Made by a program: the position numbers and the translations under genes
From: Bacteroidales bacterium
GTDB taxonomy: Bacteria > Bacteroidota > Bacteroidia > Bacteroidales > WCHB1-69
Direction of reading: 5' to 3'
Assembly (NCBI GenBank): GCA_017615795.1
Contig: JAFZZK010000020.1
Span: 93,155-157,154 of the forward strand
Length of the DNA stretch: 64,000 nucleotides
The notes under the pieces: model-generated
Told to the model about the DNA's origin: nothing
What the model saw: only the letters and a program-made list of their open reading frames with translations
Databases searched by the model: none
Part shown: piece by piece, positions 1 to 64,000 of the stretch
How the letters are laid out: each line of letters starts with the position of its first letter
Numbering within the stretch: the first letter of the stretch is position 1

Positions 1-56
1 GCGAGAACAAAGAATGGTAAATGTTTTCTCATGCTTTTAAGGGTGAAATAATATGG

Positions 57-2117
57 TTATTGTTTAATGAATTTCGTGGTTATGGATTTATCGGATGTCA
101 TTGCTTTGACAAAGTACAGGCCTGATGTCCACTCAGACACTGGGATGTCGAACTGCACATCCCGCGCAGTGCTGCCCCACACCTTACGTCCCTGCAGGTC
201 GAAGACTTCCACGAGTCGCAACGGTGTGCTGCCCTGCACATGGAAGATGTCGGTGGCCGGATTCGGCCATGTGCGCACCACATCAGCACAAAGTTCCTCC
301 ATCCCGGCAAGGGACGCCGAATAGGACAAGTCAAAGCCTCCTGAACAAGGTTGATCGTCGCTCTCCAACACGAGATCCAGTCTTCCGAAGCCAAACATGA
401 AAATCGTATCGTTCAGCGTGCCTGTCAGCTCCGCCAACAGATTGTTTTGTGAGGCGGGGCGTTTGTATATGCGCAAGAAATCGCGCCCGGGCGTAAGTTC
501 CAATGAGTGAATTTCCAAGAAAACAGCATCGTAGCCAGTAGGCATAATGCGGTACATGCAACGAGTGAATGGCGCGTAGGCATGTTCGCCACTGCCATCG
601 GTGATGTCGCCTCTATCTGCGGTGTGAATGGAGACAGCGTTGCAATATCTCGGCACAGCGGTGGTGTAGTTGGCGCGAAAACCCAGCGAGTTGGAGACTC
701 CGGAGGTAACAAAGCGCACGTCAAGCTCGGTGCAGGGGAGCACCTCATGCCAATGACCCGTATCTGCGGTCAGCATATAAAAAGTGTTAACGCAGTTGGG
801 TGCAATCCAGAGGGTGTCGCCATCGGCGAGCGAGTAGTTGATATCAAGGGTTATGTTCTCCAACGTGTCCACATTCGGGACAATGCGCCACTCGTAGTTC
901 ATATTGGAGAGACAGTGCTCCGCGTCGCCGCTACCGTCCGTAAACGAGCCGGCCAACGCCGTGAGCGTCTTGCTGCCCGTGAGGGGCTGCGGGGTCGGAT
1001 AGGTGTATTGCGCCGTGTCAGGATAGGCGTTCACAATCAACTCCTGCGCCAAGTTGAAATGAGTGCCGGAGACATTGAGATGGTCGGTATAGAAATAGTT
1101 GTCGGCATAGCCGTCCCAGCCAAAATTGAAATGATAGTAGTAGGCGCTATCCACGATTTTGTAGCCATCGACGATAAAGCCGTGACCGTTGTTGGTTTCG
1201 GGATTGCTCCATCCTGCATAGTACATCGGGATACGACGCTCCAAATGGGAAACGATGACACTGTCCCAGTCCAAGTCTGTGGAGTCGCGGAAGAGGTACT
1301 CGGTTTGGGGGCTGAACTTGAAGAAGGTGCGCAGGACGCGGGCGGCACTGTGGTTGTACATACCGGAGCCGTCAGGCCCGTAGACCATATCGACACCCAC
1401 GCCGCAGTGGTGCATCAGCTTGCAGATATCCGGGTTGATGGCGGTGGGCTCGTCGCACATAGCTTCGTAATTGTATGTAGTGGCACCGTAGTCGGCGGAC
1501 TGCACGCCATAGTTTGCGTCCGTATAGGAATAGGAGCCGATGCCCGTTTCCGGAAAGCGGAAATAGTAAATAAGCTGCGCCATGGCCGTAGCCACGCAGC
1601 CCGTGACCACATGGTTGTTCTCGCCCGAATAATCGACAGGACAATAGTAGTTATAGAACTTGCCTTGTCCCCAATGGGAATGCACCAATGGCTCCACACC
1701 CTCGACGACCTCGCGCAGGGGCTGTTCCCCGCGCGACAACCGTGCCCAAGCCGCATGCTCGGGCTGCAGACCTACGGGCTGGGCCTTGAGTTCGGCTAAT
1801 TGCTGCCGATAGTGATCCAGCCACATCTTGGCGGGCGGAATCATCTCGGAAGCATCATACGGACGATGGTCGGAAAAGGCTAAGATGGGGGGCACGCGAC
1901 GGTCAGCGGCCACTATCACATAGCCATTGTCGGCATTGAAGATATAATAGAGCTGATTCGTGCCCGACATGGCGATGTGAGCACAACTGACCAGTGACTT
2001 TTCTTGCGTCCGGAAGAAACTTTCCGCAACCACGGCAGCCTCCTGTTGCGTGACATTCTGTGCGAAAAGTCCTCCAAAAAACAGGAACAGCAAGATGAAA
2101 AGGGTATAATTTCTCAT
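57..2117 (-). CDS. Secreted C10 (streptopain/SpeB-like) cysteine peptidase with propeptide and type-A T9SS C-terminal sorting domain
   Basis: ORF 57..2153. The signal peptide MRNYTLFILLFLFFGGLFAQ begins at Met13, so the start is trimmed to 2117. Propeptide-like YYIFNADNGYVIVAADRR is present. Catalytic Cys context VVTGCVATAMAQLIYYF and His context NGHGFIVDGY match C10 peptidases. The tail GLYFVKAMTSDKSITTKFIKQ resembles a Por-secretion CTD. Confidence 0.85.
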   Translation of the reverse strand: MRNYTLFILLFLFFGGLFAQNVTQQEAAVVAESFFRTQEKSLVSCAHIAMSGTNQLYYIFNADNGYVIVAADRRVPPILAFSDHRPYDASEMIPPAKMWLDHYRQQLAELKAQPVGLQPEHAAWARLSRGEQPLREVVEGVEPLVHSHWGQGKFYNYYCPVDYSGENNHVVTGCVATAMAQLIYYFRFPETGIGSYSYTDANYGVQSADYGATTYNYEAMCDEPTAINPDICKLMHHCGVGVDMVYGPDGSGMYNHSAARVLRTFFKFSPQTEYLFRDSTDLDWDSVIVSHLERRIPMYYAGWSNPETNNGHGFIVDGYKIVDSAYYYHFNFGWDGYADNYFYTDHLNVSGTHFNLAQELIVNAYPDTAQYTYPTPQPLTGSKTLTALAGSFTDGSGDAEHCLSNMNYEWRIVPNVDTLENITLDINYSLADGDTLWIAPNCVNTFYMLTADTGHWHEVLPCTELDVRFVTSGVSNSLGFRANYTTAVPRYCNAVSIHTADRGDITDGSGEHAYAPFTRCMYRIMPTGYDAVFLEIHSLELTPGRDFLRIYKRPASQNNLLAELTGTLNDTIFMFGFGRLDLVLESDDQPCSGGFDLSYSASLAGMEELCADVVRTWPNPATDIFHVQGSTPLRLVEVFDLQGRKVWGSTARDVQFDIPVSEWTSGLYFVKAMTSDKSITTKFIKQ

Positions 2118-2209
2118 AGTGACTATTCTTGAAAAAGGCTGCAAAGATAGCAAATATCCGACAGTTACAAAAAAAAACTTATCAACAGCATTCCATATTA
2201 AAAAAAGTG

Positions 2210-2217
2210 TATTTTTG
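2210..2217 (+). promoter_or_regulatory. Bacteroidetes -7 promoter box (TATTTTTG) for tRNA-Pro
   Basis: Exact match to the TAnnTTTG consensus, 16 nt upstream of the tRNA 5' end. Confidence 0.55.
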
Positions 2218-2232
2218 CGGCCTCGAAAGCAT

Positions 2233-2307
2233 CGGGGTGTGGCGCAGTTGGCTTAGCGCACTTGCATGGGGTGCAAGGGGTCGTCCGTTCGAGTCGGATC
2301 ACCCCGA
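2233..2307 (+). tRNA. tRNA-Pro (anticodon GGG)
   Basis: Hand-folded 75-nt cloverleaf. Acceptor CGGGGTG/CACCCCG, D stem GCGC/GCGC, anticodon stem CTTGC/GCAAG with loop AUGGGGU (U33, GGG, G37), T arm GTCCG-TTCGAGT-CGGAT, discriminator A. Confidence 0.9.
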
Positions 2308-2323
2308 CTGATGCGAGAGAAAA

Positions 2324-2349
2324 GACGCGAAAAATCGCGTCTTTTTTTT
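2324..2349 (+). terminator. Rho-independent terminator after tRNA-Pro
   Basis: Stem GACGCGA / TCGCGTC with loop AAAA, followed by a T8 run. Confidence 0.8.
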
Positions 2350-2432
2350 ATCCTTGATCAAAAAAAAAGTTCAAAGAACATCCTTTCAACAGGACATCCT
2401 TTGAACTTTCTATTATGAGTTCAAAACTTTCC

Positions 2433-3434
2433 TTAGTCGCCAAGCGTGGCCACCATCACAGCCTTAATGGTGTGCATGCGGTTTTCGGCCTCGTCAAAAA
2501 CGATGGAGTTCTCAGACTCGAAGACCTCTTCGGTCACTTCAATACCATCCAAGCCGAACTGCTTGTTGACATCGCGACCCACTTGGGTTTCGAGGTTGTG
2601 GTAAGCAGGCAAGCAGTGCATGAACTTGCACTTGGGGTTGCCCGTCAGCTTCATCGTTGCCTTGTTGACCTGGTAAGGCTTGAGCAATTTGATACGCTCT
2701 TCCCAGACCTCAACGGGTTCGCCCATGGAGACCCACACGTCGGTGTAGAGGAAGTCGCAGCCCTTGACGCCCTTCTTGACGTCATCGGTGACGGTGACAG
2801 TAGCGCCCGTCTCCTTGGCGATCTTCTTGCATTCAGCGATGAGTTCCTTGCTGGGTTGGAGGCTCTTCGGAGCGACGATACGCACATCCATGCCCATCTT
2901 GGCACCGCCAACCATCAGGGAGTTGCCCATGTTGTAGCGGGCATCGCCGAGATAAGCGTAGGTGACTTGGTTGAGGGGTTTGTCGACATGCTCGCTCATG
3001 GTCAAGAAGTCAGCAAGCACCTGGGTGGGGTGGAATTCGTTGGTGAGGCCGTTCCAGACGGGCACGCCGGCGAACTTGGCGAGTTCCTCGACGGTAGTCT
3101 GCTTGAAGCCACGATATTCAATGCCGTCGAACATGCGTCCGAGCACGCGAGCCGTGTCAGCCATGGACTCCTTGATGCCAATTTGGGAACCGGTAGGTCC
3201 CAGGTAGGTAACGTGCGCACCTTGGTCGTAAGCAGCCACTTCGAAAGCGCAACGAGTACGGGTGGAGGTCTTCTCGAAAATCAAGGCGATGTTCTTGCCC
3301 TTCAAGCGAGGTTGCTCCGTACCGGCATATTTGGCACGTTTGAGATCGCGAGCAAGGTCCAGCATATACTGAATTTCCTTCGGGGTGAAGTCTAACAACT
3401 TCAAAAAGTTTCTGTTTCTTAAATTAAAAGACAT
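2433..3434 (-). CDS. argF: Ornithine carbamoyltransferase (canonical OTC type)
   Basis: 333 aa. Contains the STRTR carbamoyl-phosphate motif ([13 protein letters not shown]), HPTQ, the DVWVSMGE (SMG loop) and HCLPA. Colinear over its length with E. coli ArgI/ArgF as I recall that sequence. Confidence 0.92.
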
Positions 3435-3523
3435 GTTTTTAGATTATTTTGGGTTAATAAATGAAAAATCAGAACAAATAAATCCTTTATTTCAGGCATC
3501 TTCAGCCCTTCGGAAAGGCGGTG

Positions 3524-3531
3524 CAAATATA
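3524..3531 (-). promoter_or_regulatory. -7 promoter box (TATATTTG on minus strand) for argF
   Basis: Plus-strand CAAATATA is the reverse complement of TAnnTTTG, about 90 nt upstream of the argF start. Confidence 0.5.
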
Positions 3532-3598
3532 CACAAAATTTCGCTATGCTCCATCACCCGTCCCAAAAGACTTTCCCTGCATCTTCCGAAGCATGATG

Positions 3599-4528
3599 CT
3601 ACAAAAAATCCATCACCACCATGGCGGCCATGGCCTCCACGACAGGCAAAACTCGCGGAGCCACACACAAATCGTTGCGGTCGGAACCGTAGCAAATAGC
3701 GGGGTTGCCCTCGAAGTCGATGGTAGGCTGGTCATAGTGTACCGACGGGATGGGCTTGAAAGCCACCCTGAAGACGACCTCCTGGCCGTTGGTGATGCCG
3801 GCCTGCACGCCGCCATCGTGGTTGGTGGCGAGCCCAAAGCCGGAGGTTGGCAAGTCATTGTATTGGGAGCCAGCCATCGCGGCGGCACGGAAGCCCTCGC
3901 CTATCTCGAAGCCTTTGGCTGCATTGATGGAGAGCATCGCGTATGCGAGGCGCGCGGAGAACTTGTCGTAGACTGGCTCGCCCAAGCCGGCGGGCAAGCC
4001 CAATATACGGCAACGCACAAGGGCACCCACGCTGTCACCCTCACGGCAGGGTGTACCAGTTGATACCGTCTCAGCCATGATGGCAATGCCTTTTGTTTTC
4101 AGAAAACATTTGGCCACGGCGCCCGCCACCACGCGGCAGGCGGTCTGACGCGCCGAAGCACGCCCGCATAATTCATTGTCCGTATAGCCATATTTCTTGT
4201 AATAAGAAAGGGAAGCATGCGAGGGACGTATCACGTGCCGGTTAGCCTCGTTGACGCGCACATCGCGGTTATGTATCCGGAAATGGATAGGATCACCCGT
4301 CGTACGCTGCTCGGCATCAAGACCGGAGAGAAACTCCACATAATCATCCTCCGCCCTGCGTGTGGACAGGGCGTGCGACGAGGGCGCGCGACGGGCCATC
4401 TCGGAAGCCACGAACGCTGCCGGCACACAGACACCGGCAGGGCAACCCTCTATCCTGCCCTCCAGACACGTCCCATGAGTGTCGCCCCAATCCGTCAACC
4501 TATAGCGTTTTCCAAATGTGTCATTCAT
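3599..4528 (-). CDS. aroC: Chorismate synthase-like protein, short and divergent
   Basis: 309 aa. N-terminus MNDTFGKRYRLTDWGDTHG aligns with the canonical NTFG..F..TTFGESHG. Other family blocks are RPSHAS, GRASARQTACRVVAGAV, SINAAKGFEIGEGF and GGVQAGITNGQEVVFRVAFKP. The C-terminal block reads RNDLCV instead of RHDPCV. The protein is about 50 aa shorter than typical AroC. Confidence 0.7.
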   Translation of the reverse strand: MNDTFGKRYRLTDWGDTHGTCLEGRIEGCPAGVCVPAAFVASEMARRAPSSHALSTRRAEDDYVEFLSGLDAEQRTTGDPIHFRIHNRDVRVNEANRHVIRPSHASLSYYKKYGYTDNELCGRASARQTACRVVAGAVAKCFLKTKGIAIMAETVSTGTPCREGDSVGALVRCRILGLPAGLGEPVYDKFSARLAYAMLSINAAKGFEIGEGFRAAAMAGSQYNDLPTSGFGLATNHDGGVQAGITNGQEVVFRVAFKPIPSVHYDQPTIDFEGNPAICYGSDRNDLCVAPRVLPVVEAMAAMVVMDFL

Positions 4529-4530
4529 AC

Positions 4531-4565
4531 GGGAAACAAAGGAGGCCGGAATCTCACCGGCCTCC
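4531..4565 (-). terminator. Hairpin terminator downstream of the T9SS surface-protein gene
   Basis: Stem GGAGGCCGG / CCGGCCTCC (4541..4549 and 4557..4565) with a 7-nt loop. On the minus strand it is followed by TTTGTTT. It also lies in the aroC leader. Confidence 0.5.
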
Positions 4566-4623
4566 CTATTTTGTCGTTAAACTAACTATTGCACCTTGAA
4601 TTTTGAGAATCCGTGACAACAGC

Positions 4624-6432
4624 TTATTTCTTCACGATCTTGGCAATGCCCACTTGCTTGCCTTCTCTGTACAGACGGGCGAAATAGACACCGTCGGTGA
4701 GGCCGGCCACAGAAATGCGGTTGTCGTTGATCTCTGTGGACATCACGCGCTTGCCGGTGACATCGTAAAGGGCAACACTCTCCACAAGCTCGCTGGTGCC
4801 GAAGGTGACATAGTCACGAGCGGGGTTCGGATAGACGGCAATGCCGTTGATTTCATATTCATTAAGGGCAACCGTCAGGAAGTCGCTGGTGCTGCGCGGC
4901 ACAATATAATATTGGAAAGGAGGATAGTTGTTGCCGATCTTGCTGGTGGCGAAATTCACGCCCATAATGCTCATGTTGCCAGCGGGAATTTCAGCGCCAA
5001 TGTAGTTGGCATCCTGGAAATAGGGGAAGACAGCAACGGCTGTAGTGCCGCTCTGGGTCAACTCGTAGGTGCTGAGCACTTGGAAGTTGCCGCCAGGGTT
5101 GGCAAAGCTCACATCTGTAAGTTTGATCAACTCGGCCTGGTGGTTGATCATGAAATCAGCGTCGAGCAGCTGAGGAAGAGTGATTTCCAACGGCGTCACA
5201 TCCTGGAAGATGTCGATGGCTTGACCACCTGCAGCCGTGGGCTTGAACTCCAAGAATCCATAGTAATTGGTAAGAGTGCCATAGAGATTCGCAATCTTGT
5301 CACCCACGTCGTAATTGCCCAAAGTGCCGCTCGGGTCATAAATGAGGATGGCACCGGTGGCATCCTGGATCACCTTTTGGTTGTTGTAGGCAGCGATGGC
5401 GGTCACAATCACTTCGCCTTCGAGCTTGTACTCCGTATTGTCATTAACGGGGGCAGAAAGATCGTGCTCAGCATAGGAAAGCTTGCTGCGCAGCTCGGCG
5501 ATATTGGCGCAGACAAACTCACTGGAAACACCGTAGGTAAATGCAATGGTGTCGGGAGCCATCACATTGCCTGCCAAGTCAGCTATATTGTTGACAATCA
5601 AAGTATAGGCGGTGCCTTCCGTCAAGGCACTGGTAGTCAGGGTGACCACATTTGTGTTGAGGGTGGCGGCAGAGACCGTCACGTTGTTATCCAGAGCATA
5701 GTTGGCGACTGTTTGGGCGGTGGTGGCATCCAACGGCTCGTTGAAAGTCACGGTCAAGGTTGTGGCATCATTGGGAACCACAGAGGAGACGGTCGGCGCC
5801 CAGACATCGGGACCGGCGGGATAGGCGGCGATCAGCACATTGTCGATACGGAAGGAACCGTTATTGGCCGTAGCTCCGTTGTATGTACACTTCAGATAGA
5901 CATTGGGTTGGTCATCCAAAGCGGAAAAACCCGTAAAATCCAACGTCTGCAGTTTGTACGTTCCGGTCGTGTCCGGGGTGGTGGAAAAATTCGGCAGTAC
6001 GGTGAAGTTGGTTCCGTCAGTACTGTAAGACCATTCCGTGCTGTTGAAGCCCGTAGCAGAACGGCGTGCCGCCATCGTCATCACCACGTTCTGGTATCCA
6101 GAGGTGGAGAAGTGAAACACAATGGACTTGCCGTTTGCACTTGAGTTGATAGTGGCCAGATCCTTGTCGGAGGAGACACCGTATTGTGCGTTGATGACGG
6201 TTCCGTTGTTGGAGGTCAATTCGTCGGAGGTCCAAGAAGAAGAGCCATGCGTGCCGTCGAGGTAGAGGCCGGCAATACCCGTCTGGTCACCGTAGGCAGC
6301 CAAGTAGGAGGTCGGAGTGTTGGGGGAGGCAGTGTTCCCGGTGAAGGGGAAGAAGGCCAAGTTGGTCATGGTTTGTGCGGAAAGCCCCAGGGCAACGCAC
6401 ATAACCAAGCATAAAGCAGTAAATTTTCTCAT
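4624..6432 (-). CDS. T9SS-secreted surface protein with Ig-like (SbsA/Big_5-type) domain
   Basis: 602 aa. Signal peptide MRKFTALCLVMCVALGLSAQ. Ig-like repeat APTVSSVVPNDATTLTVTFNEPLDATTAQTVANYAL...IADLAGN. C-terminal type-A T9SS CTD VYPNPARDYVTF...GVYFARLYREGKQVGIAKIVKK. Confidence 0.8.
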   Translation of the reverse strand: MRKFTALCLVMCVALGLSAQTMTNLAFFPFTGNTASPNTPTSYLAAYGDQTGIAGLYLDGTHGSSSWTSDELTSNNGTVINAQYGVSSDKDLATINSSANGKSIVFHFSTSGYQNVVMTMAARRSATGFNSTEWSYSTDGTNFTVLPNFSTTPDTTGTYKLQTLDFTGFSALDDQPNVYLKCTYNGATANNGSFRIDNVLIAAYPAGPDVWAPTVSSVVPNDATTLTVTFNEPLDATTAQTVANYALDNNVTVSAATLNTNVVTLTTSALTEGTAYTLIVNNIADLAGNVMAPDTIAFTYGVSSEFVCANIAELRSKLSYAEHDLSAPVNDNTEYKLEGEVIVTAIAAYNNQKVIQDATGAILIYDPSGTLGNYDVGDKIANLYGTLTNYYGFLEFKPTAAGGQAIDIFQDVTPLEITLPQLLDADFMINHQAELIKLTDVSFANPGGNFQVLSTYELTQSGTTAVAVFPYFQDANYIGAEIPAGNMSIMGVNFATSKIGNNYPPFQYYIVPRSTSDFLTVALNEYEINGIAVYPNPARDYVTFGTSELVESVALYDVTGKRVMSTEINDNRISVAGLTDGVYFARLYREGKQVGIAKIVKK

Positions 6433-6481
6433 AGCGTATAGGATATTAAATTTAAGAATTGATTGTTAAGAACTAAGGCGG

Positions 6482-6489
6482 CAAAATTA
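6482..6489 (-). promoter_or_regulatory. -7 promoter box (TAATTTTG on minus strand) for the 4624..6432 gene
   Basis: Plus-strand CAAAATTA, about 50 nt upstream of the start codon. Confidence 0.5.
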
Positions 6490-6574
6490 CAAAAAAATAT
6501 ATTCCATCGGAAAGTCATTTATCCACTAAGAAATCAACATTTTTATTGAAAATTGTTCTTCTTGTTTTTTTTTG

Positions 6575-6582
6575 TATTTTTG
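6575..6582 (+). promoter_or_regulatory. -7 promoter box (TATTTTTG) for tRNA-Ser
   Basis: Exact TAnnTTTG, 19 nt upstream of the tRNA 5' end. Confidence 0.55.
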
Positions 6583-6600
6583 CCGCCCCAAAAAGGGCAC

Positions 6601-6690
6601 GGAAAGTTGGCCGAGTGGCTTAAGGCAGCGGTTTCGAAAACCGCCGTAGTGTCACAGCTACCGGGGGTTCGAATCCCTCACTTTCCGCCA
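6601..6690 (+). tRNA. tRNA-Ser (anticodon CGA), class II with long variable arm, CCA encoded
   Basis: Acceptor GGAAAGT/ACTTTCC. Anticodon stem GCGGT/ACCGC with loop UUCGAAA. Variable arm stem GTAG/CTAC. T arm GGGGG-TTCGAAT-CCCTC. Ends in G-CCA. Confidence 0.9.
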
Positions 6691-6696
6691 AGCATA

Positions 6697-6729
6697 GAAC
6701 TCAATGGAAAACCGTTGGGTTCTTTTTTT
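6697..6729 (+). terminator. Rho-independent terminator after tRNA-Ser
   Basis: Imperfect stem GAACTCAATGG / CCGTTGGGTTC (9 of 11 pairs), loop AAAA, then a T7 run. Confidence 0.7.
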
Positions 6730-6888
6730 CGTTTGTAACTCTTGAGAAACCGATGAAACACGCAATAAACCATTGGTTATCAATACTAAACAAAAAAAAC
6801 AGGCAATGTGGAATAACACCTGTTCACAAGTGCCCGCCACATTCTCCCCCTACCGTGAATCTCTCAAATTTCGATGAATTTTGTTAAA

Positions 6889-6925
6889 AAAATGCGACCG
6901 TCTCTTTTTCAAAATGCGACCGTCT
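6889..6925 (+). repeat. Two perfect 15-nt direct repeats AAAATGCGACCGTCT (22-bp period), candidate integrase arm-type sites
   Basis: Copies at 6889..6903 and 6911..6925, between tRNA-Ser and the integrase fragment. Confidence 0.6.
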
Positions 6926-6963
6926 TTTGTCTTTCTAAATTATTCATTATTAAACACTTTGAT

Positions 6964-7248
6964 ATGAAAGTAAAATTCATCTGTAGAGAGTCAAAGAAAA
7001 CCAAGGACGGTCTCGTATCAATTGAGGTCAGCGTCACCAATATGGGCGTGAGAAAAATCATTTCAACGGGACGAAAAATCAAACCGAATCAATTCTCACC
7101 GAAGACTGAAACGGTCAAAGGGAATGAAGAACTAAACGAATACATATCCGCAATTCGTTCACGACTATATTCAATTGAGACCTATCTAATAAAGAATGGT
7201 ATTAACGCCACTCCCGATGCCGTCATCTATACTTTCCATAACGGAGAG
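6964..7248 (+). pseudogene. Tyrosine integrase N-terminal (arm-binding/SAM-like) fragment, 3'-truncated
   Basis: MKVKFICRESKKTKDGLVSIEVSVTNMGVRKIISTGRKIKPNQFS...NEELNEYISAIRSRLYSIETYLIKNG resembles the N-termini of Bacteroides tRNA-associated integrases. After about 95 aa the ORF runs into the antisense of the next gene. No catalytic domain is present. Confidence 0.6.
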
Positions 7249-7307
7249 ATAGAGTTACATGGCGTAGTAATATTGCCTCTACAATGCTTTCAACTCCACA
7301 AAACGAC

Positions 7308-7844
7308 TTACCAGTTGACAAACGCCTTGTTGAAGATGTCGTCTGTAAGGGCGTCACTGATTTCAGACACCAGTCCGGATTCGACGGCGCTGAGGTTCTG
7401 TGTGCTGGAGTAGTCGGCGTAGCGCGAGAAGGTCTGGTCGAAATTCTGCGTGTCGTCGAAGCTGTTGGTGAAACGCACACGCACCGTAATGGTGAGCCGG
7501 TTCATGGCGGCGGTCTCGTTGCCCTGGATGGCCACGGGCGAGATGTTGTAGCCAATGATTTCGCCCTCCAGCTCGTAGTCGCCGTTGGTGCTGACAATGG
7601 TCAGCGGGGTCTGCCCCTGGATTTTGTCCTTGAGGGCGGTAGTGAAGGACTGGCTGAGCGTGGGGTTCACCAAGGAGGCGTTGTTCTGGAAGGTCGTAAT
7701 GGCCACGGTCTTGGCGCGCGGATCCACTGTGCCGCCTGTCAACGAAATGGACATGCGGCAACCTGCCAGCAGCACCACCAGCAACAGCACTCCCCCTATC
7801 CGGCCAAGGAGTTTCGCCCTCTTTTTTACGCTTTTACAATCCAT
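7308..7844 (-). CDS. LptE-family-like outer-membrane lipoprotein
   Basis: 178 aa with lipobox LLAGC. Its size and position directly after a sigma-54 activator match the conserved Bacteroidota arrangement as I recall it. No motif-level proof. Confidence 0.55.
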   Translation of the reverse strand: MDCKSVKKRAKLLGRIGGVLLLVVLLAGCRMSISLTGGTVDPRAKTVAITTFQNNASLVNPTLSQSFTTALKDKIQGQTPLTIVSTNGDYELEGEIIGYNISPVAIQGNETAAMNRLTITVRVRFTNSFDDTQNFDQTFSRYADYSSTQNLSAVESGLVSEISDALTDDIFNKAFVNW

Positions 7845-9045
7845 ATTCCTTGATTTTCCGATACAATGTCCGCTCCGAGATATGCAGTTCTTGGGCGGCC
7901 AACTTGCGGTTGTTGTGATTGCGCTCCAAGGCTTTTATGATGGCGGATTTTTCCATCTTGTCCATCGTCAGATCCTCCTCCTCAATAACGATGGAGTCGT
8001 CGTAATGCGGTTCCACCGCCGGCTTGTCCGTGGCGGCGCGGGTGATCTCGATGTCGAGGTCGTTGTCGCGCAAAGGATACTCTTGCAGGCTTTTATTGTT
8101 GGCCGCGACCCTATTGCCCGAGGCGAGGTGGTTGACCGTAGCCTTGAGTTCCGATATTTCCCTCTGCATCTCGGCAATGAACTTAAAGAGGATTTCCCTC
8201 TGAAACTGGTCGTTGTTCTCGCTTTCGGAGCGCACGAGGGCAGGCAGGTTTGAGCCGATGGGAGCTGTGAGGTAAGGGGCAAGCATCTCGGTTGTCAGGG
8301 TGCGGTTGGTCTCCAGCAGGGAAATCTGTTCGGTAACATGCTTCAGTTGCCGCACATTGCCCGGCCATGGGTATTCTTGCAGGAGCTGGCGGGCTCCCTC
8401 GTCCAGCTGAATAGAGGGCACATGGTATTTTTCCGAGAAATCCGTGGTGAATTTGATGAACAGCGGGTAGATGTCGCCCTTGCGCTCACGGAGTGCGGGC
8501 ACATGGATGGGCACCGAGTTGAGACGGTAATAGAGGTCTTCCCGGAACTTGCCCTTGGCGATGCGGTCGGCAATGTTGACATTAGTGGCGGCCACCACGC
8601 GGACGTTGGTCTTGAGCACCTTGGAGGAACCGACGCGGATAAACTCGCCGCTTTCGAGCACACGCAACAGCCGTATTTGCGTGCTTAGGGGCAGGTCGGC
8701 GACCTCATCGAGGAAGACAGTCCCCCCGTCGGCAGACTCGAAATAGCCCCTGCGCAAATCCACCGCACCCGTAAAGGCTCCCTTCTCGTGGCCGAACAAT
8801 TCGGAATCGATGGTCCCTTCGGGGATAGCGCCGCAGTTCACGGCAATGTAGACCCCGTTTTTGCGGTTGCTGTAGTCGTGGATGATGCGCGGGAAATTCT
8901 CCTTGCCCACACCGCTCTCTCCTGTGACAAGCACAGAAAGGTCGGTCTTGGCCACCTGCACAGCCACGTCTATGGCGCGGTCCAATGCCGGGTCAAACCC
9001 TATAATTCCGTAGCGCTGTTTGATGGTGTTCAGATTGGAAATCAT
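7834..9045 (-). CDS. Sigma-54-dependent transcriptional activator (AAA+ plus Fis-type HTH, no sensory domain)
   Basis: Walker A GESGVGKE, the GAFTGA motif (ELFGHEKGAFTGA) and C-terminal HTH LAAQELHISERTLYRKIKEYGL. The start is trimmed to Met16 (MISNLNT) because the ORF-track extension runs through the promoter box at 9064..9071. Confidence 0.9.
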   Translation of the reverse strand: MISNLNTIKQRYGIIGFDPALDRAIDVAVQVAKTDLSVLVTGESGVGKENFPRIIHDYSNRKNGVYIAVNCGAIPEGTIDSELFGHEKGAFTGAVDLRRGYFESADGGTVFLDEVADLPLSTQIRLLRVLESGEFIRVGSSKVLKTNVRVVAATNVNIADRIAKGKFREDLYYRLNSVPIHVPALRERKGDIYPLFIKFTTDFSEKYHVPSIQLDEGARQLLQEYPWPGNVRQLKHVTEQISLLETNRTLTTEMLAPYLTAPIGSNLPALVRSESENNDQFQREILFKFIAEMQREISELKATVNHLASGNRVAANNKSLQEYPLRDNDLDIEITRAATDKPAVEPHYDDSIVIEEEDLTMDKMEKSAIIKALERNHNNRKLAAQELHISERTLYRKIKEYGL

Positions 9046-9063
9046 CACATATTTTTTGGCCTG

Positions 9064-9071
9064 CAAAGGTA
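9064..9071 (-). promoter_or_regulatory. -7 promoter box (TACCTTTG on minus strand) for the sigma-54 activator
   Basis: Plus-strand CAAAGGTA, 19 nt upstream of the trimmed start. Confidence 0.55.
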
Positions 9072-9172
9072 CAAAAAAAATGGGATTCATATACCTGGTG
9101 GCACAAATACATCAGAATAGGTCTGACATAGATGCACTAATCCGGCATGGAGTGTGTTTCCGATTTTTATTG

Positions 9173-9180
9173 TATTTTTG
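9173..9180 (+). promoter_or_regulatory. -7 promoter box (TATTTTTG) for the zinc metallopeptidase gene
   Basis: Exact TAnnTTTG in the divergent intergenic region. Confidence 0.5.
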
Positions 9181-9235
9181 CAGGCGGCAAATTTGAAGCT
9201 TGCCGTTTGTAAAAAACATTGAAATTGTCACGCTT

Positions 9236-9922
9236 ATGTATCTTATTATCTTTATTGTAATCATGGTCCTGAGCTTCATTGTCAGCAAGACCCTGAACGC
9301 GCGCATGGAGAAATACGGCAACATCCGCCTCAGCAGCGGGCTTACCGGCAAGGAGATCGCGGAAAAGATGCTGCACGACAACGGCATCTACGATGTGAAA
9401 GTCACCAGCATTGCAGGTTCGCTCACGGACCACTACAATCCTCAGACCAAGACAGTGAACCTCAGCCAAGTGGTATATAACCAGAACAGCATCGCCGCCG
9501 CCGCTGTCGCCGCGCACGAATGCGGTCATGCCGTGCAGCACGCCACCGCCTACCGATGGCTCACCATGCGCTCACGCCTCGTGCCCATCGTGCAGTTCGG
9601 CTCACAGTGGGCGCAATGGATTCTCCTCGCCGGCATCATCCTGTTGAGTTTCTCAAATCTTCTCGGACGCTGGGTGCTCCTGGTCGGCATCGTGCTCTTC
9701 AGCCTCACCACCCTCTTCTCCCTCATCACCCTGCCTGTGGAATACAACGCCTCCGAACGTGCCGTGGCCTGGCTTGACGAAACTGGCATCACCTCCGGTG
9801 AAGAGACCACGATGGCCAAGGACGGCCTCAAATGGGCCGCCCGCACCTACCTCATCGCCGCCCTCTCCTCCCTCGCCACCCTGTTGTATTACATCATGAT
9901 ATACATGGGAAGACGAGACTGA
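9236..9922 (+). CDS. Membrane zinc metallopeptidase (Zn_peptidase_2 family)
   Basis: N-terminal TM segment, LTGKEIAEKML...SLTDHYNP..K.V.LS, an HExxH motif (AAHECGHAVQH) and C-terminal TM helices. Start taken at the ATG (MYLIIF). Confidence 0.8.
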   Translation: MYLIIFIVIMVLSFIVSKTLNARMEKYGNIRLSSGLTGKEIAEKMLHDNGIYDVKVTSIAGSLTDHYNPQTKTVNLSQVVYNQNSIAAAAVAAHECGHAVQHATAYRWLTMRSRLVPIVQFGSQWAQWILLAGIILLSFSNLLGRWVLLVGIVLFSLTTLFSLITLPVEYNASERAVAWLDETGITSGEETTMAKDGLKWAARTYLIAALSSLATLLYYIMIYMGRRD

Positions 9923-9973
9923 TGGCATTAGAAAACAGCATTTTATCACTTCCATGCAATAAAACACATTATT

Positions 9974-11083
9974 ATGAAAAATTTTGGTTGCACTATATTA
10001 CTATTATGCGCAACGTGCCTTTTCGTAAATGCACAAAAGAACGTATATAAACTGCCCCTCGACAGCAACTCGCCCGTCAAGGGACAAACCTGCTGCTACA
10101 TGCTGCCCACCACCGGCTTCCAAGTCACCCTCTCCGTGACCAAGGTGCGCGACATCAAAGGTTACTACGCCGACCAAGCCGAGTCACTCCTCGGCTTGAC
10201 AAACGTCATCGAAGAGAACCGCACTTATTATAAAGTCGGCGAAATCGCCCTCAAGCCTGTACAACTCCCCGATGTCAACGAGGCCTATTTGGTGGAGCTT
10301 TCCCCAAAACAGATTAAGAACAACTTCGCGGACAAAGCGGCCAAAAGCAAAGCCCTCACGCCCCATTTAGACAAGGAGACACGCTGCTACACAACTTCCT
10401 CTACCCCTATTCCCGATTTCTTCAAAAACTATTCCGAGCTCTCCTACTCCGAGCAAGAGGACTCCTATATGGAGACCAAGATCATCGATGGTGTGGTGAC
10501 ACAAGTGCCCGCCAACAAGACCCGCAAGGTGTCCAAATCCAACCTCCAGAAAGCCCAGGAAGCCGCCGATGCCATCAGCAAAAGTCGCAAAGACCAATAC
10601 AACCTCGTGTCCGGCGAACAGGAAACACCCTACTCCGAAGAGGCTCTTTCCCGCATGCTCAAAGAACTCAAGCAGTGGGAAGAAAACTACCTTTCCCTAT
10701 TCACGGGGCTCAGTCTCGAAGACGAAATCATCTACACATTCTATGTCATCCCCGACCAATCCATGTCCTGTCCGCTCTTCGCCTTCGATCCCACCAAAGG
10801 AGTCTCTTTCGACAACCTTACGGGCAACAACGTCTATAGATTGGAACTCAGTCCGATGCTATCCACAAGTGCTGTCAGCGACAAGCTCAACGAGCTTCAA
10901 GACAGTCAAAAGGCCAAGGGTTACCGCTTCCGCAGTGCCGTGCCCATGCACGTTAAAATGAACCTCCAAGGCAAACAAGTCTTCGATTTCGGAAATTTCA
11001 ACATGAGCCAATATGGGCGCATTCAAACCTTGCCGGCCAACTCAAGCACGGCGGATCTGCAACGTTACGGCTTCATTTTCTAA
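9974..11083 (+). CDS. Secreted hypothetical protein (possibly DUF4831-like)
   Basis: 369 aa with signal peptide MKNFGCTILLLCATCLFVNAQ. The family assignment is from memory only. Confidence 0.55.
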   Translation: MKNFGCTILLLCATCLFVNAQKNVYKLPLDSNSPVKGQTCCYMLPTTGFQVTLSVTKVRDIKGYYADQAESLLGLTNVIEENRTYYKVGEIALKPVQLPDVNEAYLVELSPKQIKNNFADKAAKSKALTPHLDKETRCYTTSSTPIPDFFKNYSELSYSEQEDSYMETKIIDGVVTQVPANKTRKVSKSNLQKAQEAADAISKSRKDQYNLVSGEQETPYSEEALSRMLKELKQWEENYLSLFTGLSLEDEIIYTFYVIPDQSMSCPLFAFDPTKGVSFDNLTGNNVYRLELSPMLSTSAVSDKLNELQDSQKAKGYRFRSAVPMHVKMNLQGKQVFDFGNFNMSQYGRIQTLPANSSTADLQRYGFIF

Positions 11084-11086
11084 GAT

Positions 11087-11602
11087 ATGAGCTGCAAATT
11101 CCATTTTTCCACCGCTATCACAGTCCTGCTTTTCAGTGCGCTTGTCTTTTGCAGTGCCTGTAAAGGCACCGACGGCAACAAGCTTCAACGGGAGATGAAG
11201 CCCTTGGCCAAAGCATACCTCCAAGAGGAAAACATCCAAGACTACAAAGAGCTGACCATCGAATGCGTGGACACGATCACCGAGATTGGCTATGCGCAAC
11301 TGACCCTCGAACTGCTCCACAACATGGAGGCGGATGCGGAAGAACAATACGCCAACCAGGAGGGTGAGCACAGCACCGAAGTGCAATATCTCCTCCTGAA
11401 AGACATCTATCACGCAGAAGAAGACCTTGAGGCTCTCTTGGACGGAGAGTCGCTTAGCAGCAAAAAAATCCTGCTCTACATGGTCACTGCCTCCTACTTG
11501 ACCAATGGCAAGCAGAAACAAGAGTTTATCTTCTTGGTCAACTCCGACAAGAAGAGCCTGCACACATTAGATCCTTTCGGAGACAACCTTCTACTCCAAT
11601 AA
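11087..11602 (+). CDS. Hypothetical lipoprotein
   Basis: 171 aa. Signal plus Cys (LLFSALVFCSACKG). Lies 3 nt after the upstream gene. Confidence 0.55.
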   Translation: MSCKFHFSTAITVLLFSALVFCSACKGTDGNKLQREMKPLAKAYLQEENIQDYKELTIECVDTITEIGYAQLTLELLHNMEADAEEQYANQEGEHSTEVQYLLLKDIYHAEEDLEALLDGESLSSKKILLYMVTASYLTNGKQKQEFIFLVNSDKKSLHTLDPFGDNLLLQ

Positions 11603-11613
11603 AACAAAGTCAG

Positions 11614-12570
11614 ATGTCCGGCACCGACCATTTCCAATGGGGCGACGGGCGTCGCTACTATTCTTACAATGCCTTCATGAAAGCCCGCTATGGCGGGCGC
11701 GTGCAGAAGCTCCCCGTCGATGCGGGATTCACCTGCCCCAACCGCGACGGCACACGCGGTACAGGAGGCTGTTCGTATTGCCTGAACAAAGCGTTCAACC
11801 CATCGTATTGCACCCCCGTCAAAAGCATCGCCGAGCAGCTTCGGGAGGGCATGTCATTCCATCTCCACCACAACCGCAACATCAAGGGCTACATCGCCTA
11901 CTTTCAGGCATTCTCCAACACGTATGCGCCTGTGGAGCATCTCCGTGCGCTGCACGGGGAGGCCCTGAACGTTCCTGACATCGTGGGCATCACCATCGCC
12001 ACGCGCCCCGACTGCCTCGGCAGTGACATTCTCGACTACTTGCAGGAGCTTTCCGAACAGACGCACCTGTGCGTGGAGGTCGGGGTGGAAAGTTGCCGCG
12101 ACGAGACACTGCGCCGCATCCATCGCGGTCACGACTTCGCCTGCTCGCAACATGCCATAGGGCAACTGCACGCCCGCGGCATCGAGTGCGGGGTCCACCT
12201 TATCTTCGGCCTTCCCGGGGAAAATCCGGGCCAATGGTTAGAAGATGTCCATAAGGTCAACGCCCTGCCCATGCAGCACATCAAGTTCCATCAACTACAA
12301 ATCATCAAAGGCACGGTGATGGAGCGCGAATATTTAGAACATCCGATTGATTTTCACCATTTTACACTCACAGAATATGCGGCATTCGTGACGGACTATT
12401 TGTCGGAACTCCGTCCCGACATCGCCGTGGAGCGATTTGCAAGCGCGGTTCCCCCACGTTATACTGCCACATCCGGCTGGCACGGCGTGAAGTACGATGC
12501 CGTTGTGAAAGCGGTGGAACAACGACTGGACAAAAACGGCAGCTATCAGGGAAAAAATTACTCTTTATGA
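11614..12570 (+). CDS. TIGR01212-family radical SAM protein
   Basis: The N-terminus Y.YN.F.K..YG.RV.K...DAGFTCPNRDG..G.GGCSYC is characteristic of this family. Confidence 0.85.
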   Translation: MSGTDHFQWGDGRRYYSYNAFMKARYGGRVQKLPVDAGFTCPNRDGTRGTGGCSYCLNKAFNPSYCTPVKSIAEQLREGMSFHLHHNRNIKGYIAYFQAFSNTYAPVEHLRALHGEALNVPDIVGITIATRPDCLGSDILDYLQELSEQTHLCVEVGVESCRDETLRRIHRGHDFACSQHAIGQLHARGIECGVHLIFGLPGENPGQWLEDVHKVNALPMQHIKFHQLQIIKGTVMEREYLEHPIDFHHFTLTEYAAFVTDYLSELRPDIAVERFASAVPPRYTATSGWHGVKYDAVVKAVEQRLDKNGSYQGKNYSL

Positions 12571-13448
12571 AAAAAAGGATACTATTCATTGTCAACCCTA
12601 TTGCAGGACACCATCGCAAAGGATTCTTCGCCCGCTCGGTGAAGACTTTTTTGGATATCAAGCAATACGACTACACCATTCTGCACACCGAATACGCAGG
12701 ACACGGACAGTTGTTAGCTGAACAAGGTGTGCGAGAGGGGTACGACATCGTGGCGGCGGTAGGCGGGGACGGCACCATCAATGAGGTTGCCAAAGCGCTG
12801 ATTGGCACAGAAACGGCCTTGGCCATCATCGCCTACGGGTCTGGCAACGGACTGGCGCGCAGTCTGCATCTCCCCTTGCTGCACATCAACGCCATCAAAC
12901 TGCTCAACACGGGAAAAATCCACACCATTGACACAGCTTCGGTCAACGGCATCCCTTTTGTCAGCATTGCCGGCATCGGTCTTGACGCACAGACAGCCTA
13001 CGATTTCTCCAACGACCCTCGCCGCGGGTTTCTGCCATACGCCCGGTATGCCCTCGAGAACTACATTCACTTCTCCCCGCAGATCTACACCCTCACCTTC
13101 GACGGACAGAGCACCCTTGAATGCAGCCCGCTGCTGATTTCGTTTGCCAACGCCAACCAGTTCGGATACAACGCCGTCATCGCCCCGCACTCCGACCTGG
13201 CCGACGGGCTGCTGAATGTCTGCATCCTCAACCGCCCCCCACTGCACCGCGCCGCCCTCGTGGCTTCACAACTTCTGCTCGAACGCCTTGACCATTCACG
13301 TTATTTCACCGAAATCAAGGCCGAGCACATCTCCGTGCATCGCCCAAGCCCCGCCGTGGTCAACATCGACGGCGAGCCCATGATGTTCCCGGAAGACCTC
13401 GACATCACCATACGGCCATCCTCCTTGAGGGTGATGTTAAAAAAGTAA
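12567..13448 (+). CDS. Diacylglycerol/lipid kinase family protein (YegS/BmrU type)
   Basis: ILFIVNPIAG..., the AVGGDGTINEV motif and GSGNGLARSL. An ATGA start/stop overlap with the upstream gene suggests translational coupling. Confidence 0.85.
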   Translation: MKKRILFIVNPIAGHHRKGFFARSVKTFLDIKQYDYTILHTEYAGHGQLLAEQGVREGYDIVAAVGGDGTINEVAKALIGTETALAIIAYGSGNGLARSLHLPLLHINAIKLLNTGKIHTIDTASVNGIPFVSIAGIGLDAQTAYDFSNDPRRGFLPYARYALENYIHFSPQIYTLTFDGQSTLECSPLLISFANANQFGYNAVIAPHSDLADGLLNVCILNRPPLHRAALVASQLLLERLDHSRYFTEIKAEHISVHRPSPAVVNIDGEPMMFPEDLDITIRPSSLRVMLKK

Positions 13449-15824
13449 ACTCAACGATTTGTAATTCGGCATTCCAAAATAGGATGTCTTCGTAGCAACC
13501 TTCTTGCCATTTATCTTCAATGTAGCGTTCATGCGGTCGCACCCTGCGGGACGCAGAGTGGCAACCTGCACGGCTCCGTCAGAAGGGACAGTCACGGTTT
13601 TGTTTCCTGTGACGGACATGGCAGAATTTCCGCCCATTTTATCCAAGGTCCACTCCACGGTGCATTTTACAGCAGAGAGGGAATCGTTCACGACATAGAG
13701 TTCCATGAGGGTGTCGCCACGATGGCGCACGGCGAGGGCCACATTGGCGTAGGCGTCCTTCAAGCGGTGGTGCAGCAGTTTCCAGCGGCCCGAGCAGTCA
13801 ATACTGCTCCACGAGGCCACCGGCCAGCAGTCGTTAAGCTGCCAATAGAGCGTGCCCCGGCAACGCTCGCGGTCAATGCGGTGGGCGTCGATGGCCTGCA
13901 CAATGCCCTCGGCCTGCACCCACTGGCTGACAAGCGCGAACTCCGCCAGATTGTCGGTCTTGGTGTATCCCAGTTCCTGCATGGCCTTGCGGATGATCAC
14001 CACACCGCGCCCGTGCTTCTGATGGTTGTTCATCGACGGAGATCCCAAATGCAGTTCGCTTTCCGGCACATATTGTTCCCATAACGCATATTCGGGATAA
14101 GATTGGAAGCCATACTCTGTCATGAATCGCCCAGTCTTTTCAGGCCACACGGAGAAGGGCAGCTCACCCCACCAGACACCCCAATAGTGGGAGCAGCCAT
14201 GGGTGGTACACTCCTGATGCCCCCACCCATACGTAGGCGACGAAGAGACATAATTGCCATCTGGTTGCAACTTTTTTATTGTATTCGGCAATATGTCTTC
14301 AAAAAGCTGATGAAAATCGGCATATAGTTGTGCATTCACCTCTTCCGACCATTGCAGGGAGGTTTGCCAGCCCCAGTCCTCAAGGCCGTTGTGCACCTCG
14401 TTGTTGCTGCACCAGATGGCGATGCAGGGATGGTTGCGCAGGCGCGTGACCTGTTCCACCGCCTCCTGTTGGGCATTCTTCAGGAACGCCTCGTCGCCGG
14501 GATAGGGATTGCAGGCATACATAAAGTCCTGCCACACGAGCAGCCCGAACTGATCGCAATAGTTGTAGAAAGCATCGTCTTCATAAACGCCTCCGCCCCA
14601 AACACGCACCATATTCATGTTCACGGCTTTGCAGTCGTGCAACAGCTGATAATAACGGTCATTGCCCTCGGGTCGGCACATTGTGCCGGGATAGGAGGAG
14701 GCTGGAATCCAGTTGGCACCGCGCATAAAGCAGGGTTTCCCGTTGACCTCAAAGGCAAACGACTCGCCGATGGCGTCCTTCTCGCGCTGGAGCTTCACCG
14801 TGCGCAGGCCATGCACCACGGGCGCGTGCTCACTTTTGCGCGCGCGGTTCTCCAAACGGACTGTATAATAGTAGAGATGAGGCTCTCCCATGCCATTGGG
14901 CCACCACAACTTGGGATGGGGAATCTCAACCAACTGCGAGAGCTTGTTCTCGCCCGGCTTGAGGCGCACCTTCTGCCGAAACGTCAAATTGACACCGTCC
15001 GCATCGTTGACCTCCACAAAAAGTGTGGCCTTGGTTTCCTTATCAGACAGCACGTTGACCTCCACAGTGGTTTCCCATGTGCCGGCAGTATCCGTCGTGG
15101 GTTTCGTGTCGCGCACATAGACATCCTCCACGCGGTAGTCGCTATAACTGCGGATATAGACATTTTTCCAAATGCCGCAGGTAATCAGCTTCGGCCCCCA
15201 ATCCCAGCCCGACTCGTACTGGGCCTTGCGGGAAAAGACGCGCGCGTCGGGGAGCTGGTAGGGCAAGGTCTCTGCAGCGGCACGTTCTATGGAGACCGAC
15301 GAGTAAAACCTGACAAGCAACTCATTATGCTTATCCTTCAAATCATCGGGAAGATCGAACGTCCAGCGGCGGAACATATTGTTCGGGCACCCGGTGCCGT
15401 CGGTAGTTGTCATTTTCTTACCATTCAAGATAACCTCTGCATAGGTGTCCAAACCTTCAAAAACAAGCTGCCTATAGTCGAATGCCCGGCTACCGGCGCA
15501 ATCCCTGTCGAAATAGAGCCGATAAGTCCAGACACTGTCGGCAACCCATTGCACAGAATCCTCGTTGGTACCATAATACGGGTCCGGTATCAGATGGTTG
15601 TGCAACAGGTCGTCGTGGATGTTGCCGGGTACTGTGGCGGGATACCACTTGCCTTGGTATTCAAACTCCCAGTCGTTGCTGATGCAGCCGAACTTGGAAT
15701 TCAGGTATCGAACCACTTCGGAAGGCGACAAACTCTTGGTCCCGCAGCCTGATAAAAACAGGGTTAACGCTGCCAGTCCCGTGACAAATATCGCATAGAA
15801 TTTATTCAGCGACTTCATATTCAT
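13437..15824 (-). CDS. Glycoside hydrolase family 2, beta-mannosidase-like lipoprotein
   Basis: WYPATVPGNIHDDLL..LIPDPYYG, the acid/base region WCSNNEV and the nucleophile region TEYGFQSYPE. Lipobox LSGC. Start trimmed to MNMKSL because the ORF-track start overlaps the promoter box. Confidence 0.85.
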   Translation of the reverse strand: MNMKSLNKFYAIFVTGLAALTLFLSGCGTKSLSPSEVVRYLNSKFGCISNDWEFEYQGKWYPATVPGNIHDDLLHNHLIPDPYYGTNEDSVQWVADSVWTYRLYFDRDCAGSRAFDYRQLVFEGLDTYAEVILNGKKMTTTDGTGCPNNMFRRWTFDLPDDLKDKHNELLVRFYSSVSIERAAAETLPYQLPDARVFSRKAQYESGWDWGPKLITCGIWKNVYIRSYSDYRVEDVYVRDTKPTTDTAGTWETTVEVNVLSDKETKATLFVEVNDADGVNLTFRQKVRLKPGENKLSQLVEIPHPKLWWPNGMGEPHLYYYTVRLENRARKSEHAPVVHGLRTVKLQREKDAIGESFAFEVNGKPCFMRGANWIPASSYPGTMCRPEGNDRYYQLLHDCKAVNMNMVRVWGGGVYEDDAFYNYCDQFGLLVWQDFMYACNPYPGDEAFLKNAQQEAVEQVTRLRNHPCIAIWCSNNEVHNGLEDWGWQTSLQWSEEVNAQLYADFHQLFEDILPNTIKKLQPDGNYVSSSPTYGWGHQECTTHGCSHYWGVWWGELPFSVWPEKTGRFMTEYGFQSYPEYALWEQYVPESELHLGSPSMNNHQKHGRGVVIIRKAMQELGYTKTDNLAEFALVSQWVQAEGIVQAIDAHRIDRERCRGTLYWQLNDCWPVASWSSIDCSGRWKLLHHRLKDAYANVALAVRHRGDTLMELYVVNDSLSAVKCTVEWTLDKMGGNSAMSVTGNKTVTVPSDGAVQVATLRPAGCDRMNATLKINGKKVATKTSYFGMPNYKSLSLLF

Positions 15825-15846
15825 GATTTTTTCAAATTCGGGTTGG

Positions 15847-15854
15847 CAAAAGTA
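15847..15854 (-). promoter_or_regulatory. -7 promoter box (TACTTTTG on minus strand) for the GH2 gene
   Basis: Plus-strand CAAAAGTA. Confidence 0.5.
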
Positions 15855-15878
15855 CAAAAAAGCTGTTTATTTTTTTCG

Positions 15879-15886
15879 TATTTTTG
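15879..15886 (+). promoter_or_regulatory. -7 promoter box (TATTTTTG) for gltX
   Basis: Exact TAnnTTTG, 21 nt upstream of the ATG. Confidence 0.55.
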
Positions 15887-15906
15887 CAGGCTAAAAAAAG
15901 AAAAAA

Positions 15907-17421
15907 ATGAATCCAAGAGTACGTTTTGCCCCATCCCCCACGGGTCCTCTGCACATTGGCGGTGTAAGGACAGCCTTATATAACTATCTGTTCGCCAAGA
16001 AAAACAACGGCACGCTGTTGCTGCGTATCGAGGACACCGACCAGACACGCTTCGTGGAAGGTGCCGAAGCCTACATCATCGAGGCCTTCGAATGGCTGGG
16101 CATCAAATTCGACGAAGGAGTCGGCATTGGCGGTGAATACGGTCCCTACCGCCAGTCGGAGCGCAAGACCATGTACAAGCCTTACGCCGAGCAGCTGGTA
16201 CACGACGGCTGGGCATACTACGCCTTCGACACGCCCGAATCGCTCGATGCCAAACGCAAGGAAGCCGAAAGCCAGAAGAAGACTTTCCAATACGACGCCA
16301 GCACCCGCATGGGCATGGTCAACTCGCTGACGCTGCCCGCCGACGAGGTGGAGCGTCGCCTCGCCTCCGGAGAGCCCTTTGTGGTGCGCTTCAAATATCC
16401 CGACAACGTGGACATCCATGTCCACGACCTCGTGCGCGGCGAGGTCGTCATCAACTCCTCCCTGCTCGACGACAAGGTGCTGTACAAGTCTGACGGGATG
16501 CCCACCTATCATCTGGCCAACATCGTGGACGACCACACGATGAAAATCACGCACGTCATCCGCGGCGAGGAGTGGCTTCCCTCCGCCCCGCTGCACGTGA
16601 TGCTCTACAAGGCCTTCGGCTGGGAGGCCCCGCAGTTCGCGCACCTGCCCCTGCTGCTTAAACCTGACGGCAACGGCAAGCTCAGCAAGCGCGACGGCGA
16701 CCGCCTCGGTTTCCCCGTGTTCCCGCTGCAGTGGACCGACCCCAAGAGCGGCGAGACCTCCTCGGGCTACCGTGAGTCGGGATACCTGCCCGAAGCCGTC
16801 ATCAACATGCTGGCCCTCCTCGGATGGAACCCCGGCAACGACCAGGAGATGATGACCCTGCAAGAACTCATCGACGCCTTCTCCATCGAAAAAATCAGCA
16901 AGGCCGGTGCCAAGTTCTCCCTCGACAAGGCCAAATGGTTCAACCATGAATATATCCAGAAGAAAAGTGCCGACGAACTTTATCCATATTTTGAGAAAAT
17001 TTTAGAAAAAAAACAGATTAGCTGCAACGCGGACTATCTCAAAAACGTTATAGACTTGATTAAGGACAGATTGAATTTCATCAATGATTTCTGGGAACAG
17101 GCCTGTTATTTCTTCGAAGCACCGACGGAATACGACCCGCAAGCCCTGAAGAAGAGATGGAAAGAGGGCACAGGAGCGCACCTGAAGGTCATCGACGATA
17201 TGCTGATGTCGTTCCAGCCCTTCGACAAGCAGAAGGCTCAGGACACCGTGATGCAGTACATTCAGGACAACGGGCTTAATATGGGACAGATCCTGAACAG
17301 CGTGCGCATCGCGTTGGTGGGCACTGCCCGCGGCCCCGAGCTCTTCACGATGATCGAGCTCATGGGCACGGAAGAAGTCCACCGCCGCATCGAGAGAGCC
17401 GTCGCCATCGTCAACCTCTGA
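15907..17421 (+). CDS. gltX: Glutamate--tRNA ligase
   Basis: [27 protein letters not shown] (HIGH motif) and KLSKRDG (KMSKS-type motif). 504 aa. Confidence 0.95.
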
Positions 17422-17485
17422 TCCGAATGCACAGGCATCGCACCTGCCAAAACAAAACACGGAAAACCAACAGTACACACTGAAT

Positions 17486-19759
17486 ATGAAACTGAAAACT
17501 ATACTCATGGCTGTTGCCATCATGATGTTGGCCTTGAACATGTCCGCACAGTCCCTAACCACGCAGTCGGCTGTCGGGCAGAATCCAAACACATTGATAA
17601 ACAACCATTTAGCTGGAGATGGAGTGTTGCTTTCCAATGCTAAATTCAACAATAGTACCGGCAACATTGCTACTGCACAAATCGGCACGTTCAGCTATTC
17701 GGGAACTGCATTCCCTTACCATTCTGGTTTGATCATGACCACTGGCAACGTAAGCGTGGCAAACGGTCCCAACAGTTCAGGCAGTTCATCATCGGCGGTA
17801 AGCCCCGTATACACAGACCCACTACTGCAATCGTATGCTACAGAGACACTATTTGGATGTTCCACGTTGGAGTTCAATTTCGTAGCCTATGCGGATACAT
17901 TCGCTTTCAATTACATTTTCGGTTCTGAGGAATATGAAGAGTTTGTGAATGCCGGCTACAATGATGTGTTTGCTTTTCTGCTGTCAGGACCTGATCCTGT
18001 AACCTCCGTTCAGACGACGAAGAACGTGGCCATCATTCCTCACAGCATCACTGCCCAGAACCCTAACGGCATTCCAGTGACCATCGATAACGTAAACCAT
18101 TTAATTAACACGGTTTATTACCACAACAACAACGGCGGTACTGCTGTTCAATACGATGGTTACACCACTAGTCTGACCGCCCAAGCAACTATTTTAGCTT
18201 GTCAACCCTACACCATGCATCTCTCTGTTGGAAACTCTGGCGACAACCAATACGACTCGGGCGTTTTTTTGGAGGAAGGCAGTTTTTACAGTCCGACCGT
18301 GGAAGTGGATGAAATTTTCAAAATCGACGACCAGGTTTCCACCGAGTTTGGAGACACACTCGTACAAAACTGCCGGGATGTGGACATCTATTTCAGACTT
18401 CCAAGGGCAGTCCTACAAGGCATCTACCATGCCAGCATAGAGTTCCTGGGAGATGCAGACGTGGATCTTGACTATAATCTTTCCTACTTGAACGGCACTA
18501 TTTGGAGCACATTGAACCAGACCAACAACGAAGTCTATTACCATGCCGACGATTCGGTCATCCGTATGCATCTGAAGGTAAACGACACGGTTGACTTCGG
18601 CAATGCGGTGAAAGAGGTGATGCTCGTTGTCACCACTGTGTATTGTGACGACTATTATTACAACGGGCATCCCGATGCCGGCCGTATCGACACCTTGGTC
18701 TATCACCTGAAGTGCAATCCCGCCATCGAGTTGGTGGACACTACCATCAAGTACTGTCACCATGGCGACGCCATCACTGTGGACATGACCAGCGGTGCCA
18801 ATGATCTGCTATGGCAATGGACGCCCGCCACCGACATCACCAATCCCAACGCACAGACATCGGCTGCCGACATCTCCAGTGGAAGGACCTATCACGTGAT
18901 TGCCAAAGACAAATACGGATGCCAGGCCGATACCGCCCAGGTAGACGTCACCATATTTGAGCAACCTGTCGCCGACATCCGCGTCAATCCCGAGAACGGA
19001 TGTTCCCCACTCCCTGTCATCATCCGGGCTATCGACGTACCCGACGATTGTGACATCCGCTGGCGGGTTTACGACGAAAACGCCTTCGACACCACACTTA
19101 CACAATCGAGCCAGCTGTACCTGACGCTCGCAGATGCCGGCTACTACAATGTCAACCTCTGGCTCTCCACCGCCCCTGGCTGCTCCGACTCGCTCACCCT
19201 GCACAACGCCGTCCACGTCTCCGACTTCCCTCACGCCATGCTCTCCTTCTCCCCCGACGAGCCCAACAATGGCGAAACCGTCTATTTCTACAACGAGTCA
19301 ACGGGCAGTGACATCAACTCCTACTTCTGGAACTTCGGCGATGGCGGCACCTCCACCACCCAGAATCCCGAGCACGCCTATCACGTGACCGCCTCCGACA
19401 ACATGACCGTCCGCTTCGTGGTCACCAACATCGATGGCTGCGAAGATGACACCACTTTCGTCATTCCTGTCGTCGACGAGTTCTCCCTTTATGTCCCCAA
19501 CTCCTTCACGCCGAATGAAGACGGTGTCAACGATGTCTTCCAACCCATAGCCAGGGACGTTGCCTTTTACCGTCTGAAGATATACGACCGTTACGGCAGC
19601 CTCTTCTTTGTCACAGAAGATCCCGAGGATTTCTGGGATGGCACCATCGACGGCAAGCCCGCACCCTCGGGTGTATATGTCTGGACCATCGAATATATCC
19701 GCTACTCCAACCCCAACCGAACACTCCTGAAAAAAGGAACTGTCACGCTTGTACGATAG
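17486..19759 (+). CDS. Choice-of-anchor-L / PKD-domain surface protein with type-B T9SS (gliding-motility) C-terminal domain, copy 1
   Basis: Signal peptide. N-terminal NTLINNHLAGDGVLLSNAKFN...GLIMTTGN. PKD-like FNFGDGGTSTTQNPEHAY. C-terminus VPNSFTPNEDGVNDVFQP...YDRYG...WDGTIDGKPAPSGVYVWTIEY...KKGTVTLVR. Confidence 0.85.
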   Translation: MKLKTILMAVAIMMLALNMSAQSLTTQSAVGQNPNTLINNHLAGDGVLLSNAKFNNSTGNIATAQIGTFSYSGTAFPYHSGLIMTTGNVSVANGPNSSGSSSSAVSPVYTDPLLQSYATETLFGCSTLEFNFVAYADTFAFNYIFGSEEYEEFVNAGYNDVFAFLLSGPDPVTSVQTTKNVAIIPHSITAQNPNGIPVTIDNVNHLINTVYYHNNNGGTAVQYDGYTTSLTAQATILACQPYTMHLSVGNSGDNQYDSGVFLEEGSFYSPTVEVDEIFKIDDQVSTEFGDTLVQNCRDVDIYFRLPRAVLQGIYHASIEFLGDADVDLDYNLSYLNGTIWSTLNQTNNEVYYHADDSVIRMHLKVNDTVDFGNAVKEVMLVVTTVYCDDYYYNGHPDAGRIDTLVYHLKCNPAIELVDTTIKYCHHGDAITVDMTSGANDLLWQWTPATDITNPNAQTSAADISSGRTYHVIAKDKYGCQADTAQVDVTIFEQPVADIRVNPENGCSPLPVIIRAIDVPDDCDIRWRVYDENAFDTTLTQSSQLYLTLADAGYYNVNLWLSTAPGCSDSLTLHNAVHVSDFPHAMLSFSPDEPNNGETVYFYNESTGSDINSYFWNFGDGGTSTTQNPEHAYHVTASDNMTVRFVVTNIDGCEDDTTFVIPVVDEFSLYVPNSFTPNEDGVNDVFQPIARDVAFYRLKIYDRYGSLFFVTEDPEDFWDGTIDGKPAPSGVYVWTIEYIRYSNPNRTLLKKGTVTLVR

Positions 19760-19859
19760 TTCAACAAAATTCCGCTGGACGATCACATTCCAAGGTTTAG
19801 TAAACTCGATTTCCTCTCACACCAACATATATCAATCTTACCCATCTATTTCTCTCTTT

Positions 19860-22172
19860 ATGAAAATCAAAATACTACTTGAAATTGCACTCTGTCTGCT
19901 CGTAGGAAACGTCCACGCACAGTATTTAACTGTCCAAGCTGCCACAGGTCAGAATCCCAGCACATTAATAAACCAGCATTTAGCAGGACAAGGCGTCGTC
20001 CTGTCCAACGGCATGTTCAACAACAGTGCGGGCAACATCAGTGTGCCGCAGATTGGCACGTTCAGTTACAACGGCAATGCCTTCCCATTTCACTCGGGCC
20101 TCATTCTGACAACCGGTAACGTCAGCGTAGCGCCAGGTCCCAATTCCGGAGACGGCACGGCAGACCAGGTTCCCGACAACCAGATATACTGGGATCCTCT
20201 TTTGGCACAGTATGCCACCGACAGCCTATTTGCCTGCTCAGTATTGGATTTTGATTTCGTGGCCTTCGCCGACACATTCGCGTTCAACTACATTTTTGCA
20301 TCGGATGAGTATCCCGAGTATGTATGCAGCGAATACAATGACGTTTTTGTTTTTCTCCTGACAGGATACGATCCTGTGACACATGCCACAACGACGAAGA
20401 ACATTGCCATCATTCCCAACACCATCACGGCGGCAACCCCCAATGGGGTACCTGTAACCATCAACGCCGTCAATATTGGTCAAGTCGGTTCGGAAGGGGG
20501 AGGCGGAGTGGGCTGCTATTACCAATACTCACAATACTACAACAGCAACAACAGCAATGTCGTGGAATATGATGGATACACCACCGCACTGGTCGCCACC
20601 GCTCCCATCGAGGCATGCCAGACCTACCACATGCACCTATCCATCGGGAACGTGGGCGACAACAACTACGACTCGGGTGTCTTCCTCGAAGAGGGCAGTT
20701 TCTACAGCCCATCCTCAAGCATATCGCAGACCTTCCATAATCTGGATTTGGCTCCCTCCGTACAAGGTGACACCCTCATACAAAACTGCCGTGAAGTAAA
20801 CATCGACTATCACTTCCCCGATGCCATATTATCCACATACCACCTTGACATTGGATTCGAAGGCTCCGGGGTGCTCAATCAAGATTACGAACTCTCCTAT
20901 CTGCACAACAACAACTGGCAACCACTCACATATCTCAACAACACCATCGCCCTTAACCCAGGCGATTCCGTCATCCATCTTCAAATGAAAGCGCTTCCTA
21001 ACACCCCGTGCAACGGCGGAGTCAAGGAGGCGAGAATCATAATAACCACCATCCTGTGCGAGAACCTCTACTACGGAGGCCAACAAGACGCAGGACAATC
21101 CGACACATTAGTGTATCACCTGCTGTGCAATCCCCCGTTCTCACTGTCGGACACCACAATGGCCTACTGTCACGACGGCGGTTTTGTCACAGTCGGTGTA
21201 CAAGGAGATCCCAACCAGCTCCATTATCAATGGACACCTACCAACGGTCTGCAGAACCCCTTCGTGCAGTCCCCGACAGCCAACATCACCCAAAGCACCA
21301 CCTTCCAGGTCAGAGCAACAGACGCATTCAACTGCCACAGCGACACCGCGCAAGTGCATGTCGAAATCCAACCGCTGCCCGTCGCCAATCTGCACATTGA
21401 ACCTGATTTCGGGTGCGCACCGCTCAATGTCATTCTCCGCAACCAGGACATTCCTGATGGCTGTAACATCCGCTGGCACGTCTACAATGAAAACTCTTTC
21501 GACACCACCAACACCGCAGTCAACCCGCTGCGCCTGAGACTCGACAATGCCGGATACTACGATGTCAACCTCTGGCTCTCCTCCGCCCCCGGATGTTCCG
21601 ACTCCATCAACATACACCATGCCATCCACGTGTCGCTGTACCCACATGCCGACTTCACCTATTCGCCTGAAGAGCCGCACAATGGGGAGACCGTCTATTT
21701 TTACGATGCATCCACGGGCGACAACATCACCTCCTATCATTGGAGCTTTGGCGACGGCAACACCTCCACAACAGCCAACCCCGAGCACAGCTACCACGTG
21801 CCCGCCACAGACCTCCTGACCGTCCGTTTTGAGGTCACCAACTCCGACGGATGCGCAGACGACACTACCGTCTCCATCCCCGTCATCGACGACTTCGCCC
21901 TATACGTCCCCAACTCATTCACGCCCAACGAGGATGGCATCAACGATGTTTTCCAGCCCAAAGTCAGCGATGTTGCCTATTATCGCCTGGAAATATACGA
22001 CCGCTACGGGAACAAGATCTTCGTCACCGAGGATCCCGAGGGCGCGTGGGACGGGACAATCAACGGGAAACCCGCCCCCACAAGCGTGTTCTCCTGGACC
22101 ATTCATTACACAAAATATTCCAACTTGACCCAACAACTTGTCAAGAAAGGGAGCGTAACATTAGTACGATAA
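19860..22172 (+). CDS. Choice-of-anchor-L / PKD-domain surface protein with type-B T9SS C-terminal domain, copy 2 (tandem paralog)
   Basis: Colinear with the upstream gene over its whole length. Start trimmed to MKIKILLEIALCLLVGNVHAQ (signal peptide). Confidence 0.85.
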   Translation: MKIKILLEIALCLLVGNVHAQYLTVQAATGQNPSTLINQHLAGQGVVLSNGMFNNSAGNISVPQIGTFSYNGNAFPFHSGLILTTGNVSVAPGPNSGDGTADQVPDNQIYWDPLLAQYATDSLFACSVLDFDFVAFADTFAFNYIFASDEYPEYVCSEYNDVFVFLLTGYDPVTHATTTKNIAIIPNTITAATPNGVPVTINAVNIGQVGSEGGGGVGCYYQYSQYYNSNNSNVVEYDGYTTALVATAPIEACQTYHMHLSIGNVGDNNYDSGVFLEEGSFYSPSSSISQTFHNLDLAPSVQGDTLIQNCREVNIDYHFPDAILSTYHLDIGFEGSGVLNQDYELSYLHNNNWQPLTYLNNTIALNPGDSVIHLQMKALPNTPCNGGVKEARIIITTILCENLYYGGQQDAGQSDTLVYHLLCNPPFSLSDTTMAYCHDGGFVTVGVQGDPNQLHYQWTPTNGLQNPFVQSPTANITQSTTFQVRATDAFNCHSDTAQVHVEIQPLPVANLHIEPDFGCAPLNVILRNQDIPDGCNIRWHVYNENSFDTTNTAVNPLRLRLDNAGYYDVNLWLSSAPGCSDSINIHHAIHVSLYPHADFTYSPEEPHNGETVYFYDASTGDNITSYHWSFGDGNTSTTANPEHSYHVPATDLLTVRFEVTNSDGCADDTTVSIPVIDDFALYVPNSFTPNEDGINDVFQPKVSDVAYYRLEIYDRYGNKIFVTEDPEGAWDGTINGKPAPTSVFSWTIHYTKYSNLTQQLVKKGSVTLVR

Positions 22173-22178
22173 TACACC

Positions 22179-24320
22179 ATGGAAAACCACTATGCCCAGC
22201 GCATCGCCCATGAGCTGCAACTAACGGAGGAACAAGTCAAAAACACCCTGGCGCTATTGGAAGGTGGAGCCACCATCCCCTTCATATCACGATACAGAAA
22301 GGAGGCCACCGGCAGCCTTGACGAGGTGCAGATTGGCCAAATCCGGGATCTGCATGCCCGTTATGTGGAGTTAGACAAGCGCCGCGCCTCCATTCTTGAC
22401 TCCATTTCCGAGCAGGGCAAACTCACTCCGGAGCTCGAATCGCAAATCAACGCCGCGCTCACACTCAGCGAATTGGAGGATCTATACCTTCCCTACCGGC
22501 CCAAGCGCAAGACCCGCGCCACCATGGCCATAGAAAAGGGCTTGGAGCCTTTGGCCAAGTTCATTGCCGCACAAAAGCAGGCAGACCTGCACAAGGAGGC
22601 ATCCCGTTACGTCAACGCCGAAAAGGGAGTTGCCAGCGTGGAGGATGCTTTGGCCGGCGCACGCGACATCATCGCGGAGCTCATCAGCGAGAACGTCACC
22701 ATCCGCGCCCGACTGCGCAACACCTTCCGCCGACACAGCACCATCGCCACCAAGCGCATCAAGGATGCCGTGGATGAGGAGGAAAAATACCGTATGTACT
22801 ACGACGCTCACGAGAAGCTGGCGCGCGCACCCTCGCACCGCGTGCTCGCCATGCTCCGCGGCGAAGAGGAGGGCATCCTGCGCCTCACCATCGCCCCCGA
22901 CGAGCAACGCACCCTCGACTCGCTGAAAAAGTGGCTCATCCATAGCAACAGCAACTGTGCCCAACAGGTCTGGATGGCTGCAACCGATGCCTATAAACGC
23001 CTGCTGCAACCGCAACTCGAGACCGAGATGCGCAACTTCTACAAGGAAAAGGCCGACACGGAAGCCATCCACGTCTTCACGGAAAACGTACGGCAGCTCC
23101 TGCTGGCCGCCCCACTTGGGCAAGTGACCACCCTGGCCATCGACCCTGGATTCAGAACAGGCTGCAAGGTCGTCATCCTCGACCCTCAAGGCAAGCTGCT
23201 CCACAACGAGACCATCTACCCTCACCCTCCCGTGGCACAGTACAAACTCGCGTCCGACAAGCTCAAACGGCTTGTGCTGCAATACAAAGTCGATGCCATC
23301 GCCATCGGCAACGGCACTGGCGGACGCGAAACGGAGAACTTCATCCGTTATATCCCCTTCGAACGCGATGTGAAGGCCTACATGGTCAACGAGAGCGGCG
23401 CGTCCGTCTATTCCGCCTCCCCCGTGGCACGCGCCGAGTTTCCGGATTATGATGTCACCGTGCGCGGTGCCGTATCCATCGGACGGCGCCTGATGGACCC
23501 GCTGGCCGAGCTCGTCAAAATCGACCCCAAGTCCATCGGTGTGGGGCAATACCAGCACGATGTCAACCAGAAGCGCCTGCAGGAAAGTCTGGAGGAGACA
23601 GTGGAAAGTTGCGTCAACTACGTGGGGGTGGAGCTGAACACCGCGAGCAAGGAACTGCTGTCCTACGTGTCCGGCATTGGCCCGTCGCTGGCCCGCAACA
23701 TCATCGAGTACCGCGACGAGCACGGCCCGTTCCCCTCGCGCGAAAGCCTCAAGCAGGTGCCGCGCTTTGGCGCCAAGGCGTTTGAGCAATCAGCGGGATT
23801 CCTGCGCATCCGCGACGCGGAAAACCCCCTCGACCATAGTGCCGTGCATCCCGAAAGCTACCCCGTGGTCAACGCGATGGCCCAAGAGATGGGCTGCAGC
23901 GTGAAGGACCTCATCAGCCACAAGGAAATCCGCGACAACATCGACCTGACCCACTTCATCACGTCCAAGGTCGGCATGCCGACCCTGACCGACATCATGA
24001 AGGAACTGGCCAAGCCCGGTCGCGACCCGCGCACGCAGTTCGAGAAGTTCGAGTTTGACAAAAACATCCACAAGATCGAGGATCTGAAGCCCGGCATGGA
24101 GCTGCCCGGCATCGTCACCAACATCACCAACTTCGGTTGTTTTGTGGACATCGGCGTCCATCAGGATGGCCTCATCCACGTCAGCAATCTCTCTTCGAAA
24201 CGCCGCGTGGCCAATCCTTCCGAAGTGGTACACCTCAACCAGAAAGTGATGGTGCGCGTCATTGGCGTGGAGGTGGATCGCAAACGGATAAGCCTTTCGA
24301 TGCGCGAAGTAGAACAATGA
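22179..24320 (+). CDS. tex: Tex-like transcription accessory protein (YqgF/HhH/S1 domains)
   Basis: N-terminus Q.I..EL.L...QV..T..LL.EGATIPFISRYRKE.TG.LDE. C-terminal S1 domain GMELPGIVTNITNFGCFVDIGVHQDGLIHVS. 713 aa. Confidence 0.92.
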   Translation: MENHYAQRIAHELQLTEEQVKNTLALLEGGATIPFISRYRKEATGSLDEVQIGQIRDLHARYVELDKRRASILDSISEQGKLTPELESQINAALTLSELEDLYLPYRPKRKTRATMAIEKGLEPLAKFIAAQKQADLHKEASRYVNAEKGVASVEDALAGARDIIAELISENVTIRARLRNTFRRHSTIATKRIKDAVDEEEKYRMYYDAHEKLARAPSHRVLAMLRGEEEGILRLTIAPDEQRTLDSLKKWLIHSNSNCAQQVWMAATDAYKRLLQPQLETEMRNFYKEKADTEAIHVFTENVRQLLLAAPLGQVTTLAIDPGFRTGCKVVILDPQGKLLHNETIYPHPPVAQYKLASDKLKRLVLQYKVDAIAIGNGTGGRETENFIRYIPFERDVKAYMVNESGASVYSASPVARAEFPDYDVTVRGAVSIGRRLMDPLAELVKIDPKSIGVGQYQHDVNQKRLQESLEETVESCVNYVGVELNTASKELLSYVSGIGPSLARNIIEYRDEHGPFPSRESLKQVPRFGAKAFEQSAGFLRIRDAENPLDHSAVHPESYPVVNAMAQEMGCSVKDLISHKEIRDNIDLTHFITSKVGMPTLTDIMKELAKPGRDPRTQFEKFEFDKNIHKIEDLKPGMELPGIVTNITNFGCFVDIGVHQDGLIHVSNLSSKRRVANPSEVVHLNQKVMVRVIGVEVDRKRISLSMREVEQ

Positions 24321-24384
24321 TGAGGGGATGTTTACGATTTGCGTTCACAATCGCATCCGAAAATCGTACATAGCAAACGTCTCC

Positions 24385-25380
24385 TCACAACATCATCGCC
24401 CCGCACAGCAGCCCCACACCCATCGTCACAGCCTTCATCAGGAAGAATGCGCGGCGCGACTGGGCAAGGAGGGGCAATCCTGCGTGACCATTTTGCGCAA
24501 TACAGTTGGCCAACAACACCCCAAACGGAATGCTGCCGTCGAGGAACATCACAATGAACACCAAGTGCGGTCCCGACTCCGGGATGAAGCCCACCAACAC
24601 GGCAACGAGCAACAACACATATTTGGCCCACACATGCGTGTGCAACAGTCCGTCAATGTCGAGAAAATATCCGAATGTCTTGAGAAACAGCAACACCCCG
24701 AACGACCAAAGAAAGACGGCAAGAAAATGCTTTCGCACCACATGATTCCACAAGTGCTCCACAAAGAAATGACGCACCCGTTCCTTGAACCCATGCCGGG
24801 AATCTGATTGCGCATGGTCGGCTCCATGTTCCTCGCCATGGTCGTGGGCATCCATCTCCCCATGAATTTCAAATTCGTGGCCATTGGTGCAGGGTACAGA
24901 GTGCAGATTGCATTTTCTCGTCAGCAAATTGACCACTAACCCGACCGCTATACCCATCAAGAAGAGAATCCCCGTCACGGCAAACCCCCACTTGGGACTT
25001 TGCGCAAAGAGGAAGAAGGCCTCGTCACCAAAGGTGGCAATCATACCGCCGACCAACGCGCCAAACGACAACAAGTTATGGGTATATAGCGACACAACGG
25101 CAAACCCGCCTGCACAACCCGGGACAATGCCTAACAGACAACAAACCAGCAACTGTAAAAACAGCTTGTGCTGCAACTTGACCATCAGCTGACCCGACGA
25201 GGAGACATTTATCAACTCGATGAAGGTCATCATCAGGAGCACCAAGCCTGTGATTTCCAGCGCATTTGCCATAACATCGCCCAAAATCGAGGGAACGGCA
25301 TGCCAAAAACCGCTGCTATAGCTAACAGCGGATTCGGATATATGTAAAAATATGATATTCAAAAGATTACTTTTCAACAT
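24385..25380 (-). CDS. Polytopic membrane protein, putative metal(loid) permease (ArsP_2 / putative-manganese-transporter-like) with His-rich loop
   Basis: 331 aa, about 10 hydrophobic segments. Central loop HGEMDAHDHGEEHGADHAQSDSRH. The family name is recalled, not tested. Confidence 0.5.
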   Translation of the reverse strand: MLKSNLLNIIFLHISESAVSYSSGFWHAVPSILGDVMANALEITGLVLLMMTFIELINVSSSGQLMVKLQHKLFLQLLVCCLLGIVPGCAGGFAVVSLYTHNLLSFGALVGGMIATFGDEAFFLFAQSPKWGFAVTGILFLMGIAVGLVVNLLTRKCNLHSVPCTNGHEFEIHGEMDAHDHGEEHGADHAQSDSRHGFKERVRHFFVEHLWNHVVRKHFLAVFLWSFGVLLFLKTFGYFLDIDGLLHTHVWAKYVLLLVAVLVGFIPESGPHLVFIVMFLDGSIPFGVLLANCIAQNGHAGLPLLAQSRRAFFLMKAVTMGVGLLCGAMML

Positions 25381-25392
25381 GCAGTACTTGCC

Positions 25393-26772
25393 TTACAAGT
25401 TGAGATTCTTGATGACAGCGGGATCTATTTTCTTGGTGCCCCAGATTTTAGTGGTGGTCTTGATAGAATCCGCCAGAGAGAGCTTTTCGGCGTGCTCCAT
25501 GGCTTTCTGCACAAAGACGCACTGATCCACTGCAGCCTTACCGTTAACCACAGCTTCGGAGAGTGCCTTGCAAGACTGGTAGCCACAGATACGGCAGTCG
25601 ACTTGCGGCAGGTTCTGGTTGATTTCGAACGCACGGCGCATCTTCTTCATGGCCACAGCCATATTGTCGTCCATCTTGTCCATGGAACGTGGCTCCACAG
25701 TGCCGAGCACTCGCCGATGCTCCGACAGGTAGTCCACATAGTTGAGCAGGTCGTTGTCCTCGGCATCGATCTCTTCCGGAGATTTCTGCATACGATTGCG
25801 TTGGCGTTCCGCCATGAGAAAACGGTTGTTGGCACAGAGGATGCCTCCGGCACAGCTCTCGTCGCAGGCGCGAAGCTCAAGGAAATCGATATCCTGGATA
25901 TCCTCGTCCTCCAATTTTTCGAGGAAGTCGGACACGTTGTGGATGCCATCGATGGCAAGGTTGCGCCCCTCTTTGAGAAGATTGATCTCGCCGCCCGTAA
26001 GGGTGAAATTAAGACTGCTTTTGGAAAGGCGGTGATAACGGATGCGGGAGTTCTCGCAAAGCTGGTACTCGCCCTGCTTGATGACACGCATCACTTTACT
26101 GTAGAGGTAATTCATATTGATAACACCCGACACAGGGGATTCTTCCTCGGTGGCAGGGCTCTTGATGGCAGCAATTTTGGCCGCACAGGGAGCCACGTAG
26201 AAGATGCCGATATCCTCGGCCGGCACATTATCCTCCTCGGTAAGCAGCTTTTTGATATAGAGTGCCGTAAGGTCAAGCGGCGGTTTTACCAGATAGAGAT
26301 TGGGCACCAGCACGGGGAAGCGCACCTGGATAAGGCGCACGATGGCGGGGCAGAAGGTGGAGACGATGGGCTTGTAGCCGTTGTTCTCGTGAACGGTCTT
26401 CTTCATCTCCTCCTTTATGAAATCGACGCTCTTCTCGACCTCGAAAACATGTTTGAATCCGAGATGATAGATAGCGGACAGGATGGTCCTCTCCTTGATT
26501 TTTTCCTCAAACTGGGCGGTAAAGATGGAGGGGAGGAGCAGGACGGGGTATTTATAGTCATAAACAGTCTGGAAGTCGTCCTGTTCTATGTATATGGCGT
26601 TGACCGGGCAAGCCTGGTAGCAGCGCCCACAGTCTATGCAGCGGTTGGGATTGAGGTGCGGGTGCCCGTCTTCGACGTGGATGGCCCCGGTGGGGCATAC
26701 GCCCGTGCAGTGGGCACAGCCAATGCAGAGATCGTACTTGAATTTCAACGCGTGGTGGAAGTCTTCAGCCAT
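25393..26772 (-). CDS. [FeFe]-hydrogenase-like Fe-S protein (2x ferredoxin 4Fe-4S, H-cluster-domain-like core, C-terminal RnfB-type Fe-S domain), probably non-catalytic or sensory
   Basis: CIGCAHCTGVCP and CIDCGRCYQACP ferredoxin motifs. The L1-like motif reads STFCPAIV where TSCCPxW is expected. The L2-like motif is VAPCAAK. The L3-like motif is ELRACDESCAGG. The C-terminus has CRICGYQSC...(16 aa)...C. Confidence 0.7.
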   Translation of the reverse strand: MAEDFHHALKFKYDLCIGCAHCTGVCPTGAIHVEDGHPHLNPNRCIDCGRCYQACPVNAIYIEQDDFQTVYDYKYPVLLLPSIFTAQFEEKIKERTILSAIYHLGFKHVFEVEKSVDFIKEEMKKTVHENNGYKPIVSTFCPAIVRLIQVRFPVLVPNLYLVKPPLDLTALYIKKLLTEEDNVPAEDIGIFYVAPCAAKIAAIKSPATEEESPVSGVINMNYLYSKVMRVIKQGEYQLCENSRIRYHRLSKSSLNFTLTGGEINLLKEGRNLAIDGIHNVSDFLEKLEDEDIQDIDFLELRACDESCAGGILCANNRFLMAERQRNRMQKSPEEIDAEDNDLLNYVDYLSEHRRVLGTVEPRSMDKMDDNMAVAMKKMRRAFEINQNLPQVDCRICGYQSCKALSEAVVNGKAAVDQCVFVQKAMEHAEKLSLADSIKTTTKIWGTKKIDPAVIKNLNL

Positions 26773-26783
26773 AACAGGAGGGA

Positions 26784-27200
26784 TTATTTATTGAAATAGT
26801 TGACAAGTTCGATGGTGGTGCCCTTGCCCACCTCGGTTTGGATATGGAGTTCGTCGGAGTTGTTCTGGATATTGGGAAGGCCCATACCGGCACCGAAGCC
26901 CATCTCGCGCACCTTGGGCGATGCGGTAGAGTTGCCCTTCTGCATAGCCCATTCGACGTTGGGAATGCCCGGGCCCTCGTCGGCCAGCACAATGCGAATC
27001 TTGTCCTCCTCCAGGTCCACGTTGATGTCGCCGCGGTAAGCGTGGGCCACGATGTTGACCTCGGCCTCATAGAGCGCCACGACCGTCCGCTTGACGATGT
27101 CGGGGCTTACACCGAGCTTTTTCAGCATTCTCTTGACTTCGCTGGAGGTGGACCCTGCATTGGTAAAATCCCCTCCTTCAACGTGGTAGGTAAATTCCAT
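26784..27200 (-). CDS. RsbW/anti-sigma-regulatory-factor-like ATPase (HATPase_c Ser-kinase fold)
   Basis: 138 aa. N box EAEVNIVAHA, G1 box DEGPGI, G2 box GFGAGMGLPN. Confidence 0.75.
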   Translation of the reverse strand: MEFTYHVEGGDFTNAGSTSSEVKRMLKKLGVSPDIVKRTVVALYEAEVNIVAHAYRGDINVDLEEDKIRIVLADEGPGIPNVEWAMQKGNSTASPKVREMGFGAGMGLPNIQNNSDELHIQTEVGKGTTIELVNYFNK

Positions 27201-27215
27201 AGTCTTGCAATTTGA

Positions 27216-27563
27216 TTAATAAATGGGCGGTATGCCAGCACCATAGAGGATGCCGGCGGTCTTGTACATCGAATATTTGGTCTTGACGATAATCATGTCA
27301 TTCTCCTCGGCCAATTCAAGCATCTCGTCGGTGACAGCCTTGTCACGAACCACGACAATCATTTGGATGTCAGACATTTCGCATGTACGAATAGACTGGA
27401 GATTCGACAACCCTGTCAGCAGCAACAAGTTGTCGGTGTCGCGAATGGTGAGCACGTCGCTCATCAAGTCGGAGGCGAACACAAAGGAAACTTCTCGTCC
27501 TTTGAAACTGTCGCCGCAAACAATCTCGCCTTGGACCAAGGCTGCAACTTCTTCGATAGTCAT
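27216..27563 (-). CDS. DRTGG-domain-like protein
   Basis: 115 aa. The pattern ...EIVCG....REV...FASDLMSDVL......LLLLTGL.N.Q..R matches the small DRTGG proteins found beside hydrogenase-associated kinase genes (recalled). Confidence 0.6.
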   Translation of the reverse strand: MTIEEVAALVQGEIVCGDSFKGREVSFVFASDLMSDVLTIRDTDNLLLLTGLSNLQSIRTCEMSDIQMIVVVRDKAVTDEMLELAEENDMIIVKTKYSMYKTAGILYGAGIPPIY

Positions 27564-27597
27564 AATTACTTATTGTGCATTAAACAAAAATTGGCTG

Positions 27598-27605
27598 CAA
27601 AGGTA
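27598..27605 (-). promoter_or_regulatory. -7 promoter box (TACCTTTG on minus strand) for the DRTGG-ATPase-FeS-permease operon
   Basis: Plus-strand CAAAGGTA, 35 nt upstream of the DRTGG start. Downstream gaps in the operon are 15, 11 and 12 nt. Confidence 0.55.
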
Positions 27606-27691
27606 CACATTTTATTTTAGATATGGCAATTTTTTTTGGCGACTATATATCTGATGTACAAATCAGGACTTCCCCGCGCCGCTATTTTTTC

Positions 27692-27699
27692 TATTTTTG
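27692..27699 (+). promoter_or_regulatory. -7 promoter box (TATTTTTG) for the uvrA-like gene
   Basis: Exact TAnnTTTG, 20 nt upstream of the ATG. Confidence 0.55.
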
Positions 27700-27718
27700 C
27701 GCCCCATAATCATAGTCC

Positions 27719-29968
27719 ATGAGTGCGAACAACAACGATATCATCATACTCCATGCCACGGAGAACAACCTGCGCGACGTTTCGCTGCGCATTCCCAAGA
27801 AGAAAATCACAGTCTTCACGGGCGTTTCCGGTTCCGGCAAGTCCTCGCTATGCCTCGACACCATCGCGGCTGAAAGCCGGCGCGAATTGAACGAGACCTT
27901 CCCCTCCTTCATCCAGCAATACCTGCCGAAATACGGCCGTCCCAAGGTGGAACGCATCGAGAACATGCCCGTCACCATCGTCATCGACCAGAAGAAGCCC
28001 TCCTCGAACAGCCGCTCGACTGTAGGTACCTACACCGACATCCAGGCCCTGCTGCGACTGCTCTTCTCCCGTGTGGGAAAGCCCTTCGTGGGCTATTCCG
28101 ACTCCTTCTCCTTCAACCATCCCGCCGGCAGCTGCCCGCGCTGCGCCGGACTGGGGGAGATCCGCGAGCTGGACATCCACAAGCTGGTGGACTTCAACAA
28201 GTCGCTCAACGACGAAGACACCATCCACTACATCGCCTTCGGGAAGGGCGGCTGGCGCTGGATACGCTATGCCCACAGCGGCCTTTTCGACCTGGACAAG
28301 AAAATCAAAGACTACTCTCCGGAAGAGTTGGAGCTCTTTCTGCACTCGCCGCAGATCAAGCTGAAAAACCCGCCCTCCAACTGGCCGAAAAGCGCCAAAT
28401 ACGAGGGCCTCATACCCAGGATGTACCGCAGCATCATCAATTCGGAAGAGGGACTGCTGCATGCCGCCGTCCTCAATCCGATGCTCACGATGGGCACCTG
28501 CCCCGACTGCCACGGCACGCGGCTGAACGAGAAAATCCGCTCGTGCCGCATCCTCGGCAAGAACATCGCGGAGGTGGGCGATATGCCGATTTCGGATCTT
28601 GTCGGCTTCGTGGCCGGCATCGACGACCCGTTGGCCGTGGACATCAAACGAGAGCTGGCCAAACGGCTGCAGGCACTGTGCGACATCGGGCTGGGATACC
28701 TCTCCCTGAGCCGCGGCACAGGCACCCTTTCCGGCGGCGAGGCCCAACGCATCAAGATTGCCAAATACATCAACTCGCCCCTTACCGACATGGCCTACGT
28801 GCTCGACGAGCCATCTGTAGGGTTGCACCCCCTGGACATCGCACGCCTCAAGCAGTCACTGCACCACCTGCGCGACCACGGCAACACCATCCTCATCGTG
28901 GAACACCACCGCGAGATCGTGGCCATGGCCGACCACGTGGTCGACATGGGGCCCGGTGCGGGCAGCCACGGCGGACAAATCGTCTTCGAAGGCTCCTACC
29001 CCGAATTGCTGCAGTCCGACACCATCACGGGACGGATGCTGTGCCATCACGGAACGCTCAAGCCGGAGGTGCGCAAGCCCTCGGGCTTCTTCCACATCCA
29101 AAATGCCACGCTCCACAACCTCAAAGACCTCTCGCTCGACATCCCGATGGGCGTGATGACCGTCATCGCAGGCGTGGCCGGCTCGGGCAAAAGCTCCCTG
29201 ATGGAGGAGTTCCAGCGGCAGTGCGACCGTGACACCATTTTCATCGGCCAAAAGAGCATCGGCATCAACCTGCGTTCCACACCAGCCACCTACCTCGACA
29301 TCTCCGACACCATCCGGAAACTGTTCGCCAAGGCCGGCAAGGCCCCTGTGCAGCTCTTCTCCTTCAACTCCAAGGGCGGGTGCCCGGCCTGCGGCGGCAA
29401 GGGAGTCATCGTCTCCGACATGGCTTTCATGGAGTCCATCGAGACAGTGTGCGACGTTTGCCACGGCACGCGTTACAACAACGATGCGCTGCGCCATACC
29501 TACCAAGGGAAAAACATCGCCGAGGTCATGGACCTCTCCGTGGAGGAGGCCATCGCATTCTTCGCCGACCAACCCTTCCAGCCGCAGCTGCGCGCATTAG
29601 AGCAGGTGGGACTCGGCTATCTGCACCTCAACCAGGCGATGACCACACTCTCCGGCGGCGAGCTTCAACGCATCAAATTAGCCGACCAACTACACCGCAA
29701 GGGCGAGGTCTTCATCCTGGATGAACCTACCGACGGCTTGCATCTCGACGACGTGCGCAGGTTGCTACAGCTTTTCCACAAGATGACCGATGCAGGCAAC
29801 ACCCTCATCCTCATAGAACATAGCATTGACGTGATGAAAGAGGCCGACTACATCATCGAACTCGGCCCCGGCGGAGGAGAAGCAGGCGGACAGTTGCTCT
29901 TCGCCGGCACCCCTCGTGAGATACTGCAAAGCACGCGCTCCGTAACACGGCCGTTCCTGTCGGAGTGA
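27719..29968 (+). CDS. UvrA-like ABC ATPase, short class (UvrA2-type, no UvrB-binding insertion)
   Basis: 749 aa. Two ABC modules (GVSGSGKSSL, GVAGSGKSSL; signatures LSGGEAQR, LSGGELQR). Zinc modules CPRCAGLGE, CPDCHGTR and CPACGGKG...CDVCHGTR. About 190 aa shorter than canonical UvrA. Confidence 0.85.
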   Translation: MSANNNDIIILHATENNLRDVSLRIPKKKITVFTGVSGSGKSSLCLDTIAAESRRELNETFPSFIQQYLPKYGRPKVERIENMPVTIVIDQKKPSSNSRSTVGTYTDIQALLRLLFSRVGKPFVGYSDSFSFNHPAGSCPRCAGLGEIRELDIHKLVDFNKSLNDEDTIHYIAFGKGGWRWIRYAHSGLFDLDKKIKDYSPEELELFLHSPQIKLKNPPSNWPKSAKYEGLIPRMYRSIINSEEGLLHAAVLNPMLTMGTCPDCHGTRLNEKIRSCRILGKNIAEVGDMPISDLVGFVAGIDDPLAVDIKRELAKRLQALCDIGLGYLSLSRGTGTLSGGEAQRIKIAKYINSPLTDMAYVLDEPSVGLHPLDIARLKQSLHHLRDHGNTILIVEHHREIVAMADHVVDMGPGAGSHGGQIVFEGSYPELLQSDTITGRMLCHHGTLKPEVRKPSGFFHIQNATLHNLKDLSLDIPMGVMTVIAGVAGSGKSSLMEEFQRQCDRDTIFIGQKSIGINLRSTPATYLDISDTIRKLFAKAGKAPVQLFSFNSKGGCPACGGKGVIVSDMAFMESIETVCDVCHGTRYNNDALRHTYQGKNIAEVMDLSVEEAIAFFADQPFQPQLRALEQVGLGYLHLNQAMTTLSGGELQRIKLADQLHRKGEVFILDEPTDGLHLDDVRRLLQLFHKMTDAGNTLILIEHSIDVMKEADYIIELGPGGGEAGGQLLFAGTPREILQSTRSVTRPFLSE

Positions 29969-30022
29969 TACGCCACACGAAGCACAAAACCATAATATCC
30001 GACAATAATTATAGTCAAAAAA

Positions 30023-30046
30023 AGAGGCACGGTTTCCCGTGCCTCT
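30023..30046. terminator. Bidirectional hairpin terminator between convergent genes
   Basis: AGAGGCACGG-TTTC-CCGTGCCTCT, flanked by an A-run and T-containing sequence. Confidence 0.7.
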
Positions 30047-30068
30047 GTAACAATATTTATTCCCAAAT

Positions 30069-31421
30069 CTATTTCGCGAAGTGCTGATAGAATTGGATAA
30101 TGGTCTCGATGCCTTTGTAGAAATGGTCGAGGCGGTAGTTCTCGTTAGGCGAATGGATAGCATCTTCGCCGAGACCAAAGCCCATCAGGATGGACTTGAT
30201 GCCTAACACCTTCTCGAACGTGGAAATGATGGGGATGCTTCCGCCGCTACGCATCGGGATGGGCAACTTACCGTAGGTGTCCATGTAGGCAGCCTCTGCA
30301 GCCTTATAGGCAGGATGGTCCGTGGGACAGCCGTAGGCCTGGCCGCCGTGCAGCGACGTGACCTTCACCGTGACATAGTCGGGGGCATTCTGCTCGAAAT
30401 AGTCCTTCACCAGCTGGGCAATCTTCTCATGATCCTGGTTGGGAACCAAACGGCAGGAGAGTTTGGCGTATGCCTTAGAAGGCAACACTGTTTTGGAGCC
30501 TTCAGCGGTATAGCCGCCCCAGATGCCGCACAGGTCGAAAGTCGGGCGGATGCCGACGTGCTCGATCTTGGTATAGCCTTTCTCGCCACGCAATGCCTTC
30601 ACACCAAGCGACTTCTTATATTCCTCCTCGTCATAGGGAGCCATATTGAGCAGCTCGCGCTCGCGGGCAGAGCACTCCACCACGTCATCGTAGAAATGCG
30701 GGATGGTGATGTGGTTGTTCTCGTCCATGCAGCCGGCAATCATCTCACACAACGTATTGATCGGGTTGGCCACGGAACCGCCAAAAATGCCGGAATGCAG
30801 GTCGGCATTGGGACCGGTAACCTCGATCTCCCAATAGGACAATCCGCGCAGGCCGGAGGTGATGGAGGGCACGTCGGTGGCAATCATGCTGGTGTCGGAA
30901 ACGAGAATGACATCAGCTTTCACGAGATCCTTGTTCTCCACAATCCACTTGGAGAGGCTGGGCGAGCCGATTTCCTCCTCGCCTTCAAGCATGAACTTCA
31001 CGTTGCAGGGCAGCGTATTGGTTTTTAGCATTGTTTCGAAAGCCTTGGCGTGCATAAAAGACTGTCCCTTGTCATCATCGGCGCCGCGGCACCAGATCTT
31101 GCCATCCTTGATCACGGGTTCAAAAGGATCCGTGTTCCACAGTTCCACAGGGTCAACCGGCATCACGTCGTAATGGCCGTAAACCAACACGGTCTTGGCA
31201 TTCGGGTCGATGATTTTCTCGCCGTACACAATGGGATTGCCCTCGGCAGGCATAACTTCACATTTGTCGGCACCGGCGGCGAGGATCAACTCACGCCAAC
31301 GTTCGGCACAACGCACCATGTCGCCCTTGTGCTCGCTCTCAGAGCTGATGGACGGGATTCTTAACAGGGTGAAAAGTTCGTCTAAGAAACGATTCCGATT
31401 TTCTTCAATAAACTGGTTCAT
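30069..31421 (-). CDS. M20-family dipeptidase / metallohydrolase
   Basis: 450 aa. LLRIPSISS, VLVYGHYDVMPVDP and GRGADDDKGQ are typical M20 metal-binding blocks. Confidence 0.85.
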   Translation of the reverse strand: MNQFIEENRNRFLDELFTLLRIPSISSESEHKGDMVRCAERWRELILAAGADKCEVMPAEGNPIVYGEKIIDPNAKTVLVYGHYDVMPVDPVELWNTDPFEPVIKDGKIWCRGADDDKGQSFMHAKAFETMLKTNTLPCNVKFMLEGEEEIGSPSLSKWIVENKDLVKADVILVSDTSMIATDVPSITSGLRGLSYWEIEVTGPNADLHSGIFGGSVANPINTLCEMIAGCMDENNHITIPHFYDDVVECSARERELLNMAPYDEEEYKKSLGVKALRGEKGYTKIEHVGIRPTFDLCGIWGGYTAEGSKTVLPSKAYAKLSCRLVPNQDHEKIAQLVKDYFEQNAPDYVTVKVTSLHGGQAYGCPTDHPAYKAAEAAYMDTYGKLPIPMRSGGSIPIISTFEKVLGIKSILMGFGLGEDAIHSPNENYRLDHFYKGIETIIQFYQHFAK

Positions 31422-31503
31422 ACAAAAACATTTAAAAGTTATAGTGATTTAATTTCAAAAGACAAATAGAAAACGGCCGATAATCAGACCGTGGAATTCA
31501 TAT

Positions 31504-33057
31504 TTACAGTGCTACGAAATAATATACATTGCCAATAATCGTGAAAAAATTATACCGGGACACGGGCACTCCCAAAAATTCGTTCTTGTGATTCTCAGAC
31601 AATGTGTAATATTTATTGCCAATCTTTATGCTTTTCATCTTGCTGCGACTGTTTTCACTAATTTCCACACTGCCTTTCCCATCCGACCATGTATCCCCGA
31701 ATCCGTTTCCGATTTTGAGAACAGGGAAATAGCCTCTACTGATCTCTTCCGAAGCCGCAGAGGAGGGAGCACTCGAATAGCTGTGGGATGGGGAGTCGGA
31801 CATCACCTGTGCGGAGTTCCCATAATGCTTCTGTGTCGGAGGCGCATTCGTAGTCATGGCCTGGCTTGCGGCATCGGCCACGCCAGAGATGATTTCCATG
31901 GCCATAGCCCATTTCCGGAGACGCTCCTGGCGGGCGATTGCCTTTTCCTGCTTGATATTTTCAATACGTGCCAGCACCTTGTTCTGCCCGTCCACAGCCC
32001 GCTTGTAGCCTTGATTCACGGCAGCTGTCACCCATGCGCCCGCCTTGTCGAGATCCTGTTTTGTGCCGTACCCATTCAGATAGCAAATCCCCGTGGCGTA
32101 CTGCCCCGGCGCATATCCGGATTCAGCCGAGCGCTTGTAATAATTGAACATGGTTTTGGCGCGTTTGTCTTCTGCTGACGTCAGCTGGCATTCTTGCAAG
32201 AAGCCATACTGATAGATGGCGGGCAAATACCCTGTTTTCACCGCCTTCTGCAAGACAAGGTCGGCGTTGGCAATCATGCCCTCGCGATCCGGCACTATCT
32301 TTCCATTCATGTAAAAAATTGCCAGATCCAGCATGGCCGGGGGATATTCCGCGGCAGCGGATTTCTTCAGAAAGCCCAACGCAGTCGTCCAATTCCCGTT
32401 CAGGTTGTTCTCCACATAATACTTGCAGTAATCATTATAAGCCTCCAAGTTCAGGGATCCGTTGGCGCGAGCGCGCAGCGTATACTCCGTGGCGTAAAAG
32501 TCAGCATAGCAATCACTGCCCCCGGCAATGGCGGCGGCATAGTTGGCCAAGGCCGCCTTCTCGTCTTGTTCCACCCCGAGACCATATTGCAGCAGGGACC
32601 CCAGCCCCACCAGAAACAAGTCGTCGTAGCGCGCTGCCTGGCTAAAATAATAGAACGAGGAGTCGAAGTTCTGCATCATGTCCGGACGGCTTGTATAATA
32701 AAGCAACCCTTGGCAATACAATGCTTTCGAGCTGGTGAACACATCGTCCGGCCCTGCGGCGGCACACGCCTTACGGTAATAGGCTTGTGAAAGAGGACTG
32801 TTTCGCAAGTTCGCATTCACAGCGTCCTTATACAACTCTCCCATCAGGAGATAGGCCCGTGCCTCTTCAGACGGATGCGTGGAGGCTATGCTCTCGCAAG
32901 CACGCGCCACATCCTCAAAATCCGTCTGAACGGAGTTTTTGTCATCCCTGCATTTGACCATTTTCTGCTGGTACGCGTAAAAGTCTTTGCTCAACTCTTG
33001 GGGAAGCAGGGTGCCACACCACAACAAGAGCAAGCTGCACAAAAATATTCTTTGCAT
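31504..33057 (-). CDS. Secreted Sel1/TPR-like repeat protein
   Basis: Signal peptide MQRIFLCSLLLLWCGTLLPQ (start trimmed to Met8). Repeated A..YY.KAA..G...A...LG..Y..G.G units. Confidence 0.7.
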   Translation of the reverse strand: MQRIFLCSLLLLWCGTLLPQELSKDFYAYQQKMVKCRDDKNSVQTDFEDVARACESIASTHPSEEARAYLLMGELYKDAVNANLRNSPLSQAYYRKACAAAGPDDVFTSSKALYCQGLLYYTSRPDMMQNFDSSFYYFSQAARYDDLFLVGLGSLLQYGLGVEQDEKAALANYAAAIAGGSDCYADFYATEYTLRARANGSLNLEAYNDYCKYYVENNLNGNWTTALGFLKKSAAAEYPPAMLDLAIFYMNGKIVPDREGMIANADLVLQKAVKTGYLPAIYQYGFLQECQLTSAEDKRAKTMFNYYKRSAESGYAPGQYATGICYLNGYGTKQDLDKAGAWVTAAVNQGYKRAVDGQNKVLARIENIKQEKAIARQERLRKWAMAMEIISGVADAASQAMTTNAPPTQKHYGNSAQVMSDSPSHSYSSAPSSAASEEISRGYFPVLKIGNGFGDTWSDGKGSVEISENSRSKMKSIKIGNKYYTLSENHKNEFLGVPVSRYNFFTIIGNVYYFVAL

Positions 33058-33085
33058 TGTAAGTTGATATGAGCACATCTTCTTT

Positions 33086-33679
33086 TTATTGGTTTATAAT
33101 CTTGCCAAGCATTTCCCACAACAGCCTTGTGGGCAACCCCATCACGTTGTAGAAGGAGCCTTGTATAGAGCTGATCCCCACACAGCCGATCCACTCCTGC
33201 ACGCCGTAGGCACCAGCCTTGTCAAGAGGACAATATTGCTGTTCATAGTAGCGGATTTCATCCTCGGTGAGTTCGGCAAAGGTAACCTCCGTGGAGCGAT
33301 AGTCGGTCAGGGAATGGTTGGGGGTGGCCACCGTGAGGCCACTCAACACCGTATGGGTATGGCCCGACAGCTGGCGAAGCATCTGCAAGGCCTCCTCGTC
33401 ATCCCTGGGTTTTCCCATTATCCGCCCGTCCATCACCACGATGGTGTCGCAGGCAATGAAGAGGGTGTTGGCGGGATAGTCCGCCATGTTCAACCCTGAG
33501 AGCTTCAATTTGGAGAGATACTGCACCACTTCGGCGGGGGGCATTGAGGGGTCGTACGACTCCTCCACCTCGGTGGCAAGCAGTTCATAGTCGATCCCCA
33601 TATCGGCAAGGAGCTCGCGCCGCCTCGGCGACTTGGAGGCCAGGTATATTTTGTAGTTTTTCAGTTCGTCCAGAAGCAT
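33086..33679 (-). CDS. maf: Maf-like nucleoside triphosphate pyrophosphatase
   Basis: IYLASKSPRRRELL and the KAGAYGVQE motif. Start set to MLLDEL because the promoter box at 33701..33708 lies inside the ORF-track extension. Confidence 0.9.
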   Translation of the reverse strand: MLLDELKNYKIYLASKSPRRRELLADMGIDYELLATEVEESYDPSMPPAEVVQYLSKLKLSGLNMADYPANTLFIACDTIVVMDGRIMGKPRDDEEALQMLRQLSGHTHTVLSGLTVATPNHSLTDYRSTEVTFAELTEDEIRYYEQQYCPLDKAGAYGVQEWIGCVGISSIQGSFYNVMGLPTRLLWEMLGKIINQ

Positions 33680-33700
33680 AGCCGGTGTGTTTGTGGGCTG

Positions 33701-33708
33701 CAAAAATA
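33701..33708 (-). promoter_or_regulatory. -7 promoter box (TATTTTTG on minus strand) for maf
   Basis: Plus-strand CAAAAATA, 22 nt upstream of the trimmed ATG. Confidence 0.55.
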
Positions 33709-33750
33709 AGCATTATTATTGAATAAATATAGGTGCGGGCGCTATTTTTG

Positions 33751-33758
33751 TATCTTTG
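33751..33758 (+). promoter_or_regulatory. -7 promoter box (TATCTTTG) for the small membrane protein / DUF2807 pair
   Basis: Exact TAnnTTTG. A second match (TATTTTTG) abuts it at 33743..33750. Confidence 0.5.
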
Positions 33759-33823
33759 CACCCGATAAAAAGTGGTACACTTTTTAGTGACCAAACTGGT
33801 AAACTTTTTAATGATTATATCCA

Positions 33824-34033
33824 ATGTCAAAATTAAAAGACCTCATCCAATCTCCCATATACCAATCTTTTATGAAAAGATTGCTGTTGTATTCGCTTAT
33901 CGTGCTGGTTATAGGCGTCGCTTTTTGGTTTTTGCGCCTGCCCGGCGTCAACATTATGCTTATAGTCAGTGGCGGTACTTTGATTTTCTGGCTGTTTTTC
34001 ACCCTGGTTGCAATATTGTTTTTTCGCGATTGA
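33824..34033 (+). CDS. Small two-TM membrane protein, hypothetical
   Basis: 69 aa with two clear hydrophobic helices. It follows a promoter box and ends 8 nt before the next start. Confidence 0.45.
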   Translation: MSKLKDLIQSPIYQSFMKRLLLYSLIVLVIGVAFWFLRLPGVNIMLIVSGGTLIFWLFFTLVAILFFRD

Positions 34034-34040
34034 CGCCAAG

Positions 34041-34790
34041 ATGGTTCTCAAACCGCAAATAAAACTTATTGGCATTCTCGGAATTCTGTTCTGCCTTTGC
34101 CTCGGCACGGCAAATGCCCGGCAGGTTACGGTGAAACGCCACGTGCCGGAGTTCAACTCCATTTACAACAACTCGTTTCTGGACATCCGGTATGTGCAAG
34201 GGCCGCAATACAAGGTGGTGCTCGAGATGGACGAGGCCCTGGTTCCTCGTGTGGTGACTGTGGTGGAGAAAGGGGTGCTGAAAATCTACGTGAAAGGATC
34301 CGTCACCATCCGGCCCGCCGACAAGTACAGGATTGTGGTCTATTCCCCGTTCCTGGTGGAGGCCTGCAATGTGGGGGATGGCGTGATGGATCTGGGGGAT
34401 CTGTCAGGTTCCACTTTCTACGCCGACAATACCGGAAGAGGGAGCATCCTGCTCACCTTCACTCCCTATGAAGATCAGTACAGCTATGCCACGGTCAGAA
34501 TACGCAACAGATCGGCCGGCATCGTCTGGGCCGATTGTGAAGCCGGCAGCGTGGAGATCGAGAGCGAGGGTGACGGGTATGCGGAGGTGGCGGGCTCCGC
34601 CACGAACCTGAAGGTCAGCCTCACGGGCAACGGCGAGATCAATGCCGCCGACCTGGTGGCAGAGCGGGCCAATGTGAAGCTGGACGGCCCGGGCAGCATC
34701 TTTGTGAACGTCAGCGTCACCACCCGCGTCACCGCCGACGGCGGCGGGCTCGTGGAGATCTACGGGGATTCGGAGGTGATAGAGAATTGA
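34041..34790 (+). CDS. DUF2807-like (putative adhesin head GIN domain) secreted protein
   Basis: Signal peptide after Met12 (MVLKPQIKLIGILGILFCLCLGTANA). F..I......L.I.YVQG....V.....E.L......V..G.LKI followed by beta-strand repeats with G.G.I. Confidence 0.65.
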   Translation: MVLKPQIKLIGILGILFCLCLGTANARQVTVKRHVPEFNSIYNNSFLDIRYVQGPQYKVVLEMDEALVPRVVTVVEKGVLKIYVKGSVTIRPADKYRIVVYSPFLVEACNVGDGVMDLGDLSGSTFYADNTGRGSILLTFTPYEDQYSYATVRIRNRSAGIVWADCEAGSVEIESEGDGYAEVAGSATNLKVSLTGNGEINAADLVAERANVKLDGPGSIFVNVSVTTRVTADGGGLVEIYGDSEVIEN

Positions 34791-34909
34791 GCGGCAACGT
34801 GACCGTTCATACCCTATGTCCCACAGGGACAAAACCCGTAGAAACCATACGCAAGGAAAATCCATATAACTTATTATTCACCTTTTTTGTCGCTCTAATC
34901 AAAAAAAAC

Positions 34910-34917
34910 TACTTTTG
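34910..34917 (+). promoter_or_regulatory. -7 promoter box (TACTTTTG) at the left edge of the low-GC island
   Basis: Exact TAnnTTTG, about 50 nt upstream of leader-repeat copy A. Confidence 0.5.
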
Positions 34918-34966
34918 CATTTTCAAAAGAACTATGAAAGTCTAAAAAATATAAGTTACGGAGGAC

Positions 34967-34990
34967 GCCGAAAATCCGGAAAAGAGTAGG
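34967..34990 (+). repeat. Leader/cassette repeat copy A, core GCCGAAAATCCGGAAAAGAGTAGG
   Basis: Identical 24/24 to copy C. The ATG of ORF 35014 follows 23 nt later. Weaker similarity extends from about 34958 to 35013. Confidence 0.85.
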
Positions 34991-35013
34991 TGAAAAACTG
35001 TAAAAATTAGAAC

Positions 35014-35547
35014 ATGAGAAACTTTTTTAACAGAGCTACTGGTTTGGAAAAACTGATTCAAATCGTTAGAGAGTCTTGGAATCATCTTGCTGAAAATATT
35101 GCAAGTGGGAAAATATGTATTAATAATGAGGCAGACTTGGAACTCGAACTGGGTTACCTTTTGAAGAAAAAAGGACTGTATGTTGGTCGTCAACATCCCG
35201 CTAGCTTGAACAAAAGTACAAGTAAGACTGCATCTGGAAATGCTAAGGTTGATCTATATACAACACTTTCTGATAGACAAGGCAATTATACGGCAGCCAT
35301 TGAGATGAAATGGCCTCACGATCATATGCCTAAAGATTATAGAATTGAAATTCTTAATGACATTGAAAATCTTGAGGCCTATATTAAAGATGGTATTGCA
35401 GACGTTGGTTTCGCATTGGTATATACAAAAGAGAGAAGCTATCTGGATGACAATCATGAAGTGAAAATCAACAGCACTGGGCACCAAACCGATTGGCTCA
35501 CCTTTAACGACGAACAAGAATGTTTCCTGACCATTTTGGTAAACTAA
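35014..35547 (+). CDS. Stand-alone PD-(D/E)xK nuclease-fold protein, hypothetical
   Basis: 177 aa. Candidate motif E(ADLELE)...KVDLY...AAIEMKW (D..ExK). Homologous block by block to the N-terminus of ORF 36203. Confidence 0.6.
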   Translation: MRNFFNRATGLEKLIQIVRESWNHLAENIASGKICINNEADLELELGYLLKKKGLYVGRQHPASLNKSTSKTASGNAKVDLYTTLSDRQGNYTAAIEMKWPHDHMPKDYRIEILNDIENLEAYIKDGIADVGFALVYTKERSYLDDNHEVKINSTGHQTDWLTFNDEQECFLTILVN

Positions 35548-35594
35548 CAAACCTCAATCACATGAAAGAGAATCCGTCCGATGAGCATAGGAAA

Positions 35595-35619
35595 GCCCGA
35601 AAATCCAGAAAAGAGTAGC
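35595..35619 (+). repeat. Leader/cassette repeat copy B, GCCCGAAAATCCAGAAAAGAGTAGC
   Basis: Differs from copies A and C by a 1-nt insertion and 2 substitutions. The ATG of ORF 35634 follows 14 nt later. Confidence 0.8.
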
Positions 35620-35633
35620 TAAAAAACAATATT

Positions 35634-36038
35634 ATGGCATTAATAAAAAGATGGAAACGTCGCAAAAGTGTTGTTGAAATCGAATTTATGATTGGCGACA
35701 AAGTATGGTTTATCCCCAAAGGAGAAAAAGAGGCAATATCCGGAGAAGTCATTCGTATCCAAGCAGATGTCAAACGCTTCAACAAAAAAACGATAGGTGA
35801 CGTGAAATACACTATTGTAGATGATGTGTATGGTGAATGTTTCGACGTTTCTTACGACAACGTGTATTCTAAAAAGTATGAAGCAGAAGGTTTTTATAAA
35901 TTTGAGTGTCGGGTTTATTTCACAGCTAACGCTTATCAACGAGAAACAGTATTTGCCAAAAACCCCAAAGATGCTGAAGAGATGATAAAGCAGAGGTGTC
36001 CGAATGTGTATAATGTTGAATATGACTCCTATGAGTAG
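35634..36038 (+). CDS. Hypothetical protein
   Basis: 134 aa, AT-rich, preceded by repeat copy B. No motif recognised. Confidence 0.5.
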   Translation: MALIKRWKRRKSVVEIEFMIGDKVWFIPKGEKEAISGEVIRIQADVKRFNKKTIGDVKYTIVDDVYGECFDVSYDNVYSKKYEAEGFYKFECRVYFTANAYQRETVFAKNPKDAEEMIKQRCPNVYNVEYDSYE

Positions 36039-36202
36039 ATTGTGAAACTCTCCATCAACCTACCCTATCACAAGATCTTATAAGGCAAAACGTCTCATCC
36101 CCCTGCCAATGCGCTTTGGACAAGGTGTTTATAACTTTTTTTAGGTTATTCACTTAAATATACAACTAACCAAGGTATATAAGAAGGATAAAACTAAAAA
36201 AC

Positions 36203-37654
36203 ATGTTTCAAACAACCTTCACCCAACAAGTCTTAAACGACATTCATGAATTTCTGAACCAGAACACCAAAGTATTCACCAACAAGCGCGATTTTCAGAT
36301 GAACTTAGCAGTTTATCTGAAATGTGTGAGACATTATGACGTCGAAGTGGAATATCACGTGCCGTCGGACATTCTATCCACCCTTATTCCGCAAACCCTG
36401 CCGGAGAGATGCACCTACTACCCTTGGCTCCAGGCCAACAGCGACAGGCCTCAGGAGATGTACGTGGATATTGTAGTCAGCAACGGGGAGGAATACGTGC
36501 CCGTCGAACTGAAGTACAAGAAGAAAGAGCTGAAAGGCGATGTGGAGCTGTTCGGGCAGAACATGGGCAAGGGCGTCATCCTGAAAGGTGATGCGGCACA
36601 CGATTTCGGACGATATGGCTTTTGGAAGGATGTGCGCAGAACAGAGCTTCTGGTCAAGTCGTTCGAGAATGTCAAGAACGGCATCGTACTGTTTGTCACC
36701 AACGACGAATCCTACAAGACGGCTTCCATGACGGACACCAACAGCGAGCATCTCGCCATGGGTGAAGGCACCGACACGTATCACAAGGGCACGAACTGCT
36801 GCTGGCCGTTCAACCCGCTGATGACAGACACCTACAATTCCTGCCCGAGTTTCAAATTGGAGGACGAACATGATGTGAACTGGAACGGCTACACCTTCAG
36901 TGGGGTTGGTTTCCACTGTGCGGAAGTGATTGTGCATGGCGCCATGACATCTCAGGAGTCTCTTGACAAATATGGTGAGGCCACCATGCACACATTTCGC
37001 GTGAATATAGACACGTACGCCACATACGTAAGCTTTACCGACACGGTGGAAGATTATTATCAGAAAGGAAACGAGCACTATTCGTCAAAGAAAGAATACA
37101 TCCAATATGTCAAAGACTCTTTGGATAATGACGATGCGCTGGAAGAGATATTCGGTCTTGATGATGACAATGATCCTTGGTATGATGTGGACATCTACGG
37201 CGACTTTATTCTCCCCAAAGACATCCCCAACACCCCGTTTTCGCTGGAAGTCCTCGATGAAAATGAACAAGTGGTTTTTTCATCGAAGAATATCCTCGAC
37301 TTTAGCAAGGACTTGCATTTTGAGGAGGAGTTACGCCATTTCGACGGATTGCAGCTTGTCACGCAAGGCCTCACACGATGCTGGTATGAGTTCACCATTC
37401 AGGACACGGAATTCCGTCCCGAGAAGTTCCAGTTCAAAGCGGCAAAAGCGTATTGGAAGAAAAACGCCAACGAGTTCCCGATAGCCCTTTATGAGGCAAC
37501 ATACGATAACAAGCCTGTTGATTGTTCAGATATGACTGGCGACGACAAGGGTTATTTCTGCCGCGAACTGGTGGAGGCAGACCAAAACGGATGGAACATT
37601 CTCGCATCGGTCCAGTTCGACCAATGGGTCCGCGAAATGTTGTTGACGAAATAG
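36203..37654 (+). CDS. PD-(D/E)xK nuclease-fold N-terminal domain fused to a ~300-aa unknown C-terminal region
   Basis: 483 aa. KRDFQMNLAVYL, YVDIVVS and YVPVELKYKK (D..ExK), then GIVLFVTNDESY. These parallel the 177-aa ORF blocks EADLELELGYLL / KVDLYTT / AAIEMKW / GFALVYTKERSY. Confidence 0.65.
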   Translation: MFQTTFTQQVLNDIHEFLNQNTKVFTNKRDFQMNLAVYLKCVRHYDVEVEYHVPSDILSTLIPQTLPERCTYYPWLQANSDRPQEMYVDIVVSNGEEYVPVELKYKKKELKGDVELFGQNMGKGVILKGDAAHDFGRYGFWKDVRRTELLVKSFENVKNGIVLFVTNDESYKTASMTDTNSEHLAMGEGTDTYHKGTNCCWPFNPLMTDTYNSCPSFKLEDEHDVNWNGYTFSGVGFHCAEVIVHGAMTSQESLDKYGEATMHTFRVNIDTYATYVSFTDTVEDYYQKGNEHYSSKKEYIQYVKDSLDNDDALEEIFGLDDDNDPWYDVDIYGDFILPKDIPNTPFSLEVLDENEQVVFSSKNILDFSKDLHFEEELRHFDGLQLVTQGLTRCWYEFTIQDTEFRPEKFQFKAAKAYWKKNANEFPIALYEATYDNKPVDCSDMTGDDKGYFCRELVEADQNGWNILASVQFDQWVREMLLTK

Positions 37655-37689
37655 AGATTACTGTGCTATATCTCCATTAAAAAAATTTC

Positions 37690-37697
37690 TATATTTG
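37690..37697 (+). promoter_or_regulatory. -7 promoter box (TATATTTG) for ORF 37745
   Basis: Exact TAnnTTTG, 48 nt upstream of the ATG. Confidence 0.5.
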
Positions 37698-37744
37698 CAC
37701 CTTCAATAACATACAAACAATAACAACATATAAAGAACAAGATT

Positions 37745-38296
37745 ATGGGATGGTTTAACAGAAACAACAACGACGAGACATCTCGTTACAAGAAAGAAGC
37801 CTCTATCGGAAATCTTACCATTGGCATCCGTCCTGACAACAGTGTGGAACTGATACTTGACGGTAAGATATATAACGGCAATGTGATGCGATTTTTACGC
37901 GATGAGGTTGCCCCGGAGGTGGGACTCAGTGTGGATCCCCGTTGGAACACCCACCAGCTCGGGAGCAAACTTGTGGACTTCATCAATGAAGATGAAGGTG
38001 CTTCTTCAAGCAGTCGCAAAATTTTCAGAATCACATATCATTATTGGGCGATTCCGAAGGGACTCGTTGTGGAGGCGGATACGCTGGACGAGGCCATGAA
38101 AAAAGCACGCGACTTGATAAGAAGCGGCCATGACAGTTGGGAAGACACAGAAACGGAGGAGTGTTTTGACCATATGTCTATCGAGCAAGCTATTATAGAT
38201 GATAATAATGAGGACGACTATCCTGATTGGGACTACGTCGGGGACACCAGATCCGATATTGAATCGTGGAAAGGAGAGAAGTACGAGAAACTTTAA
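37745..38296 (+). CDS. Hypothetical protein with acidic C-terminal half
   Basis: 183 aa. No catalytic motif recognised. Confidence 0.5.
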   Translation: MGWFNRNNNDETSRYKKEASIGNLTIGIRPDNSVELILDGKIYNGNVMRFLRDEVAPEVGLSVDPRWNTHQLGSKLVDFINEDEGASSSSRKIFRITYHYWAIPKGLVVEADTLDEAMKKARDLIRSGHDSWEDTETEECFDHMSIEQAIIDDNNEDDYPDWDYVGDTRSDIESWKGEKYEKL

Positions 38297-38341
38297 TAAA
38301 CATAGAGTCATAATTTTAGTAAAAATCTTAAATTGAATAGT

Positions 38342-38902
38342 ATGGGAATTAACGATCGCTTTAGAAGAAAATCCAACAACAACATTACCAACTGCCCAAC
38401 GTCTGTGGCAACAATTGAGTTAGGAGGAAAATATACCTTTTGCTTGCACGAAATCGATGTCTTGGACAAAGACATTGATATATCTGACAAATTGGACAAT
38501 AGTAGAAAATTAAATGAATACGGGGATGGTCCCTTTTGTATTTTTCGTATAAATAATCATCTAAAAGACAAGGGATTATATTGTTATATCGTTAATGGGG
38601 AACTAAAATACATCGGCGAAACTTGCAAAACTTATGAAGATCGAATAAACAATGGATATGGTCGTATTTACGCTCGTAATTGCTATAAAACAGAAATAAT
38701 TGGAGGAGAGAAACATTCGGGAGGACAATCAACCAATTGCCGAATCAATTCTCTTGTTAATGAAGAACTTCACAATGGAAATGATATTCTGATTGGTTTT
38801 TATGTGATGAATGACAGCAATGATGGCGAAATTAAGTCATTAGAAAGTTTTTTGATTGACAAATACGATCTTGACCGCTTTGGATGGAATAAGAAGCGAT
38901 AA
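38342..38902 (+). CDS. GIY-YIG nuclease-domain protein
   Basis: GLYCYIVNGELKYIGET (GIY-x8-YIG), Arg 9 residues after YIG (YEDR), a later Glu (KSLESFLI) and Asn (GWNKK). Start moved from TTG to the first ATG (MGINDRF). Confidence 0.65.
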   Translation: MGINDRFRRKSNNNITNCPTSVATIELGGKYTFCLHEIDVLDKDIDISDKLDNSRKLNEYGDGPFCIFRINNHLKDKGLYCYIVNGELKYIGETCKTYEDRINNGYGRIYARNCYKTEIIGGEKHSGGQSTNCRINSLVNEELHNGNDILIGFYVMNDSNDGEIKSLESFLIDKYDLDRFGWNKKR

Positions 38903-38947
38903 ACTACACCTTCTATGAACATTAGATAATTATTAAAAGACATTAAC

Positions 38948-39613
38948 ATGGCAGAATTAAGAATTGATGGCCGTATGACTGTTGCGGCATTTGTTGAACA
39001 ATTTGAGAACAAATTTGCAGCTGTACTGAAAGTTTATAAAGACAATAAGGGGCATCTGGCTGAAGACAATGCACGTCTTGCTAATGTTCAGGTGTTGAGA
39101 GCCCCGACAGTAGGCGTTTTCTCTTTCCGTTCTGACATTTCGGTAGGCAGTTTTTGCGATCGACTATATGAGGAGTATGGTCTCGTAGTGAAAGTGTTCC
39201 AGCGTAGTGGGAATGGATCTATGCTTGATAAAATGGCCCTTTCAGATTTGGAAAAGGTTCCTTACAAAGCGAGCAAAAAGGAAATGGAACAATATGCACG
39301 CTATATGGCTAAAGAGATTCAAGATCTGGATTTGAAAAGCGCCGCTGATGAATTGTATGAAAAAGGTAAGAAGGTTAGAAATTCCAACGACAGAAAAGAC
39401 CTTGAAGACCTTGAAGACATAGTGACTCTCTTAGATGAACTTGAGGAAAGTAAACATCGTGGAGGTCTTGATAAGGTCGCCTCTGTTTGTAAAAAATATC
39501 CGATACCTGAGATAGGAGGCATCATATCTTCAATCGTTTCCGGAAATTTTTTGGCTCTTGGAGTGGAAACACTACGGACTTTGATTAAACTGACCGAATT
39601 ATTCAATCAATAA
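38948..39613 (+). CDS. Hypothetical protein (duplicated ~45-aa N-terminal module, coiled-coil middle, hydrophobic tail)
   Basis: 221 aa. TVAAFVEQFENKFAAVLKVY... and SVGSFCDRLYEEYGLVVKVF... look like an internal repeat. Confidence 0.5.
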   Translation: MAELRIDGRMTVAAFVEQFENKFAAVLKVYKDNKGHLAEDNARLANVQVLRAPTVGVFSFRSDISVGSFCDRLYEEYGLVVKVFQRSGNGSMLDKMALSDLEKVPYKASKKEMEQYARYMAKEIQDLDLKSAADELYEKGKKVRNSNDRKDLEDLEDIVTLLDELEESKHRGGLDKVASVCKKYPIPEIGGIISSIVSGNFLALGVETLRTLIKLTELFNQ

Positions 39614-39658
39614 GTCGATAATCATAATAGATTAAGATAACCTTACAATTTAACTGTT

Positions 39659-41173
39659 ATGCACGCATTATCCAAATCCCGCTATACCGCCTTCCGCCAA
39701 TGCCCCAAAAACCTTTGGCTGAAGATATACAAACCGGAAGAGGCCGTAGAAGACCCTTCGTTGCAGGCCCGGCTCGACCAGGGCAACGAGGTGGGCGACC
39801 TCGCCATGCAGTACTTCGGCGACTATGAGGAGGTGACCACCTATTCCCACGGAAGATTAGACCTTTCCGCCATGGTCAAGAAAACCCAACAATATATGCG
39901 GAGCTCCGTGGAAAACATTTGCGAGGCCTCCTTCGAATACAAAGGCAACTATTGCGCTGTCGATATCCTGCACAAGGAGGGTCGCGGCTGGGCCATCTAC
40001 GAGGTGAAAAGCACCACGGCATCTCCCGGGAGGATTGACCGGAGCAAAATCGCACCATACCTCCCCGACATCGCCTACCAGACTTGGGTGCTGGAGCAAT
40101 GCGGGGTCAAGGTAACGGGGTCTTACCTGCTGTGTCTCAACAAGGAGTATCGCCGTGGCAGAGAGCTGAACATTCAGGATATGTTTGTGGCATTAGACCT
40201 CTCCAAAGAGATCGACCACGAGTACCGGCTCATTGACGACACCGTGAGACGGGCGCAGAAGATCATCAACAGCGACGTTGAGCCCGAAATCGACCTTTCG
40301 GAAGACTGCTACAAACCTTATCCGTGCGCCTTCTTCGAATATTGCAAGCGGCAACACGGGATTTCGAAGCCCTCCGTGTTCGATACATACCGTATGTCCG
40401 GGAAGGACAAGATTGAACATTACCAACAAGGGCACACCTCTTTTGAAGATCTGCGCAACGAAAAGTTGACCCCAAACCAACGCAGGCAAGTGGAAAACAC
40501 GCTGAACAACACGATCGAGATAAACAAGGACGGAATCCGCAGGTTTTTGTCCCAGCTCTCCTTGCCGCTCTATTTTCTGGATTTTGAGACGATGCAGAGT
40601 GCGGTGGCGGAATTTGAGGGTGTCAAGCCTTATCAGCAGATTCCGTTCCAATATTCGCTGCATATTGCCAAACGGCCGGGCAAGTATGACCACTTGGGGT
40701 ATCTGGCGGAAAGCGACGGCACCGACCCGCGTCGGGGGGTGGCCGAACAGCTCTGTGACGACATTCCCGCCAATGTGTGCGTGCTCGCATACAATATGCC
40801 GTTCGAGAAAAATTGTCTCAAAGATTTGGCGTACGCCTTCCCGGACTTGTCGCGCCACCTCATGCGCATCCACGACAACATGGTGGATTTGCTCGTGCCT
40901 TTCCGCGAAGGGTACTATTACGTCCCCGCCATGGGCGGCTCGTTCAGCATCAAGAGCGTGTTGCCCGCCCTTTTCCCCAACGACCCCAAACTGGATTACC
41001 ATAACTTGAAGGACGTTCACAACGGCAGCGAGGCCATGGACATCTTCCCGAAAATCAGGACTATGTCGCGCCGCGAAGCCGAGCGCACCCGCGAGAACCT
41101 TCTCCGCTACTGCGAGCTTGACACCTTGGCGATGGTGAAGATCTGGGAGAATTTGATAGAGGTGGCGCAGTAA
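39659..41173 (+). CDS. DUF2779-family protein: Cas4/RecB-like PD-(D/E)xK nuclease with 4-Cys cluster plus C-terminal exonuclease-like domain
   Basis: 504 aa. N-terminal FRQCP, nuclease motif AVDIL...WAIYEVKS, Cys triad CYKPYPCAFFEYC, then LYFLDFET...IPFQYSLH, which is typical of DUF2779 as recalled. Host-like GC (57% in a sampled line). Confidence 0.7.
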   Translation: MHALSKSRYTAFRQCPKNLWLKIYKPEEAVEDPSLQARLDQGNEVGDLAMQYFGDYEEVTTYSHGRLDLSAMVKKTQQYMRSSVENICEASFEYKGNYCAVDILHKEGRGWAIYEVKSTTASPGRIDRSKIAPYLPDIAYQTWVLEQCGVKVTGSYLLCLNKEYRRGRELNIQDMFVALDLSKEIDHEYRLIDDTVRRAQKIINSDVEPEIDLSEDCYKPYPCAFFEYCKRQHGISKPSVFDTYRMSGKDKIEHYQQGHTSFEDLRNEKLTPNQRRQVENTLNNTIEINKDGIRRFLSQLSLPLYFLDFETMQSAVAEFEGVKPYQQIPFQYSLHIAKRPGKYDHLGYLAESDGTDPRRGVAEQLCDDIPANVCVLAYNMPFEKNCLKDLAYAFPDLSRHLMRIHDNMVDLLVPFREGYYYVPAMGGSFSIKSVLPALFPNDPKLDYHNLKDVHNGSEAMDIFPKIRTMSRREAERTRENLLRYCELDTLAMVKIWENLIEVAQ

Positions 41174-41215
41174 AGAAATATTGAGAAACATATTTGGAAT
41201 ATTTTAAAGGAGTAA

Positions 41216-41239
41216 GCCGAAAATCCGGAAAAGAGTAGG
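41216..41239 (+). repeat. Leader/cassette repeat copy C, core GCCGAAAATCCGGAAAAGAGTAGG
   Basis: Identical to copy A. The ATG of ORF 41261 follows 21 nt later. Confidence 0.85.
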
Positions 41240-41260
41240 CGAAATAAAATGTAAAAAAAT

Positions 41261-41890
41261 ATGCATATAGAATATGACTTAGAGAGTGTTGGTAAATTCA
41301 ACTATTTGAAGTTTGAAAAACGTGTGTTTTATATCCCAAATACTCGATACGATATATATATCGAAGGACATATATTAAAAATAGATCTAGGGGATAATTA
41401 TAAGTATGTCATAGCAAATGGCTTAAAATGCTATCAGTTCCTATGGTATAATGCTCAAGACGACACCATTACAACCAATATTGAAGCCGACACTGTAGAC
41501 GGAACACCGACTAACGAATGGTTCTGTTGTACATTCCCCTATGATGCCAAGGAATTTCCTTTGAACGAGCAGCATCCAAGGATTGTGGTTCCTAAAAGAG
41601 ATTATATCGAATTGTTAAATTCATTTTTAGCAGAAAAAACAACCCTTGACGATTCCCTCAAGCAACTTCTTATAGAACACCCAGATTTTTTTAATGCCTA
41701 TTGGCCTATTGAGAAACGGGATATGAATAAGATTGATTGGGTGAAAATAGATGGTGAGCTCAAAGCCGCGCGTGAAAATCCAGAGTGCAGACCATTGTTA
41801 TTGGATAATGATGAGACAATCCCCGAGGAATATAGAAGATTTCCTTCGTGGTTACATAATTTTTTTGTAAAAACGTTAGGCGAGGAATGA
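41261..41890 (+). CDS. Hypothetical protein
   Basis: 209 aa, AT-rich, preceded by repeat copy C. No motif recognised. Confidence 0.5.
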   Translation: MHIEYDLESVGKFNYLKFEKRVFYIPNTRYDIYIEGHILKIDLGDNYKYVIANGLKCYQFLWYNAQDDTITTNIEADTVDGTPTNEWFCCTFPYDAKEFPLNEQHPRIVVPKRDYIELLNSFLAEKTTLDDSLKQLLIEHPDFFNAYWPIEKRDMNKIDWVKIDGELKAARENPECRPLLLDNDETIPEEYRRFPSWLHNFFVKTLGEE

Positions 41891-42309
41891 TTATGTAATC
41901 CGTTTCTTTGATTTTTGCCAAAATGATTACCTACAAATAAACAACTAGGTAAAATAACAAGTATGTATGCATAGAAGAGGTAATATTATTTATTTTGAAG
42001 ATAATCAGGAATTCATTTTTTTTGGCTTTGATATCCAAGTTGATTTTCAAACAATCAACTAAAACACCATATATAGCACCCTTTTCTTCACTGAAGTTTT
42101 GATTTTTTTCGCAAGCTTCACCTATATGGAGCCTCTTATCTTACTTAAAATCTTTTTAATAAAAGAAAAGTCATTGCATGAATATTTATCTCATAAAACT
42201 ATTTTAGAGACCAAGTCATTGCACATTTTTTTAAGAAACGTGTAACAATCTTCGTTTCGAGATTAAAGAAAGAAAAGCATTAGGGGCGAATTTATGTCAA
42301 TGAGCGTGC

Positions 42310-43284
42310 TTATTTTGTGGGCAACGGTAAATTTGCACCATCGGCATTGAGCAAAATAATCCGCAAAAGTTCCATATAATACCTTTCCTCGTCAAATGGG
42401 AAAAAACCACTTTTGAATGGTTCGACATACTTCTTATACTCTAGGGTGGATTTAGACAATCTGTATTTGGCCGCGTGGAAGGCGTCAATCCAATGGATAT
42501 TTTCCAATGTACTAACATTTTCATTTTCATACTTCCACAGATAGTAGCCGAAACCGTAGTGGGCGACACCGCAGCTGAATTGTTTTTGATGTACATTGAA
42601 TTTCGCGCGATCTAATAAACTATCATATTGTTTATCTTTATTGGCCAACGCTTCCACAAATTTAAGCATGCCATACTCCGTTAGCGGCTCTTCCACAAAG
42701 GGAACCGATATGTCTTTTTTATTTAAATCGTCATAGAAAGCGTGAAACATTTCGTGGATTAGAGTGATAACTAGCTGATCTCTATTTATCGAGAATCTTA
42801 AGTCCGTTAGACCCATCCGTGTTTCCATCAACAATACGATTTCTGGCCTGTGACTTTTACCATCGCGGATATAATAACCTGGTAATTCAATTTCCTCAAC
42901 TATGGGTAATTTGTCATCCGGAGATGAGTTAGGATGACTCTTTTTATAATCATCTCTTTTCCACTTCAATATTGTAATCAGATCATCCAGCAATCTACGT
43001 TTGTCCTCTTCCTCACTAGTTTTGTCCATCTCTCTGTTCAACCAGTCAAATTCCTTCTCCAGTTTGGCAATTCTGTTGTTCAAGTCTTTCCATTTAATCT
43101 CATAGCTTTCCGGCCTGCTCTTATATAAATCCAGATAGATAGGGACTTTTTTGTTGATGTCAGACATTTTGAAAAACAGTCCGTCTGGCGTCTTGAACTC
43201 AAAGTCGGAAATATCATCCAAAAGCTTCTGAATATCCTGATCAAGAGGTTCTGTATAATCCCTGTTAAGAAGTGTAATACTCAT
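42310..43284 (-). CDS. Putative HExxH zinc metalloprotease with coiled-coil N-terminal region
   Basis: 324 aa. LIHEMFHAFYDD (HExxH) with a downstream acidic EEPLTEYG as a candidate third ligand. Confidence 0.55.
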   Translation of the reverse strand: MSITLLNRDYTEPLDQDIQKLLDDISDFEFKTPDGLFFKMSDINKKVPIYLDLYKSRPESYEIKWKDLNNRIAKLEKEFDWLNREMDKTSEEEDKRRLLDDLITILKWKRDDYKKSHPNSSPDDKLPIVEEIELPGYYIRDGKSHRPEIVLLMETRMGLTDLRFSINRDQLVITLIHEMFHAFYDDLNKKDISVPFVEEPLTEYGMLKFVEALANKDKQYDSLLDRAKFNVHQKQFSCGVAHYGFGYYLWKYENENVSTLENIHWIDAFHAAKYRLSKSTLEYKKYVEPFKSGFFPFDEERYYMELLRIILLNADGANLPLPTK

Positions 43285-43346
43285 ACGTTTATTATTTTAT
43301 ACCCGTTCATTGAAAACAATCATATTATTCTTATGACCGCAAAAAC

Positions 43347-43497
43347 ACGAATAAGTATTTGTGTTTTCGTCTTGCAAAAATACATTTTTTTTCTAATCTT
43401 GGAACTGTTTTAACGGAAAAGCATCCCCCCGAAATTCTTCTGCAAATCGCGGGTGCAACTCTTCGACAACCGCGTGGGCAACGCCCAATAGGAGACG
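43347..43497. repeat. Duplicated promoter/operator module, copy X (upstream of the HExxH gene)
   Basis: Alignable end to end with 45079..45227. Contains direct half-sites CGCGGGTGCAAC (43448..43459) and CGCGTGGGCAAC (43471..43482). Confidence 0.8.
43375..43382 (-). promoter_or_regulatory. -7 promoter box (TATTTTTG on minus strand) for the HExxH gene
   Basis: Plus-strand CAAAAATA inside module X. Confidence 0.55.
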
Positions 43498-43516
43498 CGC
43501 CATGGCACGTCTCTAC
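43489..43516. repeat. Palindromic element, TAGGAGACG-N10-CGTCTCTAC
   Basis: Arms at 43489..43497 and 43508..43516, spacer CGCCATGGCA. Same architecture as the three copies at 45947, 46150 and 46283. Confidence 0.75.
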
Positions 43517-43610
43517 ACGCCACCATCTTCTTCCTGCTGCCGTTCTTCGTGTCGGGGGTGGCGGTTGTGGTGGGAAAAATATGAGAATGTTTGTAAGTTT
43601 GCTACAATTT

Positions 43611-44498
43611 CTACAGTTCATGTTGCGCTAGAGAAAGACTCACCTTATTCCCACTTCGCGTCGGAAATACCAGCGTGGAATGTTCCTCTATAAGCAGACG
43701 TAATTGTCTCTCACTCACTATAGTCAGATCCACGTCATTCGCCAACATCATTTCAGATATCGCTGGATAGTCAGTAAGCAACCGCATCCGTTCGGTCATT
43801 GTTTGATCTGATATAATAGGAGACAGGGCAAATAGTTCCAGATTAGAGGCTGTCTCCTCAATCAGATGACTTTTCACAAAGTTTTTTTGTTTTTCATCCC
43901 CTATAAGCTCGCCAATTCCCTGCATCAAGACTTTTGGACTTGTCTTCCTTATACTTTCTGCGCACTGTGAGGCATAGCCTGCAACACCCATTCCCGTGCG
44001 CAGTCGGACAATATTCGGGTTGATGGCCGTACCCTTCTGAAGGAAAAACCACACATCGAAAATGTCACGAGGAGTGATACGTTCCCCCAAGGCACAAAGC
44101 TTATGGGCAAACATATCAGGAAGAGTCATTACCCGCACATCCGTGCCCGCCAGAGTCTTGATTTCGTAATGGTTGTCATAATGCCGTGAGGAGACCTCAA
44201 CTTTCAGCATACGGTTACCCCCACCATAATTGAGGACCAGCAAAGGACCATAAAACTTCATTGCCTCGTCATCAATCTTCCCAAAACTCAACAGCAGGTT
44301 GTGCAACGCACGGAATACACTCTCTGCTTTCGTGTCATCCAGCAAGTTGAAATCCAGATCTGTTGAAAACCTGGGCAACTGATGAAACAACATTAACGAG
44401 GTTCCACCTTTAAAGGCAAGTTGTACAGACAGCTCTTTGTCGCGGAAAATGGCAAGCAAGACTTGCATCATAAAATAACGGTGTTTTGCAATATCCAT
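43611..44498 (-). CDS. abiEii: AbiEii/AbiGii-family nucleotidyltransferase toxin (type IV TA)
   Basis: 295 aa. LAFKGGTSL and RFSTDLDF motifs. Lies 4 nt downstream of the AbiEi-like gene. Confidence 0.85.
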   Translation of the reverse strand: MDIAKHRYFMMQVLLAIFRDKELSVQLAFKGGTSLMLFHQLPRFSTDLDFNLLDDTKAESVFRALHNLLLSFGKIDDEAMKFYGPLLVLNYGGGNRMLKVEVSSRHYDNHYEIKTLAGTDVRVMTLPDMFAHKLCALGERITPRDIFDVWFFLQKGTAINPNIVRLRTGMGVAGYASQCAESIRKTSPKVLMQGIGELIGDEKQKNFVKSHLIEETASNLELFALSPIISDQTMTERMRLLTDYPAISEMMLANDVDLTIVSERQLRLLIEEHSTLVFPTRSGNKVSLSLAQHEL

Positions 44499-44502
44499 AA
44501 TG

Positions 44503-45075
44503 TCAGATGCTTAGAATTTTTTTTACATTTTGCTCCAATGCTTTAGATTGATATGTCGGGATTAGATTCTTGACCTTCTTTTTGTTAAGAGGCCGCAGGT
44601 TGTCAAAATAACAATTCCCTGCGCTTAAATATACCATATCCAAAAACGCCCGTTCCGCAGAGGCAATACAAATATTATCCTTTTGCACAATTCCTTCTCC
44701 ACCCAACCATAATTCGGGCTTTATTTGTCGGAAAGAATACTTTTGTGCGCCAACTTCCACCGTTCGGGAAAGATAGCTCACAGAGGTCAGTGCAGAGTCA
44801 TATTGGAAAATCACCCCTGCCTGCCCCAGAACATACTCCAGTGAGAGATAAGACGGATGGAAAATGGAACAAGCCAACTCTTCCGCATTGAAAATGCGTT
44901 TCGTGTAAATTCCGCGTCTTGGATTAAGGATTTCTCCTTTCTTGACATAATAGTTCAGCATTTTCGTCAATCTCACACCATCAGCAATACCTGTCATCAT
45001 AACCAAAGACTGGATGGTAAAGACGGTCCTTGTGGATTCCCATATTAATTTCAGCACATTATTTTGAGAACTCAT
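44503..45075 (-). CDS. abiEi: AbiEi-family antitoxin / transcriptional regulator (type IV TA)
   Basis: 190 aa from MSSQNNVLKLIW. Its size and position directly upstream of AbiEii fit the family. The ORF-track 283-aa version runs through the promoter and repeat, so it was trimmed. Confidence 0.75.
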   Translation of the reverse strand: MSSQNNVLKLIWESTRTVFTIQSLVMMTGIADGVRLTKMLNYYVKKGEILNPRRGIYTKRIFNAEELACSIFHPSYLSLEYVLGQAGVIFQYDSALTSVSYLSRTVEVGAQKYSFRQIKPELWLGGEGIVQKDNICIASAERAFLDMVYLSAGNCYFDNLRPLNKKKVKNLIPTYQSKALEQNVKKILSI

Positions 45076-45078
45076 AAT

Positions 45079-45227
45079 ACGAATAATTTGTATTTTCAGT
45101 TTGCAAAAATACAAATTTTCCAATATCTGAATTGATTTAAAAACAGAAAAAAACGTCGAAATTCTTCTGGACCAAATCGCGGGTGCAACTTTTCGACAAG
45201 CGCGTGGGCAACGCATTATAGGAGACG
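45079..45227. repeat. Duplicated promoter/operator module, copy Y (upstream of abiEi, in the divergent region with the ECF sigma gene)
   Basis: Half-sites CGCGGGTGCAAC (45178..45189) and CGCGTGGGCAAC (45201..45212), the same 23-bp period as copy X. Confidence 0.8.
45104..45111 (-). promoter_or_regulatory. -7 promoter box (TATTTTTG on minus strand) for abiEi-abiEii
   Basis: Plus-strand CAAAAATA, 29 nt upstream of the ATG. Confidence 0.55.
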
Positions 45228-45252
45228 TAACGATTTTTTTGTCACATTTTTG

Positions 45253-45260
45253 TATTTTTG
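45253..45260 (+). promoter_or_regulatory. -7 promoter box (TATTTTTG) for the ECF sigma gene
   Basis: Exact TAnnTTTG, 54 nt upstream of the ATG. Confidence 0.5.
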
Positions 45261-45313
45261 CGTCACCTATTTTGTAGGGCCGTATCGCATACGCCCGCTG
45301 GCAATATACCAAA

Positions 45314-46486
45314 ATGGATAAGGCGAAATTCTGGGAACGGAAATACCGACGCAATCTCGGCAGGATTGTCGGAATCTGCTACCGCTACGTCAACGACCGG
45401 GCGGTGGCAGAGGACCTGGCGCAGGACGTTTTCGTGAAGGCTATGGAGAAGTTCACGACCATCCGCGCCATCGGACGCTTTGACGCCTGGCTGACCCATA
45501 TCGCCGTGAACCATTGCATCGACCACCTGCGCCGACAACCGGATTTCGTGCCGATAGAACTTGAGAGCATAGCCGAAACCTCCACGAAAGAAGAAATGGT
45601 GTGGACAGCGGATTTTACGGAGGAGGAATTGCTGGAGGCTATCGGGCAACTACCTGAGATTCAGCGTACCGTGTTCAACCTCCACGCTATGGAGCGATAC
45701 TCGCACCGGCGCATCGCGGGAATGTTGGGCATCTCGGCGGACAACGCCCGGCAACTGCACCACCGCGCCCGCGAGCGGCTGTGCCAAATGCTCGCCGACC
45801 GACACAAAGAGAAGGAAAAACGCAAAAAAGGACTATTGTTTATGATCATTTTGTTTGCTTCGTTGAAACGCGCCCACGCAAACCCACGCCGCATCGACCG
45901 CCTCTACCGTTCGCGGTTGTCGGGATATAGGATGGAACCTGCCAATGTAGAGTCGCACCCCGGCACGTCTCTACAGGCGCATCTGCGGGACACAGATGCC
46001 CACCATATCTCCACCAGCCTCGCCACGCAAAAAAACGCCATCCTCCTCATTACGGCGGCGGGTGTCGCAGGCGTCACGGGCGGCGCCATCGGGTTTCAGA
46101 TTGGGAGGAACACGACACCGGTATCGGGTTCGGGGAACGGTCCCGTTGTGGTAGAGACGCAATGCATTGCGTCTCTACCAGACACGACAGACGGCCATCA
46201 CGTTATCGGAACCAATAATCATTCATCCCTATGGACCAAAACCGTTCCTACACGCACCGGAAATGTGAAAATTCCCGTGGAGGTAGAGACGTTTCATGAA
46301 ACGTCTCTACAGGAGACATCCTTACCTAAAACATCCCCACACCCCCAAAACGTCACGGCCTCCGTCCCCGTTCCCGACACCACCCCCATCATCATCACCA
46401 CAAGAATTCCCGTCCGCCAAACCGTTGTGATTCGGGACACCACCTCCATCTCCGACACCGTTTTTCTAATAAAGAATGAAGAATGA
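45314..46486 (+). CDS. ECF-type sigma-70 factor fused to a ~215-aa membrane-spanning low-complexity C-terminal extension
   Basis: Region 2 (DLAQDVFVKAMEKF...FDAWLTHIAVNHCIDHLRR) and region 4 (LPEIQRTVFNLHAMERYSHRRIAGMLGISADNARQLHHRARERL) occupy about the first 170 aa. TM segments GLLFMIILFASL and AILLITAAGVAGVTGGAIGF follow. The stop overlaps the next start (ATGA). Confidence 0.7.
   Translation: MDKAKFWERKYRRNLGRIVGICYRYVNDRAVAEDLAQDVFVKAMEKFTTIRAIGRFDAWLTHIAVNHCIDHLRRQPDFVPIELESIAETSTKEEMVWTADFTEEELLEAIGQLPEIQRTVFNLHAMERYSHRRIAGMLGISADNARQLHHRARERLCQMLADRHKEKEKRKKGLLFMIILFASLKRAHANPRRIDRLYRSRLSGYRMEPANVESHPGTSLQAHLRDTDAHHISTSLATQKNAILLITAAGVAGVTGGAIGFQIGRNTTPVSGSGNGPVVVETQCIASLPDTTDGHHVIGTNNHSSLWTKTVPTRTGNVKIPVEVETFHETSLQETSLPKTSPHPQNVTASVPVPDTTPIIITTRIPVRQTVVIRDTTSISDTVFLIKNEE
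45947..45974. repeat. Palindromic element, GTAGAGTCG-N10-CGTCTCTAC, inside the sigma-extension ORF
   Basis: 8 of 9 arm positions are complementary. Spacer CACCCCGGCA. Confidence 0.75.
46150..46179. repeat. Perfect 30-nt palindrome GGTAGAGACGCAATG|CATTGCGTCTCTACC inside the sigma-extension ORF
   Basis: Read directly from the sequence. Core arms GTAGAGACG / CGTCTCTAC with a self-complementary 10-nt spacer. Confidence 0.9.
46283..46310. repeat. Perfect 28-nt palindrome GTAGAGACGTTTCA|TGAAACGTCTCTAC inside the sigma-extension ORF
   Basis: Read directly from the sequence. In the same reading frame as the two previous copies (offsets of 204 and 132 nt). Confidence 0.9.
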
Positions 46487-47271
46487 AAAATAATAGAGAC
46501 ACCTTCCTTGAGCAGCCTCGGAGAGGCAACACGCACGGAGCGCAATTAACCCTCGTCCTTCTCATCCTCGCTCTCGCCCACCCTCTCGCCGCGCAGCACC
46601 GCGACACCCTCTATGTGGTCGAGGAGGAGCCCGTCTATGACACCCTCTTCGTACACGACACACTTCACACTTACGACACGGTCAGCCTTGATGAACACAT
46701 CCACAGCAAGTATCCCAAAAAAGAATTAAGCATTTCGTATGGCGTGTTCCCAATCATAGGGGTTTTTAACTTCGGAGAATACCGGGTATTTCGCGAATTT
46801 GACGATCTGTGTCCTTTCTTAGAAAAACAACCCATTCTATCGGGCAGTGTGAATCTGCAATACCACCATTATTTCAACAAATACAACGTGTTGAACATCG
46901 ATGTTTCGTGGGCTATGTACAAACACCACAATATGATAGCGGTGGAGAACAGCTACAAATATGGCAACCAATACTTGCATTTTATCTCTGCACAGATAGG
47001 CTACAGCATCTATTATTTCCACAAGGGAAAAGTGACTTTATACTCCTCCGTATATCTTGGCGGAACGCTTTATTACATCGGAACCCTATGGGATCATTAC
47101 GACACACACTATGCGGAGTACCTTATGGGGACTAGCCCAGTGATGACACTCAAACCGGCTTTGCACATCAACTGGGTCGGCATCCGGATAGGCGAACACA
47201 ACGCCGCCACCTTTGAACTCGGATTCGGCACGCAGGGAGTACTGAAATTTGGGTATAGTTACCGATTTTAA
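46483..47271 (+). CDS. Outer-membrane beta-barrel protein (porin-like), hypothetical
   Basis: 262 aa. Signal-like LTLVLLILALAHPLAAQ, alternating aromatic beta-strands, terminal ELGFGTQGVLKFGYSYRF. Confidence 0.65.
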   Translation: MKNNRDTFLEQPRRGNTHGAQLTLVLLILALAHPLAAQHRDTLYVVEEEPVYDTLFVHDTLHTYDTVSLDEHIHSKYPKKELSISYGVFPIIGVFNFGEYRVFREFDDLCPFLEKQPILSGSVNLQYHHYFNKYNVLNIDVSWAMYKHHNMIAVENSYKYGNQYLHFISAQIGYSIYYFHKGKVTLYSSVYLGGTLYYIGTLWDHYDTHYAEYLMGTSPVMTLKPALHINWVGIRIGEHNAATFELGFGTQGVLKFGYSYRF

Positions 47272-47287
47272 CGAAAAACATTTGAAT

Positions 47288-48001
47288 ATGAAAAATAATC
47301 TACCTTTGTTCGTTTTAGCGGTTCTTTTACTTGCATCCTGCCGCGAAAAGGAGCCCGTGGTTAAAGTCATAGAGAATGCTGTTACTGACTATGACGGAAA
47401 CACATACAACGCCGTACAAATCGGCAAACAAGTCTGGATGAAAGAAAACCTGCGCACAACGCATTATGCTGACGGGACACCTGTGGGCAGTGACGACATC
47501 TGTAGCGTTGAACAGCGTGCAAACACATCTGAAGAATATGGCTTTCTGTATTCCGATGAGGCTGCTGCACTGGGTGGGTCGTACAACAATGATGCCTCCA
47601 ACTCTGTTCAGGGAATCTGCCCTGATGGTTGGCATCTTCCCTCCCGATATGAATGGCTGGTGTTAAGCCGGTATGTGCAACAATTCACTGATGATGTTGT
47701 GGGTGCGCTCTCCGCGCCAGCAGGTTGGGACCTGGACACAAACGGCATCCACAACACGTCTGATATCAACAGCTTCCAATTTTCAGCTCTCCCTTCCCGA
47801 AGAATCGAATACTATTCATACAGCAAACCTGTCGGATGCTTCTGGTCATCTACCGTTTATCAGACGGACGGGTTACGCCCACCCGTAATCTATACGTATG
47901 ATATGACCGTGATGGATTATTACAACAACACACAACTTTACTTTTTCCGCTATGGCGGTATGTTCCCGTTTGCTTCCGTCCGATGTGTGCGAGACAAATA
48001 A
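47288..48001 (+). CDS. FISH-domain (Fibrobacter succinogenes major paralogous domain) lipoprotein
   Basis: Lipobox LLLASC. DYDGNTYNAVQIGKQVWMKENL, GICPDGWHLPSRYEW, FSALPS, FWSST and the terminal VRCVRD. Confidence 0.85.
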   Translation: MKNNLPLFVLAVLLLASCREKEPVVKVIENAVTDYDGNTYNAVQIGKQVWMKENLRTTHYADGTPVGSDDICSVEQRANTSEEYGFLYSDEAAALGGSYNNDASNSVQGICPDGWHLPSRYEWLVLSRYVQQFTDDVVGALSAPAGWDLDTNGIHNTSDINSFQFSALPSRRIEYYSYSKPVGCFWSSTVYQTDGLRPPVIYTYDMTVMDYYNNTQLYFFRYGGMFPFASVRCVRDK

Positions 48002-48015
48002 TCTAAACCAGCCTT

Positions 48016-48657
48016 ATGAATAAAAAGATTATCCTTATCAGTATATTGTCGCTGTTCTGCTGGCACATTTCCGGTCAAGAAAACGATCAACAGCCATCTG
48101 ATTTTCGACGCAATGAAATCGGTATGTCCATTGGTGCTTTCTCACAGCCATCCATATTTTATGCCGGTTCGGAAGTCATTCCCGTCTTTTATGAAGGGTA
48201 TAAGGTTGAGAATAAAATAATGTGCCAGTACAATATTGGTTCGTTTTCACTTTACTACCGATATCATTTCACAGAGCGCCTTAGTTTGGGTATTGTATCT
48301 ACATTACTGTTCAGCAAAATAGTGGATAAATACAATGTGGAAGACCATTCCGGTTTTTTTACTTTTTGGACCTTGGAACCACAGTTCCGTTTTACCTATA
48401 AAAGATTCAAACATTGCGCTCTCTATATGGGAGGGGCTTTAGGTCTCGCCTTCCGTATCGCCAGCAATGACAAACTTCCCTATTGGGATACAGCCGGAGG
48501 CGGTTGGTTCTCAATCAGCTACGGAAGTTTTTTTGTTATGCCGTCTTCGCACATCACATTCTTCGGCATCTCTCTCGGCAAGGACAACGTCGCCAATATT
48601 GAGCTGGGGTTCGGCACACAGGGAATCTTGAATGTGGGGTACAGTCGGAAGTTTTAA
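48016..48657 (+). CDS. Outer-membrane beta-barrel protein, paralog of 46483..47271
   Basis: 213 aa with a signal peptide. The C-terminus IELGFGTQGILNVGYSRKF parallels the earlier gene. Confidence 0.65.
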   Translation: MNKKIILISILSLFCWHISGQENDQQPSDFRRNEIGMSIGAFSQPSIFYAGSEVIPVFYEGYKVENKIMCQYNIGSFSLYYRYHFTERLSLGIVSTLLFSKIVDKYNVEDHSGFFTFWTLEPQFRFTYKRFKHCALYMGGALGLAFRIASNDKLPYWDTAGGGWFSISYGSFFVMPSSHITFFGISLGKDNVANIELGFGTQGILNVGYSRKF

Positions 48658-48904
48658 TCCGTAGAGACACCATCATCCGCCAGCACGCACCATTCCAGGA
48701 CTCACTCCGTTCGTTTCGTGTGGGGTCACAATAATGTCGTGCTTCCTCCCTGCGGCACACAAGGACACTCCATTTTTTAAGCTGGTACAAGGTCGTTATG
48801 GACCCGGCAGAGCGAAATCAGCGATATTTCAAGGCCGTTGTTTTATCTGCGACAAAGAAAAGATTTAAAAAAAAATCCCCCGTTGCGGATATCAATAAAT
48901 TTTA

Positions 48905-48912
48905 TACCTTTG
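48905..48912 (+). promoter_or_regulatory. -7 promoter box (TACCTTTG) for gdhA
   Basis: Exact TAnnTTTG, 63 nt upstream of the ATG. Confidence 0.55.
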
Positions 48913-48974
48913 CACCCGCTTTCAAAAGCGAAAAATTGTTCTACAACTAACCTAATTTTTTAAATTTCAATAAT

Positions 48975-50318
48975 ATGAAAGTAAATGAAATCATGGCCAA
49001 CCTGGAGGCCAAACATCCTGGTGAGAATGAGTATTTGCAGGCCGTTCGCGAAGTCCTGGAAACGATTGAAGAAGAATACAACAAGCACCCCGAATTCGAG
49101 GCTGCCAAGATCGTTGAGCGTATTGTAGAGCCCGATCGTATCTTCACATTCCGCGTGACTTGGGTAAACGACAAGGGTGAGGTTTGCACAAACCTCGGTT
49201 ACCGCGTCCAATTCAACGCCGCTCTCGGCGCATACAAAGGCGGTCTCCGTTTCCACAAGGCTGTTAACGTCTCCATGTTGAAGTTCTTAGGTTTCGAACA
49301 GATCTTCAAAAACTCTCTGACCAATCTGCCTCTCGGCGGTGGCAAGGGTGGTTCCGATTTCGATCCCGTTGGCAAGAGCGACGCTGAAATCATGCGTTTC
49401 TGCCAGGCCTTCATGTATGAGCTGTGGCGCAACATCGGTCCGGATCAGGACAGCCCTGCAGGCGACGTGGGTGTCGGCGGTCGTGAGATCGGCTACCTCT
49501 ACGGTGCTTACAAGAAACTCGCCCGCGAGCATTCCACCGGTGCCCTCACCGGCAAGAGCTACGGCTGGGGTGGTTCCCTCATCCGTCCGGAAGCTACTGG
49601 CTTCGGCGCCATCTACTATGTGGAGCGCATGGTGAAAGAACAAGGTGACAAGATGGAAGGCAAGCGCATCGCCCTCTCCGGCTTCGGCAACGTGGCTTGG
49701 GGTGCTGCCATCAAGGCTACCGAACTCGGCGCCAAGGTTGTCGCCCTCTCCGGTCCCGACGGCGTGTGCGAACTCCCTGAAGGCATCACCAAGGAAATGA
49801 TCGACTATATGCTCGACATGCGTGCTTCCAACCGCAACAAAGTTGAGGACATGGCCACCAAGTTCCCGGGCAAGGCTGTCTTCACTCCTGGCAAGAAGGC
49901 TTGGATGGTGAAGTGCGACATCGCTTGTCCTTGCGCTTTCCAGAACGAGCTCGCCGAAGAAGATGCCAAGGAACTCATCGCCAATGGCGTGAAGTATGTG
50001 GCTGAAGTCTCCAACATGGGTTGCCAACCCGGAGCTATCGCAGCTTTCCAAGCTGCCAAGATCCCGTTCGGACCTGGTAAGGCTGTCAACGCCGGTGGTG
50101 TTGCCACCTCTGGCCTCGAGATCTGCCAGAACGCCGGCCACATCAACTGGACGGCTCCTGAGGTTGACGCTAAGCTGCACAAGATCATGAACGACATCTA
50201 TGACATGTGCGTTGAGCACGGTCGTCAGGCTGACGGCACCATCAACTATGTGAAGGGTGCTAACATCGCCGGTTTCATGCGCGTTGCAAAAGCTATGCTC
50301 GCCCAAGGCATCATCTAA
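48975..50318 (+). CDS. gdhA: Glutamate dehydrogenase (NAD(P)-dependent, hexameric GdhA type)
   Basis: 447 aa. EYLQAV.EVL..IE, RVQFN.ALG.YKGGLRFH, and the catalytic-Lys region PLGGGKGGSDFDP. Confidence 0.95.
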   Translation: MKVNEIMANLEAKHPGENEYLQAVREVLETIEEEYNKHPEFEAAKIVERIVEPDRIFTFRVTWVNDKGEVCTNLGYRVQFNAALGAYKGGLRFHKAVNVSMLKFLGFEQIFKNSLTNLPLGGGKGGSDFDPVGKSDAEIMRFCQAFMYELWRNIGPDQDSPAGDVGVGGREIGYLYGAYKKLAREHSTGALTGKSYGWGGSLIRPEATGFGAIYYVERMVKEQGDKMEGKRIALSGFGNVAWGAAIKATELGAKVVALSGPDGVCELPEGITKEMIDYMLDMRASNRNKVEDMATKFPGKAVFTPGKKAWMVKCDIACPCAFQNELAEEDAKELIANGVKYVAEVSNMGCQPGAIAAFQAAKIPFGPGKAVNAGGVATSGLEICQNAGHINWTAPEVDAKLHKIMNDIYDMCVEHGRQADGTINYVKGANIAGFMRVAKAMLAQGII

Positions 50319-50340
50319 TCCTCATTGGATTACTCCAAAA

Positions 50341-50371
50341 AAAAGGCCACTTTATTGTGGCCTTTTTTTTT
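50341..50371 (+). terminator. Rho-independent terminator after gdhA
   Basis: A-run, stem GGCCAC / GTGGCC with loop TTTATT, then a T9 run. Confidence 0.85.
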
Positions 50372-50550
50372 GCAATGAAATAGAAGTTGACCTGTTGGCT
50401 GATAGCCTCTGGCTATTGGATTTAATGTCAACATTTTAACAAAGTCCGCACAGAAGTGCGGGCATCTTAAAACTCCCCTTCTTTTTAAGAAGGGGTGGCC
50501 GTAGGCCGGGGTAGTAATATAAAGAATCAGAATACTTTAGCACGAGAAAA

Positions 50551-50967
50551 ATGACAATTATCCACGGCATTGGAATCAAAGATCGCCCCGTCCATAATCT
50601 CCCTGCAAATTCGAACTTGTCGGATTATGCCCGTAATAACCGAAAGGCCGGCAATATGACAGAAATCGTGTTTTGGCTTCAGGTGCACAGGAAAATGTTC
50701 CACGGGCTCGATTTTGACAGGCAGAAGGGAATTGGGAACTACATTGTTGATTTCTATGTGAAACGGCTTGGCCTTGCTGGGGAAATTGACGGCGGCTCGC
50801 ACAACGAAAAGCTGGATTACGATGCACAGCGCGACAATTTTTTGGAAGGACTTGGGTTAAGGGTGTTCCACACAACGAATTATGATGTGTTGCAACATGT
50901 GGATTTGGTGCTGGAGGATTTACGATACTTCATTGTCAAACATTACGAACACGAAGAGAATCCATAA
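50551..50967 (+). CDS. DUF559 (Vsr-like endonuclease fold) domain protein
   Basis: 138 aa. FDRQK.IGNYIVDFYV..L.LA.EIDGGSH......D..RD..L...G..V. is the typical DUF559 block. Confidence 0.8.
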   Translation: MTIIHGIGIKDRPVHNLPANSNLSDYARNNRKAGNMTEIVFWLQVHRKMFHGLDFDRQKGIGNYIVDFYVKRLGLAGEIDGGSHNEKLDYDAQRDNFLEGLGLRVFHTTNYDVLQHVDLVLEDLRYFIVKHYEHEENP

Positions 50968-51102
50968 GGAATAAAATCAATATTAACTACCCCGCCCTTC
51001 GGGCACCTGTTGAAGGATACGCCTTCTTTTCCTCATCACTCGGCAGAGGCAAAACCAGCTTTGCCTTTTTTATCGGTTATCTTCTTGACTCTTTAAAAAC
51101 CA

Positions 51103-51795
51103 TCAGAACTTCATCACCCTCTTGCGCAATGCGTAATACGCCTCCTCGTTGAAACGGTAATGCTTAGGGACACCGCGCTTGCCGCCGCCCTCTTCTACAG
51201 CATCCACCAAGCCGAGGTTCAAGAACCGCTTCTGAAAGTTACGCCGGTCGAAGCCATGGCCGAAAACATCCGTATAGAGACGCTGCATATCGGGGATGGT
51301 GAACGTTTCACCCAGCAGCTGGAACGCGATGGGGATAAGATGGAAACCTATGCGCAGATGTATGATGGCCTTGCGGAAGATCTCCGCATGGTCAAACGCC
51401 AGCGGGGGAAGGTCGCATACAGGGAACCAGACGGCTCGCGCGGCATCATCGCCCGCTACCGCCAAATCCTTGGTGCCCGGCGCCACCACGGAATAGAACC
51501 CCGCACTGATCACCCTGCCCCGTGGATCCCGATCCACACCACTGAATACCCCGATCTCCTCCATGTATAACGCCTCTATCCCCGTCTCTTCCTTCAACTC
51601 CCGACGCGCAGCCTCCTCCAGAGTCTCATGCTCCTCCAGAAAACCACCCGGGAACGCCCAATGGCCACGGTATGGGTCGTTCTTCCGCTCAATCAGCAAG
51701 ACATTGAGATGCTCGCCGTCGAAACAAAAGACCACATTGTCGGCTGTCACAGCCGGACGCCAGTATTCATAACAAAAATTTCCCTCCTTTGCCAT
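51103..51795 (-). CDS. Nudix hydrolase fused to C-terminal winged-helix domain (NrtR-like regulator)
   Basis: Nudix box GGFLEEHETLEEAARRELKEETG. The C-terminal ~90 aa (F.I.DMQRLY..V.G...D.RNF.K....GL) resembles the NrtR DNA-binding domain. Confidence 0.75.
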   Translation of the reverse strand: MAKEGNFCYEYWRPAVTADNVVFCFDGEHLNVLLIERKNDPYRGHWAFPGGFLEEHETLEEAARRELKEETGIEALYMEEIGVFSGVDRDPRGRVISAGFYSVVAPGTKDLAVAGDDAARAVWFPVCDLPPLAFDHAEIFRKAIIHLRIGFHLIPIAFQLLGETFTIPDMQRLYTDVFGHGFDRRNFQKRFLNLGLVDAVEEGGGKRGVPKHYRFNEEAYYALRKRVMKF

Positions 51796-51846
51796 TACTT
51801 TTGTATTCTATGGTATCAATTTATTTGCATAAAGAATAAATCGGGG

Positions 51847-51854
51847 CAAAGATA
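51847..51854 (-). promoter_or_regulatory. -7 promoter box (TATCTTTG on minus strand) for the NrtR-like gene
   Basis: Plus-strand CAAAGATA, about 52 nt upstream of the ATG. Confidence 0.5.
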
Positions 51855-51968
51855 CATTTTTTTTGAATACAAGTGTACTTTATACACAACCATCGGTGGT
51901 CAATGGCTGATATTTTCCAACAAAAAAAGGCCCCCGATTGGAAGCCTTCTTTTTATCAAGCACAGGGT

Positions 51969-53423
51969 TTATTTCAACAATCTGAAGAACTCAATGAGCA
52001 AGTCCCAACACATCTGGACGGTGTTGATTTCGAGTTTCTCGTCGGGAGAGTGAACGCCGCGCAGGGTCGGTCCGATGGAGACCATGTCAAGGCCGGGGTA
52101 CTTCTCAGAGAAGAGGCCGCACTCAAGGCCGGCATGTATTGCGAGCACCTGCGGGTCTTTGTGGAAAAGGTTTTTGTAGGCATCCACGAGCACCCGCAGC
52201 ACTTCGGAATTGGGGTTGGGTTCCCAGCCGGGATAACCATCGGTGGTGACCACGTCGGCCCCGATCATCCAGAAGGTGGTGGAGACTTTGTCGACGACAG
52301 CCTGCTTGCGGCTCTCCACGGAACTGCGCTGGCTGGTGGTGATGGTGATTTCATCATCCACTTTCTTGACGGAAGCAAGGTTGGTGGAGGTCTCCACGAA
52401 GCCCGGGATATCCTGCGACATGGCCTGCACGCCATGCGGACAGACGAGCAACGCGTTGAGCATGTCAATTTGGAAGGACTCTTCCAGCACCAGTTCCACC
52501 TTCTCAGCCTGCTCCAGCGTCACCATGACACCCGGGTCGGTGGTATGGAATTCTGACTTGTAGACAGCATCCATTTCCTGGACATATTGAGTGAACTCCT
52601 TCTCGCTTTGAGCGGGCACCGCCACGATGGCATAGCCTTCGCGGGCGATGGCGTTGCGCAGGTTGCCGGCTTGGATGTCGGCCACGCGCAAGTCGTAGTC
52701 CTGATAGGCATTCCAGAGCACGCGGGTAAGGAGCTTCACGGCATTGCCACGCCCCTTGTTGATGTCGTCGCCAGAGTGGCCGCCTTGCAAACCCTTGACC
52801 GTCACTTTGTAATAACGGGCATCGAAGTCCACCTTCTCATAGTCGCACTTGAGGGTGGCGATGGTGTCCTGGCCGCCGGCGCAGCCGATGAAGAACTGTC
52901 CTTCATCCTCGGAGTCGAGGTTGATGAGCATCTTGCCCGTCATGAATCCGGCTTCGAGGGCTTTGGCGCCCGTGAGCCCGGTTTCCTCGTCAATAGTAAA
53001 GAGGCATTCAATGGGACCGTGCTGCAAGTCGGGGTCGTCGAGAATGGCCAGTGCCATGGCCATGCCGATGCCATCGTCGGCGCCGAGAGTGGTACCCTTG
53101 GCCTTCAGCCATTCGCCGTCCACGTATGTTTGGATGCCATCCTTGTCGAAATCAAACGGGGTGTCTGCATTCTTCTCGCAAACCATGTCCATGTGGGCCT
53201 GGAAGATGACCGGAGTGACATTCTCCTTGCCCGGGGTTGCCGGCTTGGAGATGAGCACGTTGCCGACTTTGTCGCGCTTGGTGGGCAAACCCATTTTTTT
53301 GCCTGTGGCCTCAAGCCACTCGGATATCAAAGTCTCCTTCTTGGAAGGACGCGGAATTTTGGTGATTTCATTGAAATAGTAGAAAACCTTGGCCGGTTTC
53401 AAGCTGAGCATTTCTTCATTCAT
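51969..53423 (-). CDS. pepD: Aminoacyl-histidine dipeptidase (Xaa-His dipeptidase, M20C)
   Basis: 484 aa. P..V..YF..I..IPR.S..E and QAHMDMVCEKN, with overall PepD layout. Confidence 0.9.
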   Translation of the reverse strand: MNEEMLSLKPAKVFYYFNEITKIPRPSKKETLISEWLEATGKKMGLPTKRDKVGNVLISKPATPGKENVTPVIFQAHMDMVCEKNADTPFDFDKDGIQTYVDGEWLKAKGTTLGADDGIGMAMALAILDDPDLQHGPIECLFTIDEETGLTGAKALEAGFMTGKMLINLDSEDEGQFFIGCAGGQDTIATLKCDYEKVDFDARYYKVTVKGLQGGHSGDDINKGRGNAVKLLTRVLWNAYQDYDLRVADIQAGNLRNAIAREGYAIVAVPAQSEKEFTQYVQEMDAVYKSEFHTTDPGVMVTLEQAEKVELVLEESFQIDMLNALLVCPHGVQAMSQDIPGFVETSTNLASVKKVDDEITITTSQRSSVESRKQAVVDKVSTTFWMIGADVVTTDGYPGWEPNPNSEVLRVLVDAYKNLFHKDPQVLAIHAGLECGLFSEKYPGLDMVSIGPTLRGVHSPDEKLEINTVQMCWDLLIEFFRLLK

Positions 53424-53458
53424 AGCTATATAGTTTTGATGTTATATTTTCGCGGGGG

Positions 53459-53466
53459 CAAAGGTA
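53459..53466 (-). promoter_or_regulatory. -7 promoter box (TACCTTTG on minus strand) for pepD
   Basis: Plus-strand CAAAGGTA, 36 nt upstream of the ATG. Confidence 0.55.
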
Positions 53467-53477
53467 CAAAAAAATTG

Positions 53478-53485
53478 TATCTTTG
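53478..53485 (+). promoter_or_regulatory. -7 promoter box (TATCTTTG) for the MMPL-fusion gene
   Basis: Exact TAnnTTTG. It lies inside the 1490-aa track ORF, which therefore cannot be translated from its listed start. Confidence 0.55.
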
Positions 53486-53510
53486 CCGCTTAATTATAAA
53501 CCAATATTTT

Positions 53511-56500
53511 GTGAAGGATTTTTTCCTCAATATATATCGTTTCCTTGAACGGAAAAGGGCTCTAATGTGGTCTGTTTTGGCCATTCTCACCGTGCTATTT
53601 GTCCTGAGTGCCTTGCGGTTATCCTTTGTGGAGGACATTGGCAATTTTCTTCCCAGCAGCAAACAAAACGAGCGTGTAAACTATGCCTATGCCCATTTAG
53701 GCGGTGACAACAAGATTGTAGTCAACATTGGCATGGCGGACACCACCGCAGAGCCGGACCTCAGCCTGTTGGCTGAGAGCGCCGACCTTTTGGCGGAGCA
53801 TCTCACTGAAGCCGACACTGCCGGTCTTGTCAAGGAGCTGCTATGCGGCATGGACGAAAGCCAGATTTCAGAAGTCACCACATTCATCGTCGAGAACATG
53901 CCTTACTTCCTCACGGAGGAGGATTATGCGCGCATGGACACGTTGCTCACACCGGAGCACATATCGCAACAGCTGGTACAAGACAAGCAGCTGCTCGGAT
54001 CGCCCGTGCCCATGATGCGCGATGTGCTGCAACGCGACCCACTATTCTTTTCGTCGCGTCTGCTGCAATCGCTCCAGGCTTTCCGCCCCGACGACCGCTA
54101 TCACGTGGAAGACGGCCACATTTTCGACAAGGCCGGCCGCGAGGCCCTGCTCGTGGTCACCTCCAACTTCCCCTTGAGTGAAACCCTGCACAACGGCGAG
54201 TTGCTAAAGCTCATCGACAAAGCATGCCACGACGTGGAGCAAGAGATGAAGGGACAGGTCCGCATTCACAGTTTTGGAGCCTCACAAGTGTCGCTCACCA
54301 ATTCCACACAAATCAAGCGCGACAGTTTCTTGGCGCTCGGACTGGCCTTTGTGCTCATCCTAGCTCTGCTCATCTACTATTACCGCAATGCCCGCAGCAT
54401 CGTGCTCATCTTTGTCTCCATCCTTTTCGGGGGCCTGTTCGCCATCGGTGTCATCGCCCTGTTCAAGAGCACGGTGTCGCTCATCGCCATAGGGGTAGCC
54501 TCCATCATCTTCGGCATTGCCATCAACTACCCCATCCATTTCTTGTCGCATTTCAAGCGCACGGACGACAAGGAGCAGATCATCCGCGAGATTGTCACGC
54601 CCTTGCTGATTGGCAACATCACTACGGTGGGCGCGTTTTTGAGCCTGCTGTTCATCAGCTCACCCGCAATGAAGGATCTCGGACTATTCGCCGCCCTCCT
54701 ATTGGTGGGCACCATCCTGTTCGTGCTGATATTCCTGCCTCATCTGATGGGCAACCACTTTCAGGGCAAGGACCGCGATTTGGCTTTCCGGCGCGTGGCG
54801 GAGGCACGTCCCGAGAACATCCCGGGCATCTTCTGGATAGTGCTGGTCATCACCATCGTGCTTGCCTTCTTCGGCAAGCGCACCTCCTTCGACACCAATA
54901 TGCACCATATCAACTACATGACCAAAGAGCAGCAGCAGGAGTTCAACAAATTGCTTGCCGAAGCCGACACCACGGTACAGACCCTGTACTGTATAGCCGA
55001 GGGAAAGAACCTGCAAGAGGCCCTGATACACAATGAGACGGTGCAAGAACAATTAATGCGGCTCACGGAAGCCGACAGCATCCAAAACGTCAGCGGCATC
55101 GGCACCTATCTGCCCTCACAAATGCTGCAACAAAAGCGCATTGCACGCTGGAACGATTTCTGGGCAGAACGCCGCGATAAATTCTGCCACGATCTCGACG
55201 CAGCCGCCACTGCCAACGGTTTCCGTCCTGAAGCCTTCCAACCCTGCAAGGAGATCGTGATGAACACTTTCACCTCCCAACACGACGAACACTTCAGCAT
55301 CATCCGCCAACAATTAGCCGCCAACTATATCAGCGAGGAAAACGGACGGGTGATGATCTACAACATCCTGCAAGTCAAGAAAGAGAATGCTGAATCCATA
55401 GAGCAGGCACTCAACAATGGCGACTCAGAGCATTTCGCCTTTACCGAGAGCTCCATCGCGGCCCGCCTTGTGGATGCCCTCTCCCACGACTTTGACTACG
55501 TGCTCTACATCTGCGGCATCATCGTCTTCGTATTCCTCTTTTTCACCTTCGGACGCTTAGAAATCAGCATCTTGGCTTTCCTGCCGCTCTTCACTGCCTG
55601 GATTTGGATCTTAGGCATCATGGGCATTGCTAACCTTCATTTCAACATCGTCAACATCATCTTGGCCACTTTCATCTTCGGCATGGGTGACGATTATTCC
55701 ATTTTTGTCACGGAAGGCCTGATCCACGAATACACCTACGGGCGCAAGATGCTGTCGCAGTTCAAGAACAGCATCATACTGTCGGCCTCCATCATGTTCA
55801 TCGGCATCGGCATGCTGATTTTTGCCAAGCATCCCGCCCTGCGCTCTTTGGCGCAAGTCACGGTCATCGGCATGCTCACTGTCGTGCTGATGGCATATAT
55901 CATTCCGCCTGTGGTCTTCAAGTGGCTGACCACGTCAAAGGGCAAGCTCCGCAAACATCCCGTCACTTGGAAAAACATCCTCTCCGACCTCATCGCCTTC
56001 CCCTATTTCTTCCTTGGCGTATCGGTGCTTTCCCTCGGTGGTTTCTTCCTGCTCCGCATAGGAGGGCGTACCGACAAGCACAAACTTTTATATCACAAGT
56101 TATTGCGGCATCTCTTGGAGTCGACGGCCCGAATCATTCCCAACTCAACCTACAAGATTCTCAATCCAAACGGGGAGGCCTTTGTGAAACCCGCCATCAT
56201 CATCAGCAACCACCAGTCGCATTTCGACCTGCTCTACCTGCTCTCCCTGACACCCAACGTCATTGCCCTGACCAACGACTGGGCTTGGAACATGCCCCTT
56301 TACCGTCGCATCTTACGCAACGGCGACTATCTCCCTGCCTCCTACGGGATGGACTCCAACCTTCCCAAATTGAAAGCCATGGTGGACAAAGGTTACTCCA
56401 TCCTCATCTTCCCCGAAGGGACACGGTCGGTTGACAAATCCATCCTGCGGTTCCATCAGGGTGCTTTCTATCTTGCTGAGGAACTGGGACTTGATATCCT

Positions 56501-57059
56501 GCCAATCGTCACCCACGGCATCGGGGACATATTCCCGAAGCACGACCCTTTCATCCACAAGGGCGACGTCACCATCTCCATCCGGGAGCGCATCCCGGCC
56601 AACGACGAGCGTTTCCGTGCCGGCAAGAGTGCCTTGGAGACCGCCCGTGCCTTCCGTCAGTATTATATTGAGGAGTACGATGAAATGAGAGACCGTTTCG
56701 AGACAATGGGCTATCTTTCCGATTTAGTGCAAGACAACTACATATACAAAGGGAAAAACGTGGAGAACGGCTGCCGCCGCAAGTTATCCCAGTTATGCTG
56801 GTTAGGCAATGCCTTAGACCAGGTGCCACAAGGCAAACGGGTACTCTATAAAAACTGCGGCAATGGCGAGCTTTCCCTGATGACTGCCCTCTACCGCCGC
56901 GACCTGGTTGTCACGGCCTACGACCCCGATCCTGACAGCATCGACATCGCCTCACACTGTGCCGCCGTGCCCGACAACCTGCACTACACGCACAAACTCC
57001 CGCAAGAGACAAACTTCGACCATACTATTGACGAACTCGACATTCTAGACCAAGCATGA
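53511..57059 (+). CDS. Tri-domain fusion: MMPL/RND-type transporter + lysophospholipid (PlsC-type) acyltransferase + class I SAM methyltransferase-like domain
   Basis: Start proposed at the in-frame GTG 53511 (VKDFFLNIYRFLERKRAL...); the first ATG is at 53565. There are two 5-6 TM bundles with large loops. The acyltransferase has NHQSHFD (HX4D) and FPEGTRS. The C-terminus VLYKNCGNGELSL...DLVVTAYDPD resembles methyltransferase motifs I and II. Confidence 0.8.
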   Translation: MKDFFLNIYRFLERKRALMWSVLAILTVLFVLSALRLSFVEDIGNFLPSSKQNERVNYAYAHLGGDNKIVVNIGMADTTAEPDLSLLAESADLLAEHLTEADTAGLVKELLCGMDESQISEVTTFIVENMPYFLTEEDYARMDTLLTPEHISQQLVQDKQLLGSPVPMMRDVLQRDPLFFSSRLLQSLQAFRPDDRYHVEDGHIFDKAGREALLVVTSNFPLSETLHNGELLKLIDKACHDVEQEMKGQVRIHSFGASQVSLTNSTQIKRDSFLALGLAFVLILALLIYYYRNARSIVLIFVSILFGGLFAIGVIALFKSTVSLIAIGVASIIFGIAINYPIHFLSHFKRTDDKEQIIREIVTPLLIGNITTVGAFLSLLFISSPAMKDLGLFAALLLVGTILFVLIFLPHLMGNHFQGKDRDLAFRRVAEARPENIPGIFWIVLVITIVLAFFGKRTSFDTNMHHINYMTKEQQQEFNKLLAEADTTVQTLYCIAEGKNLQEALIHNETVQEQLMRLTEADSIQNVSGIGTYLPSQMLQQKRIARWNDFWAERRDKFCHDLDAAATANGFRPEAFQPCKEIVMNTFTSQHDEHFSIIRQQLAANYISEENGRVMIYNILQVKKENAESIEQALNNGDSEHFAFTESSIAARLVDALSHDFDYVLYICGIIVFVFLFFTFGRLEISILAFLPLFTAWIWILGIMGIANLHFNIVNIILATFIFGMGDDYSIFVTEGLIHEYTYGRKMLSQFKNSIILSASIMFIGIGMLIFAKHPALRSLAQVTVIGMLTVVLMAYIIPPVVFKWLTTSKGKLRKHPVTWKNILSDLIAFPYFFLGVSVLSLGGFFLLRIGGRTDKHKLLYHKLLRHLLESTARIIPNSTYKILNPNGEAFVKPAIIISNHQSHFDLLYLLSLTPNVIALTNDWAWNMPLYRRILRNGDYLPASYGMDSNLPKLKAMVDKGYSILIFPEGTRSVDKSILRFHQGAFYLAEELGLDILPIVTHGIGDIFPKHDPFIHKGDVTISIRERIPANDERFRAGKSALETARAFRQYYIEEYDEMRDRFETMGYLSDLVQDNYIYKGKNVENGCRRKLSQLCWLGNALDQVPQGKRVLYKNCGNGELSLMTALYRRDLVVTAYDPDPDSIDIASHCAAVPDNLHYTHKLPQETNFDHTIDELDILDQA

Positions 57060-58555
57060 ACCAGAACAAATACGACATCGCGATACTGGGCACCGGCCTC
57101 GGAGGGTTGGTCTGCGGCTACATCCTCAGCAAGAATGGCTTCAAAGTGCTGCTGTTGGAGAAGGAATCCCAGATTGGGGGATGCCTGCAGACTTTCCGCC
57201 GTTTCGGCATCAAGTTCGACACTGGCATGCACTACATCGGCAGCATGCTGGAGGGGCAAATCCTGCACCGCCTGTTCGATTACCTGCGCCTGACCGACCG
57301 CGTGCCGCTACAACGGCTCGACGAGCAGGGCTACGACCTCTTCTCCATCGCAGGGCGACAATACCGGTACGCCTCCGGCTACGACGCTTTTGTGGAGACG
57401 CTGGCCGAGAGCTTCCCCCACAACCATCATGACATTGAAAAATACGTGGCCGGATTACGCGCCATTGCAAATGCATCCCCCCTTTACAACCTCCGCAAGG
57501 TGGAGGATAACGTGTTCATCGAGGCCGACTACATCAAGACGAGTGTCAACGATTTCATTGCCGGCATCACTGACAACCGCGAGTTGCAGAACGTACTGGC
57601 CGGCAACCTGCCCTTGTATGCCGGAGTAAAGGACAAGACACCAACCTACATCCACGCGTTGATCAACAACTTCTATATCCAAAGCGCATGGCGCATCATT
57701 GGGGGCAGTGACATCATTGCGAACTCGTTAGCCGACTCCATCCGTGCCTTCGGAGGGGAGATCCGCACCAAAAACGAGATCGTCGAGATTGTATGCGATG
57801 ACAAGCACGCCGTGGGCGTGCGACTCGCCACTGGTGAATATGTCGAAGCCGACTCCTTCATCTCCAACATCCACCCGCAGGCCATGCTGAACCTGCTCGA
57901 CACGCATCTTATCCGCAAGGCATACCGCGCCCGCATCAACGACCTTGACAACACCATCGCCAACTTCACCCTCTATATCAAGTTCAAGGAGAAAGCCACG
58001 CCCTATCTCAACTACAACTACTATTACTACGAAAACGACGACGTATGGCAGTCCACTGACCGGCAAGCCGGCGACAAACTGCGCAGTTATCTGTTCATGC
58101 ACCAATGTGCCGAGCAAAACCAGAAATGGGCGCAAAGCGCTGAAATGATCGGCTACATGAAGTTCGATGAGGTGGCGCAATGGGCAGACACCACACGCGG
58201 GCACCGCGGCGAAGCCTACAAGGAGTTCAAGGAACGCACCGCCGAGCACTATCTTAGCATCTTGGAACAATCGTTTCCCGGCATCCGCAGCACGATTGAG
58301 GGTTACGAAACCTCCTCTCCCCTCACCTATCGCGACTACACCGCTACGCAAAACGGTTCCATGTACGGCATCATCCGCGACAAGAACTTCCCCACACAGA
58401 CACTCGTTTCGCAACGCACTAAAATCCCCAATCTATTCCTAACCGGCCAGAACATCAACTCGCACGGCATCCTCGGCGTCACCATCGGAGCAGCCCTCAC
58501 CTGCGCCGAGTTTCTGGGGCTCAACAAAATCATTGATGAAATCGAGAGTTACTGA
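57056..58555 (+). CDS. FAD-dependent oxidoreductase, phytoene-desaturase (CrtI)-like
   Basis: 499 aa. N-terminal dinucleotide fold YDIAILGTGLGGLVCGYILSKNGFKVLLLEKESQIGG. ATGA overlap with the upstream stop. Confidence 0.8.
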   Translation: MNQNKYDIAILGTGLGGLVCGYILSKNGFKVLLLEKESQIGGCLQTFRRFGIKFDTGMHYIGSMLEGQILHRLFDYLRLTDRVPLQRLDEQGYDLFSIAGRQYRYASGYDAFVETLAESFPHNHHDIEKYVAGLRAIANASPLYNLRKVEDNVFIEADYIKTSVNDFIAGITDNRELQNVLAGNLPLYAGVKDKTPTYIHALINNFYIQSAWRIIGGSDIIANSLADSIRAFGGEIRTKNEIVEIVCDDKHAVGVRLATGEYVEADSFISNIHPQAMLNLLDTHLIRKAYRARINDLDNTIANFTLYIKFKEKATPYLNYNYYYYENDDVWQSTDRQAGDKLRSYLFMHQCAEQNQKWAQSAEMIGYMKFDEVAQWADTTRGHRGEAYKEFKERTAEHYLSILEQSFPGIRSTIEGYETSSPLTYRDYTATQNGSMYGIIRDKNFPTQTLVSQRTKIPNLFLTGQNINSHGILGVTIGAALTCAEFLGLNKIIDEIESY

Positions 58556-58591
58556 AAAATAAAAACAGAGTCTTAATTCAGAACATTTTAT

Positions 58592-58599
58592 TATCTTTG
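58592..58599 (+). promoter_or_regulatory. -7 promoter box (TATCTTTG), internal promoter before the radical SAM gene
   Basis: Exact TAnnTTTG, 44 nt upstream of the ATG. Confidence 0.5.
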
Positions 58600-58642
58600 C
58601 ATTTTCAAAATAAAAACAAATTTTAATCACACATAGCCCACA

Positions 58643-59947
58643 ATGAAACTGAAACTCATCTATCCCAAATGGAACAAGCTGCCTGGCCAAACCACTTTCA
58701 ACCTGCCGCCGCACGGTCCCGTGGTCTTCGCCGCCACACTGCCGGAATACGTCGATGTCTCCTTCACTGACGAGAATGTAGAGGCTCTCGACATGGACGA
58801 GGAATGCGACGTGGTGGCCATCAGCATGATGCTCACGACGCAGGTAAAACGCGGATGGGCCATTGCCGACGCCTATCGTGCCAAGGGTATTCCCGTGATG
58901 TTCGGAGGCATCTCCACCATGTTGCACGCCGAGGAGACCCTGCAACATGCCGACTCCGTCTTCCTTGGTGAATCTGAAGGGCGCATGGAGCAAGTGATGG
59001 ATGACCTTCGGAACCACAAGCTCAAGAAAGTCTACAACTTTATGGGGCATCAGCCCGACATCGCCTTGGTAGGCCCGGCCCGTCGTGACCTCTATAAACG
59101 CGAGCTTTACAACCACAAGGGCGTGCAGATGGTCGACCTCTTCCACGCTTCCCGCGGATGCCGCTTCAGCTGCTACCCCTGCGCCGTCTCATACCTCGGC
59201 GGACGCTGCTTCCGTCCAAGGCCCATCGACAAGACCATCGCCGACCTGGAGACCATCGACAACAACCGTCTCTTCATCGTCGACAACTCCTTGGCGCAGA
59301 ACAAACAATGGGAAATGGACCTCTTCCGCGAGATGATCCCCCTCAAGAAGAAGTGGATCAGCCATACCATCGAAGACGACCCGCAAGTGCTCGACCTCGC
59401 CGCCCAAGCCGGTGCGTGGTACGTGTACCAAGCCGTCTATGACACCTCCGACTACATCAAGGAGCGCGTGAAACGCTATCACGACTACGGCATCGGCGTG
59501 GAAGGCACCATCCTGTTCGGCCTTGACAACCAAACCGAGGACGACATTCTCCGCCTCATCGACTTCCTCCTCAAAATCGACCTCGACCTCGCCGAGTTCA
59601 CCATCCTCGCCCCCTTCCCGCACACCAAGGCTTACGACGATCTCATGCGACAAGGGCGCATCTTCGACCACGACTGGGACCACTACAACGCCGGACAGGT
59701 CGTCTACCAGCCCAAGCACATGAGCCCCGAACGCCTGCAGGAACTCTATGAATACGCCTGGCACGCCTTCTACCAGGACGAGACACAGGAGGAGAAAATG
59801 TTCAAACTCTTCACACAGGTCATGCTCCGCGAAATGGAGGACGGCACCTACCGCCCCCGCAACCGGAAACTCGCCAACAAGAGTTTCGGCAAGGACGTCG
59901 ACCGCAGCAAGAGCCATTTCAACGAATTTCAAACAAAAGCACAATAA
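58643..59947 (+). CDS. B12-binding-domain radical SAM protein
   Basis: 434 aa. N-terminal Rossmann-like cobalamin-domain layout (DVVAISMM...GIPVMFGG). CxxxCxxC cluster motif ASRGCRFSCYPC. Confidence 0.8.
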   Translation: MKLKLIYPKWNKLPGQTTFNLPPHGPVVFAATLPEYVDVSFTDENVEALDMDEECDVVAISMMLTTQVKRGWAIADAYRAKGIPVMFGGISTMLHAEETLQHADSVFLGESEGRMEQVMDDLRNHKLKKVYNFMGHQPDIALVGPARRDLYKRELYNHKGVQMVDLFHASRGCRFSCYPCAVSYLGGRCFRPRPIDKTIADLETIDNNRLFIVDNSLAQNKQWEMDLFREMIPLKKKWISHTIEDDPQVLDLAAQAGAWYVYQAVYDTSDYIKERVKRYHDYGIGVEGTILFGLDNQTEDDILRLIDFLLKIDLDLAEFTILAPFPHTKAYDDLMRQGRIFDHDWDHYNAGQVVYQPKHMSPERLQELYEYAWHAFYQDETQEEKMFKLFTQVMLREMEDGTYRPRNRKLANKSFGKDVDRSKSHFNEFQTKAQ

Positions 59948-59956
59948 TCCATATTC

Positions 59957-60316
59957 ATGAAAGTACCCGAAAGATACTACGACGAAATTTTTGCTTTTGC
60001 CGGGCAGTGGGACATGCCCAGCAGCTGCGGACTGAAAATCATCCGCAAGCCCGAGAAGACCTACGTGATTGTCACGGAACTCTATCAGGACAACCCCGGC
60101 ACGTCCGTGACATACGCAGGCGTGTCGCTGGCCAACCAAATCTGTGAAAAGAAAGGGCTCAACCTCGCCGACATCACGTATGTGGAATGCAACCCGAACA
60201 CCAATTCCAAACTCTCGTTCTATGACGAAGAATATTTCGAAGTCACCTTTGTTGAAGGCGTACCGCCCCAATACCGACAACTCGACAAGGAAGAGGTGAA
60301 AGCCATGTTGGAATAG
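59957..60316 (+). CDS. Hypothetical small protein in the lipid cluster
   Basis: 119 aa, 9 nt after the radical SAM stop. No motif recognised. Confidence 0.5.
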   Translation: MKVPERYYDEIFAFAGQWDMPSSCGLKIIRKPEKTYVIVTELYQDNPGTSVTYAGVSLANQICEKKGLNLADITYVECNPNTNSKLSFYDEEYFEVTFVEGVPPQYRQLDKEEVKAMLE

Positions 60317-60349
60317 TCCCAAACACCATCCTCAAAGAACCAAACGACA

Positions 60350-61207
60350 ATGAAAAGACTCATACAGATAATCTTATTGGTACTGATGGCGGGCTGCGCT
60401 TCATCCCAGCCCAAGCCGATGGCCCTGTGGAAAAATGTGTCCGGCATGAAGGGCAAGCCCACCAAATTGTATGCCTATCCTGCACCCAAGGAGAACAACC
60501 ACGGCTATGTGGTCATCATCTGTCCGGGCGGAAGCTACGCCCACACCATGGGCATCGCCACCGAGGGCTTTGCCGTGGCTGAATGGCTCAACAGCCAAGG
60601 CATCAATGCCTTCGTGCTCAAGTACCGTACTGGTTCACAAGGCTATCACCATCCTGCCATGTTGGAGGATGTGCAGATGGCCATCCACTATGTGCGCGAG
60701 CACGCCAAAGAGTACGGCTACGACCCGCACAAGCTCGGCGTGATGGGCTTCTCCGCCGGCGGGCATCTCGCTCTCATGAGCGGATCCTTGTCCAAAGAAA
60801 ACCACATCTCCAAGTATGGATTCAAGGACAACATCTCGCTGCGCCCCGACTTCGTCGTGCCCATCTATCCTGTTGTCACCATGAAGGGCGACATCGTGCA
60901 TCAGCGTTCCCGCAAAAACCTGCTCACCCGCAAACGCACCCCCGAGATGGAGACCAAGTTTTCCATGGAGCTGAACATCCCGCGCGACATGCCCCCCACC
61001 TTTGTGGCCACCGCCAAGGACGACCCCGTGGTGGACTATCGCAACAGCGTGCAACTCGACCATTCTCTCAGCAAGGCTCAAATACCGCACCAATTCATGC
61101 TCTTCGAGACGGGCGGCCATGGCTACGGCATGAGCGAGAAACTTGCCCCGGAAGCCGGCAAATGGAAGAACACCTTCCTCAAATGGTTAGGATCTCTAAA
61201 ACTATAA
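60350..61207 (+). CDS. Alpha/beta-hydrolase (esterase/lipase) lipoprotein
   Basis: Lipobox VLMAGC. The HGGG-like stretch reads CPGGSY. Nucleophile elbow GFSAGGH. C-terminal His (GGHGYG). Confidence 0.8.
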   Translation: MKRLIQIILLVLMAGCASSQPKPMALWKNVSGMKGKPTKLYAYPAPKENNHGYVVIICPGGSYAHTMGIATEGFAVAEWLNSQGINAFVLKYRTGSQGYHHPAMLEDVQMAIHYVREHAKEYGYDPHKLGVMGFSAGGHLALMSGSLSKENHISKYGFKDNISLRPDFVVPIYPVVTMKGDIVHQRSRKNLLTRKRTPEMETKFSMELNIPRDMPPTFVATAKDDPVVDYRNSVQLDHSLSKAQIPHQFMLFETGGHGYGMSEKLAPEAGKWKNTFLKWLGSLKL

Positions 61208-61294
61208 TGATTCCTGATGCAACTGCCAAAATCGATGGAGCAGGAATCCCTACAATATTATAATATATAGTATCGGCCCTAAAAACAGACTCCC

Positions 61295-62599
61295 ATGAAC
61301 TTCATCCCGGACATAGAATTCCAGCCCTGCGAGGTTATCAAGGCCTTCCAAGAGGAAAAACTGCGCGAACACATCGCCTATCTGCAGGCCTTCTCTCCCT
61401 TTTACAAAAAAATGTTTGCCGAGAACCATATCGACTCGATGAAAATACAACACATCGAGGATCTGCGGCACATCCCGTTCACTGACAAGAAAGACCTGCA
61501 GCTGCACAACTGGGAGTTCCTGTGCGTGAAAAAACACCGCATAATCGACTACATCACCACATCGGGCACATTAGGCGACCCTGTGACTTTCGCCTGCACC
61601 GACAGCGATTTGGAGCGATTAGCCTACAACGAAGCCATCTCCTTTGCCTGTGCGGGACTGAAGCCCGGCAATGTGCTGCAACTAATGACCACCATGGACA
61701 AACGCTTCATGGCGGGCTTGGCTTATTTCTTGGGATTAAGAAAGTTGGGTGCCGGCGTCATCCGCGTCGGCAACGGCATCCCCGAGTTGCAATGGGACAC
61801 CATCCAGCGCATCCAGCCCGACACGGTCATGTGCATCCCATCCTTCATCCTGCGCCTCATCGAGTATGCCGAAGAACACGGCATCGACTACAAGAACTCC
61901 TCCATCAAGCGCATCATTGGTATCGGGGAAGGGCTGCGTGACCAGCATTTCGAACTCAACTCATTGGGCAAGAACATCAAAGACAAATGGGACGTGCAAC
62001 TCTTCGCCACCTACTCCTCCACGGAGATGTCGGCCACCTTCTCGGAATGCGAGTACGGTTGCGGCGGGCACCACCATCCGGAGTTGCTCATTGTGGAAAT
62101 CATCGGCGATGATGACGAACCCGTTCCCGACGGCGAAGTCGGAGAGGTTGTGGTCACCACCCTTGGAATCGAGGGCATGCCCCTGCTGCGATTCCGCACA
62201 GGCGACATGGCCTGCATCCACCCCGAGCCGTGCCGTTGCAGGCGCCAGACCTTCCGCATCAGCCCCATCGTGGGCCGCAAGAACCACATGATCAAGTACA
62301 AGGGCACAACCCTCTATCCACCCGCACTCACCGAAGTGCTGACCAACACCGACTACGTCGAGAACTACTATATCACCATCGACACCAATCCCAACACCGG
62401 CACCGACGAGGTGACCATCACCATTGGACTGCGTCACAACCCCGAGTTTGATGTCGTCAAAGACATCAAGGACCGTTTCCGCGCCAAGGTGCGTGTGGCA
62501 CCTGACATCCGCATTGCGGACGTGGACGACGTGCGCAAGGTCAATTTCCCCGCCATGAGCCGCAAACCCGTCACCCTCATCGACAACAGAAAGCACTAA
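61295..62599 (+). CDS. Adenylate-forming enzyme, phenylacetate-CoA ligase (PaaK)/F390-synthetase-like
   Basis: 434 aa. TSGTLGDPVTF (P-loop-like AMP motif), YSSTEM and GRKNHMIKYKGTTLYP (equivalent to GR.DD....G.N..P). Confidence 0.8.
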   Translation: MNFIPDIEFQPCEVIKAFQEEKLREHIAYLQAFSPFYKKMFAENHIDSMKIQHIEDLRHIPFTDKKDLQLHNWEFLCVKKHRIIDYITTSGTLGDPVTFACTDSDLERLAYNEAISFACAGLKPGNVLQLMTTMDKRFMAGLAYFLGLRKLGAGVIRVGNGIPELQWDTIQRIQPDTVMCIPSFILRLIEYAEEHGIDYKNSSIKRIIGIGEGLRDQHFELNSLGKNIKDKWDVQLFATYSSTEMSATFSECEYGCGGHHHPELLIVEIIGDDDEPVPDGEVGEVVVTTLGIEGMPLLRFRTGDMACIHPEPCRCRRQTFRISPIVGRKNHMIKYKGTTLYPPALTEVLTNTDYVENYYITIDTNPNTGTDEVTITIGLRHNPEFDVVKDIKDRFRAKVRVAPDIRIADVDDVRKVNFPAMSRKPVTLIDNRKH

Positions 62600-62620
62600 A
62601 TATTTTCCACAACCACGGAA

Positions 62621-63787
62621 ATGAAAGATCTATTTCCAAACACCAGACCATACAACGACAGCGAAATCCCTGCCGCCGTGGCACGCGTCGCCTCCAACCC
62701 GTTCTTCGACACGATCGTCAAGTACCTTTTTCCCGACACCTCCGTGGAAAAGTTCCGGCAAGAGTTTCTCCAAATCACCACCATTGACGAGTTTCAAGAG
62801 AAAGTGATGCTGAAGGCCATCGGGAACATCATCCAACGCACCTGCACAGACTTCACCGAGGAGGGTGTCGGCCTCTTGGTTCCTGACCGCCGTTACACCT
62901 TTATCGCCAACCACCGCGACATCCTGCTGGATGCTGCATTGTTGCAGATTGTCCTGAAACAAAATCATCTCCGCACTTCGGAAATCACGTTCGGCAGCAA
63001 TCTGATGCAAGGCGACATCGTCATCGACATCGGCAAGATGAACAAGATGTTCCGCATAGAGCGCGGCGGCACTGTGCACAGCTTCTACAAAAGCTCGATG
63101 GAGGTCTCCTCCTATATGCGCTATGCCGTGACAGAAAAGGGCGAGTCCACATGGATTGCCCAACGCAATGGACGGACCAAGGATGGCTACGACCGCACGG
63201 AAAACGCCGTGCTCAAAATGCTGTCCATCAGCAGTCAGAAGTCCTTCCAAGAAAACTTGGCCGAGATGAACATCACACCTGTGGCCATTTCCTACGAATA
63301 CGAGCCCTGCGATTTTCTGAAGACACAGGAGTTGTATATCTCCCAATATCAAAAATACATCAAAGAACCCGGAGAGGATCTTCGCAGCATCCTGAAAGGC
63401 GTCACACAGGAAAAAGGCCAGGTACACATCGCCGTCACCCCGCCTGTTACGGCAGAAGAGCTGGCCGACTGTGACAATTACGAGAAGAACCTCAAGTTCG
63501 AACGTCTGGCACAAATCATCGACCAACGCATAACAGACCACTACAAACTGTGGAAGACCAACCACATCGCCTACGACTTGTTGCATCAAAGCCAGCGCTA
63601 TGCCGACCAATACACCGCTGCTGACGCGGATGCTTTTGTGCGCTATATGGAAAGTGGCCTACAGGGGCTTTCAGGCGAAAGAGACGAACTACGGAACATT
63701 TTCCTGAAAATCTACGCCAATCCCATCACAAACAAAATAGACAACGCTTCAAGCACGACAACGGAATGGAAAACGAACAATTTATAG
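62621..63787 (+). CDS. PlsC-family acyltransferase with extended C-terminal domain
   Basis: 388 aa. HX4D motif NHRDILLD and a downstream RNGRTKDG block. Confidence 0.75.
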   Translation: MKDLFPNTRPYNDSEIPAAVARVASNPFFDTIVKYLFPDTSVEKFRQEFLQITTIDEFQEKVMLKAIGNIIQRTCTDFTEEGVGLLVPDRRYTFIANHRDILLDAALLQIVLKQNHLRTSEITFGSNLMQGDIVIDIGKMNKMFRIERGGTVHSFYKSSMEVSSYMRYAVTEKGESTWIAQRNGRTKDGYDRTENAVLKMLSISSQKSFQENLAEMNITPVAISYEYEPCDFLKTQELYISQYQKYIKEPGEDLRSILKGVTQEKGQVHIAVTPPVTAEELADCDNYEKNLKFERLAQIIDQRITDHYKLWKTNHIAYDLLHQSQRYADQYTAADADAFVRYMESGLQGLSGERDELRNIFLKIYANPITNKIDNASSTTTEWKTNNL

Positions 63788-64000
63788 ACTACGTCAAGAT
63801 ATTTGCACGCTCCGGCAACGGTGGTGGCGGATCAGCGCACTTGGCACGTTTCGCCCGCAACCCCAAGGGCGGTCCCGACGGGGGCGACGGCGGCAAGGGC
63901 GGCAGTGTCATCGCACGCGGCAACCGCAACCTTTGGACCTTGCTGCATCTTCGTTACACCAAACACGTGTTCGCGGAAAACGGCGAACACGGGCAAAAAA
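63766..64000 (+). CDS. obg: GTPase Obg, 5' partial (runs off the window)
   Basis: My own translation is MENEQFIDYVKIFARSGNGGGGSAHLARFARNPKGGPDGGDGGKGGSVIARGN..., the glycine-rich Obg fold. It overlaps the upstream stop by 22 nt. Not in the ORF track because it has no stop in the window. Confidence 0.85.
   Translation, partial: MENEQFIDYVKIFARSGNGGGGSAHLARFARNPKGGPDGGDGGKGGSVIARGNRNLWTLLHLRYTKHVFAENGEHGQK

Follow-up and report, generated by a model that had tools for sequence, protein, structure and literature searches.

Three short repeats in the 64 kb window (the whole stretch of DNA analysed) are instances of DUF805b, an RNA motif catalogued as Rfam RF02914 in clan CL00115, which it shares with the DUF805 motif. 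Two of them are bona fide leaders; the third, copy B, is best called a degenerate relative. Across the family, the motif folds in the sense strand into a pseudoknot of two covarying helices and stands at a constrained distance from the start codon of functionally diverse genes. On balance, we favour the reading of DUF805b as a portable leader in the mRNA that works in cis on translation initiation.

The repeats belong to the DUF805b RNA family

The 24-mer GCCGAAAATCCGGAAAAGAGTAGG occurs exactly at 34967-34990 and 41216-41239, both on the + strand, as a preliminary description of this DNA had noted. The remaining copy had been described as carrying one inserted C and two substitutions, and it actually differs by three substitutions with no indel (CCCGAAAATCCAGAAAAGAGTAGC, 35596-35619, +). 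No match to the 24-mer arose in 100 dinucleotide shuffles, and none of the three copies is expected by chance. When the window was searched with the R1 family covariance model with filters off, the three copies were the sole matches. The similarity among them is confined to the ~35 nt motif and the A-rich spacer, and the core lies 23, 21 and 14 nt upstream of the ATGs at 35014, 41261 and 35634, respectively, both as previously described.

The same description recognised the element as no described motif. This cannot be maintained, as copies A and C exceed the curated gathering cut-off of RF02914, 35.6 bits. The two copies match the family in the full 35-nt model, in the hairpin, in the tail AAnAGAGUAGG and in their same-strand position upstream of a protein-coding gene. 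The P1 hairpin, which encloses a 12-nt loop with CCGAAAA, has 4 bp in copy A and 3 bp (GGA/UCC) in copies B and C; the tail AAnAGAGUAGG and three to four P2 pairs are present in copies A and C. All three copies lie as leaders on the gene strand, with the P2 edge 22 (A), 20 (C) and 13 nt (B) from the ATG. Copy B, in contrast to the family, scores under the RF02914 cut-off and has lost the pseudoknot pairing. The nested structure line in Rfam holds P1 only, whereas P2 is backed by covariation in the present analysis. The features are as follows.

34910..34917, +, Bacteroidota-type -7 promoter box TACTTTTG, from a TAnnTTTG scan; likely promoter of the copy A transcript
34958..34992, +, DUF805b copy A; Rfam RF02914 44.3 bits, E 2.5e-10; R1 50.0 bits
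C34959-G34978, G34960-C34977, G34961-C34976, A34962-U34975, +, copy A P1 pairs, 4 bp, from sequence against the family structure
G34967.U34991, C34968-G34990, C34969-G34989 and possibly C34966-G34992, +, copy A pseudoknot P2 pairs, from sequence against the family structure
34992..35013, +, copy A spacer and translation initiation region, A-rich and G-poor; 22 nt from the pseudoknot 3' edge to the ATG
35014..35547, +, ORF led by copy A, 177 aa, without family assignment
35589..35619, +, DUF805b copy B, degenerate; Rfam 18.4 bits, E 0.15, below the cut-off; R1 34.6 bits, via sequence conservation
G35590-C35606, G35591-C35605, A35592-U35604, +, copy B P1 pairs, down to 3 bp
G35595-C35619, C35596-G35618 at best, +, copy B P2, broken; tail GUAGC, not GUAGG
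35634..36038, +, ORF after copy B, 134 aa; called as 116 aa from a later start in one related contig
36203..41173, +, five more genes without a motif copy (483, 183, 189, 221 and 504 aa), the last a DUF2779/Cas4-like nuclease
41207..41241, +, DUF805b copy C; Rfam RF02914 45.1 bits, E 1.3e-10; R1 51.6 bits; 33 nt past the DUF2779 stop codon
G41209-C41226, G41210-C41225, A41211-U41224, +, copy C P1 pairs, 3 bp
G41216-C41240, C41217-G41239, C41218-G41238, +, copy C pseudoknot P2 pairs
41241..41260, +, copy C spacer and initiation region, A-rich; 20 nt from P2 to the ATG
41261..41890, +, ORF led by copy C, 209 aa, without family assignment; with copy C, belongs to a strain-variable segment

A permissive Rfam scan of 34700-41500 (E up to 10) returned, besides DUF805b, only chance matches to eukaryotic and sRNA families, and no model of a known riboswitch class (preQ1-I, others) matched. 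DUF805b is an already catalogued family and not a new element, and the window can be annotated correctly as holding two bona fide leaders and one decayed copy. The motif reportedly came from comparative genomics by Weinberg and co-workers in 2017, as a candidate cis-regulatory RNA; we found no experiments on the family in the searchable literature.

Two covarying helices form a pseudoknot

P1 is a 4-bp hairpin of the form (A)GGN ... N'CC(U) that uses the upstream flank of the core, and its 12-nt loop reads GGAA-NCC-GAAAA. In P2, the loop-central NCC pairs with the GGN' that ends the near-invariant 3' tail AAnAGAGUAGGN', which yields a pseudoknot. Covariation was measured on 165 unique instances among the matches listed, from Bacteroidota genomes and phage contigs, with 150-165 instances per pairing. 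Mutual information reached 1.07 bits at pair 5-18 of P1 and 1.01 bits at pair 10-34 of P2, and all four Watson-Crick combinations were seen at both pairs. The covariation score was 0.39, compared to 0.094 in shuffles, and was reached by none of 500 shuffles; controls with a slid register gave scores of at most 0.08. Paired cells amounted to 91%, against 74% in shuffles. Diverged copies found with R1 carry compensatory changes even at otherwise invariant pairs (GUC/GAC at locus L097, GCU/AGC at L132 and AAGC/GCUU at L182).

Since both P1 and P2 covary strongly across the family, the earlier view that there is no conserved hairpin or other conserved structure is wrong; it came from testing a different pairing, CCG with CGG inside the core. 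At the two covarying positions, G.U outnumbered A.C by 13 to 1 and by 10 to 2, which indicates that the fold forms in the sense strand. Nested-only folding z-scores were near 0 (0.45, -0.05 and 1.09), and in view of this weak intrinsic stability the folding of DUF805b may be helped by a partner.

DUF805b precedes diverse genes throughout the Bacteroidota

A search of genomes for the motif, as the preliminary description had proposed, found it phylum-wide at a constrained distance from the ATG and not limited to one locus. Among the genome matches listed, instances span all orders of Bacteroidota; the motif is also present in 95 IMG/VR contigs, and a few of the genomes that carry it bear a Proteobacteria, Chlorobi or Firmicutes label. 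The downstream proteins (n=125) match at least 45 Pfam families, none of them dominant, and include phage repressor-like HTH proteins, bacteriocin-like precursors, outer-membrane proteins, HU and nuclease-like island proteins. Certain motif-gene pairs recur across genera, for example those with proteorhodopsin (L120, L123, L189) and with DUF805 and TM2-domain proteins.

The arrangement that had been described for the island, one leader per gene before unrelated ORFs, is accurate and typical of the family. About 18 of the 99 genome loci among the matches listed hold at least two copies within 8 kb, and clusters of two to four copies ahead of successive genes are frequent. A same-strand ORF of at least 100 codons ends no more than 200 nt upstream in only 13 of 109 instances, and most family copies are therefore not intercistronic.

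In the window, no mutual similarity was seen among the three downstream proteins, as had been stated, and none of them has a family match in Pfam, PADLOC, NCBIfam or PHROGs. The division into a 0.63 kb one-gene unit and a 5.6 kb six-gene unit, also stated before, agrees with the ORF layout. Also in line with the initial account, a TAnnTTTG box at 34910-34917 lies upstream of copy A and such boxes are absent within 100 nt upstream of copies B and C, which start 40 and 33 nt past the stop codon of the preceding gene. No terminator or consensus promoter box was found between these stop codons and the copies. The window holds 44 TAnnTTTG boxes, against 29.7 expected. This enrichment, the T9SS sorting domain encoded by a neighbouring gene in the related contig L216 and the absence of a Shine-Dalgarno sequence from the leaders are three features consistent with a host in the Bacteroidota.

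The motif is held at a fixed distance from the start codon

From the P2 3' edge to the ATG, the median distance is 22 nt (IQR 20-24), with 81 of 156 instances within 20-24 nt, and this distance is equal in genome and viral instances. About a fifth of the instances depart from the 20-24 nt spacing. Among the longer distances, the next ORF lies 105-119 nt downstream of the motif in ~100-kb phage contigs, and Pedobacter arrays combine a spacing of 46-47 nt with an additional conserved element. In a few gammaproteobacterial genes the usual ~22 nt spacing is kept and a Shine-Dalgarno (SD) sequence is added within the spacer. Only 25 of 165 instances, by contrast, have a TAnnTTTG box 120 nt away or less, and this box stands at no fixed distance.

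The spacer is composed of 52% A, 31% T, 11% C and 6% G, with peaks of A at -12 (99/126), -13 (87/126) and -3 (82/126); A at these three positions promotes initiation in Flavobacterium johnsoniae (PMC6847099). Bacteroidia ribosomes reportedly do not respond to SD sequences (PMC7797042, PMC13000457), and the leaders in the window have none. The GGAGG-like stretch at model positions 3-7 was considered as an SD element and rejected, as it lies ~50 nt, and not 5-10 nt, upstream of the start codon, beyond a spacer with 6% G. Position 18 covaries with the middle base of this stretch, which is variable (A 73, C 46, G 34, T 12).

The spacing also bears on a possible role in RNA processing or stability, in which the pseudoknot would mark or block the site of ribonuclease action. 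A monocistronic mRNA released from a longer transcript would then have its 5' end set by the motif and be protected from decay. The positions of copies B and C, 40 and 33 nt past an upstream stop codon with no promoter box or terminator between, would suit such a role, as would arrays of one copy per small gene (L097, L132, L174, L190). However, it is the start codon from which the distance is constrained, and neither the transcript start nor the upstream stop codon; the family is mostly not intercistronic (13/109 with a near upstream ORF); and a pseudoknot of 4+3 bp makes a poor barrier. We consider a processing element improbable.

Proposed action at translation initiation

A "translation or processing leader" had been among the possibilities raised initially, and it matches the evidence in that the start-codon distance is tightly constrained. 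The ~35-nt element is transcribed within the mRNA leader of the gene that it precedes, and the fold lies ~22 nt upstream of the start codon. It thereby stands immediately 5' of an initiation region that is A-rich and unstructured, as Bacteroidia use in place of an SD sequence. As we picture it, the element would act in cis on the initiation of the ORF next to it, probably through contact with the small ribosomal subunit, or with a ribosome-associated factor, on the mRNA exit/platform side. Motif and spacer together (~57 nt) would thus form a portable, host-independent expression leader, usable by the first gene of a transcript (copy A) or by an internal gene of a polycistronic one (copy C). 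Copy B is a decayed copy with a broken pseudoknot. We hold this reading to be somewhat better than an even bet. One point against it is that the spacers by themselves are already good initiation regions, which leaves no obvious need for an enhancer. A very small pseudoknot with near-invariant unpaired nucleotides is, moreover, what one would expect of a ligand-binding aptamer. The family instances outside the 20-24 nt spacing and the five of eight + strand island genes that have no copy likewise speak against it.

A stronger version, which we regard as possible but doubtful, is that DUF805b is a phylum-wide SD-independent ribosome-docking pseudoknot, the bacterial counterpart of a minimal IRES. 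Docked on the 30S platform or on a ribosome-associated protein, it would bring the ATG 22 nt downstream into the P site. If this were true, mobile islands, bacteriocin loci and phages could express genes efficiently in any Bacteroidota host, also from within polycistronic mRNAs, and the spacing kept in SD-bearing gammaproteobacterial genes would point to a broadly conserved partner.

A less likely rival to the translation reading is a conditional switch, in which the pseudoknot would be bound by a small ligand, in the manner of a riboswitch of preQ1-I or SAM-II build, or by a conserved protein with affinity for RNA. Once bound, the fold would become more stable and initiation 22 nt downstream would go up or down; the motif would then be the sign of a regulon and not a constitutive leader. 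The compact H-type pseudoknot with its near-invariant unpaired GAAAA and AGAGUA speaks for a switch, as do a marginal predicted stability like that of small aptamers that need their ligand to fold, the recurrence of some motif-gene associations across genera and a fixed start-codon spacing that would suit a translational operator equally well. Against it, the downstream functions are incoherent (45 Pfam families in 125 proteins), the G-poor, unstructured spacer offers no alternative pairing or terminator as an expression platform, and no known riboswitch family was matched at E up to 10.

The resemblance to preQ1-I and SAM-II/SAM-V aptamers is one of architecture only: ~35 nt, a P1 of few pairs, an A-rich 3' tail that returns to pair with the loop, conserved unpaired nucleotides and closeness to the start codon. 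Unlike these aptamers, DUF805b has the 5-nt GAAAA between its helices and matches no riboswitch model; its pseudoknot lies 22 nt upstream and does not overlap the ribosome-binding region, and its genes are functionally unrelated. A parallel to the translation reading is the pseudoknot on which standby-mediated translation of E. coli tisB mRNA depends (PMC7708055), an example of structured 5'-UTR elements that aid ribosome loading. DUF805b, too, would be a pseudoknot that lies before the initiation region and favours 30S access without being an SD sequence. The tisB case concerns one gene and a distant standby site, whereas DUF805b is phylum-wide, conserved in sequence and held at a fixed short distance.

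The analysis gives DUF805b a testable shape, that is, a covariation-backed pseudoknot, a distance of ~22 nt to the ATG and fusion to an A-rich initiation region. Should the leader indeed act on the loading of ribosomes, it could serve as a useful expression part for Bacteroides and Flavobacteria, and it would hint at the way in which the phylum and its phages boost initiation without an SD sequence.

The repeats and gene exchange in the island

Three direct copies ahead of unrelated genes in a low-GC island could also suggest a recombination or protein-binding site in the DNA that bounds exchangeable gene cassettes. The segment bearing copy C does vary between strains, and three Logan unitigs begin within copy C. 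However, base-pair covariation with G.U and not A.C indicates selection on the folded mRNA-sense strand, not on duplex DNA, and across the phylum the motif also stands singly before genes at a fixed distance from the ATG. The 24/24 identity does not call for recent exchange either, because it follows from family-wide sequence constraint and not from recombination: it largely amounts to 18 positions that the search pattern fixed and that the Rfam consensus gives in upper case. The breakpoints give the earlier cassette interpretation no support either. Where strain variants hold another segment in place of copy C and its gene, the break falls directly behind the DUF2779 stop codon, 33 nt upstream of the motif, and that other segment carries no motif. 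No Pfam match to a recombinase family was obtained among the island ORFs scanned. Taken together, these results make a DNA-level cassette site highly improbable.

The likeness to integron attC sites and their cassettes, a short repeated element between unrelated genes with a single-strand fold, is superficial. An attC site lies at the 3' cassette boundary, whereas DUF805b lies 5' of a gene at a fixed ATG distance; attC is an imperfect palindrome of 60-140 nt, DUF805b a 35-nt pseudoknot, for which no adjoining integrase gene was found and strain breakpoints fall outside the motif.

The island is a low-GC accessory region in which five of the eight + strand genes have no motif copy. Copy A and its 177 aa ORF are kept together in seven metagenome contigs, and copy B, with only 13-14 nt of spacer to its ATG, is identical in sequence across all strain contigs. 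In the related contig L216, a neighbouring gene encodes a T9SS sorting domain.

Copies A and C belong to a described RNA family

Three + strand repeats, copies A, B and C, precede the ATGs at 35014, 35634 and 41261, respectively. Sequence matching and an Rfam 15 scan of the window, in which model RF02914 has a gathering score of 35.6, gave the following features:

34958-34992, + strand: copy A, match to RF02914 "DUF805b RNA", 44.3 bits
34967-34990, + strand: copy A, exact 24-mer GCCGAAAATCCGGAAAAGAGTAGG
35596-35619, + strand: copy B, sequence match with 3 substitutions relative to GCCGAAAATCCGGAAAAGAGTAGG
41207-41241, + strand: copy C, match to RF02914 "DUF805b RNA", 45.1 bits
41216-41239, + strand: copy C, exact 24-mer GCCGAAAATCCGGAAAAGAGTAGG

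The repeat observation of the preliminary description is thereby confirmed, with two exact 24-mers and a third carrying three substitutions; the ATGs 35014, 41261 and 35634 come 23, 21 and 14 nt after their respective repeats. The three loci are alike only across the motif and the A-rich stretch leading to the ATG. Since the 24-mer had 0 matches in shuffled sequence, the flanks differ and the core is found phylum-wide, we rejected both chance and a recent local duplication. No further copy was detected in the 64 kb window with the family model, filters off.

Copies A and C score above the RF02914 gathering score, whereas copy B reached only 18.4 bits (E 0.15). Rfam classes the family as cis-regulatory (clan CL00115), and its consensus, AAGGcGGAAgCCGAAAAgCCUuAAaAGAGUAGGcA, contains the 4-bp stem AGGc/gCCU, which involves bases 5' of the 24-mer. 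The motif, first thought to be undescribed, is thus of a kind already known. DUF805b was reportedly described in the supplement of Weinberg et al. 2017. No functional study of DUF805 or DUF805b came up in literature searches that extended to pseudoknots and translation in Bacteroidetes and to the sequences themselves, and PMC7038950 reports nothing on SELEX pseudoknots for S1.

DUF805b folds as a pseudoknot on the sense strand

Family members were collected with the exact degenerate pattern CCGAAAANCCNNAANAGAGTAG. Among 165 unique instances, position 5 covaries with 18 (A-U 70, C-G 46, G-C 17, U-A 8; mutual information 1.07 bits) within the family hairpin P1, (A)GGN/N'CC(U). Position 10, before CCGAAAA, covaries with 34, after GAGUAGG (G-C 73, U-A 30, A-U 20, C-G 15; 1.01 bits), and this second pairing, P2, also includes the invariant pairs C11-G33 and C12-G32, joining the loop NCC to the 3' tail GGN'. 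Because P2 crosses P1, the DUF805b element is a pseudoknot, and the earlier view that the repeat is unstructured does not stand. The CCG/CGG hairpin considered there was also rejected, since positions 21-22 are variable and those bases are unpaired in DUF805b.

In a 150-sequence alignment, 91% of cells were paired, whereas shuffling left 74%; the covariation score was 0.39 compared to 0.094 when shuffled, 0 of 500 shuffles reached 0.39, and slid-register controls gave at most 0.08. The search pattern fixed one side at most of each covarying pair, so the covariation is not a selection artefact. Diverged copies recovered by R1, the covariance model built from the collected sequences, show compensatory substitutions at pairs that do not vary elsewhere (GUC/GAC, GCU/AGC, AAGC/GCUU). 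Furthermore, G.U pairs are frequent and A.C pairs rare, which indicates that the fold forms on the mRNA-sense strand. Nested-only folding gave z-scores of -0.05 to 1.09, a measure that is uninformative for a pseudoknot.

Copy A forms a P1 of 4 bp and a P2 of 3-4 bp, and copy C forms 3 bp in each; the two differ even at the covarying P2 closing pair, which is G.U in copy A and G-C in copy C. Copy B keeps GGA/UCC, its tail GUAGC loses P2, and its spacer of 13 nt is outside the family norm; its sequence is identical in every related contig. Judged from sequence, copies A and C belong to DUF805b by every feature testable and copy B is a degenerate relative, which we read as a decayed copy.

DUF805b is spread across Bacteroidota and their viruses

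The pattern matched 95 IMG/VR viral contigs and at least 120 genome contigs. Among the matches listed, the genome contigs cover all orders of Bacteroidota, with single cases in Chloroherpeton, Dyella, Glaciecola and Rheinheimera, and two MAGs labelled Firmicutes. R1 recovered additional, more diverged copies within the same loci. About 18 of 99 genome loci have 2-4 copies within 8 kb, one per successive gene, and the architecture of the window is therefore typical for DUF805b.

Several contigs carry variants. The copies in Gammaproteobacteria are genuine (L161:1223-1275, Dyella; L195:1797-1855, Rheinheimera; L136, Glaciecola); in two of these the pseudoknot is retained and the spacer contains an SD-like G-run (GGGGG, GGGAGA), suggesting that the element was acquired horizontally and that its initiation region adapted afterwards. 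At L191:1320-1400 and on L207 (- strand, 4568-4602 and adjacent), a second, shorter variant copy, such as GCGGATGCCGAAAAGCTGACGAGTAGGC, lies in tandem directly 3' of the first; in the variant, P1 is changed to AGC/GCU and the 3' loop is 3 nt shorter. Pedobacter arrays (L097:4487-7090, - strand; L116:3112-3579; L132:4504-5897) hold four copies at a spacing of ~450 nt. In some of these, an additional conserved element, AAAGTTTTTnnnnCTTTTTGATTTATAAAAG, separates the motif from the ATG, which is 46-47 nt away; they precede paralogous Cys-containing proteins of ~82 aa (MARxWY...CAIYA).

The distance to the start codon is constrained

We measured how far the 3' edge of P2 lies from the first ATG that begins an ORF of at least 35 codons. 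This distance is sharply peaked (median 22 nt, IQR 20-24; 81 of 156 within 20-24 nt), with equal values for genome and viral instances, and is 22 and 20 nt for copies A and C. An exception to the 22-nt rule is seen in L003, L006, L013 and ~40 other IMG/VR contigs of 55-108 kb, where a conserved hairpin, CTAACAnTCTCGTTGTTAG, lies 3' of the motif (for example L013:5956-6258) and the next ORF, of 47-51 aa, begins 105-119 nt downstream. A search of an annotated phage collection with the copies of these ~100-kb phages gave one match only, the unannotated record MT835601.

A consensus TAnnTTTG box, the Bacteroidota-type -7 promoter element, occurs within 120 nt upstream in 25 of 165 instances, at no preferred distance, and a long same-strand ORF ends closely upstream in 13 of 109. 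What is constrained is the start codon distance, not the transcript start or the upstream gene. A promoter or other DNA-level site was rejected on the covariation, the G.U/A.C asymmetry and the lack of a fixed TAnnTTTG distance, and a terminator or attenuator because no stem plus T-run adjoins copy A, B or C.

The spacer is composed of A 52%, T 31%, C 11% and G 6%, with A peaks at -12, -13 and -3. In Flavobacterium johnsoniae, ribosome profiling and reporters showed that A-12, A-13 and A-3 promote initiation (PMC6847099). According to PMC7797042, PMC9976891 and PMC13000457, Bacteroidia initiate without Shine-Dalgarno pairing, since their 30S platform sequesters the anti-SD. A comparison by eye with the 16S 3' tail of F. 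johnsoniae, whose end was deduced from an oligo in PMC13000453, gave no convincing register of complementarity at a functional distance. What may be new here is descriptive, namely the explicit pseudoknot covariation, the spacing of 22 nt and the link to A-12/A-13/A-3.

The downstream genes are unrelated: 125 proteins match 45 Pfam families, led by T9SS cargo (6), TM2 (5), HTH_3 (5), rhodopsin (3) and DUF805 (3), with outer-membrane barrels and HU also present. The need for expression is the sole trait that motif-led genes have in common. By inspection, many of the products are double-glycine bacteriocin-like precursors. Short-peptide ORFs follow the motif on L098, L105, L169, L111, L157, L175, L206, L190, L181 and L183; one group shares a conserved KNAPTGSYAAGC, others have double-glycine leaders resembling bacteriocin/RiPP precursors, and an enrichment of such precursors after the motif is possible.

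DUF805b is a transcribed, sense-specific folded element joined to a favourable SD-less initiation region. Since a folded sense element is held at a constrained distance from the start codons of unrelated genes, we infer, with slightly better than even confidence, that it is a cis-acting leader working at translation initiation. The tight spacing upholds the leader reading put forward in the preliminary description. The leader would probably act by contacting the small subunit, or a factor associated with it, immediately beyond the mRNA exit side. In this proposed role DUF805b resembles structured elements for standby or loading, of which the tisB pseudoknot is an example, without being a member of that group.

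The main rival, in which the same geometry would serve a switch that depends on a ligand or a protein, is a possibility that we consider rather unlikely. The tiny pseudoknot, its invariant unpaired bases and its weak predicted stability would all fit an aptamer, and the architecture is similar to that of small H-type pseudoknot aptamers, to which DUF805b does not belong; however, the downstream genes form no coherent set, and an expression platform is absent. A role in RNA processing or stability would suit the intercistronic copies B and C but is at odds with the spacing statistics, and seems improbable.

Gene replacement in the island does not occur at the motif

The repeats had also been viewed as cassette-like. 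Searching with the exact proteins encoded by ORFs 35014 and 41261, we recovered 15 near-identical metagenome contigs. Across them, copies A and B do not vary, nor do the genes that they precede, whereas L216 and L217 carry other genes in place of copy C, its ORF and the genes that follow:

L216:14160-16534: segment replacing window 41174 onwards
L217:7543-9917: segment replacing window 41174 onwards

The incoming genes encode proteins of 281 and 84 aa and an AAA_14 ATPase; they displace motif C, the ORFs of 209 and 324 aa, and AbiE. Homology stops directly after the DUF2779 stop codon, 33 nt 5' of the motif, and the incoming segment is motif-free. With the breakpoint outside the motif in these strain-level contigs, cassette exchange at the motif was rejected and a DNA-level recombination site is disfavoured; no recombinase family matched the island ORFs scanned. 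The comparison points to an accessory-gene replacement hotspot whose left junction is the DUF2779 stop codon. Three Logan unitigs begin within copy C, which shows only that assembly graphs branch at community-repeated sequence.

The region around the repeats comprises:

34900-45400: low-GC island, GC 0.36-0.47 against ~0.53
39659-41173, + strand: DUF2779/Cas4-like nuclease, one of the eight + strand island genes
43611-45354, - strand: AbiEii/AbiEi-like pair, after the + strand genes

Seven of the eight + strand genes had no match in Pfam, PADLOC, NCBIfam or PHROGs, and the island may be an uncharacterised defence operon. The genes for tRNA-Pro(GGG) (window 2233-2308) and tRNA-Ser(CGA) (6601-6690) are distant from the island and have no obvious link to it. 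On L223 (1877-2287) and L224 (2066-2287), the gene after copy A is called with a product of 136 or 73 aa, shorter than the 177 aa seen otherwise, and this ORF may be disrupted in some strains.

Follow-up and report, generated by a model that had tools for sequence, protein, structure and literature searches.

A duplicated module at a Bacteroidales abiE locus is best explained by insertion-junction repeats and promoter capture rather than by a shared antitoxin operator

Two copies of a module of about 150 nt occur within a 64-kb stretch of Bacteroidales DNA (the whole stretch analyzed, hereafter the window), one of them upstream of abiEi, the antitoxin gene of a toxin-antitoxin pair, and the other upstream of a neighboring gene encoding an HExxH protein. 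We propose, with a probability of roughly 80% for the explanation as a whole, that the module is made up of three mutually unrelated pieces which lie together because of the assembly history of the locus, and that it consists of insertion-junction repeats and a captured promoter rather than a shared antitoxin operator. The two copies, X and Y, would represent the left and right junction repeats of an AbiE cassette inserted at a small membrane-protein gene (SMP), the intact form of which has been lost from the window.

Copies X (43347-43497) and Y (45079-45227) align co-linearly and in the same orientation over their full length. When copy Y was compared with the whole window by BLASTN, its match to copy X spanned 157 columns with 77% identity (E = 2.7e-27); no third copy was found in the 64 kb, the next-best matches to Y having E >= 0.09. 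Similarity is highest in a distal block of 55 nt (91% identity; 43443-43497 versus 45173-45227) and a proximal block of 34 nt (82% identity; 43357-43390 versus 45086-45119), and the ~45 nt between these blocks are poorly conserved. The duplication described in the initial annotation is thus confirmed, with exactly two copies in the window. Alignment likewise upholds its claim of a homologous promoter and leader ahead of the HExxH gene and abiEi, the -7 boxes and the ATG starts (43284 for HExxH and 45075 for abiEi) lie where it had placed them, the AbiEi/AbiEii identity of the operon agrees with PADLOC and Pfam PF08843, and the two 12-nt direct repeats that it had termed half-sites are present at the expected positions with a 23-nt spacing in both copies. 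Rfam searches of the window and nine loci revealed no RNA family over the module, detecting only DUF805b leaders elsewhere. A scan of 43200-45400 for sigma-70 promoters and intrinsic terminators returned nothing relevant, Bacteroidetes promoters being outside the model of the scan, and found no intrinsic terminator between abiEii and the HExxH gene.

The distal ~60 nt of the module is, judged by its sequence homology, a non-functional relic comprising codons ~62-83 of SMP, which encodes 106 aa. The bases of this part encode KFFWTKSRVQLFDNRVGNA in the intact SMP of related rumen Bacteroidales, and a scan of genomes for the half-site pair placed the sequence inside a conserved open reading frame in six Bacteroidales MAGs. 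Scan matches in Actinobacteria and other high-GC genomes were dropped as chance occurrences having no flanking similarity, with only the Parabacteroides match inspected. In copy X, the core of the relic (codons ~62-84; 43426..43488, plus strand) was detected by tblastn with residues 60-106 of intact SMP (E = 3e-14) and corresponds by BLASTN to nt 184-246 of the reference SMP gene at 95% identity. The tail of this relic (codons 85-106, ending in FFLLPFFVSGVAVVVGKI; 43517..43584, plus strand), identified by tblastn and BLASTN, terminates in a TGA stop at 43582-43584 and abuts the 3' end of abiEii; the same tail variant and spacer precede abiEii in a related locus, L024. In copy Y, the relic (codons ~63-83; 45157..45218, plus strand) was identified by tblastn with residues 64-83 at 90% identity and matches nt 188-248 of the reference gene at 95% identity by BLASTN. 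All of the half-sites fall inside these relics, at 43448-43459 and 43471-43482 in the core of X and at 45178-45189 and 45201-45212 in Y, so that their starts are 23 nt apart in each copy.

The GAGACG-containing end of the module is the left arm of a 28-nt palindrome, TAGGAGACGCGCCATGGCACGTCTCTAC, and represents an allele of the SMP tail. In copy X the complete palindrome (43489..43516) is inserted in the SMP relic, where it creates an in-frame TAG at 43489-43491, and an identical hairpin occupies the same SMP position in L024 (twice), L027, L029, L047, L053 and L056. The palindrome folds with z = -2.4 and belongs to a small dispersed family with four copies in the window. Copy Y retains a truncated left arm (ATAGGAGACG; 45219..45227), at which homology with the related loci stops; an ECF-sigma gene block lies beyond 45227, and the block 45228-48877 is absent from L034. 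REP-like arrays are found downstream of SMP in related loci.

Intact SMP genes encode 106 aa and show a pN/pS of 0.30 among the seven genes compared; the family comprises ~80 proteins, every one of which comes from a Bacteroidales MAG or metagenome assembly. The arrangement of these loci indicates that the 3' region of SMP is an insertion hot spot in related rumen Bacteroidales. Two to five SMP copies or fragments are present per contig in L011, L024, L027, L034, L041-L050, L053, L055 and L056, in a sample that is biased toward well-conserved cores since most loci were found by exact-pattern scans. Cassettes of one or two genes are stacked behind SMP, and the cargo between SMP 3' fragments includes AbiE, MNT-HEPN, ORF6N, AAA ATPases, LRR proteins and lipoproteins. 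The SMP 3' segment is directly repeated on either side of abiE in the window (X and Y), in L024, and in L034, where the right-hand copy is degenerate, and it brackets other cargo likewise in L011, L027, L047, L050, L053 and L056. In L024, the AbiE cassette and the relics on its two sides match window positions 43426-45227 at 87% identity. Several cassettes carry their own SMP tail variant, the original tail and native downstream flank having been displaced to the end of the array. An intact SMP stands at one end of the array in L024, L027, L034, L043 and L053; because the window contains SMP fragments only, the regenerated-target half of this pattern is seen only in the related genomes. AbiE also resides at other targets, where it is bracketed by direct repeats of 16 nt (L054) and 23-39 nt (L068), and no convincing bracketing repeats were found at the abiE loci L063, L064 and L066. 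A literature search found no described Bacteroidales hot spot of this kind.

As no integrase was found, the mode of insertion is inferred. Each cassette may have entered as a circular intermediate through one Campbell-type crossover at the SMP segment, an event that was probably driven by homology because the repeat boundaries vary and no integrase is encoded nearby. The left boundaries of SMP fragments range from nt 41 to nt 216 of 321; six cassette types share a cluster of boundaries at nt 169-190, and others lie at nt 41, 59, 73, 87, 134-152 and 216. The cluster could equally mark a specific recombination site. Pfam searches for integrase and recombinase families within 10 kb on either side of SMP in ten contexts detected only IS200-like Y1_Tnp, seen together with REP-like arrays, and no integrase was detected among the open reading frames of the window island or of the cassettes. 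Neither a circular intermediate nor an empty site nor a recombinase was observed at the loci compared. Single-strand folding of the SMP core was no better than that of shuffled sequences on either strand (z = 0.36 and 0.95), and the core was rejected as an attC-like site.

The cargo at the window locus is an AbiE type IV toxin-antitoxin system, in which abiEi and abiEii (DUF1814 nucleotidyltransferase) are adjacent in one operon. The toxin gene abiEii (43611..44498, minus strand) encodes a nucleotidyltransferase (Pfam PF08843, E = 2.3e-22; PADLOC AbiEii, E = 1.5e-91), and abiEi (44503..45075, minus strand), for which 3178 homologues were found, encodes the antitoxin (PADLOC AbiEi, E = 2.9e-77; weak match to NCBIfam TAA_AbiEi); the genes lie on the same strand with a gap of 4 nt. 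The proximal ~85 nt of the module is predicted to be abiE's own core promoter and 5' leader. In the native copy, P (45076..45156, minus strand), the -7 box TATTTTTG is located at 45111..45104, 29 nt from the abiEi ATG (91 nt separate the corresponding box from the HExxH start), and fits the Bacteroidetes -7 consensus TAnnTTTG reported in the literature (e.g. PMC7366714). This box and the leader CAAACTGAAAATACAAATTATT are conserved in abiEi homologues of 62-85% identity (L054, L063, L064, L066 and L068), among which nothing further upstream is conserved. P also contains a palindrome, AATTTGTATTTT-N9-AAAATACAAATT, whose perfect 12-nt arms (45085-45096 and 45106-45117) flank a 9-nt spacer and overlap the -7 box; it gives a self-match in the BLASTN comparison and folds with z = -4.4, a value matched by 0 of 200 shuffles, and its left arm is not conserved in more distant abiEi homologues. 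Characterized AbiEi proteins are autorepressors, and their operators consist of 23-bp inverted repeats that lie across the promoter, with two such repeats in S. agalactiae and pairs of inverted repeats at Prv2827c (PMC7319586). If the AbiEi described here autoregulates as these relatives do, its operator would be the palindrome that covers the -7 box and transcription start rather than the SMP relic.

The HExxH gene, an open reading frame of 324 aa (42310..43284, minus strand), encodes a short member of a protein family in which the long proteins possess a C-terminal LRR_5 domain. Four of the ten proteins in this family are 516-559 aa long, three of these with LRR_5; the homologue in L052 has 577 aa and LRR_5, and window positions 42065-42310 still align to the lost C-terminal part. 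Searches of Pfam, NCBIfam and PADLOC assigned the HExxH protein to no family, yielding only a weak sub-threshold EAD9 match, and a Foldseek comparison of its AF2 model (pLDDT 74) with the PDB gave no match. Between the HExxH ATG and the abiE-type leader, alignment delimits a 62-nt flank (43285..43346, minus strand) that is specific to this gene, being present only in window copy X and L052 and absent from every abiEi upstream region aligned. It is preceded by P' (43347..43431, minus strand), in which the abiE core promoter and 5' leader recur in diverged form, with the -7 box TATTTTTG (43382..43375) and a degenerate palindrome retained; in this palindrome TGTATTTTTGCAAGACGAAAACACAAAT and ~7-8 of 8-11 arm positions are kept. 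Several substitutions distinguish P' from P, as does an insertion of 3 nt in the leader, and P' aligns with the sequences upstream of abiEi in the window, L024, L034 and L054; copy X is closer to the region preceding abiEi in L024 (86% identity over 238 nt) than to the window's own copy Y (77%). The HExxH homologue in L052, 75% identical, has the same upstream module and P'-core junction, with a P' that is 96% identical, and no P' precedes the distant HExxH homologues (L058-L062). P' would thus be a diverged paralogue of the abiE promoter and, most simply, the remnant of an earlier AbiE-type cassette. The reading frames of this earlier cassette, abiE', may have been replaced by the HExxH(-LRR) gene together with 62 nt of its own flank, a case of promoter capture reconstructed from two states, L052 and the window. 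The HExxH gene would be transcribed from P', possibly with read-through from abiE.

It is very improbable that the paired 12-nt repeats form a shared AbiEi operator and that the HExxH protein is a partner of the toxin-antitoxin pair, as the initial annotation had proposed from the presence of the repeats upstream of both genes at an identical 23-nt spacing and from the autorepression exerted by AbiEi relatives (PMC7319586). The half-sites CGCGGGTGCAAC and CGCGTGGGCAAC are instead SMP codons, for S-R-V-Q-L and N-R-V-G-N, read in a differing frame relative to each repeat, and the same sequence recurs, with no abiE nearby, both within SMP genes that are intact and alongside unrelated cassettes (L022, L027, L029, L030 and others). 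They are direct rather than inverted repeats, and the 65-105 nt that separate them from the downstream -7 box place them outside the core promoter. Neither was found, with up to two mismatches allowed, in the 600 nt preceding abiEi at ten loci (L054 and L063-L071) that represent five distinct homologues of 62-85% identity, and L054 keeps the -7 box and leader only. The mutual similarity of the half-sites (10/12), which is reached in 1.9% of shuffles of the 70-nt core, is unremarkable because it is expected from the composition of the SMP gene, recurring in 295 of 300 codon shuffles of this source gene. The functional partnership fares no better: co-occurrence of HExxH homologues with abiE in relatives, a point raised in the initial annotation, was not seen beyond the window locus, since no abiE lies beside the HExxH gene on the sequenced side of L052 or at five more distant HExxH contexts. 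A separate possibility, tentative but compatible with the explanation by junction repeats and promoter capture, is that the palindrome and leader around the -7 box and transcription start allow AbiEi to repress P as well as P', such that in this genome HExxH would be under AbiEi control and the SMP relic irrelevant. The overlap of the strongly folding P palindrome with the -7 box, the conservation of the leader among abiEi homologues, and the arm positions kept in P' are consistent with this possibility, as is the inverted-repeat-over-promoter layout of characterized AbiEi operators (PMC7319586). The unconserved left arm, however, suggests that the conservation may instead reflect the -7 box and a 5' UTR element, and both the divergence of P' and its retention in L052 without an adjacent abiE argue against AbiEi control of HExxH.

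We consider it unlikely that the SMP core is the true attachment site of a site-specific recombinase encoded elsewhere, which would make the locus an integron-like or satellite-like platform rather than a product of homology-driven exchange. The six cassette types sharing the boundary cluster are all in reverse orientation and begin their SMP homology within a zone of only 22 nt, cassette-borne tails restore the reading frame, a hallmark of integrase insertion into gene 3' ends (PMC4383910), and AbiE cassettes have short flanking repeats at two other targets. Set against these features are the scatter of the remaining boundaries, the lack of attC-like single-strand structure in the SMP core, and the failure to find an integrase, serine recombinase or IntI in the ten contexts, each searched to 10 kb on either side of SMP. 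More doubtful still is the broader proposal that the SMP 3' end is a dedicated cassette-capture site of rumen Bacteroidales, at which integrase-less defense and toxin-antitoxin cassettes are stacked by a trans-acting recombinase or a cassette-borne activity. If this were true, AbiE would be one such unit, with target duplications of 16 to ~150 nt at three targets, and the system would be functionally integron-like, with a coding-gene segment in place of attC. There is, finally, very little chance that the module is a generic dispersed repeat of the REP or MITE type with no tie to its neighboring genes. The four palindrome copies in the window and the REP-like arrays near SMP recall such elements, but only two copies of the full module are present in the 64 kb, and elsewhere its distal part is always tied to SMP and its proximal part to abiEi.

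The explanation by junction repeats and promoter capture implies that paired repeats may be conserved ahead of an antitoxin gene without serving as an operator; those described here appear to be the codons of a dead gene at an insertion junction, and interest in abiE autoregulation shifts to the palindrome at 45085-45117. The locus is not a new kind of regulatory system. In rumen Bacteroidales, small defense and toxin-antitoxin cassettes appear to be stacked behind a small membrane-protein gene, and one stacked cassette would have lent its promoter to an unrelated gene. These observations may be of use in annotating variable islets in rumen MAGs and in recognizing defense-gene shuffling without obvious mobile-element machinery.

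Islands inserted at gene 3' ends include the tRNA and tmRNA islands of the Islander type (PMC4383910) and SGI1 at trmE (PMC8409611). The SMP arrays resemble them in that the insert is flanked by directly repeated copies of the target's 3' segment, several insertions occur in tandem, and the insert's own gene end restores the open reading frame, with the displaced original at the far side. They differ in that the target is a 106-aa membrane-protein gene, lost from the window, the inserts are only 1-2.3 kb long with one or two genes, no integrase was found in the inserts or within 10 kb, and the repeat boundaries are variable. Like the abiE operon of S. agalactiae and the M. tuberculosis Rv2827c locus, the operon described here is bicistronic and has a candidate palindrome over its core promoter, in the expected position and with the expected symmetry, but with 12-nt arms and a 9-nt spacer versus 23-bp repeats spaced 3 or 13 bp apart (PMC7319586). 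The half-sites, unlike those operators, are direct, far upstream and coding-derived.

Chromosomal integrons comprise cassette arrays that include toxin-antitoxin cassettes with their own promoters. The SMP arrays likewise contain small, often single-gene cassettes, many of them for toxin-antitoxin or defense functions, separated by a recurring element of ~50-150 nt, and some cassettes are reversed with their own promoter. Unlike an integron array, the recurring element here is a protein-gene fragment with no hairpin potential, no IntI was seen near the arrays examined, and cassette boundaries are not uniform. Tycheposons possess identifiable tyrosine recombinases and target tRNA genes, whereas the SMP locus has neither a tyrosine recombinase nor a tRNA target. 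The tycheposons and tandem cargo-only remnants at tRNA genes of Prochlorococcus (bioRxiv 10.1101/2020.12.28.424599) resemble the SMP arrays in their repeated insertion at one site, in the partial target repeats between cargo, and in their many cargo blocks without a recombinase.

The segment X (43347-43497), which precedes the uncharacterised HExxH gene (42310-43284, minus strand), and the segment Y (45079-45227), which precedes abiEi of the abiEi/abiEii type IV toxin-antitoxin operon, align co-linearly. With Y as the BLASTN query, X was matched at 77% identity over 157 columns (E = 2.7e-27), and since all remaining matches had E >= 0.09, the window holds exactly two copies of this module and no third. 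The duplication described in the initial annotation is thus borne out, as are the positions and 23-nt spacing of its paired half-sites, the minus-strand TATTTTTG boxes and both start codons; its AbiEi/AbiEii operon is a genuine pair (PADLOC E values of 2.9e-77 and 1.5e-91; Pfam PF08843). Identity between the copies is uneven, reaching 91% in a distal 55-nt block and 82% in a proximal 34-nt block, with a poorly conserved middle. The module is composite in origin, its two halves are independent, and it is tied to cassette junctions.

The distal block is the relic of a gene. When one genome per species was scanned for the half-site pair, every Bacteroidales match came from rumen-type MAGs, save one chance match in Parabacteroides merdae. 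In six of these MAGs the half-site sequence falls within a conserved ORF of 106 amino acids on the plus strand, a small membrane-protein gene (SMP), reading ..LDVPPKFFWTKSRVQLFDNRVGNAFGYAVIFFLLPFF.., where the half-sites are codons for S-R-V-Q-L and N-R-V-G-N in frames that differ between the repeats. Across seven intact SMP genes the pN/pS ratio was 0.30 (pN 0.054, pS 0.18), as expected of a real coding gene; none of the approximately 80 family members, which come only from Bacteroidales MAGs or metagenome assemblies, is annotated. In a tblastn search with intact SMP, X corresponded to residues 60-106 and Y to residues 64-83, and no intact copy was found in the window. A 28-nt palindrome breaks relic X and brings in a TAG codon. 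Three 28-nt palindromes of the same family (GTAGAGACG-N10-CGTCTCTAC; 45947-45974, 46151-46178 and 46283-46310) lie in frame in the C-terminal extension of the ECF sigma-factor ORF at 45314-46486. The mutual similarity of the half-sites needs no special explanation, because a comparable 10/12 direct match arose 295 times when the codons of the SMP gene were shuffled 300 times.

The proximal block, in turn, appears to be abiE's own promoter (P). The sequences that precede abiEi homologues (62-85% identity; L054, L063, L064, L066 and L068, related loci elsewhere) have the -7 box and the leader TAnnTTTGCAAACTGAAAATACAAATTATT..ATG in common, with no conservation further upstream and no half-sites within 600 nt. 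At L054 the abiE pair, its leader intact, occupies an unrelated context devoid of SMP sequence. The half-sites had been proposed as the AbiEi operator; they are instead SMP codons, and they lack three of the four features that define such an operator. Characterised AbiEi proteins bind inverted repeats overlapping the promoter (PMC7319586), and for this reason the candidate operator would be not the SMP relic but a perfect 12-nt palindrome across the -7 box of the window's leader (arms 45085-45096 and 45106-45117; folding z = -4.4, matched by none of 200 shuffles). We infer this role, and no more, because conservation of the left arm is loose in distant homologues.

Related loci place these blocks in a wider pattern. 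Scanning metagenomes for the core sequence brought in 17 more contigs, and across both scans two to five SMP copies or 3' fragments were found per contig, in direct orientation and separated by blocks of one or two genes. These blocks encode AbiE (window, L024, L034), MNT-HEPN (L027, L053), an ORF6N protein (L024), AAA_14/DUF4143 and ATPase_2 ATPases (L011, L018, L022, L034, L047, L050-L052, L055), an LRR_5 protein (L042-L048) or lipoproteins (L049, L050, L056). Several cassettes carry their own SMP tail variant (..VVERL*, ..VVRRL*, ..VAGR* or ..VVGKI*), and the usual tail (..GKW*) and native downstream flank return after the last cassette. Insertions into gene 3' ends leave a regenerated target and a displaced fragment (PMC4383910), a pattern that the SMP loci share. 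The AbiE cassette with both flanking relics (43426-45227) is 87% identical to its counterpart in L024, and cassettes of this AbiE subfamily at unrelated targets have other direct repeats on either side, perfect over 16 nt in L054 (264-279 and 1816-1831) and 23-39 nt long in L068 (2774-2812 and 4307-4376; 23 nt perfect, extending to about 39 nt if gaps are allowed). The abiE pair and its promoter may thus move as a unit, and together with the SMP-fragment pattern this indicates that X and Y are the repeats at the two junctions of an AbiE cassette insertion. In L034 the AbiE cassette directly adjoins the gdhA promoter, whereas in the window an added block (45228-48877) separates the two and cuts relic Y within the palindrome. 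Of the four genes in this block, one codes for an ECF sigma factor that carries an extension, two for related proteins of unknown function and one for a Fib_succ_major protein.

The copy of the promoter before the HExxH gene is termed P'. X is 86% identical over 238 nt to the abiEi upstream region of L024, compared with 77% to the window's own Y; the homology begins 3 nt ahead of the abiEi ATG position, and next come 62 nt found only with HExxH. The contig L052 has the window's order of HExxH, the 62 nt, P' and an SMP core lacking the same 3 nt; the module there is 96% identical and the HExxH protein just 75%, and the core runs on into a hairpin-free SMP tail and then an ATPase gene. The expectation that abiE accompanies the HExxH family elsewhere was not upheld: none adjoins the L052 gene on its sequenced side, and the differing contexts of the more distant homologues (34-55% identity) lack abiE, P' and SMP core alike. 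The family numbers ten proteins, of which three carry an LRR_5 fusion. The window protein (324 aa) is truncated relative to the 577-aa LRR_5 homologue in L052, since 42065-42310, downstream of its stop codon, still aligns with the lost coding sequence; it matched no curated family in Pfam, PADLOC or NCBIfam. On the simplest reading, the HExxH gene would have acquired its promoter through frame replacement: in an earlier AbiE-type cassette the reading frames would have given way to an incoming HExxH-LRR gene, while its promoter and right-hand junction stayed, and a second AbiE cassette would later have entered the same core in the window's lineage. Transcription would proceed from both P and P', the latter perhaps under AbiEi control.

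The SMP fragments have boundaries anywhere between nt 41 and nt 216 of the gene, with a cluster at nt 169-190 common to six reverse-oriented cassette types. We favour a homology-driven, Campbell-type insertion, in which circularised cassettes would enter by homologous crossover at the SMP segment; the main alternative is a site-specific enzyme acting in trans. Integrase or recombinase families were absent from the cassettes, the window island and the 10 kb on either side of SMP in ten contexts, and attC-like folding of the core was absent. All that was seen is an IS200-like Y1 transposase, accompanied by REP-like arrays, which lies downstream of SMP in some contexts (directly so at L044, 4160-4621, and L072-L075); at L044, the one locus inspected, arrays of TGGAACCCCTNACGGGGTTC... 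flank it on both sides. Upstream of SMP, seven loci (L030, L034, L044, L047, L052, L056, L057) encode plus-strand proteins with a common N-terminus, K-H-x-H/E/N-A-V-V/I-V-C-S-I-I-G, and differing C-terminal parts; the proteins of L056 and L057 show distant similarity (27-29% identity) to HExxH residues ~170-311.

The module region lies at the right-hand end of a low-GC island that spans about 35.0-45.2 kb (36-44% GC except for a 54% interval at 40-41 kb, against ~53% outside). Between 35014 and 41890 lie eight plus-strand ORFs, seven without a Pfam family and six of these also without NCBIfam; the eighth is a DUF2779/Cas4-like nuclease (39659-41173). The DUF805b RNA motif (RF02914) occurs on the plus strand at 34958-34992 and 41207-41241, at L022 1415, 4186, 5223 and 7462, and in L024, L027, L029, L030 and L034, at most four copies per 8 kb and all in SMP orientation. 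Several island genes on the plus strand have it ~20 nt ahead of their ATG, in some cases after a similar promoter, and it resembles a translational leader that recurs among island cassettes.

The shared module is largely accounted for by insertion scarring and the duplication of a promoter, both of them ordinary processes. A literature search found no description of such a cassette-stacking hot spot in Bacteroidales, and its interest, together with that of a captured abiE promoter before an uncharacterised HExxH gene, is modest. The likeness to an integron array is superficial, as both the integrase and the attC structure are missing; tandem islands at a gene 3' end also differ in having an integrase, but the locus works in the same way as they do.

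What the first reader, a model, noticed from the sequence alone, without database searches (positions are those of the whole stretch)
53478..63787. A 10-kb same-strand cluster resembling an uncharacterised lipid tailoring/export pathway without any ketosynthase or ACP
**Genes.** Seven + strand genes lie between pepD and obg:
- MMPL-acyltransferase-methyltransferase fusion;
- CrtI-like flavoprotein (ATGA-coupled to the fusion gene);
- B12-binding radical SAM enzyme (CRFSCYPC);
- a 119-aa unknown protein 9 nt later;
- secreted alpha/beta-hydrolase lipoprotein (GFSAGGH);
- PaaK/F390-synthetase-like adenylating enzyme (TSGTLGDP, GRKNHMIKYKG);
- a second HX4D acyltransferase (NHRDILLD).

Gaps after the radical SAM gene are 9, 33, 87 and 21 nt. 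Promoter boxes sit at 53478 and 58592.

**Interpretation.** Exporter, lysophospholipid acyltransferases and an acyl-adenylating enzyme recall the attachment and export half of aryl-polyene/flexirubin-type clusters. The polyketide/fatty-acid synthase half is absent here. In its place are a desaturase-like flavoprotein, a cobalamin radical SAM enzyme and a methyltransferase domain. This suggests activation of a pre-formed acid, its transfer to a glycerolipid or lysolipid, modification by desaturation and C-methylation (or other radical chemistry), and export. I know of no characterised product for this gene set.
Basis: partly seen in the sequence, partly recalled or inferred. Interest (0 to 1): 0.65.

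Follow-up and report, generated by a model that had tools for sequence, protein, structure and literature searches.

The report
Back half of split flexirubin-type cluster
The seven genes are the tailoring, attachment and export half of a flexirubin/aryl-polyene pigment-lipid gene cluster whose ketosynthase/ACP half lies on another contig of the same rumen Bacteroidales genome, so the pathway is largely ordinary apart from an uncharacterised, very conserved radical-SAM/small-protein pair that anaerobic Bacteroidales have inserted into it.

Summary
All seven + strand genes, their spacings and two Bacteroidetes-type TATCTTTG promoter boxes are at the stated coordinates.

The cluster is not a ketosynthase-free pathway.
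- The ligase passes NCBIfam's equivalog model for FlxY, the flexirubin 4-coumarate-CoA ligase.
- The exporter/acyltransferase fusion and the CrtI-like flavoprotein match, by annotation and gene order only (sequences not compared), flxU and flxV of the Chitinophaga flexirubin cluster.
- In 40 of 49 related species loci that carry the exporter/acyltransferase gene, it lies directly downstream of ACP-KS-CLF-LolA-dehydratase-GT2.
- Only the window's own clade lacks that front half at this position.
- "Orphan" front halves that stop exactly after GT2 exist in this lineage. One has NCBI protein accessions about 400 numbers from the window's proteins, under one locus-tag prefix, so it is almost certainly in the same MAG.

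What remains uncharacterised is a B12-domain radical SAM enzyme plus a 119-aa protein with no family or fold match. They are adjacent in 64 of 80 species loci, and the radical SAM enzyme is far more conserved than its neighbours.

The methyltransferase tail is a truncated remnant, and the second acyltransferase has an H-X5-D motif, not HX4D.

The parts
53478..53485 (+). TATCTTTG, Bacteroidetes-type -7 promoter box upstream of g1
   Evidence: Exact TAnnTTTG match in the pepD-g1 intergenic region. Function as a promoter is inferred from the consensus only.
53565..57059 (+). g1: FlxU-type fusion. RND/MMPL exporter (about 1-800), HX4D lysophospholipid-type acyltransferase (NHQSHFD, about 875-985), and a truncated methyltransferase-like remnant at the C-terminus.
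   Evidence: PF03176 MMPL 49 bits and PF01553 65 bits. HAE3/HpnN-like hits. MTase tail at E = 0.18 only and shorter than in L056 and L079. The gene caller gives 1164 aa. [quoted passage not shown]
57056..58555 (+). g2: FlxV-type FAD flavoprotein of the CrtI/CrtD/carotenoid-isomerase (RetSat-like) family, ATGA-coupled to g1
   Evidence: PF01593 74 bits. CrtD and carotenoid-isomerase models match far below their cut-offs. ATGA overlap with g1. [quoted passage not shown] Duplicated or fused in many relatives.
58592..58599 (+). TATCTTTG, second -7 promoter box, 44 nt upstream of g3
   Evidence: Suggests that g3-g7 can be transcribed separately (inferred).
58643..59947 (+). g3: radical SAM enzyme with an N-terminal B12-binding-type domain; chemistry unknown
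   Evidence: PF02310 34.2 bits (cut-off 32.1). C173-x3-C177-x2-C180 is invariant. No NCBIfam model is near its cut-off. 78-99% identical across Bacteroidales, with omega about 0.03. Nearest solved relatives by profile are AprD4 (6fd2, 4e-21) and QCMT/MgmA (9ccb, 5.5e-17).
59957..60316 (+). g4: 119-aa protein of unknown function, obligate neighbour of g3
   Evidence: No Pfam or NCBIfam hit. 1549 homologues, all unnamed or annotated 'hypothetical protein'. Directly follows the radical SAM gene in 64 of 80 species loci. AlphaFold model pLDDT 82.5; no PDB fold match with E < 0.01.
60350..61207 (+). g5: lipoprotein alpha/beta-hydrolase esterase (BD-FAE / acetyl-esterase family), predicted extracytoplasmic
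   Evidence: PF20434 BD-FAE 102 bits. PaaX/AxeA1-like hits below cut-offs. Signal peptide with lipobox LMAGC and a GFSAGG nucleophile elbow. Present in 54 of 80 loci.
61295..62599 (+). g6: FlxY, PaaK/F390-synthetase-type aryl-CoA ligase (4-coumarate-CoA ligase of flexirubin biosynthesis)
   Evidence: NCBIfam NF053551 FlxY_rubin equivalog, 690 bits against a cut-off of 520, full length. C. pinensis FlxY activity on 4-coumarate was shown in vitro.
62621..63787 (+). g7: divergent lysophospholipid-acyltransferase-like protein (invariant NHRDIxLD, NGRTKDG)
   Evidence: PF01553 18.8 bits, below the cut-off. No PDB hit. hhalign against the g1 acyltransferase domain aligns motifs I, III and IV, but with probability 23% and E = 9e-4 only. 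NCBI names the identical protein 'acyltransferase'. Overlaps the obg start by 22 nt.

Best explanation
The seven genes are the distal half of a split flexirubin/aryl-polyene (APE) type II-PKS-like gene cluster of a rumen Bacteroidales bacterium.

**Front half (another contig of the same genome).** It encodes a tyrosine ammonia-lyase, KR, KS, ACPs, KS/CLF, ApeI/ApeP-type dehydratases, a thioesterase, a FlxJ-type methyltransferase, an LpxL-like acyltransferase, an SMR-type membrane protein, LolA and a GT2.

**Proposed pathway (inferred by analogy).**
1. The ammonia-lyase makes 4-coumarate.
2. g6 (FlxY) converts it to 4-coumaroyl-CoA, the starter unit.
3. The front-half PKS extends it to an ACP-bound aryl polyene.
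4. g2 (FlxV-type flavoprotein) reduces or isomerises a double bond of the chain.
5. The acyltransferase domain of g1, g7 and the front-half GT2 assemble the polyene onto a lipid or glycolipid anchor, as in APE lipids.
6. The RND/MMPL part of g1, with LolA, moves the product to the outer membrane.
7. The lipoprotein esterase g5 remodels it outside the cytoplasm.

**Extra module.** g3 and g4 form a tailoring module found in anaerobic Bacteroidales, inserted where aerobic flexirubin clusters carry flxW and flxX. They most likely perform an oxygen-independent radical modification of the polyene, its aryl head or its lipid partner. C-methylation is the leading guess; dehydration or C-C chemistry is not excluded.

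**Shown versus inferred.** Shown here: gene identities, synteny, the split, and co-residence of the two halves. Inferred: every catalytic step, the product and the role of g3/g4.
For: **Gene identities**
- g6 passes the FlxY equivalog cut-off (690 against 520). FlxY is a demonstrated 4-coumarate-CoA ligase.
- The C. pinensis cluster runs flxL-M-N-O-P-Q-R-S-T(GT2)-U(exporter + acyltransferase + MTase fusion)-V(RetSat-like)-W-X-Y. This is the same order as the Bacteroidales layout F14-ACP-KS-KS-SMR-LolA-DH-GT2-g1-g2-[g3-g4-g5]-g6-g7.

**Synteny**
- 40 of 49 species loci with g1 have GT2 immediately upstream. The exceptions are the window's clade and three truncated contigs.
- Neighbours in relatives are ApeI-like and ApeP-like dehydratases, an ACP, an APE-type KS (PRK09185), a LolA2_flexi-like protein, and a FlxA tyrosine ammonia-lyase at 848 bits against a cut-off of 700.
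- In Tannerella the radical SAM gene abuts DarB, DarG and DarH. L082 carries a FlxJ methyltransferase.

**The split**
- Front halves that end exactly after GT2 are seen in L093-L096.
- L093 and L094 have the highest tetranucleotide correlation of all loci to the window's non-cluster DNA (0.93-0.94).
- L097 (front half) and L004 (identical to window g5-g7) come from the same sample, ERZ28653797.
- NCBI accessions: g2, g3, g6 and g7 are MBO4503886, 887, 890 and 891. The front half is MBO4504290-4504307, including locus tag J5730_05740. That tag implies about 1148 preceding features in the assembly, and the window proteins lie only about 406 accessions earlier.

**Selection**
- All seven genes are under purifying selection within the split clade (omega 0.02-0.2).

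**Known APE chemistry**
Against: - No product has been isolated from any Bacteroidales cluster of this type.
- g1-FlxU and g2-FlxV orthology rests on published annotation and gene order. The C. pinensis sequences could not be fetched, so no sequence comparison was made.
- Co-residence of the two halves is deduced from accession and locus-tag numbering, sample co-occurrence and composition. The assembly itself was not read.
- pepD of the window is not identical to any NCBI protein, so the window may come from a sister strain of that MAG.
- The second promoter box before g3 suggests some functional autonomy of the g3-g5 module. So do loci where the radical SAM, 119-aa and esterase genes occur without other cluster genes nearby (L016, L021, L023).
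- Some full clusters lack g3 and g4 altogether (L088).
Confidence: 0.8

Rival explanations
1. First reader's model. This is a self-contained, PKS-independent pathway. The ligase activates a pre-formed aromatic or fatty acid, for example plant-derived hydroxycinnamate released by the esterase g5. Acyltransferases put it directly on a glycerolipid. The flavoprotein and the radical SAM enzyme modify it, and the MMPL domain exports it.
For: - No KS or ACP in the 64-kb window or in 10 kb downstream.
- The seven genes stay intact and under purifying selection in a clade where they are detached from the PKS genes.
- g5 belongs to the BD-FAE feruloyl/acetyl-esterase family and is extracytoplasmic, and the habitat is the rumen.
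- FlxY accepts several aryl-propanoid acids in vitro.
Against: - The same MAG encodes a complete front half with its own tyrosine ammonia-lyase.
- The detached arrangement is confined to one clade, against 40 of 49 contiguous clusters.
- g1, g2 and g6 are ordinary flexirubin-cluster members.
Confidence: 0.07
2. The g3-g4(-g5) module is functionally separate from the aryl-polyene branch. It might serve the dialkylresorcinol partner or another envelope lipid, and it is only co-located with the flx-type genes.
For: - A separate promoter box lies before g3.
- In Tannerella the radical SAM gene sits beside DarB, DarG, DarH and an ABC transporter rather than beside g1 and g2.
- The radical SAM, 119-aa and esterase genes occur without other cluster genes within 10 kb in L016, L021 and L023.
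- Full clusters without g3 and g4 exist (L088).
- The radical SAM enzyme is much more conserved than the cluster around it.
Against: - In most loci the module is embedded between flxV-type and flxY-type genes on one strand with short gaps.
- DAR genes also belong to flexirubin biosynthesis, so this would still be the same pathway family.
- No DAR genes were seen near the window's two loci.
Confidence: 0.12

Closest known systems
Flexirubin polyene cluster of Chitinophaga pinensis (flxA-flxY, Cpin_1853-1877) and Flavobacterium johnsoniae (Fjoh_1075-1110 region)
   Same: - Same gene order for flxL-M-N-O...Q...S-T-U-V...Y.
- FlxY and FlxA equivalog models are passed.
- FlxU-type exporter/acyltransferase/MTase fusion and RetSat-like FlxV.
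- LolA and GT2 present.
- Tyrosine-derived aryl starter.
   Different: - flxW (C45 Ntn hydrolase), flxX (PPTase), flxK (halogenase) and flxP (deacetylase) were not seen.
- In their place are a B12-domain radical SAM enzyme, a 119-aa protein, a lipoprotein esterase and an extra LPLAT-like gene.
- The MTase tail of the fusion is truncated.
- The cluster is split over two loci in this clade.
- The hosts are strict anaerobes of gut, rumen and mouth.
- DarA and DarB were not located for this genome.
Proteobacterial aryl-polyene (ape) clusters and their APE lipids (E. coli CFT073, Xenorhabdus doucetiae apeA-R)
   Same: - Type II PKS with KS/CLF, two ACPs and ApeI/ApeP dehydratases (Pfam families of that name hit the neighbours).
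- LPLAT acyltransferases, a glycosyltransferase, an RND/MMPL exporter (ApeM) and a LolA-like carrier.
- The product is a membrane lipid carrying the polyene.
   Different: - Starter supply uses TAL plus a PaaK-type FlxY ligase rather than ApeH.
- Exporter and acyltransferase are fused.
- No radical SAM enzyme or CrtI-family flavoprotein is described in the ape cluster.
B12-domain radical SAM enzymes (class B methylases such as QCMT/MgmA, TokK, HpnR; non-cobalamin AprD4; ladderane-associated TIGR04072)
   Same: - N-terminal Rossmann-type B12-binding domain plus a CxxxCxxC radical SAM core.
- Profile matches to AprD4 and QCMT.
- Weak hits to lipid-associated models (TIGR04072, HpnJ, HpnR).
   Different: - All NCBIfam scores are far below their cut-offs (best 56 against 251).
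- The next relatives outside the orthologue group are only about 35% identical.
- The two nearest solved relatives do different chemistry (diol dehydration without cobalamin, and C-methylation), so the reaction cannot be transferred.

Membership tests
Flexirubin / aryl-polyene type II-PKS-like biosynthetic gene cluster | APE-type KS + CLF, ACP(s), KR and ApeI/ApeP-type dehydratases encoded by the organism | tested here: met
   Absent from the window. Present as a block, MBO4504290-4504307, under the same locus-tag prefix and accession series as the window's proteins. Pfam ApeI-like and ApeP-like families, ketoacyl-synt and PP-binding hit the block.
Flexirubin / aryl-polyene type II-PKS-like biosynthetic gene cluster | Aryl starter supply: tyrosine ammonia-lyase (FlxA) and aryl-CoA ligase (FlxY) | tested here: met
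   g6 scores 690 bits against a cut-off of 520 for NF053551 FlxY. A Lyase_aromatic gene heads the front half. The L029 homologue scores 848 against 700 for the FlxA model.
Flexirubin / aryl-polyene type II-PKS-like biosynthetic gene cluster | Attachment and export set: LPLAT acyltransferase(s), GT2, RND/MMPL exporter, LolA-like carrier | tested here: met
   g1 has MMPL plus PF01553. GT2 and LolA are in the front half.
Flexirubin / aryl-polyene type II-PKS-like biosynthetic gene cluster | All genes physically clustered at one locus | tested here: not met
   In the window's clade, pepD and other unrelated genes precede g1. The cluster is contiguous in 40 of 49 other species loci. Splitting is also known for C. 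pinensis, whose DAR genes are elsewhere, so this is not disqualifying.
Flexirubin / aryl-polyene type II-PKS-like biosynthetic gene cluster | Sequence orthology of g1 and g2 to FlxU and FlxV | not tested
   Rests on the published annotation and gene order only.
Flexirubin sensu stricto (aryl polyene esterified to dialkylresorcinol) | DarA/DarB dialkylresorcinol genes in the genome | not tested
   DarB, DarG and DarH lie beside the radical SAM gene in Tannerella loci. None was seen within the flanks of this lineage's two loci.
Flexirubin / aryl-polyene type II-PKS-like biosynthetic gene cluster | Production of a polyene pigment or lipid | not testable with these tools
   Needs culture or heterologous expression, followed by LC-MS and UV-vis.
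Cobalamin-dependent (class B) radical SAM methyltransferase | CxxxCxxC [4Fe-4S] motif and N-terminal B12-binding domain | tested here: met
   C173, C177 and C180 are invariant. PF02310 scores 34.2 against a cut-off of 32.1, which is marginal. PF04055 is below its cut-off.
Cobalamin-dependent (class B) radical SAM methyltransferase | Membership of a functionally defined subfamily, or demonstrated cobalamin binding and methyl transfer | tested here: inconclusive
   The best NCBIfam hit scores 56 against a cut-off of 251. The nearest solved relative, AprD4, does not bind cobalamin; the next, QCMT, does.
LPLAT / PlsC-type acyltransferase (g7) | HX4D motif I, EGTR-type motif III and a Pfam PF01553 match | tested here: inconclusive
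   Motif I is NHRDIxLD, which is H-X5-D and invariant in 51 sequences. PF01553 scores 18.8 against 23. hhalign to the g1 acyltransferase domain gives probability 23% and E = 9e-4, with motifs I, III and IV aligned.
Class I SAM-dependent methyltransferase (C-terminal tail of g1) | Significant match to a methyltransferase profile over a complete Rossmann fold | tested here: not met
   Methyltransf_25 and MTS match at E = 0.18 and cover only the first 50 or so profile positions. The tail ends about 75 residues after motif I.

The most novel reading that the evidence does not exclude
The radical SAM/119-aa pair (g3/g4), conserved in more than 570 Bacteroidia species, is an anaerobe-specific tailoring system. 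It would install a modification unknown in aerobic flexirubins or proteobacterial APE lipids, for example methylation of an unactivated carbon, a dehydration, or a C-C link on the polyene lipid. That would make it the first radical SAM step in aryl-polyene biosynthesis, with the 119-aa protein as a new-fold partner or substrate carrier. The resulting lipid would be an abundant, unstudied envelope component of gut, rumen and oral Bacteroidales.
Probability: 0.4. Interest if true: 0.55.

Novelty: new variant of a known kind. Interest (0 to 1): 0.33.

Why it matters
Aryl-polyene clusters are among the commonest biosynthetic clusters reported for host-associated Gram-negative bacteria. The products of the Bacteroidales versions have not been isolated. 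This analysis has three consequences.
- An apparently PKS-less "lipid" cluster can simply be one half of a split APE cluster. Cluster callers that need a KS to seed a region may miss or truncate it.
- The Bacteroidales subtype is defined precisely: the flx order with a radical SAM, 119-aa and esterase insert and an extra acyltransferase.
- The radical SAM/119-aa pair stands out as the one uncharacterised and unusually constrained component. Knockouts could be attempted in cultivable carriers, for example a Muribaculaceae or Draconibacterium isolate, or Tannerella forsythia ATCC 43037 for the radical SAM gene alone.

Tried and rejected
- **Literature.** Full-text searches combining flexirubin or aryl polyene with radical SAM, cobalamin or phytoene desaturase found nothing. 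Searches on Bacteroidales, rumen or Tannerella gave only generic BGC surveys.
- **Solved structures.** Single-sequence PDB searches found nothing for g3 or g7 and only weak Rossmann-region hits for g2. A profile of g7 orthologues also found nothing.
- **Possible replacement of the radical SAM enzyme.** The 453-aa protein that occupies the radical SAM position in L088 is a secreted GYSQG lipase-like protein with no similarity to g3 or g4.
- **First KS-anchored look-ups.** P0405, P0416, P0409 and P0419 returned only full contiguous clusters. Split front halves appeared only in the 60-65% identity group.
- **Shared flank between front halves and the window.** None was found. The only link was an M14 peptidase gene shared between L093 and clade member L007 at 80% nucleotide identity.
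- **Esterase feeding the ligase.** I considered that g5 supplies plant hydroxycinnamates to FlxY in place of a TAL. I did not adopt this as the main model, because the front half has its own TAL.

Full report
**1. What is in the sequence**

The region holds seven + strand ORFs:
- g1 53565-57059
- g2 57056-58555
- g3 58643-59947
- g4 59957-60316
- g5 60350-61207
- g6 61295-62599
- g7 62621-63787

The flanks are pepD on the minus strand (51969-53423) and obg, which starts at 63766 and overlaps the end of g7. g1 and g2 overlap in ATGA. TATCTTTG, the Bacteroidetes -7 box TAnnTTTG, occurs at 53478 and at 58592. These are the only + strand matches in the region, and both are intergenic.

Profile searches gave the following:
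- g1: an RND/MMPL transporter fused to a PF01553 acyltransferase.
- g2: a CrtI/CrtD/carotenoid-isomerase family flavoprotein.
- g3: a B12-binding domain with a CxxxCxxC radical SAM core.
- g4: no match in any library.
- g5: a BD-FAE-family esterase with a lipoprotein signal peptide.
- g6: a PaaK/F390-type ligase.
- g7: a sub-threshold acyltransferase match.

- The methyltransferase tail of g1 has only an E = 0.18 match to the first third of a methyltransferase profile. It ends about 75 residues after the glycine-rich motif.
- g7's invariant motif is NHRDIxLD, which is H-X5-D.

**2. Identity of the gene set**

g6 scores 690 bits against a cut-off of 520 on NCBIfam NF053551. This is the equivalog model for FlxY, the flexirubin-pathway ligase shown in vitro to make 4-coumaroyl-CoA.

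The published table of the Chitinophaga pinensis flexirubin cluster lists, in order:
- flxL (condensing enzyme), flxM (ACP), flxN and flxO (KS)
- flxP, flxQ (LolA), flxR, flxS (dehydratase), flxT (GT2)
[quoted passage not shown] - flxW, flxX, flxY

So g1, g2 and g6 correspond to flxU, flxV and flxY in architecture and order. The sequences themselves could not be compared.

**3. Synteny across species**

A scan of one genome per species, using conserved radical-SAM peptides, found at least 574 species with a relative. The best 80 loci were kept. They are mainly uncultured Bacteroidales and related Bacteroidia, and include:
- Tannerella forsythia
- Muribaculaceae
- Prevotellaceae
- Rikenellaceae
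- Dysgonamonadaceae
- Draconibacterium

tblastn and ORF clustering show a canonical layout:

F14 - ACP - KS - KS/CLF - small SMR-type membrane protein - LolA - dehydratase - GT2 - g1 - g2 (single, double or fused) - g3 - g4 - g5 - g6 - g7

Profile searches identify the upstream genes as follows:
- an ACP
- an APE-type KS (PRK09185)
- a degenerate KS (CLF)
- an ArnE/F-like membrane protein
- a LolA2_flexi-like carrier
- ApeI-like and ApeP-like dehydratases
- a polyprenyl-phosphate-type GT2

Other flexirubin genes also appear in these loci:
- A FlxA tyrosine ammonia-lyase scores 848 against a cut-off of 700.
- A FlxJ-family methyltransferase is present in L082.
- In Tannerella, DarB, DarG and DarH lie next to the radical SAM gene.

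Of 49 loci with g1, 40 have GT2 directly upstream. The nine exceptions are six members of the window's own clade and three truncated contigs.

The seven genes are therefore the back half of a Bacteroidales version of the flexirubin/aryl-polyene cluster.

**4. Where the ketosynthase half is in this organism**

The window (64 kb) and 10 kb downstream contain none of the front-half families. The genes upstream are unrelated:
- an AbiEii toxin
- an ECF sigma fusion
- a Fib_succ_major protein
- glutamate dehydrogenase
- DUF559
- a NUDIX/NrtR regulator
- pepD

Searching with the fused KS-CLF of the nearest contiguous cluster gave two kinds of hit. Close hits lay in complete clusters. Hits at 60-65% identity lay in 'orphan' front halves, with this layout:

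TAL - KR - KS - ACP - LpxL-like acyltransferase - FlxJ-type MTase - ApeP dehydratase - thioesterase - KS - (F14) - ACP - KS/CLF - SMR - LolA - ApeI dehydratase - GT2

Unrelated genes follow. These front halves stop at exactly the point where the window's cluster begins.

Three lines of evidence tie them to the window's genome.
- **Composition.** L093 and L094 have the highest tetranucleotide correlation of all fetched loci to the window's non-cluster DNA (0.93-0.94), with the same GC content.
- **Sample.** Front-half contig L097 and back-half contig L004 (identical to the window over g5-g7) come from the same metagenome, ERZ28653797.
- **Accession numbering.**
  - The window's g2, g3, g6 and g7 are identical to MBO4503886, 887, 890 and 891.
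  - Front-half proteins are MBO4504290 (FabG), 291 (KS), 293 (acyltransferase, locus tag J5730_05740), 294 (MTase), 297 (KS), 300 (KS-CLF), 304 (LolA), 306 (GT2) and 307.
  - Accessions follow gene order in both blocks.
  - Locus tag 05740 means about 1148 features precede it in that assembly. The window's proteins are only about 406 accessions earlier.
  - Both blocks therefore belong to one MAG, on different contigs (longest 164 kb and 68 kb).

All seven back-half genes are under purifying selection within the split clade (omega 0.02-0.2). The cluster is split, not decayed.

**5. How it most likely works**

The steps below are inferred from the characterised flexirubin and APE systems.
1. 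TAL makes 4-coumarate.
2. g6 activates it as the CoA thioester starter.
3. The front-half type II PKS builds the ACP-bound aryl polyene, and the FlxJ-type enzyme methylates the ring.
4. g2, a RetSat/CrtISO-like flavoprotein, probably reduces or isomerises a chain double bond rather than desaturating.
5. The acyltransferase domain of g1, the divergent LPLAT-like g7 and GT2 attach the polyene to a lipid or glycolipid anchor, as in the GalNAc-phosphoglycerol APE lipids.
6. The MMPL part of g1, with LolA, delivers it to the outer membrane.
7. g5, an extracytoplasmic esterase, may remodel the product. It occupies the niche of the polysaccharide deacetylase FlxP.

For g7, hhalign aligns motifs I, III and IV with the g1 acyltransferase domain, but with only 23% probability.

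**6. The part that is not explained**

g3 and g4 have no counterpart in the C. pinensis/F. johnsoniae table, and none is described for the proteobacterial ape cluster.
- They are adjacent in 64 of 80 loci and have their own promoter box.
- g3 is strikingly conserved: 78-99% amino-acid identity where its neighbours fall to 35-75%, with omega about 0.03.
- Its orthologue group is narrow. The next relatives are only about 35% identical.
- No NCBIfam model comes near its cut-off.
- The nearest solved relatives by profile are AprD4, a diol dehydratase that does not bind cobalamin, and the glutamine C-methyltransferase QCMT. Methylation is therefore only a guess.
- g4 has 1549 homologues, all unnamed or annotated 'hypothetical protein'. 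Its confident AlphaFold model (pLDDT 82.5) has no meaningful PDB match.
- The pair is accessory. Some complete clusters lack it (L088). In a few lineages it travels with the esterase alone, and in Tannerella the radical SAM gene sits beside the DAR genes.

**7. Verdict**

The inference of a PKS-independent pathway was not.

The cluster is a new variant of a known kind. I put 0.8 on the identity as the back half of a flexirubin/APE-type cluster. I put about 0.4 on the radical SAM/119-aa pair performing a new tailoring reaction on the polyene lipid.

Interest is moderate-low overall. It is carried by the very conserved, uncharacterised radical SAM pair and by the abundance of these clusters in gut, rumen and oral Bacteroidales.

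Noticed in passing
window 58643-59947; loci L005-L084: The radical SAM protein is 78-99% identical across families of Bacteroidales, while the genes around it drop to 35-75%. Omega is about 0.03 against 0.06-0.2 for its neighbours. Such constraint is unusual for a tailoring enzyme and is unexplained.
   Followed up: partly
L096 11172-11621; L097 8711-9160: An IS200-type (Y1_Tnp) transposase gene is inserted between the SMR-type membrane gene and lolA inside the front half. This front half belongs to the same MAG as the window.
   Followed up: no
L088-L090 about 18038-20890: A cluster variant lacks the radical SAM and 119-aa genes. In their place it carries a 453-aa secreted GYSQG lipase-like protein with no Pfam match, and its CrtI-type gene is a distant paralogue (30% identity to g2).
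   Followed up: partly
L027 417-6159, L028, L033 (Tannerella, including T. forsythia ATCC 43037): The radical SAM gene lies beside DarB (StlD/DarB ketosynthase), DarG, DarH-like and ABC-transporter genes rather than beside flxU/flxV-type genes. L027 also has two FlxY paralogues, the 119-aa gene and a TAL on the opposite strand.
   Followed up: partly
L038, L040, L041, L043, L045-L049, L052, L053 (fused); L056, L059, L060, L074-L084 (tandem): The CrtI/FlxV-type gene is duplicated in tandem or fused into a protein of about 995 aa in many lineages. The window has a single copy.
   Followed up: no
L071, L076: Termite-gut MAGs labelled Treponema sp. carry the radical SAM/119-aa pair at about 80% identity to the Bacteroidales proteins. 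This indicates either horizontal transfer or mis-binned contigs.
   Followed up: no
L006, L007, L009; L093 21476-22295: In a sub-clade with a 96-97% identical radical SAM protein, the locus lacks g4-g7 after the radical SAM gene; L006 and L009 show g1-g2-g3, whereas the L007 contig starts at the radical SAM gene. In L007 the radical SAM gene abuts an M14 peptidase gene. Its homologue (80% nucleotide identity) lies 7 kb from an orphan front half in L093, which suggests repeated rearrangement around these loci.
   Followed up: partly
window 43611-44498 (-), 50551-50967 (+): An AbiEii-type toxin gene (type IV toxin-antitoxin) and a DUF559 (Vsr-like endonuclease fold) gene lie a few kb upstream of the cluster boundary.
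   Followed up: no
whole window: TAnnTTTG occurs 44 times against 29.7 expected from shuffles (0 of 100 shuffles reach 44), mostly in intergenic regions. This is consistent with Bacteroidetes-type promoters throughout the window.
   Followed up: no
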